A stretch of DNA of 64,000 nucleotides from Tubiluchus corallicola (GCA_030141605.1 JAQGDQ010000282.1:1-64000); one strand, 5' to 3'. Counted from the stretch's first letter, positions 1 through 64,000 are shown. The notes: generated from the letters alone by a model not told the origin. Made by a program: numbers and translations.

Positions 1-221
1 GCCAGTATACATGCGTGTTGTTAGTTTTATCAACTTTACCCCTTTTGCAAAGTTGCTCTTTTGTTTTCAACTTCTTTGTTTTCCCGGTTGCGCTCATCTT
101 TCTAGTTACAACCTCGTTGCTTTGCGAGTTATAATAAAGTTGTTAAATTTATTCTTGTCGTCTTGGTGTTTGAGACAAAGCTGGTACATTCTTTAATTAA
201 CGGCGTGGTGGCTGCCGGTGT
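1..221 (+). mobile_element. Probable 3' part of a 5' LTR plus primer-binding-site-like sequence of an LTR retrotransposon
   Basis: AATAAA near 133, then ...GGTACA (188) and TGGTGGCTGCCGGTG (206-220), directly upstream of a gag-like ORF. The second LTR is not in the window, so the boundaries are unverified. Confidence 0.4.
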
Positions 222-407
222 GATTACGAACTACGTACTCAGAAAAGCCAGTGGACCTTATAATTGGTTTGTCGAGAGTGTACATGCATCTGTCTAAATC
301 CAACCAGTCAGCTTATTCCATAGCTGTAAAGACGTAAGAATTCAAATTTATCAGCGCAATTTTCGAAAGAACTAGTATTAATAAACACCCTCAATTTGTG
401 TTAGAAT

Positions 408-1529
408 ATGGCCACTACTCGTGCTCCAAAACAGTGGTGTCTGACAAAACAAGAGACAATTACATCATTTGAAGCATGGCGCCAAAATTTGCAATACACT
501 CTATCGCTAGATCAGAATTTTGCAGAATTTTTAGTTGAAGGTGCGACCTGGCATAAGAAAACAAATGCAGCACCTTTACGAGGTCTGCAAGATGATGATG
601 AAAATGTTCCCATTGCAAACCGCCGAACAGCCGCACAAAAGACCACTCATCTGGACTTAATGCTGCGACAGATTGCCAACTATTGTCCGATTATTTCTAG
701 AAATTCCATTGTCAAAAACTCAACATCATTGACTAGTATATGGCAAACAATTAGACAGCACTTCGGATTCCAAACAACAGGTGGTCATTTTTTGGATTTT
801 AATAATATTCATATGCAGCCAGACGAACGTCCAGAAGATCTTTTCCAGCGTTTAAATAGTTTCATTGAGGATAACCTCTTACGCGCTGCAGGTGGTATAC
901 AGCATCACAGTGAGAATCCAATTAGTGATGAGGAAATTACACCTACCTTAGAGAACCTAATCATTCTGACTTGGCTTCGACTTTTACATCCTGGGCTACC
1001 CAGCTTAGTCAAGCAAAAGTACGGTACAGAGCTAAGATCAAAAACACTTGCCTCACTGAAGCCAGAAATTTCATTGGCACTAGATTCTTTGCTAGAGGAA
1101 CTTCAGGCATCAGCCGATGCTAAAGTGTTACGCACAGCCTTCCAACAGTTTCCAGCTTATTCCAAATGCAAACAGCCGTTGATTCGGAAAAAGCAACCGC
1201 GTCGTTCAACAAAAATTTGCCCGTTATGCAAACAAGCGGGTCGTGCTAAATTTCAACATTTTCTCAGTACGTGCCAGTACCTACCAGAGGAAGATAAGGA
1301 ATATTTCGCCAGAGCCCGTCAGACCATCAGCTTTGAGGAAGACTACAGTCAAGACAGTGCAGATAGTTGTCATAACATTGACACAACAGAGCCTGACGCC
1401 GGTGACGATGATGAGTGTGCTTCCCATAATCTCCGTTGTGTGTCTACCGCACATCGAGTCAGCACAAAACAATCTCCTCATTTGAAAGTTTTCTACAAAC
1501 ATCATCCAATCAGCAAGCCACTTCTGTAG
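408..1529 (+). mobile_element. Gypsy-like LTR retrotransposon gag ORF, truncated at the start of the protease
   Basis: Intronless 373-aa ORF. N-terminus RAPKQWCLTKQETITSFEAW is typical of a marine-invertebrate LTR element gag; CCHC knuckle CPLCKQAGRAKFQHFLSTC. The ORF ends after ...SPHLKVFYKHHP, where a D(T/S)GA protease motif would be expected, and no pol follows. Confidence 0.75.
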
Positions 1530-2127
1530 TTGAAACACAAGGTCACTGCTTTTGCCTTCAGACATTAATAATACTGGATTATTTATTACTTATTTACAAG
1601 TTTTGGAACAGCAGTTTTACAGTTGTGACTGGTTTAAATTATACAGGCATGGTTTGCAACAGGACCTACAGTAATAATAGTTTTATTTTACCGTGAATTG
1701 TGAAACCAGTAGGTAACGAGCCTTTGGTTATTACTAGGAAATTTCAAAGTCTCACTAGGTTTAAATATATGTATTTAAACTTTACTTACAGTGAGATCTG
1801 ATACTACGAGTTTTTGCTCATTGTGAGGAAATTTGGCTGCACTGTGATTGTACTTTACCTATATATAGCAAGCATGAGTTATAAAACAATGGGCATAAGG
1901 GCACTATTCACCAAAGGTAAAAGATCACTGTGCACGGTGCATAGAACGATGTATATCAAATACAGCACATGCAGTCGTGCTGGTCATGCGTCATGATGTA
2001 TAGCAACTGGAAAGGTTAGAAAGAGCCAAATTTATTGTATGTGTCTCCAGCTAATAAAGACTTAGACAAGCATCCGCTGAATCAAAATAAATGCGAGAAA
2101 TTATAGTTTTTTTGTATCACAACTGGA

Positions 2128-2204
2128 ATAAAATTAGTTTCCAATGCCTTGGCATAAAACTGAATATATAAATTTTATGCCAAGGCATTGGAAACTAATT
2201 TTAT
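2128..2204. repeat. Perfect 32-bp inverted repeat with 13-nt spacer
   Basis: ATAAAATTAGTTTCCAATGCCTTGGCATAAAA (2128-2159) is the exact reverse complement of 2173-2204. Confidence 0.9.
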
Positions 2205-2663
2205 GGTTACTTTGGTTAGTATAAAAGTATTTAGCAGAAATTTAAATCATATTTTTTACATTGTCTAGAACTTTCTATTGATAAAGCTGTATATATAATT
2301 GTTGTGAAGGAACATGTGCACATTCCATTGAGGTCTATAATAAAATGAGCAGGTACAAACTACTGAACAGCCTGCCTACTGTAAGTAGGACAGTTGATTT
2401 CTGAATAGATTATACATTCTGCCGAATTGTTATTTCTGTATGCATGTATGGTAGTTACATAGCAGCAATATCTGGTCACTTGCGATTTCACAACCTTCGC
2501 TTTCCGAAAGTATAGGTACCCTATACTCATTTTTTGACTATTTCACTCGAAAATGCTTTTAAAATCTTACGGCATTCATTCTTAAATGATTTGGTAATAC
2601 ATTGTATATTGTATATCACAAGAACCTTTTTTCATTTATAGATCATTCAGTGTTTGACTGGTG

Positions 2664-3233
2664 ATGTTTAGTACCAAAGAACATCTTAAAAAGAAAACTG
2701 GACCATACGGTGTTGGGCGTCTTTCTTACCTGCAGTTGCTCGTGAATGAATTTCAAGAAGTTACGGATGCTGACAGCAGGCACCAGATTCTTGCAAATTT
2801 GGCAAATTTCAGTTATGATCCGATTAATTACGAATATTTGAGACAGCTCAATGTCATCGAACTATTTCTGGATTGCCTTACAGAGGCCGACGAAAAAATT
2901 GTTGAGTTTGCAATTGCCGGTATTTGTAATTTGTGCTTAGATGAAAAAAACAAGTCCCACATTTTCCGAAACGATGGTATAACTTTGGTCATTGGATTGC
3001 TGTTGAGCGGAAATGAAAATGTGCTCACGCATGCCATTACAACATTGATTTATTTTGCAAATACATCTCAATTAGGGAGAGATGTTTTGAACTTTGAATT
3101 GTTACAGCGCATGCTAAAGTTTCAAGCATCTGCGAATGGAATCTTGGGTAATTTAGCAACGGTTTTCATTGAAGATAATTACACTGCTGAAGCTATTAAT
3201 CAAGTCAAAGCAAGTCTTGGCAAAACCATTTAG
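2664..3233 (+). CDS. ARMC7: Armadillo repeat-containing protein 7, single coding exon
   Basis: [31 protein letters not shown]...[32 protein letters not shown]...[14 protein letters not shown] matches ARMC7 family signatures. ATG at 2664, preceded by a pyrimidine tract and AG acceptor (~2641), implying an upstream UTR exon. Confidence 0.9.
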
Positions 3234-5212
3234 CATTATAATTAAAGTGGTAAGTTTTAAATCTGCTGCATTATCATCATACAGTTTCTTCACATTTTTA
3301 CTAGACTTAGATAAGTTGTTAAACATGTAATTTGTACAATTCTCAACTTCTTCATATAGCAATAATGCTATCAGTTTGGTACAGTATTTTTCAACATATA
3401 AGTTGCTCTTTCTTCAGCAAAAACCATGCTAAAAGCAGCTTGCGTCTTATATGCTAAATACAGAGGCCTAACGTATGCAACGACTTTTATTATTATTACT
3501 ACATTTGTAATATGCAAATAAGTGTTTTTTATTATTGATAGTACAATTGACACATCATTCTTTTATTATGCACGAAGTTCCAAGCTGAAAACACGTTAAA
3601 CTTTTGAATTGCATTTTATATGACAGCTTTTATCGTGCGTGGAATAAATGACCAGCGCTTGCCCATGTAAGCTCATAACTTTGTACCCCAGCAACTATCA
3701 GCCACCTCCTATCGTACTCACTGATGACCTCGCTATGGCCGTAAAAATTAGACAAGTCTCTGTCAGGGCACAGCAAGGTTTACTAAATCTTAGTAAAACC
3801 CAATGACACCAAGGGAAGACCTCAGTGCGACCTTAAAAAATTGGCCAGGTCTCTGTCAGTACGCAGTGAGGTCTTCTAAATCTTAGTAACAACACAATTG
3901 AAATGGCTAGGGATGCGCTGTGGTTTTGTAAGTTTGACGCAGAAAAATTTTGAGCATGTTCAAAGTCCTTGCCGCAAGATCGTGGAAGCAATAGATCACA
4001 ATTTAGGCATGATTCGAATTATCATCGAGAAATTCTTTATTTCGCTGGGTCTAGGTGGGCCTTCATTGTTGTCATCCGATGTGAAGGGGGCTTAAATGTG
4101 AGTGGTTACTTGCGCTACCTTTGTCAAAATGAAAACCATTCATTTGTAAGAAGTATTCCTTAGAAATTCTGAAAATTTTTGAATGAAAGTAAAAGTGAGC
4201 TCCTCTGCACATTTACTGGTAAGTTTGGGATTTTGTATTATCGTAGTGTAGTCACTATTAGATTAAAACATATAATGTATATTTTAAGCCTATTTAGAAA
4301 TAATCACATATATGCATCTTTTGTTACAACTAGCGAAAACATGACCAACCTTAGGCCCAACTGAGGCCTAAAACTTTGGTTGCTTAATTTTGCCTAGCAA
4401 AATCGATGGTGCATCATAATTGACAAAAAGCATAACCAACGATTTTTTGTTATTTTGTATTAAAAAATAATGTTTTTGACGATGACTGCTAATGTAATAA
4501 GTGTATGGTCTTTACATAGCTGGTTAAGCGATCATCTGTTTTTTATTTCTGTGTTCATGGATATCTCAGAAAGTTGTGAAACATTTTGTAGATTTTATTG
4601 TGAATCTAGCACTATGTTTTCTGGGAACTTAAGAATATTTACTGATGATAGATTGGGAGACAGAAAAATAGTGAAATCAATATTATTAATAACTAGTTTG
4701 AGATTTCAGAACTATTGTTAATTAAGAACAATTAATCCTTGTTTGTAAAATACACGTAGTAGCTTCTTCTTTTGGAGACTATGTTAACTGACATCATATT
4801 TCGACATTTTTAAATGCTTGTTGCATGGCAAAAGTTTCTGTAACATGGAGGGAAGTTATTTGTGTTTGAATTTTCTGACATTTATACGCACCATCCTGTG
4901 CAGGAAAGATTTTTACTGGGTATCTTTAACAGGTCTGTTACTCTTCTTATCATTGGTCAAATAAAACTTAGCTGGAACAAGGTTTATTTACAAAGTACGA
5001 GTTGGTGCTTGTGATAGGTATAGCTATGTTTCTGATAGTGCAGCTGTTTATAGTTTATATACAAATGATTTCCTAGTCTATGGTACAAAGCAATGAGCTT
5101 TTCCCATTCCATTTTATGTGGAACTGGGTTGGCAAACTAGCAATCTCTCTATTTTATTTATTGCAGTGCAATAGTTGAAGAGGTTTCTCTAAAATTTTTA
5201 GCCCTCTGAATA

Positions 5213-8200
5213 ATGAAGACTGTTATGCGTCATTCACTTTGTAGACATCAGGGGCTGAGTCGTTTATACAGTGGGTAAGTTGTTTACCTTTTTTAATAGT
5301 CTTTCCTAACTTGAACTGCTGATTAACACTGACATCTAACAGCCCTGAGTTACTCCAATGTCTCACTTGCTATGAGACAAATAGGGTTATAAAAGTACAA
5401 GTGGTTTGGTAGGGGTAGTTGACCTCAAATGTTCTACTGCTTATTAAGAATAGAATGTTGATAAAAGGAACAGTCTATTTTTTTTCAACTACACATCTTG
5501 CTTGCCAAAATATTTTCTTAAAAATGTTTTTTTACGTTTAATGTTGAGTAAAATACTTTTAATGTTGAAAAAAATGTGAAATTACAAAATTTCAAGTTTT
5601 TCTCTGTGCAAAACAGTAAAAATTTTAATTTGTAGTTTAACTTGTGTATGGTAATTCTTTTAAATCAAAACAGCCAATGCCCCCTCAAATTATTTTTCTG
5701 TAATAGTGCTCAACACATGCAGAATACTAATTAAATTAACAACTGTTGTGGTTTTCCATGCAAATATAATTTAAATCCTAATAAAAAATGATTGGTTTAC
5801 AAAATTTTATTTTTCAGCATAACAGGATTTATGAGTGGCAGTGATTCTCCGCCGGAAATACCATCACAAGCTAGAGTTGTCATTTGTGGCGGAGGAATCA
5901 TTGGGACGTCTGTCTTGTATCATTTATGTAAATATGGATGGAGAGATGTCGTGCTGTTGGAACAAGGGCGGTATGTTATAAATTTCTTTTGAAATCTCTT
6001 ACAAAAATTTGTTATGTCAGGTGGCACAAAAAAATGTGCAGAAGTTTTGGTCACATTATACAAAGAAAACAATGGAGCCACTTGAAAATTACCACATTGT
6101 GTTACAGGCGTTTATGTATAAACATCAAAGTACACTTTCTCCAGATACCATAATCCAGAGGATTAAATCCCATTTTTATAAGAAATCTTTATTAGTGCTT
6201 TACTCTCTGTGGTGAAGACCAGTGAGGTAAACTTTATTGTCTTTATTGTTTTGCTGCCATGCTGTTTTTCAGTTTATGATTAGCTGCCATTGTTCTGTTA
6301 TTTAATTTTTTGGACAGTCAAAAGCTTTTCAACTGGAACTTAAAAACTGCTAAAACTATGAACTGTTACATATGAACTTGTAACTTTCGCAACCATACGT
6401 TAATGTAATATCATGCTGTGAAGTTTAACTTTGTAGGGCACTTGCATCTAATGCTTCTGGCTTCTAAAATTTGGCACACTTTTTGTGCCACCTGATATAA
6501 CATCAGGTTTATACTGATTTGGCTACACATTTGTAAAGACATTTGTGTAAGCATACCTTTGATGAGAAAAATTGAAGTGACATATGGACCTATAATCTAT
6601 TGTCTGTAATGATGCAGATTTTTTATTGTAATGTTATTTTATTATAAACATTGCAGCTGCCTAACATATTGCTAACTTGTATTTTATTTAGTGATGAATT
6701 GTAACTGTAAAATTGTTTACTTTAAACCTTTGGGTTTACTTTTGAATCTTAATTTCTAGATTCTAAATGTTTTTTGTGCATTTCTTGAACTTTGTGTTGT
6801 GTTAACTGTTACCATAGTTTTCTTCAATTAGTTTATTTGCATTTAACTTTCACAGGCATTGTTTAATATGTGCACACTGACAATTTTACAGGTTATCATG
6901 TGGCACTAGTTGGCATGCTGCTGGATTAATAGGCCAGGTTAAGAGTGGCTTATCCGAGTCTAAACTAGCAGTGTATTCAAGGCAGCTTTATAAGGAACTG
7001 GATGATGATGGTGAACCAACAGGTTGGCACATCTCACTATAGTGCTAGCTTTAACAAAGAATTTTTGTTCTTTGTTAAAACTGTAAAATTTTTAGTTATG
7101 CGATTTTATGAGAATCATCCATGTCTCAAGTTCGATTCGGATATTGTGTGTAGTTTTTTGTATCTGCATACATGCACATTTCTGCACAGAACTTAAATTG
7201 CATTTGTTAAATCTAATATGTAAGTTCAAATTTGAACCAGCCATGTTGAGAAATGTTGAATTTAAAAGGTTAAATTAGAAATTATTTTTATTTTTCACAT
7301 GGTAATAATATTAGATCGGTGTGGTGATGCATCAAAAGAACCAATATACAACTGTATTATAAATGTTATAAATATAGAGGCTCCTTAAAAGGCTTTGGTA
7401 GTGGTGGCTATATTTAAGAGGATGTCGGTTTTAGTGAGAGTTGCTATGCTTTTATTCCCAAGCATGTATTTGCGATGTATTTCTTTTAGACTTTTGTTTT
7501 ATTATTTGATTTTAAATGTTTTAGGATGGAAGCAATGTGGTAGTATCAGTTTAGCTCGAACAAGAGACAGGTTGGATACATTTCCAAGTCTAGTTACAAG
7601 AGCTAGGTGTGTTTAATATATGCACATCATGAATTTGCAGATATGTTATGTTGACATTGAAAGTATTATAGTACTTTAAACCAATTTATTCTAGCTTTGA
7701 GTGAGTTAAATGCTGCATCAAATTGTTCACTTGTTCTAACTAAAAAGATGGTGCTTTACTTTTAAAACTTGTAATATCGATTTCATTAACATTTGTGGTT
7801 ACAGTGATGTGCTACTGCTAGTAGAAAAATCCTGGATAGAAGTGGTTTTAATGAGCACCTGTTTCTGTCTGTAAATTAAAATAATTGCTTTTTTCCTTTG
7901 GCAGCACATTAGATGTAGAAGCATATATGATCTCTCCTCAAGATGTACAGAATCACCTGCCTTTTGTAAAAATTGATGATATTGAGGTAATTGTCTTTCC
8001 ATTATTAAAAGTGCGCGTGTCACTGTTAAAGTTTTTACATTTATTAAACAAAACAGGTCAATTCATTTAATGTTTTTTTAAAAAGACTGCTTTTTCTGAC
8101 GTTGTCACAAAGAGTATCAGAAAATTTCTTAGTACACGCGATCAGTTTTTTAGCAGATAGGTAGATTTTATTGTCAGTAAAAATCGTACAATTGACAAGC

Positions 8201-11200
8201 AATTGAATATACTGTTTGTACAGCGACAAATAATGTGGCAGCATACTATTCAATCATTTATGATGACTGACTGGTATGCTGCCATATTGTATGCCACAGT
8301 ATACATTGTATAGTCAATTGTATGAACAGATTCAGAAGTTCAGAATTTGCAGCTGAACAATCAAAATTATTTTTTGTCATTTGTTTATATTTCATTATTC
8401 TGTTCGGCTTGAGCTGCATACTCTATTTAATTCAGTATAAATAATTTGCTTTGATATAAAAAACTATCTTGAATTTTTTGGATCAACAAATTCCTGTCGC
8501 CTTCCTAATAAGCAGATTCTTCTAAAGTTATGTGACGTTTTGGAATATGATTTTGTGAAGCTCATAATACAAATTTAGAGTTGAGATTTTTTGCGCTATC
8601 TCATGTTGAAGACATTTTGTTATTTCTGAGTTGCAAATATTCCTTTTTTTATCTTATGTGAATTTTATTCATTCTATTTATTTAATTTAAGTTGAAATTG
8701 TACATTTCATTTGGCATAGATTTTTTAAAGGTAAATTTAAATTCTGAAACGTTACTGTGCTTTTTTGGAAATTTAGCTTTGAAGAAATAATTATGCCATT
8801 TCTTTAATGAGAATTTAAGATTTTAAGAGAAGTAAAAGTAACATTAAAACTATGTATTGTTTTTAGGGTGGACTATTATATCCAACAGATGGCGTAGTCA
8901 GCCCTACAGACATAGTTTCAAGTTTTGCAAGACGAGCAAGACAAAATGGTACTTAAACTCCATAATTTCTAACTTGAAAATAAAAGTTGTCTTCTCCATC
9001 TGACAGTTGAGTTTTGCGCCTTAATTCTGTCACATTAGTGACTTTATTTACAAAGGAAAGGATTGTTGTTGAGATGTATTTTAATTTAGCTAAAGGAATT
9101 TTACTTTTTGAGATACACATAGACAATTATACATAGTAAGTCTTTAAACTGGTTTCTGTCATTCAAACTGTGTATTTAAATGTTGGAAACATCCTACAAA
9201 GAGTTTCCACCTCCATCATGCTGACAAGGTCAAAATATTCTAATGCTCTGTAGTTTGACTGCATACTTGGTTGGCTTAGTACAGTAACATTTTCTTTGGC
9301 AATCTAAATTATTTTGTTAAGATTGAAGCTGCCCCTTTAAAAGTGACTGAAGGCTTGTTAGCTGCAACAATGAATTGAAATTGGAATTGAAAATCTGACA
9401 CTTGCAGTTGCTCCGGAATGGAGTTCTAGTTAGGGTGACTTTAGCAGCTATCCAATTTTTTGTTGGCTGAGTAAACTTAGGTTAAAGTTCCGCGGTTCCA
9501 GGCACTGTGTGATATATGTTATGAAATGCCAACTTGTTAAGTCTATAAAATTGACATGCTTAAATGATATTGTTTAATCCGGCTTAACTGGAGTACCAGC
9601 CGTACTAATTTAACCCTATCTTTAAATGCCATTTTTACATTTTCACAGGTGGTAAGGTTTTCGAAGGCGTCAAAGTTGAGAAAATTTTGACAAAAAACTG
9701 CAAAGTTTCTCAGGTGCAAACGAACGCTGGCTCAATTGACTGTGAATATTTTATCAACTGTGCTGGCTTTGTAAGTTGTTAATTCTTATTTTACTGCAAC
9801 GCCAGTGATATCGCTTTTATGATTTCACAAAACTCTCCTAAACTCATCTTTGTATTCTATATATATAAACTTTGGTTATTTTGAGTGGATTTACAACACA
9901 GTAACTATTCCCGATCACAGTATTTCCACTATGTGCAGTGATGAAATATACTATTGGTTAGTTCGAGTATGTAATAAGTCATAATAGTTAATTCAAAAAT
10001 ACGACTAGTTCATTAGTTGACACTTAATTGAAATTTACGAAACCCGTAGAATAGATATGATAATAGAAACGATTCTCGAAGTACATAAGTCTATAAGCCC
10101 ATGCAAAGTATAAGTAGTACCTTGTAATGCACAATGTTGCTACTTAATTCAGAAATCCAATAGATGTGGAATTAATACAATTAGTGTAGTATTACAGTTA
10201 TTACAGCAATACATATAGTTGTTTCTAGCATAAGTCGTTAATTAATGAGTGCTTGATTGAGAGACAGTCTACATAATAACTTAAAATACAATTATATGTA
10301 CAATTAGTTAACAAAACGTTTAGTGGATTTTATGTAGTTCTGCAACAATTTAAAGAAAATGCCACTGGATGGCTGACCTGATCTGAGTTTATGAAAAATG
10401 TTGTTGTATATAATAGCAGGTCTAGGGTTGGCGTTATTTGTATTCCAAGTGTGCATTACTGTTTTTCGTCTTAAAACACGAAATATAGGTGCCATTTTCC
10501 AGCATTTTTCTCTTTTGAAAGTTTGGTACCTTAAGTGGCATGTTAAGTACTAGTTGCTTGAGACTGTATATGTTTGCTGAATGTAAAGGTGATAGGTTGG
10601 TTTATTGCATTCAGGTGCAAACTAATGGAAGTGCGGCTTTATTTGTTTAGTGGAGTCATAATCTGGGACGTGACGGTATTCCCGGCAAGAAAGTCCGTGT
10701 TCCACTGCATCCGGTTGAACATTTTTATATTGTAACTAAAGAGCTGGAGGGAATCCCACCTATGATGCCTGGTAAATTTTCTTAAAAATGTATTAGCTAG
10801 CACTGTAAACATACCAGAGATTACATACAAGCCAATGCTAGCCTCAGATGCTACTCTTGAAGCTGAATAAAACTACTGTTGTTTGGTTTTAGATTAACAT
10901 AAAGGAAGATAATTGTGATTCTTGTAGATATTTTAAAAACTCTATCACCAAATAGTTCATTTTTTTGTATATTTGATTAGCCAAACATGTTAAGTCATTC
11001 CTCAAAGAGAATTTTTGTTTATGTTTCTGCATCTCACAAAGTATTTACTTTGATAGCAAGGTTAGTGACAAGAGAATGACTGTAATTGTTAATCTAGGTA
11101 AAAGAACTTGCTTTGAGAAAAATATACTTTTTGCAATAGTGTCTTTGTCTCGATAACACTTATTGTAACTTTTCTAACATAAAAGAAGTTGCTAATTTCG

Positions 11201-14200
11201 TAAATGAGTTTCTTTGTGTTATTAAACTTTTTTTTATGTATTTAGTGATAAGAGACATGGATGTTGGAACTTACTTTCGTGAATGGTCGGGTGGACTCAT
11301 GTGCGGGGGATTTGAGAAAGTAGCTAAACCAGTCTTTCATGACAAAATACCAGATGAGTTTTATTTTCAACTTCTTCCTGAAGACTGGGATCATTTTCGT
11401 AAGTAGTTTTTCTGACACGTTGTAGCTTTCTTACGTTATGTTTTTTTAAATAACCAGAACATTTATTTAGTGGCACCTAAGGCCTTATATTGTACAACAT
11501 TGTAAAGATAATTAAATGAACTTGTAATTTTCTGTTTTTCCTCTTTCCTGTCTGTTGTGCCTTCTGTTTGTGCTCTGTATCATTTTAAAAGCTGGAATAT
11601 TCTTTCTGACATGGATCACATATATGTAATTGATCATATCACTTTCTATATGTAATTGATCACATTTATGCTAATAACGTACAGTAATTGCCACTTAATA
11701 GACTCACGGTTAATTGACTCAAATTACCTGGTACAGGCTGCTTCTATTAAAATGTACATAAAAACTGTCGGTAATTGACTCAAATAATTCCGCATAACCG
11801 ACTCAATATTTTTGCTTCACTTCACATTCAATAAGACACTTTTCATGTGACTGATAAGCTTTCATGACTTTTATATCATCTTAGTTCACTTTTGTCCTAT
11901 AATATACATATAAACAATCATGTTAAGTACCGATTTGTTTGTAAGCAGGGACGTTTATCATGCGCTAATCATGCTAGCCTAAAGGTTTGCTTTGACCCGC
12001 CCATCCACTGCAATTAGCCTCGTTACCCAAGAATTCCTGAAAGCTAAACATTTAATCACTTGTCTAGCGGTTTGCTTTAGAAGCTCTCGTTGTCTTTCCC
12101 AGAAAGTTTAATTAGTTTACCGTTGCTGTTATGCCAGGGATGCAGGTACAGTACAGTTAGTACATCACAATAGCAAGCGGGAGCTTACAGACGAAGCCAC
12201 ATGCGGGGAAATACTGTCACCACCAACAACAACAGTTTTAAATGTTTTTATTATTATGAGAACTTTCTGACCCAACTTGTCACAAAAAATGAATCAGCCG
12301 ACCTTAAACGTATTTCCATTATTTTTGCGAATGAACAGACTTGCGTGATTTAGAAAAGTATATTTTTTAATTTATTGCTAAATCACTTATATAAATTACT
12401 ATTTTAAAATATTTTTTCTAATTTTTAGCTGCACAAAGGAATTTAGGCATTACTTCACTTCTAATATTATTAAAACCCTTTGCAGTGCATAGTAAGCTGA
12501 GGACTCATACTTCTATACCAGTAATACTACACCCATCATTTAATAGGTTCAGTCGGTTAATTGGGTCAAAACACTTTGGTCACAAAGTGAGTCTATTAAG
12601 CGGTGCCTACTGTATTTAATGTCAATTTTTCAGGTGTTTAGGATGTTTCTGACCATCTCCCAGCTGTACTTCATTTAACACTATAGGTATACAAAGTAAG
12701 GAGCAAAAAAAGATTACAATTCGAGACTTTAAAACTTCAATAAGATTCAGCTTAACCGTGAGTCCACAATCTATTTCAAGAAGAACTCTATTGATTAGGC
12801 TCCTACAACGCTGACGAAAATTCTCAAAATTCATTAACTACATATTAAGATGTGCATAACTTTATCAAGGAAACGTACTAACCTTCACAGTAAGCCATTG
12901 CTTACAATTTGTGTACTTAAGGTAGTAGAATTGGAATGTTGTAATCCCATAACATCAATATCAATACTTTCCAGAAATGAAACACAAACAGTTCTCAAAC
13001 AAAAATAACTGATATAATGGACATTGCTAATTATTGTAAACTATTAATTGCTAATATAATAAAAAAACACAAAGAAAGTGTGGATAACAAATAATTAGTA
13101 TCACTATCATGTAATAATTATTCAATAAATTTTTTATCAACTGTTAATCTATTTATTAGTATGAAACTTGTGTTAGAAGAAATGTTACACTTCTTATGAC
13201 GATTATTTTTTGATTCCATTTTGTTTATCAGATTTGGCATTTATCTGTTGCAGAACCAATGTTGGAAGAAATGTTGCATCGAATTCCTATGTTAGTAAAT
13301 GCTAAGGTGAGACACATGACAAATGGTCCAGAAAGCTTCACACCCGATGGAAAGATCATTTTTGGAGAAGTGCCAGAGGTAATGAATATAACGATGTATG
13401 AGTGTGATTTACGTGTTTTGAGTTTGCTCACGTTAATACATTTTATGGAATTAATGAGCACGAAATCCACTGAAACCAATGATTCTTAATCACATTATAG
13501 CCCTCATAGAGAAAAGCTGTTATTAGGCAATTGAAAAACTTTTTAAGGCTAATCTAGTACTGTTTAAAATACTTGTACCTGTAAGCATGTACACTTTTAC
13601 TTGTAAAGCATTAACAGCCAAAATTGTAAGCATGTGCAGTCGTAAGCATGTACAGCTGTACTTGTAAGTATTTTTAAATAATAGATTTTAAACTTGCTAG
13701 AAATTGACTGCTGAACTTCAGAATTTGTTTTCATTATTCAGAAGTTTTGTTTCATGTGAGAATGAAGCAATATGGGAAATCTTAGCTACCAGATCAACAG
13801 CTGATGCTATTGAATCATGCTTGGACTGTTGTCTGATGAAATCAACTTGACAACTGTCTTTAAATTGTATTGAAATTGGGATGAGTGGACCACAGTCATG
13901 CGGACTGGATAGGACAAGGTCTACAACTTTTTTTGTGGATCAGATCATACTATGGATTTATTATTGAAAATAAGGAAAATAGGTGGACCAGATAAAAAAA
14001 TAATAGCGAACCGGATCTTTAGAGTTGTCATTTATTATCGATGTTAATCCGCAACTATGATGATGCACATCGCGGGGAAATGCACTCCATGTTTAGCAAA
14101 TGAGGCTTTATTTTCTCGTGATATTACCTAACATTGTTCCCGTCTTAGTGATAGAGTACTGACTGCAAAACAGCCCAAAATATTTTTATTTAATTTTAGT

Positions 14201-17200
14201 TTTTTGATCAGCTGATCCCCTCATCCCTGTATTGAAATGAAAGTGTTGTTCACCTTACAGAGTTTTAATCAGTTTTAAGCTTTTACATGTTGGTTTAAAA
14301 CTTTAATATTAATATTGTGGCACCTTTTTATAGTGTTACACTTGAAAATGGCTTATCCAGTTTTATCAGCTGTCTCTTTAGCTAAACATTGGTTTATGAA
14401 TGAAGCTGCGTGTTTCCTTCGTACATAAGCCTTTTATCGAAACCATCTTTTCTTGAATAAATTTTATTTTTTATTTTTTACATTTCAAACCTGGGGCTTT
14501 TATTTGGATAAGCTTTCCAGAGTGTTCTTCAGAAGAAAAATAATCAAAACATTGATTCATCTCATTTCACGGCTAAGCGTTTTATCTTTTTTATTGAAAG
14601 CCTCAGTCTTTTTCGTGCTTTTGGTTTTTGACTAAAAGCATCTTATGCCAAGTCGGGGTGATCTGTTTTTCGTAGGTAGACAATTACTATGTTGCTACGG
14701 GTATGAATTCATCAGGACTAACATTTGGAGGTGGAATAGGCAAGGCAATGGCTGAATACATCATTGAAGGAGAGCCAACATTAGACCTGTGGCATCAAGA
14801 TGTTAAGAGATTCCTAGACTTGCACAACAACAAGAAATACCTACGCGATAGAGTGAAGGAGATAGTTGGTGAGAGAAGGGATTTATTGGAACTTTCCGCC
14901 CTACTGCATGAGGAGTTACTAAGCCCCTTGCATGCTCGTTAATTTATTTTTCAGGTGAATAATTACTTTGTCGCTACTGGCATGAACTCTAGTGGCATTG
15001 TGTTCGGTGGCGGTGTGGGTAAGGCGATGGCTGAATACCTGGTCGAAGGCGAACCATCTCTCGATTTGCTGCAGCAGGACGTCAAGAGGTTTCTTGACCT
15101 GCACAATAATCGGAAGTTTCTGCGTGACAGAGTGAAAGAAGTTGTCGGTGAGCCCTGGAGAACATTTGTAAAGCTACCCACTGCGATATGCTTTTTCTTG
15201 TCTTTTTTTCAAAATTTAAACCAATAGCAAAGAGCAAATTGTGCAACTTATTTCTTAGGCCAAAGAAATTTCTTAGAATGTGCTCAACCTTGACATTAGG
15301 TTTGACCCTCATACCTAAGGCAGTCTAGTATGTCATCTGTAGATTTAAATGTCACGCTTGCACAGAGAGTCTGCACGTTGAACAGTAATTCAAAAGTGAG
15401 CCACTCAAGGACTGTTTTTGCTGTACAATGAATGCGATTCCTGCTGTTTGCCATACAGCAGCCATAGAATTTGTACTAGAACTTGGCGCCCTTTATTGCC
15501 TCACCTTTTTCCATGCCTAGCAGTGTCTCTGTGCACATGTGGCATTTAAACATATAATGTTATCCTAGGGCTTATCAATGATACTGCTTTAGGATTTGGT
15601 CCTGTCACAACCACTAGCATAATAATAAGTAACCCTAATGTGGTACCAGCTTGCCGTGTGCCGAATATGTAAAAAAGCAGCAGTTATAGGATTTTGAAAA
15701 GAGCTACAAAGGAAATCATGTAATGGTCACTTATGGGAAACATCTGGATAAAAGTGCAATTGAGTTATCTGTTAGGGAAGTATGTGTTACCCAAAGTTCA
15801 AGTGCTGTAAGTACTGACCATAATTTTCGACCACTATTGCCAGTTAGAAGTCTTTTTGCTATGGCATGTACTTTTAATTTTAATTTTTTGCTCATTTTAT
15901 ATATTCGCATGTTATCCATCATAATTTTTGCTGCTTCGTTTAATTGTAACAACTTTGGGTTGTATCCAGAGATGCATGTTAATGTCCGTGCACTTGCATA
16001 CTATTTTTATCGTTTTTTGCTTTTTTGGTTTAGACTCCATTTTAATCTCATTCTTTTTAAAGTTATTTATTTTAACATTTGTGTGCTCATGTGTGTTTGT
16101 GTATTCAACACTTTTTGTGTTTGTCCTCAGTACAGTATTAAACAAAAGATCAAGTCTTCTAGGAAGTTAGACTTACTTCAATGTTTGCGAAAAAAGATTT
16201 AGTAATTAAAGTGTGATAAGCGTCTCGCATAAGTAGTAAAATCACTAAAGTCCACATCACTTCCCTCATGGTTGCACCCATTCTGAACACCTGTTCCTCC
16301 ACAAATGATGTCATTCTTCGATTGAAGAAAAGCAGCACACTGTCAGTTCCTTTTCTGCTTAAGTATGATAAGTTTTTACAAAAAAGCTGACTTTATAATG
16401 TTTTTATATTTGGGTATATTTGGGTTTATATTTGGGTATTAACTGACCAATTAAATTGTTTTGTATAGGTCGGTACTATAAAATTCAGTACCCACTTATG
16501 GACTATTCAACTAGTAGAAAGTTACGTACATCTCCGCTGTACACTAAATTACAGGCTGCTGGTGCTGTATTTGTACAATCATGTGGATTTGAGAGACCTA
16601 TGTGGTTCGACGTCGACTCGGGTAATCTTTTTTTTTTGGTTGTTTGAACTTGTCACAACGTAACTGCGTAACTGCGTGTTTTACAGAAAATGTCCACTTC
16701 AGTTTGAATTTTTTTTTACTTAGAGGACATCTTTTAGTTAATTGTGGTTACCAAAGTTGCATAAGTTAAACAGGTCTCAAAGATGGAAGTGTACGTCCCA
16801 CTGCTTTTGTTTTAAACTTGGTATTTGTTTTAGTTGACAAAAGGAAAATCCTGGCTGGTTCATGAAAATTTTTTGTGAACCTGTTTAAGTTTCTATAAAA
16901 CAATTTTCAACATGTGCAGCTAGCAAACGTTGCTCAACTTGCAGTTAAAAGCAATTTATTGTTTGCATTTGCTGTCCTAACATGCCTTACTTTCAATTAG
17001 GCGAGCTAAAATTTTTAATTCTACCTTTATATTACCTTTAAAGAATGAATAGTCATTAACCTTTATAATATAGCTGATTACAAGAGCAATATCTGTTTCA
17101 TAGATAAATTTCATTAATTTTTTTAGGAGAAAAATCCAGTGTCTAAAGCAAGCTAGCAGTCATCATCAGGAAATATATAAATAATGAGTTAAAATTCATT

Positions 17201-20200
17201 AAAATTCATTTATAGAAACGTGAATTTTTCTAATAAGAATTTAATGAAATTTATTATATAGTAATTTGTTTATAAAATTCAAATAGATCTTAAAATATGA
17301 GTAACTAGAATGAATAAACTTAAAAATTTATGTGAAACAACAATCAGCTTAACAGCCAAGTTGCCGAAGAACTGAGATACGGTTTTGTGTGCAAGACTGC
17401 TTGTGTAATTGATCCAGTTAATTAACTAACCAATTAATTAGTTGGATTTAGGCATTTAACCACCATTGCACTAATTATTTGTTTGCTAAGGATGACATTT
17501 GTCAATGGCTTAGATGTTGATGTAAAGCTCAAGAGATTAGAGTGCGTATGTGGTAATTACATGCTGCACAGTCTCTTATTCATTTGTTAAGCAGTTCACA
17601 ATTTTCAAATATTGGCCATGTTGTTTCAAATGAAGTGTCAAGTTTATTACAGCAAATTGGTCAATAATTAATTATTTACTGAACCGTCCAATCAGTTTAC
17701 ATTTTTTCTGCATTAGATGATTACACAGATCGCTCATCATTTTATCAGTTGGATAAATCATTTGGGAAGCCTGTTTGGTTTGATGCGGTCAGAGACGAGT
17801 ACCTTTCTAGCAGGGAAGGAGTGGCTATGATTGATATGTCTGCATTTGCCAAATTTGAATTAAAGGTAAATGTGGTGCTTTGTCAATGATCAACAGTAAA
17901 ATATAAGCCATTGATTTAGACATTCATGGATTGAATATTGTGTTGATTTGGCTTTACAATACGTTGTTTTTAACATGTGTTTAAATATGAGTTAAACTAA
18001 GGATTATTAGTTGCAAATGTCAAGTATTCTTAGGTCTGTGCAGTTTTTGTGCCTCAAAACAAAAATTATTTAGGTGCAAAGCCAATGATAGTAATGTAAG
18101 TTACATTTTGTTGTTTTCTTTTATTTATTTATTGCTATTAGCTGTTTTTAGATTCTTGACCAGTGGCGGCTCGTGTATAGGTACTGTGGTACTGCAGCGC
18201 CCCCTGTTTTCACTCATTATTATCGATAATATTCAATATAATAAGTCCTTTTTCTTTAGTTTTTTTATATTTGTTCAGAACCGGAGCATGCGAGGGAAAT
18301 ACAATTTGCTTCACAGCCCAAGCAATGTGGTGTTTGGCTGTTGTACGCATGTGGCCATGTACACATGTCTGAGGTAACACGCTGTATGCTAGCGTCTGCT
18401 GCTAGGTAGAAAAGTACTCTATCACATTAATAATTGCCATGTGCTTACCGGGTACCGTCATATTCTTGGATATGATAAAGCGTAAACTTAGCGTGTGTGC
18501 TTAAAACATAAATTATTTAATAATGGACGCCTTGCATCCTCAAGAAATAAGTTCTGTGACTGTAAGTGAACTACAACAGCTTAATTTTTCACAGTTGTCT
18601 CTCCATGAGAAAGTTGCAGTTAAGAAAAGAGGCCGTTTAGCACCTGATCTTCAAATATAACTACAACATTAAAGTTACATATGTTTCTTACGTTTTCCAC
18701 AGTATTAAAACAATGGCTAAAAATTTTCTGGAGCAGCACCCCACTAATTTTAGCTATTAGCCGCCACTGTTCTTGACTCTGTAAATCCATTAACCAATGC
18801 TTTTCATTTCTTTCATACAGAAAAGGTGAGAGTAAAGCTTGACGAAAGTTAAAATCTGACTTATTTTGACACTTTCATTGAAATTCTGAGAAATGTGAAC
18901 TTTTTTTGATACCAGATTTACATTATTGTGCGTTAATGTGCTGCTATGTTTAAGAACACCATTAAAATTCAACCTTGAGATGGATTTTTATACTTTCAGT
19001 CAGCTGGTCATGAAGTAGTGGATTTTATGCAGTATCTCTGCTCCAATAACGTTGACAAGCCAGTAGGTGACCTCATGCATTCAGGCATGCAGAACCACAG
19101 AGGCGGTTACGAGAATGATTGTAGTGTTGTACGGCTAGCTGAGAACCAGTAAATATACATGCTGTAAAAGTTTAACATAAAGAATGCTGAGCTGAGCCTT
19201 GGCCTTGCATGCACTAATAATTACCATACTTGTAAAATGTTTCAACTTGAGGCCTAATAAGGAGGGTTAGCTTCACGAATCATTGGCATACTTTTGCTTT
19301 TTAGCATTTTAGGTCTTTGAAATACGTCTGAGAACTTAAGGAGTTAACAAAGAGTCAATTGTGATTTTCACGTTTACTGCAAACTTGTCTCCATCTACCA
19401 GTCTCGACTTGTAAAATGTAATTTGTTCAAACTTATTTATTCAATAATTAATTTACCTCTGTAACTTTTTAGCTAACACGTTGACCCCATTTTGTTGTAG
19501 ACTATGATGCAAGTCAGTTCAAATTTATTTCCCCATTATTTTAATGTTTTCATGATAGTTATAGCAGTTTGGATCAGGAACTGTATTGAAAAACCGTAAG
19601 ATCTACCAATAATGCTTCTACTTGCCAAAATATTTTTTAATATCTTTCCTTTTTACTGGTGGCATGCAGGTCTTTGTTTACCAAGCATCTGAAGTAAGAG
19701 AAATACGACGGGTAATGTTTCCCATATTTTGCATGGGTTTGGTTGTTAGTCAAGGACCAATCATTTAGGAGTTGACTTCTAGGAAATAAGGAAATGAACA
19801 TCACTTGATTAAGTACAGGCTTCTGTAAGAGGTATTGGAATAGCTTCTATCTCTAGGTGTTCCAATGTACTGTTGGAAAAAACTACACAACAAAACAAAG
19901 GTTACTTTTAGAACAATGTGTGACAAACGAATCCGAGCAAAAAAATTGCTTGTGAAGATTTTAAGTTATACAGTTAGCTGATTCCGCTCTACTGGTAATG
20001 GTTTGTATTGTTTGATTTGATTTGACTTGATTTGTTTTGTATTATCGTAACATTTCTCTTGATTGTCAGTTTGTAACATTATCGAGTTTATAATTCCATA
20101 CAGATTACTTGTGCTATCTTGAATTAACTGTAGTTGCATTTATAAAATCGTAGCAGTTATTGCCAGTTTTAATGTGTTCATTAGGCTAAAGATATGGTGC

Positions 20201-22846
20201 AAACTTGATCTTTTGATACGCTAATGTTCTGTCTCCTTTTTCAGTTATTTTGTGATCTCACCTTCCCAGCAGCAGACACGTTGTATGAAGTGGATCAAAT
20301 CACATTTACCCAGTGATGGATCTGTAATGGTGACTGATGTGACTTCCATGTACACGGCGATTAATGTCATCGGAGCTTTGTCACGTGATCTCATGTCAGA
20401 GTTAACCGAAGTTTCGATGGCTAATACAGATTTTCCTTTCTTTAAATGCAAGGTGCATTTTCAGATTTAATTGGAAATCAACAAAAACACATTAGGGCTT
20501 TGCTCTAGGATGCCACTGTTCTAAGAAAATAGCATCCGTTAGGTTTTCTCATCCATCCTCTTAAAATTGGCCAAATCATTGTAATTGTTAAGTTTCAATT
20601 TCATTAGAATGTAATCTTAGATACAATCAGTGCTCTTAGAAACAGTTGCTTTTGCAGGTTATTGATGTAGGATATGCGACAGGAATTCGTGCTCTCAGTA
20701 TATCACATGCTGGCGAATTAGGCTGGGTGTTGTATATTCCTAACGAGGTATTCTTTTTATTGTCTGTTACTGTATGAAAGGCATTTTTATAATACAACAA
20801 TGCAATGCCACATTTTCAGTGTTGGAATTCCTGCTTGTCACAAGCCAGTTTAACTGTCACCTTTTCCCACAATTTTCCTGACCTATGTAGATACAACTGC
20901 TACGTGTTATTTGTATTTATAATTTATCTTTATGTATATATTTGAGCAAGCGACACATTTCTACCTATGGACAAAGTATTTGTAATAATTCACTGCTGTA
21001 TTTGCATTGATTTTCAGTACGCCTTGCATGTATATGATCGCTTGCAAGCTGTGGGGAAGAATTACGGGTTACGGCATGCCGGTTATTTGGCGATGCGATC
21101 TCTTCGTATAGAAAAGTTATTCGCTCACTGGGGTCAGGATCTTACCCCCTTTACAACGCCACTTGAGGCTGGGAGAGCATTCCGTGTTAAAATTCATGTA
21201 AGTGAGGATTTCTTTCTTAGGGTGTAAAACATTTTTTGTGTTGGGTCAATTACTTTTAAATAAAACATATATGCTCGCTCAATTAATTTTAAAATGTAGT
21301 TTCACTACATATATAATCGTTCTCCTGAAAAGAAGTGTCTTATAGTACCAACACAGTTATTTTTTAAACGTACAGTTGCAGTTATAATTATTGTATAAAT
21401 ATTGTGTCACTACAATAACCATTATTTTCATATTGCAACGGTTCAGCTGAGCATTGTTGATATAGTACATTGCAACGTGCGCAGTTGGTACGTTAAAAAA
21501 GAGCTAATAATTTTATAGTGATTATTAATATGTTAAGTGGTAGGTAAAGAAAGCCAAGTTCATGGTTATAAGTAGTTTATTTATGATTTATCATACACTT
21601 GCAGGTTATTCCGCCTTACAAGGATAATTTAACCTACTGTTTTGTTTCCAATGTCCATGTAAAGTACTTTTATATGTACTGTAGTTGTTACTGAATTAAC
21701 AGGCTTGTTTAGATCTCATGATTAGAAATCTTCACCAATCTTGAAAATGTGTCTTGTCCAGTGTGTTTTTTCCAAAATTGGTTGACCACAGTGAGAAACT
21801 CGTATCAGCTAGCAATGTTGCATAAAGCAGAACTTGTGATTTTTCACTGTTTGTAAATTATGCTTTTAATTTAGTTGGTGTTTTCCGTCATCTGTAGAGA
21901 AACTTTGCTCAAACTTTTTATCTTCTGATGATGTATCTCTCATCTCTTGTAACATTGTTTCCTCTTAAGTTTTTTTTACCCGCAGAGTGACGTTGACTTC
22001 ATTGGCAAACAATCATTACTGGAACAGAAAAAGGATGGCGTGTGCAAGAAACTCATCCAGCTACAAATATCTGATCATGACGTGGACAGTGACATCTGGC
22101 CTTGGGGTGGTGAAGCCATATATAGAAATGGAAAGCATTGTGGAACAACTACGTCGGCTATGTATGGCTTTACGTTGAACAGACAAGTGTGCATAGGTAA
22201 AACGTGTTTAAGTGATGTAATTATTGAAAAAGTCCTCTGAGGTACTAAGTGATACCACTAAATCCCTGAAATTCAGTTTTCTCCAGCAAGTGGAATCACT
22301 ATGAAGCTTATTATTGCTTATAGTACAATGCTACTTTCATTTCAAACAAGTGAAAAAGTAGATTTTCAACATTTGTTTTGCATCACTTTACTAGCTTTTA
22401 CTTTTACTTGATTTGGCCATTCTTGTTTAAAAATCAGAAACTGAGATCTCATTCGTTAGTGTCAAAGAATTTCATTTGTCAAAACCAATTTGAATTTTTG
22501 AGTGTGCTATTCAAATATTTAAACTCTTTTACCTTTTCACATACCAAACTCTAGTGCTTTTTGATAATTATGAAGTATTTGCCTCATATGGCTTCACTAC
22601 AGTACTTACCTGATGTCATTAACTATAACATTTTCTATGTGCTTAGGCTTTGTGCATGACAGAGACGATGTTTCTGGTCAACTGAGACCAATAGATAATG
22701 ACTACATACTAAAGGATGCTAGTTTCGAAGTGGAAATTGCGGGCAGACGTTTCCCAGCAAAAGCTGGTGTTCACTCACCTACGCTGGTCTCTGTGGTTGC
22801 GCCACCTAGTCAGTATGCAGCTACACAAGCTTGGTCTCCAACTTGA
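5213..22846 (+). CDS. PDPR: PDPR-family mitochondrial FAD oxidoreductase/GcvT-domain protein, paralog 1 (~881 aa)
   Basis: GT-AG exons assembled in frame: 5213-5274, 5818-5970, 6892-7022, 7525-7606, 7905-7986, 8867-8948, 9649-9770, 10651-10771, 11246-11398, 13254-13378, [14676-14868 OR 14955-15147], 16469-16621, 17717-17865, 19000-19148, 20245-20452, 20658-20747, 21018-21197, 21986-22196, 22647-22846 (2646 nt). Motifs: VVICGGGIIG (FAD Rossmann fold), GTSWHAAG, NGPESFTPDG, GFERPMWF, GGYENDC, LRIEK, WPWGGEAIYRNG. Arg-rich N-terminus resembles a transit peptide. Confidence 0.9.
11682..12612. mobile_element. Non-autonomous Tc1/mariner (pogo/Tigger-type) DNA transposon
   Basis: Imperfect ~26-bp TIRs, CAGTAATTGCCACTTAATAGACTCAC and GTGAGTCTATTAAGCGGTGCCTACTG, flanked by TA on both sides. 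No transposase ORF. Confidence 0.8.
13876..14229. mobile_element. hAT-type MITE
   Basis: Ends TTGGGATGAG ... CTCATCCCTG, with an 8-bp target duplication TATTGAAA (13868-13875 and 14230-14237). Confidence 0.75.
14676..14868 (+). CDS. PDPR: PDPR paralog 1 alternative exon A (193 nt, phase 0-1)
   Basis: cgtag|GTAGAC...ATAGTTG|gtgag; encodes VDNYYVATGMNSSGLTFGGGIGKAMAEYIIEGEPTLDLWHQDVKRFLDLHNNKKYLRDRVKEIV. Confidence 0.85.
14955..15147 (+). CDS. PDPR: PDPR paralog 1 alternative exon B (193 nt, phase 0-1)
   Basis: tttttcag|GTGAAT...GTTGTCG|gtgag; encodes VNNYFVATGMNSSGIVFGGGVGKAMAEYLVEGEPSLDLLQQDVKRFLDLHNNRKFLRDRVKEVV. Confidence 0.85.
18161..18769 (+). mobile_element. Internally deleted hAT transposon
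   Basis: TIRs CAGTGGCGGCT and AGCCGCCACTG; 8-bp TSD TTCTTGAC (18153-18160 and 18770-18777). Contains a short remnant (LQQLNFSQLSLHEKVAVKKRGR) resembling a hAT transposase N-terminus. Confidence 0.85.
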
Positions 22847-25800
22847 GATGTTTATGGAGATGGATGACTTGTATATACGAAGAAACCATTGCTGTAATTC
22901 GCCTGTAATTCATTAGTACAGTGCAAACTTCGTGAAGCAGAACTATTTACCTCCATCGTGGAGTAACATGTGTAATTACTCAGCTTAAGTTAATTAACCT
23001 ACTGAAATATGGTAAATCTTTCCACTGAGAATTAGATCATTTAGGTTTCTGTTTGTGAAATATAAATGTATAAGTCAACTAGATATTGTATATGGATCTC
23101 TTCTGATTATTTTATGTTATCGATTTCTTAATATTGTTTGTTATTGTTGGTGGCATCATATTATGACATTGTCCAAGCAACAGACACTGTAAAAATAAAT
23201 GTTCAAATCTGTAGTTCTGAAACTTTTGTAGATACATGCATCTGCAATAGCGTTGATAGCATGTGGAATTTGTAATGCAGCTTATTGACTGTTTCATATT
23301 CTGCAATACATACAGGTTGCAATATTATTCATGTGCTCTACTCAGAGCTTTACTTATTCTTTTATATATGTGTAGCAACAACTATAATGTTACCTTATCG
23401 TACCTAAATTGTATATTGAAATTGTTTTGCAATGTGATATGTTTTAAGTAAGTTTTAAAGCTAAACGTTGGATAAAACATAAACATTCAAACTAGTAATG
23501 TAATTTCACGTAACTGTATATGATTTAACACCAGTAAGGAAATGTATTTTACACAATTATATTAAAATGCTCATAATGCCTTTTCAGCACTTCACCGGTT
23601 TACTCAAATATGTTTACAAACAAGAAAAAATGTAAAGTAAAATGAAGCTTGAATATTAACTTTATTTACACCCTGCTATAATAAACTATCAATTTTCTAG
23701 ACTATATACACAACATATTATCTTTCTAAGTCTGTCTAGAAACATATTCTATTACACAAATCACAGTAATATAATACACTTGCAAACAATATTTTACAAT
23801 ACATTTAAATAATAAACACACTTTAAAAATGCATCCCTATAACACCCTGAGCTAGGTCCAAATGGCCTGCTTACTGATAATGAACTTCCGTATTGCTGTA
23901 TTTTCAAGTCTATTTCACAAACTACTTAAAAGATATTGCATTGAAAAGTACAACATTAATGTAAAAAAGTAATACAAATAATAACATAGTTCCCATTTTT
24001 GTTTTATTATTTTAGAGATAAACATTGACATCACAAAATGCTTGTATAATTGCCTAATGGTCATGTTGCGCAAAAATAGACACCGAAAACAAGCATCACA
24101 TTTGAACCAAGACTATACCAAGTCCTTGCAGTGAGAATTCTAATTTGTAATTGTCCAAATGACCTACAAAACACCAAGCAAAAGATTTTCTCATTTAGAT
24201 AATAGATTACATCAAATCATCTGTCATCATGTGGATGTAGTTTACAATAGCCTAGATATTAGAGGCTGCACACTAACTGTAGTAGAGATCAGGTGAAAAC
24301 ACACCCATTGTGGAAGAAAAGGACTGCAGTTTGCATTGAAGAAAAAATAATCCCATGTACATCTTAACACATGTTATTCTAATTATTAAAGGTCACATGA
24401 TCAAACAACACACTTAGTATGAATAAATATTAATGCCCCGTAAGATGCAGCAGGAACTGAACAATGTTGGTTTAAGAGTTGTAAAAGTTAAATTACTTAG
24501 TGACCTATTGTGTAATTTGTCACTTTTGTAAAAACTAGTGTAATATCTCTCGTCACATACTCCACAGTCATTTTAAAATTTCTATGTATGTACTTTGCCC
24601 CAAAGTCTCCAGCGGCTTTCACTGTATAGTAGGTGAAGCCATTTTTGTATTTAAAGAAAGAAAAGTTCATGCAGCTACATCTATATACAAGTATAACAGT
24701 ATAGTTCAAACAGACAATTTTACAGTAAATTAGTAAAAAATATTAATGATAATGTTAGCAACTGCTACACTATATCTAAATCAAGTTTAGTAGACAGAAA
24801 AAATGTTCAATACTCACTAACAAAAAGGCAACCTGTAATAAGTAAGGACTGTATCATTTGCTTAGAACTGTTATCTTTACTTCCAGTGTCATAAAAAAAA
24901 GTAACTGTCATAAAAGACCTAGCAATATAACTAGAACGTTACCATAAAAACAACCCTGGAGGATCTGTGTAATGCACGTCAACATACTTACAAAATAAGA
25001 AATGCAAATTCACAGTAAATAAATAAACTGTCAGGAGATGTTGTATACTAGAAAAACAAGGAGTAAACACTGCATAAGACTAAATCACTGCACTGATCCA
25101 AAAAAGAATATAGTAAATGTTTTTTGTCTAACAATGTGCTAGTAAAAAGTATGTGCATTATAGACCTCTGTGTGGTAAAAAAGCTAAATTCATTCAAAGC
25201 AAATATACAAAGTTTCTACAGAAGTTAACAGAACAATAAAGACATGGTATATATGCAACATCGGAATGTGCACTGGGAAAAAGCCCAATGCAATGCAAGA
25301 CAAATAATTCAAACTTTAACGTTAAGCTCATGATAAAATCTTGACCAACATGATTAGTTATTGAACATACACCTACCGCTACATCTCACCAAAAAAGAAT
25401 AAAAAACTTGGCACAAGGCACTTGGATTGCAGTTATGTAATGAGAATTCTCTTTGAAAAATGGCATTGCAGTTAGAAAGAGAGGAGGTGACACGATGCAG
25501 GCTTGCACTGCAATGTCGACAGAAGTGAGTACTGTTTCCAACCGAGAGTTTGAGCTTGGATGGTGTAGTAACAAACACCACAAAGATGATGTAGACTTAA
25601 AAAGCTACTATGTTTAAATATTAAATTAAGGTCATACATCTCCAAGATAAAACCGTTTTGACAGCAAAAATGTCACATTAAAAGGCGCAGATACTTCTTT
25701 AAACGAAACCAGCAGATTTATGTTTTTGTAAGAAACCTGGCTCCAATTTACCTGAAAATCTTGTATTATTAATATCATTTGCAGTTTATTTCTTACGATT

Positions 25801-25908
25801 ACCTTTTGTAGAACTACAACATAAATAGCATTTTACCAGCTCAATTCTCTGCCAGATTATTTTTCTAGGTAGACATTACTTGAATAGTATTCAAGATAAA
25901 ACATCCAG

Positions 25909-28900
25909 TTATTTCTTAACAGTCCAATGTGACTTTGTTTTTGTCATAACTGTGGGTTTTGGTCTGTATTTTACGTTAAATTGTTGAGAAGCCGTCGGAA
26001 TTCGTGGCGGATGTAGATGCTGTGTCGCTCGGAATCGTTTTCCGCCGATCTCAATCTCAAATTTTGCAGACGGATCAGTGATAAATTCTGGTGGAAATAT
26101 TTGTCGTTGCCGAGTAGTCGGATGAAAGTCATGAACAGCGCCCAGGCACACCATCCTATGAAGAGTGAATCCATAGCAGGTGCTTCTTGTTAGACCAACG
26201 TATTTCCCTGGAAATTAAAAACAACTACGGCATAAAACATTGCTATTAACAGAGAGATTTTTCGAATATGTTCAAACTTCCTCAAGAAAACTGAAAATTT
26301 AATACACAATGTAATAATATAACAAACTTTTTCAAATACCACTTTCCCGATCATTCACTTATTGATGCACAGGCTCTTCATTAATTATCAGGTGATAAAC
26401 TAATTAACTGACTAAACAACCTGCCAAACATTCAAACTTTTCTGGATTGCTTCCCAGATCAGAGTAAAATTGCTCACCGTTCCTGTAGATCGGTTCTCCT
26501 CCCCAAGGCCACTGGTCACGGTCCATATCATGACCTTCCAAATGAAACTGTACAAGTCTACGAGATATGCCCTGTTCCTTTTGTCGCAGCAAGGCACCTT
26601 TGCCAATAAACGTTGATTTCTAAATACAAAAAACTTACTATTAGCAAATATCAGGGGTGTTCAAGATGAGGGTTGCTATGATCCTGACCCTGAACTTCGA
26701 TCCCAAACTTTCTTCAAACCCCAAATCACCTTCCTGAACATTCAGTCCTGTCCTGAACCCAGTTCTTGAACTTCTGATCCCGACATGACCTTGAACTTCA
26801 AAAGTTTACACTATGATGGACATGAAGAAAAATGAAGTTATTTATCAAGTTATATATATCACTTAAATTTTGTGAGAACATATTGTTTATTAAGATTTTG
26901 TTAACCATAACTGCATCATGCTTCTGGTAGGGAGTATTTGCAATAATGTTGGAACAATTTACAAAAAATATTGTTTCATTTTTGTCTTACAATACTGCTA
27001 CTACTATTTTTCCTGAATAAACATTGCCCAAGCAGATAATGTGTCTTACTGTATATAGTTATTCTTGTTATTCTTTCTAACAATTGTTTTCACTTCATAA
27101 CAAGATAATTACTGTTACGTATACTTATCGTAGTGAAGTGTGCATGTTTATGGCAGGGAGACGCCACAGAGACATGAGAAATACACTTATTGCTACTACA
27201 TGACCGTCAACAAACATTTTATCAATTTCAAAGTTATTTCTTAGCTCTATTTACTAATATCCGTAATTATGTTTCTGGTTCCGGGTCAGGACCTCCGATC
27301 CCTCTAGTGTCATAAAAAATCTAATATTTAATTATTATCACAACTACGTAACACACTATTGTAGGTTTTTGTCGTTGCTATCGTGTATTGTTCTTATTTT
27401 TTCAAATTTCCATTTCTTTCATTTTTGTATTATTCCAAATGCTTGAAATTTCATTCATTTAGTTCGCGTGTTGAATAGCAGTCGTTCATGTATTTCACTC
27501 GAGCATCATGTATTGTGTACCAAACATTGCTCCATTTACCTGAAATTTGACTCGAAAAATGGCACCAGTTTCCCATGGTGTGGTCCATCTGTCAAAGTCC
27601 TCACCCCAAAGCGTGTGGAATTTTTCTATGCGCAGAAAGCGCACAGCTTGGTAGCCAGCATTGATGATACCATAATCTCTGCCTACCGTCATTAAACTTT
27701 CATAGATGTGTACTGCAAGCTATAAAAAAGTATAGTTCATTAACAACCTATGAAACCAGCCAATAAAACGAATGGGTAACCAAAGTCAGGTGACCAGCTT
27801 ATCTACTACCAACTAGCCCGAGTATCCAACGAACCAAATGTGAACCCATCAGTAATCAACCAACATTTCTGCCATTTACCTACCAGTCAACCAAAAAATG
27901 AATCAACCGACTGGCCAACAAACACAACAGTCAACCAGCCCAACCAATCAACCAGTAACAAACCGGCTAGCAATCACTCAGCCACACTAACTGTCCAGCA
28001 AATCAACTAATCAATCAGCCAACCAACCAGCTAGCCAGTTAATTAACCAGCCAACCAACTAACAAACAAATACGCCACCACATAAACTATGATAATAATC
28101 ATAAGATGTATTTCATAATCATAAGAAAGACATGTATTTCAGGCAAAACATTGGCTACCTCATTTGGCACATAAAGTGTCCACCCTGGTTCTCCAGAATG
28201 AGTCATGTGCATTGCCTTTATACCACCAGCCAAACCTACATCTATTAGCTAGAAAAATACAACAAATCAAATTTCTGTGAAAAACAAAACATTGAAAAAC
28301 AGAACAATGACATTTTAAGAAATTTGTGATAAACTCTTTAAACAAAGTTTTATTTTCGATATATTTCAATTAAATAATGCTTTAAATACTATAGTAATAA
28401 GTGATGCATAAATTTGTTTTATGCTCATCAGATGAAAGGAGAAAGAGAAAAAAGAAAAGCCGATAAAAATGCAATTAAAAATTTAGATTGATGCTTTAAT
28501 AATTTTCTTACTTCCCCATAGAAAAAACTCTAGTAACTGAGCACAGGCTCTTAATAGAAATGAAAGCATTTTAATTATTTTTACGATATATATATAATTG
28601 CTGCTTGGCAACCTAATCTGATATGTCAGTAGCAAATATAGCCATACTCATAGCTGCATATTTTCATGAGTAACGTGAAAAAAAGGCTAAAAAGTAGTTT
28701 ATTAAATTTTTGTAGGCTAACACGGATATGTAAAAAACATGAGATACCTGATAAGAAAAATATGGAAATTTATCAATGTCAGCATCAGTGAGCAATTTCA
28801 GCACTTCGTTAGATTTGGGTCCGATTAAATTCATGACAGTAAATTTAGATGACACGTTATTGATCATGACAGAGTTATCTTCGGGTAGATGTTTCTGGAT

Positions 28901-31900
28901 CCATTCCCAAGAGTGAGTCAGTTGTGAAGTAGGAGAGATCATGAAATACCTGTAAAAGAACTTTGTGATTCACCCAAAAAACTGTATAAGCTAAAAGAAA
29001 AGGATGCAGCAGCAATAGCACTAGGGATGTATGTATCAATAGGCTAACTAGGCTGCAGACTAAGGTGCCAGATTTTAGGAGCCCAGGGTTAAAAAAAATT
29101 TTGAACTCCTCAGCAAATGCATATGCTTTCATATTCATATAAAGCGAGAATTTCGTAACACACAACAAGCAGTCCGCTTTTTTTAAATGAAACCCAACAA
29201 ACAAGTACAAATGTTACATAAAAGATACTACGCCACAAACAAATATAGATAGGGAATAATTTTCGGTGTTGGGCAATTTGGTGAAAAATATGATAATTTG
29301 GCAGGAAATATGATAATTTTTAGTCTTCAATACAATAATCAGCATCATACAAAATGGCAACATTTGTAGTTAACAATGACCTCATAGATACTAGGTTATA
29401 GAGGAACTAATACAACACAAGTAATTGTGCATTGCACTTCATGTATAAGCAATCATAAATCCATAATAGAGATAAGTAGGATTGAACTATCAGTCTGGCG
29501 CATCATAATGTCATGATGACAAGGACACAGACTCACAGATAACACAAAACACGGATCACTCTATGGAATGCTACCCCATGAATTATTTTCCTTACAATTT
29601 TTCATAGTCCATTCTGTGACTGTACTGAGACTGATAACTTTCTGAAAAGACATTTTAATTTCGATTCTTTATCAAAAAATATAGGCGAAAGAGTTGACAA
29701 ATCACCTTTCTTCTGTCAGCAGTTATTTCTGTTTCTCATAACACAAAATCTTCAACAAAATATATTTTCTTTCCCAGGTCAAACTTTAGATAACCAAACC
29801 TAAAACTAAGACTGATAGCTAACCGGTGGAAATTTCTATATAAAGTAGTACAAAAATAACTTTCAATGAGATAGACTGTTGTCAGTAATGAATAAATATT
29901 ATTTTTTGTTTGCAAACCATCAAATTGTGATGCAAACTAATCAGCAGTGAGAATCAAATTTTCCAAATTTAGTCCCTTTGGGGTCAATATATTTTAACTA
30001 CATGTAACAAAACATATATTCACAAAACAGTGTATTATATAACACAATAAACAACACTTGAAAAATCTTCATGCATGAACGGATGACCTGTTTTGTGCTG
30101 TCCGTACAATGCTGCAGTCATTCTCATAACCACCATGATGGTTCAGCATCCCTGTGTGAACGATAGCACCCGGAGGCACATCTACATCATTGGCACAAAT
30201 GTATTGAAGCAATTTCACAACTTCGTCGCCACGAGACTACAAAGCAAACAGAGCACGTTAAAATATGAAAAGCAACAAACAGATTACCAAGCAATAAATA
30301 AAAAGTGGATAAACTAAAAGATGCTCAATACAAGTGCAGGTGCATGATATCATATGAAATCACTACGGTCAAAAATTCATTTTAACATTTCTGACATTAT
30401 GACTTTGACACTTGGTCTTTTGAATCAAAAGGCAATTTGTTACTTTGCCGATACTAGCCATATCTATCCCTGTACTAAGCTTGATGCATAGTTAGGTAGT
30501 AAAGATGGTACACAGTTCCATCCGTTTTGACTTATTGCAGATGCACAGACGCAACTACCCATGCACCCACGGTTGGTGTGGGTGCAAGGCAAAAACACTC
30601 AGTAAAATGCATCGTAAATGTAATTCGTCACCAAATGCATATTCTTTCTCCCATTGATTATCAACAAAGATAATATATGTGTATAAAAAAACAATTCTAA
30701 TAAATGAACACAAGTGATTTACTAATACCCTTGACTGACACTGACAAAAAATTGGTAAACAGGCTGCAAGCACTGAGTAAAACAAATGCAGAGAACAGTG
30801 TTTGCCCACCAACTACAAATTTACTAAACAAATGGTCTCCAAAGATGTCCTGTAGACTTGCACAGTTTTTGACAAAGCACTGATTGTCGAGATTTTTATA
30901 ATTAAAGATTTTACATTTTTTAGCAGTTAGCGGCACATTGAATTAAATTTCTAAAAATGTGATAATTGTAGAATGAGGCTGAACAATGACGCTTCTTTCA
31001 GTATTATGTATATATATATATAAAATCAATATAGTAAAAAGCACAAAATTCAAAAAATATATTCACCCAGAGTTCAAATTTCGACAAAGATGACATGTCA
31101 ATAAGACAGACCCCTTCTCGGCATGCATGATACTCTGCTTCGACATCATCAAACCATTCCGGCTTCCCGAATGTTTCTTGTTTTAATGGTTTTTCCTGTA
31201 GCTCTGCAGTAAAATGACAAATTAAACAAAGCTGTTAATTAACTGAATTGTGTTAACTGCCTCACATCTCTAAAAACCAATCAGCACTTGCAAATACCAA
31301 CACTTACAAGCACGGTACATGCATAATATTAACATAGTAAAATAATATTACTTTTATGTGATAAAAACTGCATATGTTAGTTAGTATACAAAACAATGCT
31401 ACTGTACATGACATACATAAGGGACACAGATGATATTCCATTTTACTGAAGTAGATATGATTTATACAGGCGGTTTAAGTGACTCTGTAACTAGAAAAAT
31501 TATCTCCAGCTCAGATAAAACGAAACTGTTTCTTTTTGCCCCGAATTAAACTTTTTGCCACTTCAAAGTGGATAAAAACAAGTGCAACAAAACTATATGA
31601 AATCATTATAAGAAATATATATGATTGAAAAACTAAAAATACAATCTCCAGTACATGATACTGTACACAATAAACATAGTTCGCATGTATGCTGTTTATG
31701 AAATTATATGAGTAGGTGGCTTGTAACACTGATGAATTAATCTGCCGAATGCTTACCTGTATCATCGGTAAACCACATAGGCCGTTCAAAACCCATTCTG
31801 TCTATGTAAACTGCACCATTTTCTTTTAGAGTAGTGTGCAGTGTAGAGGTTCGAAGATTCCTTCCTGTTCTATGCTCTAGAAATGGGTAGTTTATGGCAT

Positions 31901-34900
31901 AATGGCGACCTAAAAACAATAAAGAAAATGAAAATTTAATATTATAGCAAGTAACTGCATAGTTTACCTGTAATTTATAACATACCAAATAATGGCTAAA
32001 TTACCTCTGTTGATATTTTTTAGGTTCAGTGACTCATCTTAATGGCTTAGCAAAGTTCTAAGGTAATGAGCCAGGTTCTGGTATTGCCACAAGCATTAAT
32101 GTTAAATAAGTCTTGTTACCTAGGGCAGGATTCCAACTTGTTGTGCACCAAATTGTACACTGTACCAAAAATTTAAAAACTGAAACTAATTATAATTTTT
32201 AATCCTGGTGAAGACTTCCAATTTTCAAATTTTCATCGAACACTTGAGCTATAACAAGTTAAATTACAAGTATGTACATTTAATTTTGACAAGCATAAAA
32301 TGTTTAGATGACGTTAATGTCTTTTTGACTTGTCCAGACACATTTTAATTTTGTGAAAAAAGTTGGCATTTCATACTTAGTGCCAGCCTGGGTAATAAAA
32401 TCAAACTGTTGATAATAGAGTGATTTGCAAGAAATTTTGTAAATTAAAGTAACACGTGGAAAGTTATACATAAAACTGTGGTATTGCTTTGCCTTAATAG
32501 GTCAAAATTTGTTGCAACTATTAAATCATTTAAATTTTATGTGACAAAATAATGATGTTCTTTGTTAGTGCTGACTGAGATAAGTACATAGAAACATAAA
32601 GCTGATCGAAGGACAGTGATTGAGTTCATTGTCAAAATTAAAATGACCATGCGTCAAATAATAAAATTGGCCAAAAAAAAACAACAAGAAATCACTGATG
32701 GAGTTACCAACTATTTCCGTCACTCTGTCGCTGAGATATTTGAGATTACTATGTGCTTCAAAGAACCGAGTGATTTCCAATGACCACAGGTCAGTCATGC
32801 GAGGTTCTTCCATCTGGACGATTCTCTCGGCCAACGCTTTTCCCACCCCTCCAGCAGCCGCTATGCCACCATCGCAAAAGCCAGTAGCTAGGTAGTAGTT
32901 ATTAATCTACAAAAGAAAGAAATATTTATTTATTATACAAAGCACATTTTGTCTGGCAACATAGCATTACTGGAGTGTTATTACAACAATGGCGTTTGTT
33001 AGGACTGTCATTAAAGGTGCCACACTGTGCAACACAGCAAGAACATTGTTTTTTTGCTCTATTTGCTCTATACATAAAAGTCCAGCAAAAGGTTACTTTG
33101 GAATGCATGCAAATTTTCTTTTTAACAAATGCAAAAAAGATCAGAACCAGATGATTTCAGTGAGAAGAACTTAGGCGCTTATACTTTAATCATACACCTT
33201 GGCAAAGTACATCGAAAATTTATCTTTTAAAATTACATAAATATTGTTTGTGAAAATTTATCTTTTAAAATTACATAAATATTGTTCACCTCTGGAGCTT
33301 CTCCCACTATCCATGTGCCATCCGGAGTGAAGGCTTCAGGTCCATTAATCATATTCACAGCTGGACGCGCCCCACTGGTAGGAAATCGGTAGTTAAGACG
33401 TAACAAGAGGTAGTCTAAATTGAATACAAAAAAATCATTTTATATCTTTAATTTTACATTCTTGGTGATTAAAACAAGGCAGTGATAAAAGTAATTTTTA
33501 ATATGAAAATAAAAAAAAAATAAAAAACTATTATGAAGATTAATAATCTTGGATATTTGGACATCGTGGATATTTCATTATTTTCAAGTTAGTGAAAACC
33601 CTGAAACCTCAAATCATCATTAAGTGTAAATTACTCTTTTGTTGGAAATGTTGCTGACATTTTACGTCAATAGATGAAGATACCAACATGAGCAAAGGCA
33701 TGGCTTAAATTATCTGCAAAGTTTCAACCATAACATGCTCATGATCAAGCTATTGTACCTAGTAAAATATAATGTATAAAAATCACTACTGAGGTACAAA
33801 AATCAACATTGTGAAAAGCAAAGAACTGTTTCTGTGTTATGGTTTATATCTTGTATTTGAATGTAAGGAAACAAACGGTTATTTCCGCCACCATTTCTAC
33901 CATTTCTACAGCCAATGGTCATTTTCAAGATCTAGCCACATGCGTGGTCGGTTGCTTTTAAAACAGAAATAGAATCACTGCCTGAATGCCTCTCTTTAGA
34001 ACAGAATCCCTCCTCGCTTCCGGAATGAATTATCTGCAAACATTATTCTAATGGCATCATTATCCTCTTTCACACAGGCTGTTTTCCATCATTTTACTAT
34101 CCAAGAGCATGCATTTTAAACCTTTGGCCTCGTAAACAGTTCATTTATTTTTAATATTTAATCATATTTGCAGATAATTTTTGTATTCTAAGTAAATTGT
34201 CTTAGAATATTTTATATAATTTTTTAACAATGTAATTTTTATTTTAGTTCTACGTGTCTCCATGGCACACAGTAGTAGGCACAACCTTCGTATTGATCAT
34301 TAACAAATTTAAATTCACTGTTTTGTTTTACTCATGTATGAAATGTACATATCGATTTTTGTGTCTAATAAATAAGTAAATAAATCGTTGAAACATTGCA
34401 GATGGTAGTGTTGGAATAAACAGGGAGTCTTTGCTTAAGTGGATGTTGGCAGTTCTTTACACCTTAACAATCCAATTTTCCCATCACCAATCAATTTCTC
34501 AACAGAAAATTTTCTCTTAATCTTTAGATTAAAAACAACTCATAAATCGAATTTTTACCTAGGTTTTCAAACATTCTTTAAAGGGGCTATCAATGACAAA
34601 AATATTTCCAAACCCAAAAGTTATTCTGAAGAAAAACAATGTTGGCCTTTACATAAAAATCTATACAAAGTTTACTGTAAGAAATTCTTAACGACCATTT
34701 ATAATACAAACTCAGTGGAAGTTGTAGATATATTTTTGAGAAAAGAACGTGTTCTTAAGAATGTCCAAGATTTTCCTTTCAACAACATTTTTTGCTAATT
34801 CTTAACAGATGTTTTAAACTTTATTAACTTAGCCAATTATGCTTCTAAGCCACTTTTGGATATAAGATAAGTGAGAACAATTGCAGGAATTTTATACCTG

Positions 34901-37900
34901 TCACATGATAAATGATTCTGATAAATTTATGAGATATGAACCCTATCAAAACATACTAAAATGCTCCCAGTCCTCAGGAAGAGCTTGAAACTGAAATGCA
35001 GGTGGTATTCCATCAGTGAAAACAAGCTTGGGATTAGCCTCGTAACCACGTATTTGCAGGCAGCCTCCAATTAATGGTTGGAATACAATGGCACCATCAT
35101 AATCTCTAATCACTGCAAAATAAAAATAAAAATACCATTAAGTAATAAATGTGTAATTTTTAGAACAGCGCTACTCGTTCATTTGTGTAACCATTTAGAT
35201 CCCTGATGTATAGTCACTAAACTAAAAGGAGTAATTTAATCAAACACTGGCACATTCATAACATTCTACTTAGAATAAAACGTTTTAACAAAATCAGGCC
35301 AAAAATGAACAATTTATAACTATGGGAACTCAAAGACCAAAGCCTGAACACCGATAAATTAAAACTATGAAACATAACCACAGATTATACTAGACAAAGC
35401 ACGGCATTCATAGTTAATCACATAAAACAGTAAACATTACTATCAAATATGGAATGCTCAAGGTAGAAAATTTTCCAGAAATAATTTTCAGTTTGGGCAT
35501 TTGTAAAAATCTATCAAATAGGAGCAGTTTCATATGATTACAAAGTTAATATTTTTTGTCACTTTAAACATTATTTATTACAACAAATAAATCTGCTACA
35601 AATCAAAATTATATCATTTGCCATACATGTTAAAATTCATTATGAAAACAGTAGCTAACTAAAGTCGGAACTCAAAAAGCAAATAACTGAATACACTGAA
35701 TACAATAGATGTCTCTAAATAAATGATATACAGCGACCAAAAGAGAAATTAGAAAGAAGTGCACTAACAACCAAGAAATAAAAAAATAATTTTTTTAATT
35801 AATTTGTAAAAAACTTACAATGCAAAACAACAGTATAATACAGCGATTAATCATACTGACTGGAAAATACATATACAGAATCCATTGAATACTCTGGTTA
35901 ACAGAAAATGAATAGGTAAATGTCTGAGGTGCTAATGATAGTCAAACTGGTAGAGCATTATACAAACCTGAAGTAATGGGACCGGCTTGTCGAATTTCAG
36001 TTTCTGTGGCAAGCAAGCAACAAAGTATGGACAATTAAACATATTAACAGTTTGTGTGCCACACTTAGTAAAAGATGCTCTGTTTAGTTTATGTTAGTAT
36101 CAAATGCCAGCTAGCATGCTAAGCATTACACACATTATGACACTAACGTCAAAAACAAGTTGATTACAGTTTAATTGATTTGCAATGCATGCGATACCCT
36201 TACATAACAGTTGGCAACACAGAGTCATTCATATGCACAAATGTTATTGAAACTGAAATTACAAAAGGTAAAAGAAATTTATGAAACATACGAAATTGAT
36301 ACCGAAACAGGGAAAATACACTCGAAAATAGAAAATCTGAATACAAAAGGTAGAACAATGTTTACGGTTAGAGATAATGATGCTTCAAAAAATAAATAAT
36401 TTATAAAACTAAACTTGGCTTTGTTCAAAGCACACTTTTATGTTTCAGTTGAAAGTGCCTGAAGACTTTAAAGCTTCACAGTCGTCAGCACTGAAGATAT
36501 GCCATGTTGCTGTAAAAAGCTGACTTTAACATGTACGTATAGGAAATTTTCATTTTATCTGGCCTATTTTTGCTTAAGATTTTCCAGCGGTTTTAACAAA
36601 TAGGAGAAAAGAAAAGGCAAACTGGATAAATACTACTTAAGCCTTGGAACAATACTATCGAAAGGTTTGGCTGCGACGAACTTCGACGAAAATGAAACTG
36701 AACCGGAAATGTAATTATCAGCAAACCCAAATGAAAAATTTCGTTTCGGTAACAACTCTGCTGATACGCTTCAAGTGAAGCTGCAAATACACAAACTTGT
36801 AAAATGCAGTGCTAGAAAATACACAGACAGATTCGTTTTTGTTACTGTAACACATATCAGCATGTATATTCAGTTGTTAACTAAGGCTAAACATTATGCA
36901 CACTCAGGAAAAGGCCTACAGTAACAAAAACATTTAAATAACTGCAGAAAAACATGAAACAAGAGTGTAAGTTGAATTCATATATAATATATAATATAAT
37001 ATAATATAAACAACTCCAACTCATTCTTGTCATTGCTATTAGTATATTCACTAACCTGATGTAACAAGTTCCATGCCGCTGACAGTTTTGGTTGTGACTG
37101 CAGCGTGTAGCACAGGAAGAACTGGTACTCTGACTTGGGGATTGCTTCTCTGACCTATTTCTCTTGACCACTAGAATAAATCCACGAATCATGTAATCAC
37201 AAAATCATAAACGACATACTCATTTCAGAAAAAAATTCAATTTACCAAAAACAAGTTTCGCAACAAAATAGGTAAGTCATATTAATTGATTAATTAAACA
37301 TCAGAAATTTTTTATGAAGCCAATTGCATTTTTTCAATTTTTGATAAACTATCATTTAATTAGCTTTGTCATAAATTTGAAAATCTGTGTGGTTCAAATC
37401 AGAAATAAATGTATAGTGAACCGTTTAACATTGTGTTAACTGTTCACTTCAAAACCAGTTTCAAATTCAGTTTTTTCAAAACGTGTTCAACTCACAGTCA
37501 TCAGTGATGCAGTCCTAGTACTGGTCTTAGGTAAGAAATATGTAATCTAATTTTTATTTTTTAATTATAGGCACTTAGAAACATTTATAGTTAAAACAAC
37601 ACAACTCTGTTAAAACTTTTACTTTACATAGTTAAAATCATGCCAAACTTTACAAACATACAACCAGTTTATATAGGCAGAGCCTATTATGCACTAATTA
37701 AATAACTAACAGAAGCCAAATAGGTAATGAAATGATTTCTTTATCAAGACTAAGATTTCCTTACAGGTCTGCTTATTCATTACCAATTTTGCTTATTTTA
37801 ACTACTTAATTAATGCATAATAGGCTCTGCCTAAATAAACTGGTTGTATGTTTGTATTTTTTCCACTGATGATAACAGCAGTTGTCTGCCGAAACATTTC

Positions 37901-40900
37901 GCATGATTTTAACTATGTAAAGTAAAAGTTTTAATAAAGTTGTGTTGTTTTAACTATAATTTTTATTTGTTTACAGAAAACAAAAATACAGAATAGGGAA
38001 AATTTTGCTCCCTTGGAGCTATAGTCATAGTCCTACAGGTTTCAAGTTCTGTTCTGAACACAACTCAAGACAAGACTGATTCGCCGCTCTTTAAACAGCA
38101 TTATATAGCAGCTCTATAGTAGTCTAGACAGAAATTGTTTATGGATAATACAATATGAATGCTCAATATCAAACTATTAAAAAGTTTTTTTCATTTTAGA
38201 AGATCTGCACTATTGATACTCGTGCTAAATAATACAACTTTAAAACAGTTTAAAAAAATATATGTGCTAATTAGTAAATGGAATTAATAAATTGTTAGAC
38301 AAGTATACGAAGAGCAAAAATAATACAAACCATGCCAGCACTATTAATAAATGTTTCACATTCAACAGTTCCCAAATTTGTCCTAACGCCTTTCACTCGC
38401 TGGCTTTCCACTAAAACTTCTTCTACTGTGCAGCCTTCTATGATTTTTGCACCTATAAAAACACATCTATTTGTTTCCAGTTTTACTTGAAGATGCTGTG
38501 CCAATAGGTAAGTTACATTTATTCATTGTATGGAAATTAAAAACTAACACACACAAATGTACAGTTCAGTCAACATTTTGTTGACATAAAATATTTGTTT
38601 TACTTAATATTTCAGATAACGTATCAAAATGCTATACTTAAGTTATGTATAAGAAAAAAGCATTATATCTTAATTTATTATTGCTTTATGCATGCTTTAT
38701 GACTGCTAAGAATTTTATGAAGCCGAGTTACACACACCAGCCTATAGAGAATTGAAGGCTTAAAGTTGCAAGCAAAAACCTAGCTGGTCTTTTGTAGCCT
38801 AACGGTGACTAGATAGTGTAGCAGCACATCTGATCAGGAACTCACAAGGTTCCAGGCACTGGGGAGGAGTAGCTAGGATTTTTCTTTGTCAGCCTGCTAA
38901 ATATTATAATTTTCCCAGATAGTAATGACATTAAAACCAATTAACTAGTGTAGTAAACAATTAACCTAAAAAGTGAAATGACTACTATCACTGTACTTAC
39001 AATATTCCCTTTGTGCACTTAATCTATAAAACATTAGCGACGGGAAATGAATGGTGACTTTGCGAGGAAACATAAACATTGAAAGGTCTTTTGTCTTTGG
39101 AACACAGTCAAACTAATGACTTGCCTTTTTCCTCAGCCAACTTTGCTAAAGTTTTACAGAGTTTGTTGGGATCCACAATAGCATCATTTGGTACATAAAC
39201 ACCTCCCTACAAATACAAAAAATTATAGCATTATTTGAAACAAAAGCAAGTAATTGGTAAACTTCGCTGTTTCTTTATAAATTGCTTAAAACAGAAATAA
39301 AGCTCTTGATAATTTACCTTCAAATCATTTACTTTCATTGGTGGAACCAAATGACCAATTTCTTCAGGAGTGACAAAACTGCATTCCAGCTTCTGCACTC
39401 TGAAAACATCTTTTATTGTACATTTTACTTAAATCGCAAGGAGAGACAAAAAGAGAAGGAGGATTTCTATTACAGTGTTTGTTTAAAGAAGCTTCAAATC
39501 TACCAAAAACACATTTGTACACTGAACTGGTTATAATTTAGGATGATTACGAGTGAAGCTCAGAAATATGATAGTGATGCTGAACAGTAACCTTCTTTAA
39601 AAATTTAGCTTACTTGGCTTGCCCCGCTAGCCGCCGTAGTGAGATCATCCGATTTTCAGTACGAGCTAGATTAATGCTACCTGTTTGGTGCCAACCTAAA
39701 AAAGGCAATAATTAAAAAAATAACAAAAAAGTGTGAAACGCTTAATTTCAGTTTGGTTAATTAACATATTTTTTACTTATACTTGTAAAGAAGTATCCAT
39801 AGTAAAGAAGTACTCTTGCATAAAACAATTGGTGAAGAATGCACTTTAGTGAGAAAGGACAGACAGTGCCATCCAAAATTTCCATATTTCTGTTATTTAA
39901 TTTATCAAACTTGCTTTAGGAAATTAATTTTACGAATCAGTCTAAGTGCGTGTGAATGCATATATTTATGAATGTGTATTTAAAACTATGCCTTAAATAT
40001 GCATCCAATTTAGTTTGAAATTTTAACATTTAAACTCAAAAAAAGCTCATTTAAACAGTTTTACACGGTAGTTAGCTACACAAAAAGCAGATGTGCTTGC
40101 CCACTTACCGATGTCGTAACCTTGTTCGTGCAGGCTCCGGTAGAACTCGACGCTCAGTATGCACAGCTGCCGTTCTGCTGCTTTTCGGAGACAACCGACT
40201 ACGCCAGATGACATCCATGTTACACCCCCGGATAGCCTGTGAAATGCTAATGCATGTGCACCTATTTCATACTAAGCATACCATTTCATAAAAGCATAAA
40301 GCATGCTAAGCATAAAAATGTTACGTGAACTAGACATGTTTGCCGAATAAGATGAAAGTCCACATGTAGATGATGCCAAGTTAAAGATACAAATATCTCT
40401 GCCTATACTGCAATTCTAAAGAAGTCTGATCAAACATACACTTGCCATACAAATTTCGATAGTATAGCTCTTTTTGCCATGCCACAGGACAGACAACCAT
40501 GATATATCAACAATGCTATAATGAAGTCTGTTTGGCACAATATTGTTGGAATCTTGGTAACTTGTATATATATATATATATATGCAAAACCGATCCTAAG
40601 TTCAACGACTTCAATAATTCTAATCCCTTACTGTCGAGATTTGGCATACATAGGCATGTAGACACTGCCAGTCAAACAGATACTTTAGTGACAGACAAGA
40701 ATAAAAAAATTCAAGACAGTGTGTCTGAAAATAGTACACCGGGTATGTAAACTGTATATTATGATACGTTTCAAAAACAATTTCTGTGCAGAGTGCAGCC
40801 ATGCATATGCTATGACCATTTAGACTATTTCCACTAAGCAAACCATCAAGAACAGCTTTTTTAGAAAAAAAGTGGTAATAATTTAGTAGTTACAAGAAAA

Positions 40901-43900
40901 GTAAATGATGCAAAATCAACTGATAGCAAATCCAGCAATGATGGCACAAAGCTGTTTCAATGGGAAAAATGACACCGGAGAGGAACTGTTTCAATATAGC
41001 TTGAAATCATTGATCATAGAAACTGGCACATTATTCAGATTTCATCTTCCTCATAACAAACTCCAAGTAATTTGAAACTGAGAAACGCCTGCTGTAAATG
41101 TTAAGTGAACAGTATGTAGCTGATAATACGAACAAATTTTGCTCCCAAGCGAAATCAATGATATTTCATGGATGGCAGGTAAAAAGCAATTTGGGCAAAA
41201 TATTTATGGGCTGTAAGGGCATGAATTCAGTTTACTGACAAAAGCTGGTAAAACACAATTATTTATTGACAAAATAAAGTTACTTCTGTGAGCTGTAGCT
41301 AATGCCTTAATGCTTAATGATTATTAAGATACATTCAATATTTAGTGCAGTATCAGTTTACTTACGCTCCCTGTTCTAGCAACACTACGCCAGTAACGCC
41401 AAGTCTTGTGAGGTGATAAGCAATAGATGTGCCTATTATTCCTCCTCCACATATAACAATATGTGTATGAGATGGTAAATTCTCCTGGTAATAAGACGGT
41501 TTTTGCTTACAACACGTAGTATTAAAATTCTGAAAATAAAAACGACATACTGTCAAAAATTACCTTGCTGAACTAAATGATTTACACAAATGCTTACGAA
41601 GATATGGTGACAGCAGCAATGCTTCATGGAGGATGTCGCACGGACCAAGTACACATAAGATGTTCTGATAGTTGGAACAAATGTTAGTTAACTAAAAGTG
41701 AAGAGGATCAAGCAGGCTATAAGAACTCACTTAACAGATCAGATAGAGAAATTTAAAAAGCAAAGCATTAGCTGAGAATGTAAAGGAGGACTCTACGATA
41801 TTTGACAACTATGTGCCTAGAAAAACCAAAACAAGAGAGAAGGCGCAGTCATTTATTGACAAGGAGGGAAAGCAATTGTTCACAATACTGTTGCAGCTAA
41901 CTTGTTGAATAATAATTTTTTTACTCGGTGTTCACAGGAGAAAAATTGGATAATGTAACTGCTCCTGTAAGCTACTTTGGAAGTAGCACGAGGAGCTTTA
42001 ACAAACTGATTTGTCTCCGAATAGGATAGCTAAAGTCTCGAGGAGTGTGGAAACCTTGCAAAATCAGCAGGTATGGAGTCCCTACCAATGTGTTAAAGAA
42101 GCTGGCAGGTGAACTGAAACAGAGAATGTAATATCTGTTTTGTGGTTAAGCATAGTAGATATTACATTCTCTGTCTAAAACTACTGCTTAGTACGACATA
42201 TAGGAAAAGCCCAGATGCAGGAGAGATTCCAAATAGACTGAGTGTGTGTAAATGTGCCTCTAATTCATAAGAGTGGACCGACAAAATTGCGTCGAACTAT
42301 AGGCCAGTTAGCTTAACTAGATATTTTATGAAAAGTCATGGAAACTTTGATCAAGAAAGGTAGTACTTCATCTAAACAAGTTTGAGCTCATCAAAGGTAA
42401 TCAGCATGGATTAACCAAAGAAACGTCATGCTTCACAAACTAGTTATATATTTTCGTGAAGAAGTTACTAAACATATAAATGAGGATCATCCTGTGTGTA
42501 TCCTATATTTAAATTTCAGCAAGGCATTTGATAAGGTCCTACGTGAGAATGATAAAGAGTTTGAAGCAAGTGGTAGTATTTTATGTTTCAAAGTAATCGG
42601 AGAAATCACGTAGTTATTACAGAAACAGCAAAGGGTGGTAGTCAACGGTTAAGCATTTATTGGTCCAGAGGTGAGTAGTGTACATCAAAATTCAGTTTCA
42701 GGGTTTGCATTACTTATTTATTATCTTCATTAATGTTATAGATGAAGTGTGCAATAGAGTTTTGAAATTTGCAGATGATATAAAAAAGTATCAATCTATT
42801 GTTTCCATGAGGAATGCAGTTGCTATACAGGATGATTTGTATGCAATGTTTAGTGATCTGAGGAATGGCAAATGTTATTTATATTTCAGCAGGTGTGTGT
42901 GCATACATTCTGGCTACAGTGTAGAGTGTGATAATTATTTGAGTAAGAACCTATTTAAAGCTGTGGTTAAGGAGAAAGATTTGGGGGTAATGATCAGTAA
43001 ATTCTTATGAGTGATGTAACAGTGTGCAGTAGCAGTAAAAAAAGGAAACAGAATCTTGGGGATGGTAAATAGGATATTTGCCTATTTGTTAAGGATGTAT
43101 AAAAATTTTTTGTTTTGCCCCCCTCTGTTTGGGATACTGTATAAGCACACTTCCAAAAGGATGTAAATATTTTGGAGGGCGTACAATGTAAGTTTAATAA
43201 GAAAGTACCTGGCCTTGAAGGTATGTCATATGAACAGAGAGTGAAAGTTTTGAATTTGACAACATTGGAAACCAGATGCATTGAAGGGGATGAGTCGGAT
43301 ATTTTTAAAATTTTCAAAAGCACTGAAGATTTAAACCATGATGAACGATAATTTTTTTGCCTTGAGTGATGCACACACCAGACAGCATACTTACAATGTT
43401 TACAAGTAATGACCAAGATTAGATGCGAGAAAATTCTCCTTTTCTTGACAAGCGATAAATTGGTACAATGAGCTACTGCACAACCAACTCTGCTAATAGT
43501 TTTAAGGTCATCTGGACAAACTTTGTAGAACTTACAGGCAGTGCATAATTAATTAGGAGTCAGCAGACAACTAGCACATTACTTCGTCCCAGTCCGTTGC
43601 TTTTTCCCGACAAATCTGATCTGTCATGTGGGACTGTGGGAGGGATATGTTTCTAACAGGCATCAGCATGCTGTGCTACATTGTGAGAGAAAATCTTGTG
43701 AGAGAAAGACCAACTGGTCATCTGACTACATGACCAATTGGTCTTTCGCTGCCCTTTCTTCACATTTTTGTTTCCAAATTAATTGTATTATAACTGTGCG
43801 TGTGTTGCAAGATAAATAAAAAGATTATTATTATTATTATTATAAATCGACAGTCTGATTTCAAGACCTGACTTGAAAGACATTGAGACTTGAAAAATAT

Positions 43901-44166
43901 TAGAATACGGATTCTATTTTGGAGACTTTGGATAGCATACAGAAGGGTATCAGCAGAAGTGCATCTGTGTTGATCAGCTGTTCTACATTACAGTTGAAAA
44001 TTTTTTTAATGTACGAAATAATACAATTATTAATTGGTTACGTCAGTTCACCAAGTACGAACTGAAACACAAAAGATGAAGACTAGGTTACCTTCACAAA
44101 TAAATTACGGACCAATCCCTTTCGAAAAAACTGTCTCAAACAACTACATGTTTTTAACAACATCAT
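25909..44166 (-). CDS. PDPR: PDPR-family protein, paralog 2 (~893 aa), diverged
   Basis: Minus-strand exons: 44166-44092, 41529-41366, 40236-40109, 39695-39614, 39399-39318, 39206-39125, 38452-38331, 37170-37056, 35112-34957, 33414-33290, 32906-32708, 31909-31757, 31203-31067, 30236-30088, 28949-28748, 28248-28159, 27719-27540, 26619-26478, 26207-25909 (2682 nt, open frame). Motifs IVICGGGIIG, NGPEAFTPDG, GFERPMWF, GGYENDC, LRIEK, WPWGGEPIYRNG. Most intron positions and phases match paralog 1. Confidence 0.88.
27760..28075. repeat. Degenerate (AACC)n-type simple repeat
   Basis: Runs of caacca/aaccag/aatcaa through a PDPR2 intron. Confidence 0.6.
33214..33286. repeat. Short tandem duplication (~35-bp unit, two copies)
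   Basis: GAAAATTTATCTTTTAAAATTACATAAATATTGTT occurs twice, next to the PDPR2 donor site at 33289. Confidence 0.8.
35968..36003 (-). CDS. Candidate 36-nt cassette microexon of PDPR paralog 2
   Basis: Minus strand reads ctttgttgcttgcttgccacag|AAACTGAAATTCGACAAGCCGGTCCCATTACTTCAG|gtttgt. It has no stop in the phase-1 frame of the host intron (ETEIRQAGPITS). Confidence 0.45.
37587..37958. repeat. Long imperfect inverted repeat with a Penelope-like hammerhead core; probable PLE-derived remnant
   Basis: ~37587-37700 is reverse-complementary to ~37806-37958. The right arm has an extra segment containing CTGATGA...GAAAC (37866-37895). Confidence 0.6.
41600..43843 (+). mobile_element. Degraded CR1/L2-clade LINE (reverse transcriptase remnant) in intron 1 of PDPR2
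   Basis: Frameshifted motifs NYRPVSLT (~42295), QHG, NFSKAFDKV (~42510), KFADD (~42765), EKDLGV; (ATT)n tail near 43824-43842. Boundaries approximate. Confidence 0.8.
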
Positions 44167-44633
44167 TCATTTCGCAACTAACAAAAAGATTTTAACAACA
44201 TTCTATGAAAATTACGTCGAAACACATCAAGAATGCAGGGCGCAGAATACGCCAATAACCGAATTAGGACACTTGCGCTTAAGCGCATGCGCTAAATTTG
44301 TGGAAAAGCCCTGCCTGTCATACTACTTGGGTTAGCCCATGTACGCCAATTGTCCTACCTTGGCTAGTGTCCTACTTTGCTTCCAACGAAGATCAAGCAC
44401 TCTGGCAAATTGGGACCCGGATGTTATTTACGTCAGTAACTTCAAAGATTTCCTCGCTTTTTCAAAAAAAAATACTATGGAAAGCAGACCAGTTGTGGCA
44501 ATTGAAACACTGTACTAATTGGAAAGTTGAAATATTCACTAATTGTTATAACTATGCTGAATTTAAAATAAATTGCGTTATTCGGTCCACAGTTGCGCAC
44601 AACACTTGCGGCTAAAATTTAGCCGAAACTCAA
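44167..44633. promoter_or_regulatory. Bidirectional promoter region between PDPR2 and STMP1, with an NRF1-type site
   Basis: Divergent start codons at 44166 (-) and 44634 (+). The region is locally CpG-richer and contains the palindrome GCGCATGCGC at 44283-44292. Confidence 0.65.
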
Positions 44634-47600
44634 ATGGGAATGTTTAGACTTTTGGTTAGTAAACTTCGTTTGATTTTTTTTAGCAGGATGGAGTTTGTCA
44701 ACTAGTTTACTGTAAGACGTGGGCCTATTTCGATGCAGTTAACATTGAATTTTTAAGTTTGCGTATTGCTGAGGTTGGTTTAGGGGTGGAATTTGGACAC
44801 TATTTATCATTAACACTAGTTTTACATACATTCAATTTCACAGTTGTTTTTATCTCTGTGCTCTTTAAGTCAATTCAATTCAGTTTATTTGCACAAATTT
44901 CTTCTAATACAGTGACAACACACATAGAAAATACAATTTTATAATTATTCAGAAATATAAAGTTGACGAAATATTCTAGTAAAAGGTAACACAATACATA
45001 AGCATAAGTCTATACTACAATACGATAGTTGCTGAGTGCAATAATATCAATTATGTCATCTAAAACTTCATCTTGCCTCCTGAGTCCTAAGCTACGGCGA
45101 GTAAGGTGAGTTCTCAGGACTTAGGAGGCATGTAAATCTGAGCTATGAAGTATGGTCTATTTTGTGTTTTCTTCATATTTTTCAGTTTAAGCTAGATGGA
45201 AAAATCAGTTTATTTTGTTAAAAGCACTCAAAAGTCAGATAAAATTAAATATAGATATAGCATTGTGAAAAACACAACTGACAACGTATTGTTTCCTCGT
45301 TAATACGATTGAAAGAACCTTCAACAAAATTTTTGAACAACAGTTTTAACATCATTCCATCCGAAAACTCATATGATTCCCGATTAATCCAAGAATCTTA
45401 TTAGCCTTGCTCAGTTGAATTTCTAGATGTTTGGAAAACTCAAAGGCATGATCCACATCCACATCCAAGTCCTTCTTCAGTTCAGTGGCTTCTAAGGCTG
45501 TTGTTCTTAAGCCTCCCTGTTTTATACTGTAGTCGAATAATGGGTTGTTAGAACTTTCTGGTACGAACCGCGTAAAAAAATAATGTTTAAAATAAAATAA
45601 AGTCAGACTACACAACCTAAAGCATGTAATTTACGTATATTATGAGCGTTATTAAATTGGACCCACTGTGGAATCCCTGATGTGACTTGAGACCATCAGA
45701 TATGTGACCATTAACTATAGTGGACTGGCAGTGTCCCTATAGAAATTGTTGAATCCATGGCAAAAGCTTACCTATGTGGTATGGAAACAAATGCGTTTAC
45801 ATAATCAAAGTATAATATATCTAGAGATAAACTAGCCTTTTCAACAACCATTGTCAGATCTGTCAACTCTCATGCATTGTGTCACATGCATTTTAAGTCT
45901 TTCACACTCATGAAATTTCACTTCTCATGAATTCAGTAACTTTACACGCTTGTTTACAAATCAGTTGGTTCCTTTGCCATCAGTACCAACCAGAAAACAA
46001 TTAGTAGTTATTACTCTCAATAAATCAGTAGCATTCAAGATGTATTATACACTAAAGGGTACGGGACAGGATGGAGTTATGGAGCTTTGTGTATAAAAGA
46101 ACATATATTATATATAAAACATAGTGAACTGCAATAACAGCGTAAGAAAGCTTGATCTGTAGTAGCCAAAAATTACCTTATTAATCTTTTTTATTTTGTC
46201 CTAATTTTTTGATAATTTGATTTTGATACACAAAAAGCAAAAATTTCTGGAGCATGATTTACCCCCTGGACCCTTGCGAGATGATCCCCGGGCTGGTTCC
46301 ATTTCACATTCATTTTTACATCAAATGGTTGTCAGGTTTACATTGTCCAAGCATCTAATGCAATAAAAAGGTTAGATATGCATGAGCTTTTGCTCAAATA
46401 CCACATTGGTAGTCCAGTGTAGATCATTAATCATGATATGGTGGAGCACTACTATAGATATTCCTCACAATCAACTCCATGTCTTTGCAACATACACATG
46501 TGAGGATAATAGGCTTGTAGTTTCAGGCCTGTTATGTTGCTTATATAGCAATTGTAATAAAAACTACTGCTTAAGATTATCTACAACTTGGTTTGCGAGC
46601 TATAATTGACAAAATGTGGAACCTCGCCAGTATGTGTTACTTATGGATATGGAGAGATTTTTGCTCCTTCTCTTGAGTCTGTTAATGCTATTTAAAAAAC
46701 TGTAGACTGGTATTAAAATGAATGTTAATTCATTTTATGAAAATAAAATATTAATATTTGAAAGTTGTCACTGTCCAATAATAACCCTGATAGATTCAAA
46801 ATAAAAAATGGTCTTCGATGTTGTTGGAAACGTGACGTAAACATCTAAAAGAATACACTCTTGATATTAAATTTAAAAACTTGAATAGTATTAATGATAG
46901 CGTATAAAAAAACTGGCCATACTTTTTTATTTTAATAGCTAACCCTAATTTTTTTCTTCACACATTAACACATCACAAACAGTTTATTTGAATGTAGCCA
47001 TACGATTGTAATATATTTTTATGCAAAACAAAGTTTGCATCTGCAAAACAAAATTTTTGCAGCTCATTACTGATGATCTGTTTGTTGAAGATCCCATTTG
47101 TCTGAAGTAGTTTTTTATCTATGTACTTATATATTTTGATATCTTATGGTAGGTTACATTTGGAGTTGGCATTTATGCTGGCATTTACCTTTGTCAGAAC
47201 TATGAGGTAAGTATTGGTAAATTTGTTGTTAATTAATTATAGTTATGATTATAATAATATGGTAGTATTGGTTGTTTTGTGTAGTTTACCTGACTTCTTT
47301 AGGTAATATAACTGGCTTGTTGCTTTTGATTCTATGTAACCATTGTCAACAGTTACGTCTAATTTAGTTACTTTATAATGTTTACTTTATAATAAATGAG
47401 ATTTTGTTATAACGTCTGACTATACTAGACATCTTGTTTGCTGTTGACCAGGTATACCAGGTATAATTTAAAAATATAGAACCATGGAAACAAATTGACA
47501 ACACTACATGTGTTATTTTGAATTTTGGAATGTGTTTGAAATTTTTAAATTACATTACATAACTGAGAAATTACATTATAGTAATTATGGAGTGTGATGA

Positions 47601-48015
47601 AGACATTTTATAACTACTCTTCATTGGGTAAAAAAAAAATTGGATATGAATATTGGATATGAAAATTATGAATGTGATCTTCAGTAAAACAGTAAAAGCA
47701 CCACTTTAATTTGAACATATATGTATTATTTTAAAGGAAGGTTGCTGTCGCTTTTTCCTTTTAGTGCTATTACTCTTATCTTCTATAATTGTTTTTGCTC
47801 AGGCTCTGTCACCTGTTAAATGTACATAATTATCTGTGACATTAAGATTACTGTCTATATTTGTTCTCACTAAAATTAATGAATTTTTAAGTAACTGTTT
47901 TATATCTGCGTTTTAGATTCCAAGAGTGGATGAACCATCCGAACTGTACAGAAAATTCATAGAATTTACTAAACAATACAAGAAGCAGTCTCCGTCACGC
48001 CCCGATGATAGTTAA
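44634..48015 (+). CDS. STMP1: Short transmembrane mitochondrial protein 1-like micropeptide (DUF4535 family), 57 aa
   Basis: Exons 44634-44654 (|gttagt), 47153-47206 (|gtaagt) and 47917-48015, all phase 0, give MGMFRLLVTFGVGIYAGIYLCQNYEIPRVDEPSELYRKFIEFTKQYKKQSPSRPDDS. The GxYLxQNYxIP motif and basic tail are typical of STMP1. Not in the ORF track. Confidence 0.8.
45340..45880 (-). mobile_element. CR1-like LINE fragment in STMP1 intron 1
   Basis: KKDLDVDVDHAFEFSKHLEIQLSKANKILGLI resembles the post-RT region of CR1 ORF2; a degenerate SGIPQ motif lies upstream. Boundaries approximate. Confidence 0.6.
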
Positions 48016-51000
48016 CACCTGTGTAAAGGCAATTTAGTACGTAAGCAGTGATACCTTGAGACAATAAAAACAATTATGGTATTCATGCATTGTCTGTGAT
48101 AATGTAATGTTGATTAAAGTGTGCTGTACTGTGTTTGTTCAATGCTTGCCATTTCTGCCAATAGACGGCACTAGAATGATGTCAAATTTTGAGAAGCTCC
48201 ATCATCTTTAATCACACTTCATTTGGTATATTAAATCGTGAGTCTGCAGAGGCACCGCTGCCTATATAAATATATGTAATGTTATAAATAGTAAGATTAA
48301 TTTTATGCTTGCCTAGAAAAAATTATGCAAACAAAAAAGAGAAAGCCTTTCTTGATAACTTTGAAGGCAGTGGTAAGGCCATGAGAAGAACAAAATTAAT
48401 ATAATAAAATCCATATGAAGTAAATGGCTTCAGTCTTTTATTTACAGATGTTCAGTAAAAGTCAGGAAGTTGTATTTAATGAAATGTTATTGTGCAGTTA
48501 GACAGTTCTGATCATGTACATTGTATAATCAGATGAGATAAATCATTACTCTTTTAAAAAATATTTTGACTTGTTAATATTTTAAGCTAAGTCAAAACAA
48601 CTAAGTTTATTAATCCGTGTTTCTTTCGAACTGCATATTCTAGATTAAACTGAAAAACCGAAGTTGGATTGTTTTCCTTACTGGTTTTTTCTTACAGCCA
48701 TGCAAAAGAACTCGTAATTTCTTTCGAAATGTGGGTGATTAGCGCAAGTTGCATAAACTGTTAAAGGCTGCTGCCGGCATATGACTGGTCCTCAATAGTG
48801 GCATTACAATAGCTCCTCTCTTAATACGCACTTCTGTATAAATAAATGTGGTTCTTTTAATCACAAGCATATTGACTATTAGTCTTCAAAAAGCATCCAA
48901 CTGTAGCAATCAACTTTTAATGAACTTTAATTTTTCATATTTCAAGTAAGATAGAAATCGTTAAACAGCAACCCTTCGATGAGCAAGAGATTTCGCAACT
49001 AGACTGATAATACAATCTTGCACTTTATCATGTAGGCAACAGACTGAGGCATCACCCTGCACATTCTCGAGTGCAATACAAGCATCCCAGTAATTCTACC
49101 TCTTTCAGTATGCTTTTAGCTGAGTGGTGACCTTATAAGACAGTGAGTGTTCAAAGAGAGTAAATGTAGTCCATGGAACGTGATCAGGAAATGTGTGATT
49201 GCTGGGTTCAATACTTGTCCTGATGCATTTCATTTACCATACTGCCCCCATGGATACTTATCTCATTGGGGAGGATGCTTACTCATCTAAATGTAACTGA
49301 GACAACATGTTTATCAAGATGATGAGTTTTTGGTCCAGCCACAACCACCAACATGGCCATCGACATGCCAAAGTTTATGTAATTAGTTAATGCTTTAATA
49401 AGCAAAAGTAGTGAACAAATTTTGTAGAGTGGAAAAATGGTTGCTGAAATAGTCATGATACAGACACAAACTCATACTTTCTCATATTATTATTGAAGTA
49501 ATAACAGTATGTACAGCTGGTATATACAAACAAAATTTATGCATAAAACTGTATTTTTAGAAAATAAACTATTTACCTGCAATAAAGTTGCAAAGCTACC
49601 CACTTAAAATCTTAAATATAGATTATGTAATCATAATATCTATACAAAGCACTTTTTAAAACATTCAATCAGCAGCTTAAAATATGTAAAGTATCAGAAG
49701 CTCTTAATTATAATTTATAGATTAATTTTGTGACACTATTTTAATGGATCATTAATTTTAACTTAAATCACAGTATATATAGCAAACGAAAGCCCATAAA
49801 CTGGTATCAGACTTAATTTTATGTAACAGTGCATGTAAATAATAAATAATTAAAGCTACATAATTGTGAACTAAGCGTATTAAATACACTGTGTGACACG
49901 ACAGTTCAGTAGTGACCTCAGAAATCTAAAAAATAGAGATGTATTCACTAGACATCCAGAATTGCATATTCGTTATTGCATTATAGACAAAAATAATTTC
50001 ATGTTGCTTTTTTGATAATATATGTCATTGTTTATCAGGCCTGCATTACTGTGTACCACACCCTGCAGATGAGGAAAAGCCTATCGCTCCTTGTAGTGAT
50101 CTTTCCACAAGGGGTTGTAGCAAAAAAATCATATGGTACAGCACTTGCCACTTGACAGCAAAATACTGCAGTACTGTCTATAAATGCACTCCTACCAAAA
50201 TTCACTCAAATTTAAACAATACATTGTAGCATTCCGTTCTGCATGTCTGGTAAAAACCATTTCACAGCTATTTTAGAGAAATTGCAGGTGTTCATCCACT
50301 CCAGGATTCGTGCATATACAATTACAGACATCTGGTAAATGCTGCTTTACACTAAAGTACTGTTGGCATATTAAGTTCGGGAGTAAAGGTTCTGAGTTCA
50401 TTTCTAATTTAAATAATGAACTAACTGGCACAAATACTTAGTACATATTTAGTACATAATATGGTAATAAACAGGCTATCCGGTTAATTTTTTACAAGAC
50501 AAACGTTAGGAAATTCTTGAGTTGTAATTAGCGCTGTTTAAAAAATAAAATGTGATGCATCAGTCCGATGAGAAAAAGTCAGAAAACTTTTCCATCTACG
50601 TTTACTTATTTTTATTTTAGTTCAAAAATTTTAACTACATCTTAATCAAGCAACGGCATGTCCACATACCTGTGCATTTAATATTCAGAATGACTAGATT
50701 ATGCCAGTGCTTCTGAGCAATGTTCAGGAAAAATATTAGGATTTAGTAATAAAAGTGTGATAAGGGTTTTGTGCAATTTATAAAATCTTCTGAAAGTCAC
50801 GCTTTGTATTTCAATTTTTGAACGCCCATTTTTCCACCAATGACGTCGCTCATCGGATGAATAAAAGCAGCGCACTGTCAATTTCCACCAAAGTATAATA
50901 AGTTTTTATAAAAAATTAGATAGCTAATTTGTGACATTTTTGCGTGAACATCTAGTACGCAGCAGAAGTTTGAATTAGTTTTAAGCAGTGCACTTATGGA

Positions 51001-51217
51001 GAACCATGATGCGCTTCCGAAAAGTCATGAAGTCCATAATCGTCATAATTTTCAAATGCACAGCAGCTACCATTCTGTACAGTAGTAGTATAAATTAACT
51101 TTATGCTTTATACACAGTTTTTTGCCAATTTCTTTGTTATAGTTTTCCAAGTTTAAGTGAGAAGCAACAATGTCTAATATGGGAAATCTTAAAGTGTTCA
51201 GATGATTAGGGAAAACT

Positions 51218-52183
51218 TCACTTACCACCACAACATGATTGTGACTCTTCTTGCTGTGATGGCATAACTTTAAATGCATCTGGATCGATTCGCTGTCTGA
51301 CATTACGGCATAAACTCATAGCTATGTCTTGAAACATCTCATGAACACCAGTGTTCGATTTACATGAGACTTTGAAATTTTTGCTCACCAAGTCTTGACA
51401 CTGTTCTTTAAATTCCTCTATTTGAGCATCAGTCACATACTCGTGCAAGTCACTTTTGTTACCACAGAGAAAGATTTTGGCATTTTCGGCATTTGACACA
51501 ATGTCTAGGATATGTTGTGACAAGTTGTGGAATGATTCTAAGTCTTCACTGGAGTATGTCAGTATTGCTGCATCAGAAAATTTATAGTAGGAACTAGTTA
51601 CTGTGGCTACTCTCTCCATCCCACCTGTATCCCAGAGCTGCAGCTGAAAGAAAAATAAAAGATAAACCTATAATACATCAGTTTGCACACTCATCACAAA
51701 TGCAAAGCATCACAAATCTAAAATATATTTGTGTTGCACCAGTAAAATTTTGTAATTATTTTCACTAAAATCTAGAGAACAAAATTACAAGATTTGACAA
51801 GTACTAAATCACCAATTTTCGAAGATGAGCAGGCATATTCTTTCCCCAATGGATAGCATGAAACTAAAAAGAACATTCATGACTGTAGTAATGTTCATTG
51901 TAAACTTCGTCGAGATTAATTTGTCACATTGCAATAAGCAATGTTTCGTTAAATTTCACAGACAATTTGTCATCACTGAAATATTACAACGTTTGCTTAC
52001 CTTAACCTCGTCTGTGCCTCTACAGGTAAAATATTTTTCAAAGCGATCTAACCCCATGGTTGATTCTCTATCTGTAGACACAACAAAAGTGTCAGTGCTG
52101 AATCTGCGGAAGAGGGATGTTTTTCCAACGCCGAAATCACCACACAGAATTACTTTGAATGCGGGAGAAGATGTTACAGCCAT
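51218..52183 (-). CDS. RabX6: Rab-family small GTPase, RabX6-like (202 aa)
   Basis: Exons 52183-52001 and 51643-51218 (phase 0, GT-AG). Motifs KVILCGDFGVGKTS (G1), LQLWDTGGMERVATVTSSYYKF (G3), CGNKSD (G4), VSCK (G5) and C-terminal CCGGK. The DTGGMER signature matches Drosophila RabX6 as I recall it (not checked by search). An acceptor at ~52200 implies an upstream UTR exon. Confidence 0.85.
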
Positions 52184-52639
52184 TATTGGTTTACAAGCAC
52201 TAAGAAAAAAAAGTCGACCATACAAACTGCATATTGTCATAACTGCCTAAATATGCAGATGATCCAGAATAATATAAGAAAGCAATAAGACACTATTCGC
52301 ATAGTATTTACAGTATTTCCTACAGACCAACATCATTTCAGCCCACACATATTTTGACAGTTGGCAAACAAATTCTGCAAAACTTTGTTTGCTGGTAGTT
52401 TGTTTGGTCAGTGATGGAGTACTCACAGGGCCATACCAATATATAAATGAGTGATGCCTCTGATGTGAAGCTACCAAAATAATTACCATCCCCAGATTTT
52501 GTGCAGTTTGCTAACTTGCTGAGAGGAGTGCTAACAAAGAACATTGCTATTTGCAGAATAAGAATTAGATCATGGAAATAATATGCATAATTTTTCATGC
52601 TATTATGCTACCTGTATGTTAAATATGTATGTATGTTGC

Positions 52640-53060
52640 TATACTGTTATACTGTCATGATTAAGGGTTAAGCGAGTACACTCATAGAAACCCCTTATAT
52701 AACTGTCGATTAACGATTTAAACTTTACTGTGGTTGGTGCGGCAATCACCATGGCAGGCAGATTATTCCATTCATTCAGAACTCTCACAGAAAATGAATA
52801 TTTACGAATGTCAAGACGTGACCGCTCTAGTTCTAGAATCAGCAACTAAATTAAAGAATTTTTAGGGCAAGATGTTTTCTTTTCAAATTAATATTTTATA
52901 AACTTCAATAAGGTCTCCACGGTATCTTCCTAATTCAAGCATGGTCAAACTACAATATTTTAATCTTTCCAAATATGTCAGATTTTTACAACCTAATATT
53001 ACTATTAGTCTTGTAGAACGCTTTCGTACACCTTCCATAAGCAATATAAGCAATATATTG
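52640..53060 (-). mobile_element. CR1-like LINE 3' fragment
   Basis: SRLDIRKYSFSVRVLNEWNNLPAMVIAAPTTVKFKSLID is the typical CR1 ORF2 C-terminus. Confidence 0.75.
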
Positions 53061-53779
53061 TATGTGAAATCAAGCTAAGCCTCATCTTCTTTCCAGCGAA
53101 AAAGTTCTGTGAAGACGATAATTCATTCACAATTGTTAAAAGCTGCCTAAATTAAAGCACACAAAAGAATTAACAACTAAACAAGCATAAAAAACAGTGC
53201 AGTACTACTAGTACTAGCATTCTTGTTCCACGTTTAAGAAATAGTCAAGAAATTATAAAAAGCTTCAATTAAAACAAGCTGACACGCCAAAGAACAACAA
53301 AAGCGATCCTTACTTAAGATCCATACCAAATACTAATACTACTACTATTACTATGCTATTATATTAAGTACTACTACTAGTTAAAATTTGAAATAAACAA
53401 TAACTTAGTCATGCTTACGTTAACAAAACTTAAGCAGATCAAAACAAATAAAACAGTTCTGTATCATAACTGACACAGATGTGACGCAAGGCACTCGCAC
53501 AAAATATTAAGTGGGTGTTTATGTACTGCAAATAACCAAATACTTATTAAAAGCGTATTGTAAACACGAACTTGCCACAATCCATTTTTCTATATTTTTG
53601 TATTCCATATGCTCACCAATAGGTGTCACTACATAACCAGTGGCACTGTAGTAACGAAAGCCCAAAATGCCCACCACTCAAGCCTTAAACATAAAACCGA
53701 GAAATAAGAAAACGTCATTGATCATAAAGTGAACAATGTAGTTATACATGCTTCAAATCTTCGATACCATCATATAGGA

Positions 53780-54880
53780 CAAACTCTTTGATTTTCAAGA
53801 AATTTCCATATATAATTATAGATTTCCCCTCAACTCCAGAGCAAAAATTCTCACTTTAACCAGCAACTCAGATTTCCAAGAATCATCTATCCACACTTCG
53901 AAACGTGGTTGAAATTTATTCCTGTTAAATTTAATCACTGTAGAAGACCTATCCAGTTGATTTTTCCAAACTTGCACGCCAACCTCACTAACTTTCTTTT
54001 TTATGAAATTATTCGAACCCTTCTCGGTCAAATTTATGTCTGTTAATTTACTAAGGCCTTGCGCTGATAAATTTCCAAGCGCCATAGTATGTTACCATAA
54101 ACTCCCAAACTAAATTTATCTGCTTAAAAGGTTACTCGTTTCACTCGTCTTGAACCAATTCTACAACACACCATAAAGCTCTCATCCTTCTTGAATAATC
54201 TATCTTCGCTCATAAATATAATATAAGACGCACTTTTGCTTCTCTTACGACCCATAAAATATGAAAAACCAGATTCACTTCTCAGCGCTGGTCCACAACA
54301 ATTTTTGCTCTTCTATAGCCAACGAGAAGAATTTTATCTCATACTTTCATAAAATTAATCTCTTTTTGATCAAACACTCTCCCAGCACATCGAACATGGA
54401 ACTATTACTGACTTCAGTCCTACTAATCCCTCTTCGATAATCAAATTCCATTGCCATAAATTTATAGCACCCACCATTTTTCTTAAATCAGGTATTCTCT
54501 CACGCTCTCTCACGAACTATTTTCATCTTATGCTTTCTGATCAGCATACCAAACTATTTTTCACTTGTAGATTGTTTAGTTTCAAAACCAGCCTATTTAA
54601 AACTACTTAGATTAATAGTATTATCACCAGTTAATAAAAGAGATGCACCCTTTTTAGAACTAAAAATCAAACCATATGCAACGTCCACCCAGACTTTCAA
54701 CTATTTTCAATAAATATATGACCCATATTATTTTCTCTCTCTGAAAACAAGATTATATCATTTGCAAAAGCTAATCCAGTAATCACTAATTCATCGTGAA
54801 AGCAAAACCACATTTTAACTCATCTACTTTTTTAAGAATTCAGAAATATATAGGCAAAAAATATTGCTGTAATACGGCTT
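53780..54880 (-). mobile_element. Degraded non-LTR retrotransposon RT remnant
   Basis: Minus strand gives TGLAFANDIIL (degenerate FADD motif, ~54780) and downstream LINE-like residual ORF 53816-54085; many stops. Confidence 0.55.
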
Positions 54881-55118
54881 TACAACTTGTCTATCAAGGT
54901 GCACTATTTACTCTCCATACTTTCTACAGCACCATGAACGATATACATTGTACAGTTAGGACGGTCACGTGATCGTTAAATGAAAATGAAATCGTCGTCT
55001 GTCGGTTGACAGGAGAGACTGTGATCTGATTAAACTGATGTGATCGCTTTGTAAAGTGTTACGGCATTCTGATTCACCCAGCAATTACTCTGTAATGAAC
55101 CTGTGATAACATATTAAC

Positions 55119-58100
55119 ATGACTGCAAAATTAACTTTTATTGTTCTCATTATTCTTTACGTGTCTATAATTTGTACCGAGTCTCTTGTTAATGAGAATG
55201 TTGCTCATGGGTTTAATAATATAATAAATGGGGCTAAAAGTGACCGTGAAGATTCAAACGTAACTTTGCTGCATGTAGAGAAGCATAATACTAATGATCT
55301 GATGCTTGTGGAAGGTACTGAGATGCAAAATGGTCATAACAATGACACTGAAGATAAACGATATCATGTTGCTAGTTTTTCCTGGGAACACGTCCAAGCG
55401 CCCTATATCATTTCATTGTGGATTCTTTTTGCGAGCTTATGCAAAACAGGTAATTTTTGAAGATGACAGCGTCTTCATTTTTAGTATGCAGCAATTTAGT
55501 CTAAATTTACTATATCAAATGAAGAAATAAAATCTGTCATTAATTAGCAGCAAAATAATTATGCATATAATGATTATTGCAATGTCACATGATTATGGAA
55601 GGGCCATGTTGAATAACTGTTGCTGAGTAATTTACTTTTTATAGTATAACTATAAATTCGATACCAATTTATATTTTACATTTTTATTGTAAAACACCAT
55701 TGCAGTTACACACATAGATCTATGTACTGCGTCACAATGTACTACGCTTACAATTGCACAATAGTAGGCAAACTAAAAGAAAATTACTAGCAATAAAGTA
55801 TGCAATTAATACACAACAGCTTGCATGGTTAGTTGTTAGCTGCTAGGGGCAAGATAAAAGAGATACGCAATGAAAAAGGATGACATGATGGTAAAATGGG
55901 GGTGTAAGTAAGTAATTTAAATAAAAAAGAAGAAAAAGCTAAACATTGTAAAAATGATGAGAAACAGTGAGGTTATAATGATGAAAATCCGATGGCTATA
56001 GCATTATAAGTCTAATATACGTGTACAAGGACGTACTAAGAGTGGCAACCAACATGGCACATACATCCTAATTGTAATGTGTATTTTTTTTTCTAGAAGC
56101 ACAGATTTAGAATTGTTTATTGGTTGTCATACTTACACCAGGTATTCTTAGCAATGTGAGCACATTGAATAATGATATAGGCATATTTGTCTAGATGTGC
56201 TATATAGTTTTGGTCAACCCCTTTCATCTGGAGGCTGATAATAGAGGCTTTCTCTTAATCAGCAGGTTTAAAGCATATCCAAACCAAAGCTAGGTTGTCA
56301 ACTAAGTCATGTAAAAAAAACAGACAGTACAGTATACAGGAAAAGTGTCATTTCTGTACTCTCTGAACAGGATTATGTAATATGTATATGTTAGGCTTTG
56401 TTATATATATATATATGCACATAGGTGCTGTGCAAATGTAATGTAATGGCATACCTAACAAACAGTCTACTGGGAGGGCTGAGTCTTTTATACAAGAAAG
56501 CTTTGAGCTTTTTATGCGCTCATTATGTGTACATTGTTTAAGACATTTTGTAGAAGATTTGTCGAGATTTGATAAAAGTTGGGAGTTTATAACTTTTTGC
56601 AATGGATATACCTTTGATACTGACATCTCTTGTTATTTCATCTTTTAGTCTTCAGTAGAGTTAGCTAATGTAAACTTCATCTTCACTGCTATAAGAGAGC
56701 CACTCCTATCTCTCAGTTACTTCTACACTTTTTGGTTATCTTTTTTGCTTTCTATCCATGCTTCACCTCATCCACATTATCTTAATTTTTGTTTAGTATA
56801 TATTATAGTAACATCCATTACACAGCAAGTTAAACAATATTGACTTTTTACGTTGATACTCTCACCACTTTGAGGCAAGCTCAGAAATTATTCTTCGAGT
56901 TTACATCCCGATTAGTCAGCATTATTGTGCATTGATGTTATAGTTCTAAAAATTTTTCAAAATTTGCCCATTCTAGACAACAAAATTTTTAAAAATTATT
57001 CTGACCTTAGCCTGATGTAATGTTTTGGCACCGTAATATCTTCGTTTTTTAAATATGATAAACTTGTCAATTGACTCAATGCCAGCTAAATTATTTTGAC
57101 TTTTGCTGATTACAGCACAAGAAATAGTGTAAAAAATTACTAAAAATATCTATCAGATTTGATTTTTGAAAATTTTTTTTTATTTTGTTGTTCTAGTTTA
57201 TTCGTTTATCTGTCTGTTGCTTCAGACACTTATATTGTTAAGTGCTAGTTTTCCCATTGTCGTTTTCAGGCTAAGGCCTGGTTGAGCTGTGTATTATGTT
57301 TTAGCTTTAAGGAGGCGGAAGCTCAAAATTTTGTCGTGATTTGTTTGCTTCTCCTTTTGTTCTTGTTTTGAGCTACTCCTTTAATTTTGTTCTTCTTTTT
57401 CTGTGATAGAAAAGAAACATTTGCTTGCAATTTATGGGAAAGTATCATTTGTAAATTGGTTTTGCTAAATTTATTGCTGAAAATAAGTAGTGAAAATGGG
57501 GATGATTAAACAGGAATGGAAAACTAGTATGTAACTTCTAGTCACATCTTATGAAAATAATCCCTAGAGGCCAGATCACTTTCATGGTAGCATTTTAGAA
57601 TTTTTTGTGACCTTGAGCTTGATTTTATACTCGAGCTAGACGCTGTACAGGATTTGGCATAGGCCTATATATTTTTCATTTGATTTCCAGGAAGTTACTT
57701 AGTTATAGGATTGTACGCAGTTTCTGTCGCTGGTAGTAATGAACATATTTTGAAATAGTTAAACTGGTTTGAAATTTTGCTGGTGGACAAAATACTAATT
57801 AGTTACAAATTACTATTTTAAAAAATGCAGAGTTTCTTCCTGGTAAACATGTTATATATAGCTTAGACCTATTATAAGGACAAACTTAGTAACCACATTT
57901 TTATTTTTGTTGATTGTTAAACCATCTTGTCACTCTCTTGTAGCAAACTTAACCTCATTGCAAACTATAGGAGCTATATATAGAGCATCCCTAATGGACC
58001 AAATGACACTCAGTTTGTAACACAAAGTTGTCATTTCTGCATGTCATGCATCCAACATGTGGTGTCGCTGTGCACTACCACATCTTCCTGGTGAGATACG

Positions 58101-58158
58101 ACCAGCAAAAAAGTTCTGGAATACTGTTAATCGAAAAGCTAAAGTTCTTTAAATAATT

Positions 58159-58206
<48 letters not shown>

Positions 58207-61115
58207 GCTGCTGCTGCTGCTGTTATTATTACTATTATTATTATTATTACTAAAAAATTAAGCAAGTTGATTTTTGTGGGTATTGCACAAAGTTGTCATT
58301 TACGGCTGTCTAAGTTATCACTTTTACCTTTTACCTGTCACACACATTTAAGACAAATGATTGGGGATTGTAAGGTAGTCTATATAGGGATTTACAAATA
58401 ATAGTTCAGACATATTAGTGGACTGACTAGTTTTTTTTTCTGCTTATATGACCCAGTGTTTACTTGCTTTAATACTGCTTTAGTTGATTTGTAGAAAAGC
58501 CAGCAGCTAGGTGATGACTGGGTGATCCAATGGGTAGACTGTTTGATTGATTAGTCGCCTTTCCTCATTTTAGGCTAGATTGCTATCCTGAGCTAGGTTA
58601 CTGAGCATTTGAGTAGGACTGCAAAAACGCACATGCCTAGGGAAAAAAGCTGCAAGTATTCTCTTACTGGCTTAATAACGCTGTCAAATTTTTACCATTG
58701 TTTACCACCTGAACAGCATTCTCTAGCACTAAACAGTCTGCAGTAAATGCACTAGGCTACTAGACAAATATATATATTCATGTAGGCAATTCAGTGTTGT
58801 ATCATTTCTTTTACAGCTTTCCATCTGTCTAAGAAGTTGCCGCTTGTGTTTCCGGAGAGTTGCATGCTGGTGTTGCTTGGGATCACTGTTGGCATCGTCT
58901 TCTTCTTCTCCAGCCAATCCAGGGAACAGTTTTACACTATGAGCAGTGATACATTCTTTCTTTATCTTCTACCTCCCATTGTGCTTGATGCTGGTTACTT
59001 CATGCCCACGAGAGCTTTTTTTGATAATATTGGAACCATACTCCTATTTGCTGTGATTGGGACATTGTTCAATGCATTTGCAGTAGGATTCTCATTATTT
59101 GGCCTCAGTGTAGCAGGCGTGTTCGGTATAAAGGTAACAAAATAAAATGTATATTACAAATAATGAAAATTTTTACTTAGTACACAAAGTCCACGTGTGT
59201 TAAGAACAAGATATAGGGTCAGTGATATGCTTACTATCATTAGCAACATAATTAGTGCTGAATGCAGATGTCAAAGTATTTTCTAAAAGTCTCTTGCAAC
59301 AGTCAGTATACGGGATGATTGTGTTTAATAGATCTTGTGAGAATTGTAGGGTAGGACTGTTCCTTTTTTTAAAGTGAAGTTTGTGAAGAGAAAGTCATTT
59401 TGAAAATTTCTGCAACTTGTGAACCAAAATTAATTTCATGTAATTCTATAGGTATAAGTCACAAAATTATCGTTAATCTTTTGTTTGCACAAATCAGGCC
59501 CGCGACCATAGATTTACTGGTGCTGAGCAACAGCATAGAAAATATTCAGGAATTTCTCACTAAATGTGCTGTGGGTGTTTGTTTAAAGATACAAATTGCT
59601 TTATGACATATAGATGATTTAGAACATTGATGTAGGGCAAATCAATACTATACTATTATAAAAAAACTTCTCGGGCACTTAACATAGATCTATGATGTTG
59701 ATAAAGTTATGCACACATGACGTAGCTTAACACTTTATCCTAATAGTTTCAACAATCAATATATTATTTGTCACAACCTGTCATTGTCCACAAAGCTTAA
59801 AATGCTTGTGTTAAAATAAATGCTGATATGATGGAACAAACTCATAATTAATGTTTATCCAATTGTAAGGAGTGAACTTTGGACTGTCATCACTGGGAAA
59901 CACAATGACGTAGTGGTGTCAGCCTTGTAGTAAGCCGAAGGTCACTGATTCAATCCAGGCTGTTCCAAATTTTCACATTCTCAGTCTTTCCAGTTTGGTA
60001 TCAAAATTTAATGTTGGTTTGTACCATCATTAATAATAACCTTGATATTAGAATTATAAAATTTTTAATTCTTACATATTAAAAACTTTTAAATATTTGA
60101 ACAACACCTGTAGTTAACTAATTATTCTGGATCTTTCACGTAAGGGGATTCACGTGCTTGTTAACAGTGTAGTAGAGAGACTGTTATTCGAAAGTACTGT
60201 CACAGTAATTACAGTCAATTACACAACTGCAAGCTAAAACAATTCAGTGCAGTAATGGTGCAATTAATTGCAGTAGCAAGCAGTTTGTCACTTTTTAGCT
60301 TCGAGCATATTAAATTCTGAAAATTTGTTATCTCACGTTGTATAAACTAAGATATAGGCTTTTTTAAACTTTGCAATATACATACATTTAACTGAGTCCT
60401 GGTCATCCTTACCTGCAGCTGTTTTATAAGTGTAGATCATTGTAGGTGTAGATTCGTGCCCGTTATGACTATGCTTTGGCACTAATTAATACAAATAGAC
60501 TCAATAGAAAATTAATAATTCAAACCAGGCTTTGAATTTTAATGCACTGCGTGTCTAACACCTGCATTATCTGTCCTGAATATTCATAATTTCATGATGG
60601 TATTGATTTAAAATGTCACCTGTACAGAGTGTTCTGTAATGCAACTGGTACCTAATTTACAATTTTAGTTTGAGCCCATAAATTCTGTTGCTATATTGAT
60701 AAAAAAAGGCTTACTGTAATAGCTTAGTGAAAACTTTCAGTTCTGTGTAAGCCTGCATTATCATTGTTTCAAAATTAATCGTAATTTAAGTCGTTTACAA
60801 AGTTGAGTGTTGTAACTAACAAATGCTGTTATGACTTGAACTTCAGGCTTTGCTGAGCTGCATTATAAATAACAACGATCATATCTCTAGGCCTTTATTT
60901 TCTTAACTGTGTGTAAATGACTTGAATTAAAATTATGATGCATTATTTATTTGAATATGCTTTAGATTGAATTACTACATTGCCTGTTATTTGGCTCACT
61001 CATATCTGCAGTGGACCCTGTGGCTGTGTTAGCTGTCTTTGAGGAAGTTCACGTCAATGAAATATTACATATCATTGTGTTTGGTGAATCACTGCTAAAT
61101 GATGCTGTGACTGTG
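55119..61115 (+). CDS. Na+/H+ exchanger (SLC9A, plasma-membrane NHE1-3-like), first three coding exons; the gene continues beyond the window
   Basis: Exons 55119-55449, 58817-59133, 60966-61115. Signal peptide followed by [56 protein letters not shown] and [13 protein letters not shown] (CPA1 signature). Confidence 0.93.
58154..58250. repeat. Compound trinucleotide microsatellite (TTG)n(CTG)n(TTA)n
   Basis: Directly visible in NHE intron 1. Confidence 0.95.
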
Positions 61116-61559
61116 GTAAGGTTATGTATATAAGTTTTTTTATAAACAATTGAAATAGTATGATTGCTTCAGAATTAAACAAAACAATTTTCTGAAAACT
61201 GTGATGATGGTCAGCCGCTGGCTAGACAGTATGAAAGAAGAAATTATAAAATTACTTTTGATTGTGCAAACATTGGCTGATTTTATGTTACAATGAATTT
61301 ATGTTACAGTTAGAAACCTAGGGATGTAGCTTGTGCGCTTAGAATAGTCTATGTGGGTAATTAAATAATTAACTGTAATAACTAGTTGACAATGTTTCTG
61401 ATGTGGTCAGAAACTGATGATTTTGCAACAATAGTTATAAAATTTAGCCTTACATATAAAGAGATAACAGTTTTTCTTGAAAATGCTTATTTTCTTTTAT
61501 TGAATTCACCTTGCTTGAATACATGGGAAGTATATTTCACAATGAAACCTCAGCATTTA

Positions 61560-62600
61560 ACTGTTCAGCCCAGTCAAAGGTCAATCGATCTCGGCATAAC
61601 TCATATCATTCAGTTTGTCTCATTGAGGCCTCTCATTTGATATGCAACAAGCTACTTTTGGTAGACCGTGGAAGGCATTTGTCTCCTCAACCCCTATTTT
61701 GCCCCCTAGATGTGTCGCGGATTAGCTATTCTTATTGTAACCTATACCATTCAATTCGCCTCACCAAGACCTTTCATTTGATATGCTACATGGCACTATT
61801 CGTAGACACTCGATGCATTTCTGTTCCCGACCCCACTTTTCGGTTTTTGCCCCTACTAGGGTCAGAGATCAATCAGTCTCGGGATAACTTATACCATTCG
61901 GTTTGTCTCATTGAGACCTTTCATTTGGTATACTATAAGCTAGTTCTGGTCGACACTGGAAGGCATTTGTCTCCTCGACCCCTATTTTGCCTCTTAGCGC
62001 TGTTCTGGACCCCCATTTTTCGATTTTTGCCCGTAGCAGAAATTTTTCCTGTGCATGGATGTCCCATATTTTGTGATGTGCAAGACCACACCCCGCCTAG
62101 CAACATACCAAATATTGTGACCCTAGCTCAAAAACTGTGGGAGCAGTTGGATCATAAAGAAAATAAAGACCCGCCTGCTCCGTGACCTTTGATCCGGAAA
62201 CTCCGGTCACATGCATACGTAGATAACTTTGCCTAGAGAGTGTACCCTGTGAGTTTTGTGTCCAATTGGAGGATCCCAAATTTTGCATTTTGGCCCCTCA
62301 CCTGGGCATTTAAAACTTGCCAGCTTTTTAAAACCCCAGGTGCACATCTACCCCATAGTACGCAAATACTTGTGAAAAAAATTTTGCAAAAACCCAAAAG
62401 TCCTAGGAGGAGTTGCGAGCTAAAGGAAAAACTGACCAATGCCCACTGCCTTTCCACCCTTGACCGTTGGTCAGCAGTTGCTATACTGTTGTTCGTGGCC
62501 CGCCAAGGGCTACCAACCCTGTGAGTTTAGTGAACCTAGCTTGCAAGGCTTACGAGTTATTAAGCGTTAAAGTGGTGGAGAATAAATAATAATAAATCAT
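61560..62600. mobile_element. Non-autonomous repeat element with ~140-bp internal tandem units
   Basis: The unit core CATTC..TT.G.CTCA...AG.CCT.TCATTTG.TAT recurs at ~61607, 61748 and 61895; GGAAGGCATTTGTCTCCTC occurs twice. The element is GC-richer than its flanks and ends in an AATAA-rich tract. Family uncertain (HINE/Helentron-like). Confidence 0.6.
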
Positions 62601-64000
62601 AATAAATCAAGTTTTTGCTATCTTAGTTAATTTCATAAAGTTTTTGATTTCGAAGTTAAGAATTATATATAGTGATGTAAATTTAAAATTATTGGTAATT
62701 CTAACTGAAATTTTAAAAACATATGACTTAGGCACATATATTTACTGCCTAATATCCAGTATGAGTCATGGAACTAAATGGGTGAGGTATATAAAGTAGA
62801 AATAGGACCTATTTTTGCAGAGGGATTGTGTAATCTGGTGATCAAGCCTAATGAGTTCTACTTAGATTTCCAGATTTAAACCTAAATTTGCTTTCCGATC
62901 TTTTGTTTGTTTATCACAATAATAACTTTAAAATTAAGTTCACGCTGCTATATCAGGTGACGCAAAAAATGTGCGGAAGTTTTGATCACAATTTAGAAAA
63001 AAAAAATAAATCAATTAAAGATTGTCACACTGATGTTACAGACACCTACGTATGAACATCAAAAATTTTAAGTCATTCCTTTAGATTTTTCAAAAAAATA
63101 TAGACGTTTTAAAACAACAAATCAACAAATAAATGTGGGAAAACTTTGTATGTCACTGTTGTTGAAATTTACGAAAAGTGCTCTTTCTGTCCACCATTTT
63201 CATCGCAAACTAGATGAAGACATTTCTTCCAGTAGCTTACACCGTTTCTCACTTCTTCAAGCGAGGTGTAATTGCAGCACTCAACGTTTTTTGCCTTTAG
63301 TTCCTCTGCCCCCAACAGTTTGTACAGTCACTTTCTCTCTAAGGGAATTCCAGATACCATAATCCAGAGGGTAAAAGTCCCATTTTTTTTCTTTGCCATA
63401 AACCTTTATCAGTGCTTTATATTCTGTCATGATAACCATGAAGTAGACTAGTTAGTTCCTTTATTGTTTTGCTTCATGTACAGTGAGTGCTTTATACGTC
63501 ACTGAACGTGGCTGTTTTTCAGTCGATGATTGATGATTAGCTGACATTGTTTCAGCTTGTAATTTTTTAACGTGAAAAGCTTTTCGGTTACAACCTAAAA
63601 ACCACCAAAACTATAAGCTTGTAACTTTCCCAGCCAAAAATTAATGTATTGTAATATCGTACTGTGAAATTCGTAGACCACTTGCTTCTGATATCATTGT
63701 AGTCTAAACTTGTGCACTTTTTTTCTGTGCCACCCGATATAAATAAATAGTGCAGTAAATATGGTAATAACAGTGTAGGCAGAATTTATGTCATTTTGTT
63801 TTCAAATGATATTGTCAAAGAATAGTGATTGAGTGAACTGATTCAGTGGCAGCGACAGTAACAGATCCTTTAAGGAAGTTTATGCTCTGATTGAGTCTCA
63901 AATTAACACTCCTGACTGACATTAGTTAATGTCAAGTTCTGGCTGTTGATCACATTTAAAAGAAACTGTCAAGCAAGTATAGAATGTGGCGGCGTATTCT

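What the first reader, a model, noticed from the sequence alone, without database searches (positions are those of the whole stretch)
14676..15147. Tandem mutually exclusive exons remodelling the FAD domain of a PDPR-family protein
Seen: two exons of identical length (193 nt) and phase, 86 nt apart, each with intact AG and G|gtgag sites. They share 51/64 residues, the substitutions are mostly conservative, and synonymous divergence is extensive, which suggests an old duplication with both copies under purifying selection. Including both or neither shifts the frame, so only one can be used. Established: this segment (ATGMNSSG..FGGG.GKA.AE) is the C-terminal flavin-contacting motif of the DMGDH/SARDH/DAO fold. 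The changes LTF/IVF and LWHQ/LLQQ fall in or near it. The neighbouring paralog has a single copy (32906-32708). Inference: a splicing switch that tunes flavin/substrate binding or partner binding. I know of no described mutually exclusive exon in PDPR.
Basis: partly seen in the sequence, partly recalled or inferred. Interest (0 to 1): 0.85.

Follow-up and report, generated by a model that had tools for sequence, protein, structure and literature searches.

The report
Swappable flavin-site exon in invertebrate PDPR
An invertebrate gene for a PDPR-like flavoprotein carries two old, intact copies of one exon, only one of which fits the reading frame, so it likely makes two versions differing at a residue predicted to sit beside the flavin cofactor, and gene models of four other marine invertebrates show either-or segments in the same gene.

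Summary
Observation confirmed. Exons A (14676-14868) and B (14955-15147) are both 193 nt with intact splice sites, 51/64 residues identical, silent sites saturated, dN 0.14. Either alone gives an 881-aa PDPR-like protein; both or neither give early stops. No RNA of this organism was found, so splicing is inferred. The orthologue (P0047/P0272, by accession range Priapulus caudatus) has two RefSeq isoforms differing at one residue, Thr/Met, the same column as Thr/Val here. That column opens the last helix of the FAD domain and counts out to Lys348 of monomeric sarcosine oxidase, an active-site residue. Lingula, Lineus and Tubulanus isoforms swap three other single exons (4 of 22 isoform sets, counting Priapulus). 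Best reading: mutually exclusive exons that likely tune the flavin or substrate pocket. Caveats: no junction reads, no Priapulus DNA (its Thr/Met could be two alleles assembled in tandem), all 13 changes lie in variable columns, and recent silencing of one copy is not excluded. A known kind of event in a gene where I found none described; the scan had no earlier PDPR note.

The parts
14676..14868 (+). Exon A (11a of 19), 193 nt, last strand, loop and last helix of the FAD (DAO) domain plus start of the FAO_M linker; Leu15-Thr16
14955..15147 (+). Exon B (11b), 193 nt, homologous alternative; Ile15-Val16
   Evidence: DNA of 14879-15218 also in run X1 contigs with 0-1 mismatches
14869..14954 (+). 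86-nt intron between the copies, shorter than any other intron of the gene (next 205 nt)
14919..14923 (+). Candidate branch point of exon B; its adenosine is 54 nt from the exon A donor and 32 nt from the acceptor (pattern match only)
14721..14723 (+). Thr16 codon of exon A (residue 387 of the 881-aa model)
15000..15002 (+). Val16 codon of exon B, same column
13254..13378 (+). Upstream flanking exon, ends in phase 0
16469..16621 (+). Downstream flanking exon, starts in phase 1
5213..22848 (+). Host gene, 19 coding exons per isoform, 881 aa, PDPR-like (DAO, FAO_M, GCV_T, GCV_T_C architecture); first exon 5213-5274 is a likely mitochondrial targeting exon
32708..32906 (-). Single-copy homologous exon of the neighbouring paralogue (control)

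Best explanation
The gene carries two tandem copies of one exon, only one of which keeps the reading frame, and it likely splices in one or the other to make two 881-residue flavoproteins whose 13 differences include a Thr-to-Val change predicted to lie in the flavin and substrate pocket, which would tune catalysis or cofactor binding. Shown: two intact copies, frame logic, strong constraint on both. Inferred: each copy is spliced to the common flanking exons; transcripts with both or neither carry a stop 1325 or 873 nt before the last junction and would be removed by nonsense-mediated decay; the short intron (donor to candidate branch point 54 nt) may add steric hindrance. Inferred from homologues: residues 15-16 form the first turn of the last FAD-domain helix beside the flavin ring, so losing the Thr hydroxyl would alter hydrogen bonding to the flavin or substrate. 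The protein keeps the flavinylation His and the His/Tyr pair of DMGDH-type enzymes, so it may be an active FAD/folate-dependent demethylating dehydrogenase and not only a phosphatase regulator.
For: Equal length and phase, intact sites, frame test. Saturated silent sites with dN 0.14 and neutral simulations. All family columns at 99-100% conservation are kept in both copies. Orthologue (67.6% identity, tree support 1.0) has RefSeq isoforms X1 and X2 of equal length differing only at residue 383, Thr/Met, which maps to this column; Thr there occurs in only 6 of 119 family sequences. AlphaFold model of P0272 (mean pLDDT 91.5) starts a helix at 381 and matches human DMGDH at TM 0.86. P0272 38-407 ends at residue 372 of monomeric sarcosine oxidase, so 383 counts to 348 if the last 24 columns are ungapped; Lys348 surrounds the isoalloxazine and holds the substrate carboxylate (PMC12582975, passages). 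Single-exon homologous swaps in Lingula, Lineus (two) and Tubulanus, each confined to one window exon bar one boundary residue, both variants scoring above all 500 shuffles. MXE variable residues tend to lie near functional sites (10.1101/292813, abstract).
Against: No junction read: no RNA holder could be laid. The exon tree groups A with B (support 92) and X1 with X2 (100), not A with X1 and B with X2, so the two pairs are independent duplications or have been homogenised; simple conservation of an ancestral pair is not shown. Only 1 of 22 isoform sets has a swap confined to this exon. Column 16 is variable across the family (A34, V23, S22, Q19, T6, E5 of 119) and the changes are mostly conservative. 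The branch distance (54 nt) is just above the roughly 50-nt threshold (PMC7969005 and PMC5740500, passages), a second candidate lies at 74 nt, and no docker/selector pairing beat shuffles. No FAD-bound model was made; the pocket assignment rests on alignment.
Confidence: 0.55

Rival explanations
1. Both exons are used in a mutually exclusive way, but the two proteins are near-equivalent at the flavin site; what is selected is tissue or stage regulation, stability, or surface contacts with a partner (the phosphatase catalytic subunit or ETF) through changes such as Trp39Leu and His40Gln.
For: All 13 changes are in variable columns and most are Ile/Leu/Val, Tyr/Phe, Lys/Arg or Thr/Ser swaps; 6 of the 13 lie at exon residues 35-63, beyond the helix; purifying selection on both copies needs only that each is used somewhere.
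Against: The only difference in the orthologue's pair is in the pocket column, with the rare Thr on one side in both species; swaps in other phyla also fall on exons that carry active-site motifs.
Confidence: 0.27
2. The pair was mutually exclusive for a long time, but one copy has recently stopped being spliced and is now a relic that has not yet decayed.
For: No RNA evidence for either exon. A copy drifting neutrally for 0.05 substitutions per site stays intact and above 51/64 identity in 50% of simulations, 16% at 0.1.
Against: Both acceptors and donors look like the gene's constitutive sites (10 and 13 pyrimidines of 17, range 8-15); neither copy has a change at a near-invariant column; exon branch lengths are both short (0.14 and 0.08).
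Confidence: 0.13
3. The second exon works as a regulated frame-shifting (poison) or alternative last exon that lowers output through decay or truncation and not as a substitute.
For: Joining both exons gives a stop right after exon A's frame runs out, at 437 residues, far upstream of the last junction.
Against: When joined after A, exon B is read out of frame, which cannot explain why its in-frame protein sequence is conserved while its silent sites are saturated.
Confidence: 0.03
4. The tandem pair is an assembly artefact: two alleles or two loci stitched together.
For: Exon A itself was not covered by the low-depth contigs of run X1, and X1 may be the source sample.
Against: 67% DNA identity with saturated silent sites is far beyond allelic difference; A and B share residues rare in the family (Phe17, Gly18, Tyr28, Gln41 at 1-3%) and the paralogue's exon is distant; X1 contigs run from the short intron through exon B into the next intron.
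Confidence: 0.02

Closest known systems
OGDH exons 4a/4b (2-oxoglutarate dehydrogenase E1; PMC7969005, passages and start of abstract; listed in the PMC8373072 supplement)
   Same: Tandem duplicated, mutually exclusive exons around a short intron in a mitochondrial dehydrogenase-related gene, tuning a ligand-sensing property.
   Different: OGDH exclusivity is enforced by branch points 25-41 nt from the donor and is shown by experiment; here the candidate is at 54 nt and frame-shift decay is the better-supported guard. The OGDH exons control Ca2+ sensitivity; here the predicted site is the flavin pocket.
PKM exons 9/10 (PKM1/PKM2; listed in the PMC8373072 supplement; function recalled)
   Same: Homologous exon swap of about 55-65 residues in a metabolic enzyme that changes regulation without changing the fold.
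   Different: PKM changes an allosteric and subunit-interface region; this swap covers the end of the cofactor-binding domain, and its use is not yet shown.
Convergent tandem exon duplications in ion channel families (Copley, as cited in PMC8373072, passage)
   Same: The same gene family acquires mutually exclusive duplicated exons independently in several lineages.
   Different: Here the repeated events hit four different exons of one flavoenzyme-fold gene in priapulid-like, brachiopod and nemertean lineages, and rest on RefSeq models I could not check against DNA or reads.
PDPR, regulatory subunit of pyruvate dehydrogenase phosphatase (function recalled; name from database labels)
   Same: Domain order and nearest named relatives (50-68% identity).
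   Different: No tandem-exon event for PDPR, DMGDH or SARDH in the human catalogue searched; binding to a phosphatase is untested for this invertebrate protein.
Dimethylglycine dehydrogenase / dimethylglycine oxidase (5L46, 4PAB, 1PJ5; PMC5082570, passages and section 14)
   Same: Same two-domain FAD plus folate fold (TM 0.86 and 0.83), His for covalent FAD and a His/Tyr pair kept by alignment.
   Different: Only about 30% identity; substrate unknown; no alternative exon known to me in these genes.

Membership tests
Mutually exclusive exons from tandem duplication | Adjacent homologous exons of similar length and identical phase with intact splice sites | tested here: met
Mutually exclusive exons from tandem duplication | Each exon alone restores the full reading frame; joint inclusion is blocked or frame-shifting | tested here: met
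   881 aa with one exon, 437 with both, 459 with neither
Mutually exclusive exons from tandem duplication | Junction reads from each exon to both flanks (criteria of PMC5740500, passages) | not testable with these tools
   no RNA holder listed; the guessed RNA run X2 laid nothing on the exons
Mutually exclusive exons from tandem duplication | Both copies under purifying selection | tested here: met
   pS 1.01, dN 0.143; simulations; a recent loss of constraint is not excluded
Mutually exclusive exons from tandem duplication | Pair conserved in a relative | tested here: inconclusive
   orthologue isoforms differ in the same exon and column but by one residue, copies group by species, no DNA seen
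Steric (branch point) MXE, OGDH or tropomyosin type | Branch point under about 50 nt from the upstream donor | tested here: inconclusive
   best candidate at 54 nt, second at 74 nt, pattern match only
Docker/selector MXE, Dscam type | Competing RNA pairings of both exon flanks with one intronic docker | tested here: not met
   8 flank-intron tests; best had 2 of 30 shuffles as strong, the other seven 11-27 of 30; no conservation test possible
PDPR | DAO + FAO_M + GCV_T + GCV_T_C architecture with nearest relatives labelled PDPR | tested here: met
   Atlas ranks PDPR clusters ahead of DMGDH and SARDH for the orthologue
PDPR | Orthology to vertebrate PDPR against SARDH and DMGDH in a tree | not tested
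   no named vertebrate PDPR, SARDH or DMGDH sequence was in the tree
PDPR | Binds the PDP catalytic subunit and lowers its Mg2+ sensitivity (recalled) | not testable with these tools
   no partner sequence or assay
DMGDH/SARDH-type active dehydrogenase | His for covalent FAD and His/Tyr catalytic pair | tested here: met
   motifs kept in the window gene and aligned to human DMGDH through P0272; roles from PMC5082570; sequence only
DMGDH/SARDH-type active dehydrogenase | Oxidative demethylation of a defined substrate | not testable with these tools
   needs an enzyme assay; identity to DMGDH is about 30%

The most novel reading that the evidence does not exclude
Invertebrate PDPR-like proteins are active mitochondrial flavoenzymes whose active site is repeatedly diversified by exon duplication: four different exons carrying the flavinylation loop, the catalytic His, the flavin-facing helix start and the domain linker have each become mutually exclusive pairs in separate phyla, and in this lineage and Priapulus an ancestral Thr versus hydrophobic switch at one flavin-facing residue has been kept while gene conversion homogenised the rest of the exon.
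Probability: 0.2. Interest if true: 0.75.

Novelty: new member of a known kind. Interest (0 to 1): 0.48.

Why it matters
What the flavin and the dehydrogenase-like fold of PDPR are for is, to my knowledge (recalled), an open question. A natural pair of isoforms that differ at a flavin-facing residue, and in the orthologue at that residue alone, gives a ready-made test of whether the flavin site matters and whether invertebrate PDPR-like proteins are enzymes. Repeated exon duplication at active-site exons in several marine phyla would point to selection for more than one catalytic or cofactor state from one gene. As a splicing phenomenon it is ordinary: duplicated mutually exclusive exons are well known.

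Tried and rejected
No genome is held for the window. RNA: no RNA holder listed; run X1 behaves as low-depth DNA and X2 covered only repeats, with no splice-like joints; this is no evidence on expression. Close relatives carrying the exon: exon A against longer proteins gave 1 hit among 8 candidates; exon B against the 50% representatives topped at 70% identity; the exon profile against 35-165 aa proteins gave 106 hits among 743 candidates, best 68%; no protein among the 271 then held had two copies of the segment. Metagenome contigs gave 2 loci among 169 pattern matches, both distant and without a second copy. Docker/selector pairing: none above shuffles. Single-sequence fold of P0272 failed (pLDDT 30) and was not used. 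The first 16-row alignment misplaced several exon pieces and was not used. Literature on DAAO Thr317 was not found: the Thr317 in PMC7312611 is another enzyme (passages); PMC6222107 (passages) and PMC7912454 (passages) added nothing on this column or on PDPR; searches gave no usable paper on PDPR flavin function or the helix dipole. Haliotis rubra X1/X2 (67 differences along the whole length) and Argopecten X1/X2 (25 differences from the N-terminus over four further exons) were not counted as single-exon swaps. Earlier scan notes: none on this place or on PDPR.

Full report
Observation. They share 51 of 64 residues and 130 of 193 bases; third codon positions agree at only 21 of 64. Nei-Gojobori counts give pN 0.130 (dN 0.143) and pS 1.01, so silent sites are saturated and dS cannot be estimated; even at dS = 1 the ratio would be 0.14. 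Of 49 identical residues with a codon choice, 14 share a codon against 19.2 expected at full saturation. In 5000 neutral simulations per distance, no copy at 0.3 substitutions per site or more stayed intact with 51 or more identical residues, whereas at 0.05 half did. Both copies have therefore been constrained as protein for most of their history; a very recent loss of use cannot be excluded.

Host gene. I built a 19-exon model from 5213 to 22848 on the plus strand. With A or B it gives 881 residues. With both it stops after 437 residues and with neither after 459, 1325 and 873 nt before the last junction; by the usual rule (recalled) these would be decay substrates. Only this exon has a second copy among the 18 exons searched, and a tail-to-tail paralogue on the minus strand (about 41490-25990) has every exon once, including the homologue at 32906-32708. 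The exon matches the last 26 positions of Pfam DAO (327-352 of 353) and the first 32 of FAO_M. The nearest of 271 proteins held at that point was P0047 (XP_014666984.1, labelled PDPR-like isoform X2) at 67.6% identity, the next at about 55%; the two are sisters with support 1.0 in a 44-sequence tree. The accession lies between two that a paper gives for Priapulus caudatus (PMC5282848, one passage), so I call it Priapulus by inference; the window's animal is then likely a distant relative of it.

Expression. No RNA run of this organism could be found or laid. Run X1 confirms the DNA of the short intron, exon B and the following intron (14879-15218, 0-1 mismatches) but did not cover exon A and may be the source sample. 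Splicing is thus inferred, not shown.

Relatives. I looked up 20 of the 120 listed family clusters, chosen for several members or isoform labels, and compared 22 same-species isoform sets; sets without isoform labels, cross-species pairs and Logan cephalopod records were compared but not counted. The orthologue's X1 and X2 are both 877 residues and differ at one position, 383, Thr versus Met. It maps to residue 16 of the exon, where the window has Thr (A) versus Val (B). Thr there is rare, 6 of 119 family sequences. A one-residue internal difference between genome-based isoforms is most simply explained by two near-identical tandem exons, and a chance hit on this exon and on one of the 13 differing columns is about 1/19 x 13/64, near 1%, a rough figure computed after the fact. 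Against this, Thr to Met can be one base change, so alleles assembled in tandem, or an extra intron, remain possible, and I could not reach the DNA. The exon tree joins A with B (92) and X1 with X2 (100): the pairs are independent duplications or an old pair homogenised by conversion. Three more species show equal-position homologous swaps, each inside one window exon apart from one boundary residue: Lingula (22 differences, the exon with the flavinylation His), Lineus (20 differences in the exon with the catalytic-type His, which one variant lacks, and about 30 in the exon after ours) and Tubulanus (28, that same later exon); both variants of every swap scored above all 500 shuffles against the window exon (exon numbers printed there are one lower than in the 19-exon model). 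That is 4 of 22 sets with single-exon swaps and 1 of 22 in this exon; the other 18 differ by micro-exons, termini, frame changes or, in Argopecten and Haliotis rubra, multi-exon blocks. That RefSeq isoforms normally rest on RNA alignments is recalled, not checked.

What the changes touch. An AlphaFold model of P0272 from a 72-sequence alignment (mean pLDDT 91.5) places a strand at 371-375 and a helix at 381-398, so residues 14-16 of the exon are its first turn; the model matches human DMGDH at TM 0.86 and dimethylglycine oxidase at 0.83. Exon residues 15-16 align with Ile-Ile of DMGDH and Val-Thr of dimethylglycine oxidase. P0272 38-407 ends at residue 372 of monomeric sarcosine oxidase; if the last 24 columns have no gap, 383 equals Lys348, one of seven residues around the isoalloxazine ring and an anchor of the substrate carboxylate (PMC12582975, passages). 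That alignment was not displayed, so this is a count, in line with my recollection that the column is also Thr317 of D-amino acid oxidase, which contacts the flavin O2; I found no paper for the latter. PMC5082570 (section 14) proposes an Ile in DMGDH versus Val in the oxidase as an oxygen gatekeeper without numbering it in the text; column 15 (Leu/Ile here) fits that pair, a lead only. The other differences are conservative or lie beyond the helix; none is in a near-invariant column. LWHQ/LLQQ is outside the motif. The window protein keeps the His that carries covalent FAD in DMGDH and the His/Tyr pair by alignment, while the paralogue lacks that His and the Tyr, so the host may be an enzyme. 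No substrate or partner was tested.

How exclusivity is kept. The frame shift is shown. The 86-nt intron is the gene's shortest (others 205-1855 nt) and its best branch candidate is 54 nt from the donor, just above the roughly 50-nt steric limit (PMC7969005 and PMC5740500, passages); a role is possible, not shown. No competing RNA pairing exceeded shuffles in 8 tests.

Known or new. Tandem duplicated mutually exclusive exons are a known class, with OGDH 4a/4b and PKM as metabolic cases. I found none described for PDPR: the one paper holding both terms lists an alternative acceptor (PMC6262947, passages); none of the 20 listed papers of one search mentions PDPR; the human catalogue supplement has no PDPR, DMGDH or SARDH; PMC5740500 has no PDPR in its main text, its supplements not searched; the supplement of the bioRxiv preprint 10.1101/292813 is closed and could list further cases. 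The library lacks most subscription papers. The isoforms of relatives already stand in RefSeq, apparently unremarked.

Verdict. A real, old, constrained exon pair; likely mutually exclusive (about 0.8 summing the first two explanations); an effect on the flavin or substrate pocket is my best mechanism (0.55). New member of a known kind. Interest 0.48, raised by the matching column in the orthologue and the repeated swaps in other phyla, held down by the lack of RNA and of relatives' DNA.

Noticed in passing
window 5213-5274 (+): Likely first coding exon of the host gene: 21 basic, acid-free residues resembling a mitochondrial targeting peptide, with a GG|GTAAGT donor in phase with the acceptor at 5818.
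   Followed up: partly
window about 41490-25990 (-): Tail-to-tail PDPR-like paralogue, 46% identical, nearly the same intron positions; it lacks the flavinylation His and the Tyr of the catalytic pair and groups weakly (0.83) with a second arthropod PDPR clade, so the neighbours may be an enzyme and a pseudo-enzyme.
   Followed up: partly
proteins P0043/P0274, P0032/P0277/P0278, P0035/P0279: RefSeq isoforms of Lingula, Lineus and Tubulanus PDPR-like genes swap other single exons for homologous versions; the two nemerteans share a swap in the same exon.
   Followed up: partly
proteins P0457/P0455 and P0013/P0288: Argopecten isoforms swap a multi-exon N-terminal block and Haliotis rubra isoforms differ along the whole length, suggesting tandem partial or whole gene copies; several molluscs and a crinoid have more than one PDPR-like gene on contigs of equal listed length.
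   Followed up: no
window 15344-15374 and 15520-15550: 31-nt inverted repeat, 81% complementary, 145 nt apart, in the intron after exon B; could fold or be a small mobile-element relic.
   Followed up: no
window about 11700-12620 and 18100-18770: High-copy repeats inside introns of the host gene (contig depth in the thousands in run X1, also hit by X2).
   Followed up: no
window 5831-22848 (+): GC at third codon positions rises along the gene, 0.15-0.41 in the 5' exons and up to 0.62 in the 3' exons; exon A 0.41, exon B 0.56 (some 3' values were computed before a one-base boundary fix and are not reliable).
   Followed up: no
window 2658-3233 (+): Intronless 191-aa frame with an armadillo repeat (Pfam Arm); resembles ARMC7 by recollection.
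   Followed up: partly
window 405-1529 (+): 374-aa frame with no Pfam hit; looks like a retrotransposon gag by recollection.
   Followed up: no
window 52246-51218 (-): Two-piece small GTPase gene (Pfam Ras).
   Followed up: partly
window 55110-59145 (+): Exons of a sodium/hydrogen exchanger gene (Pfam Na_H_Exchanger on 58786-59142).
   Followed up: partly
window 42401-43351 (+): Broken frames that look like reverse-transcriptase fragments of a LINE (by eye, not tested).
   Followed up: no
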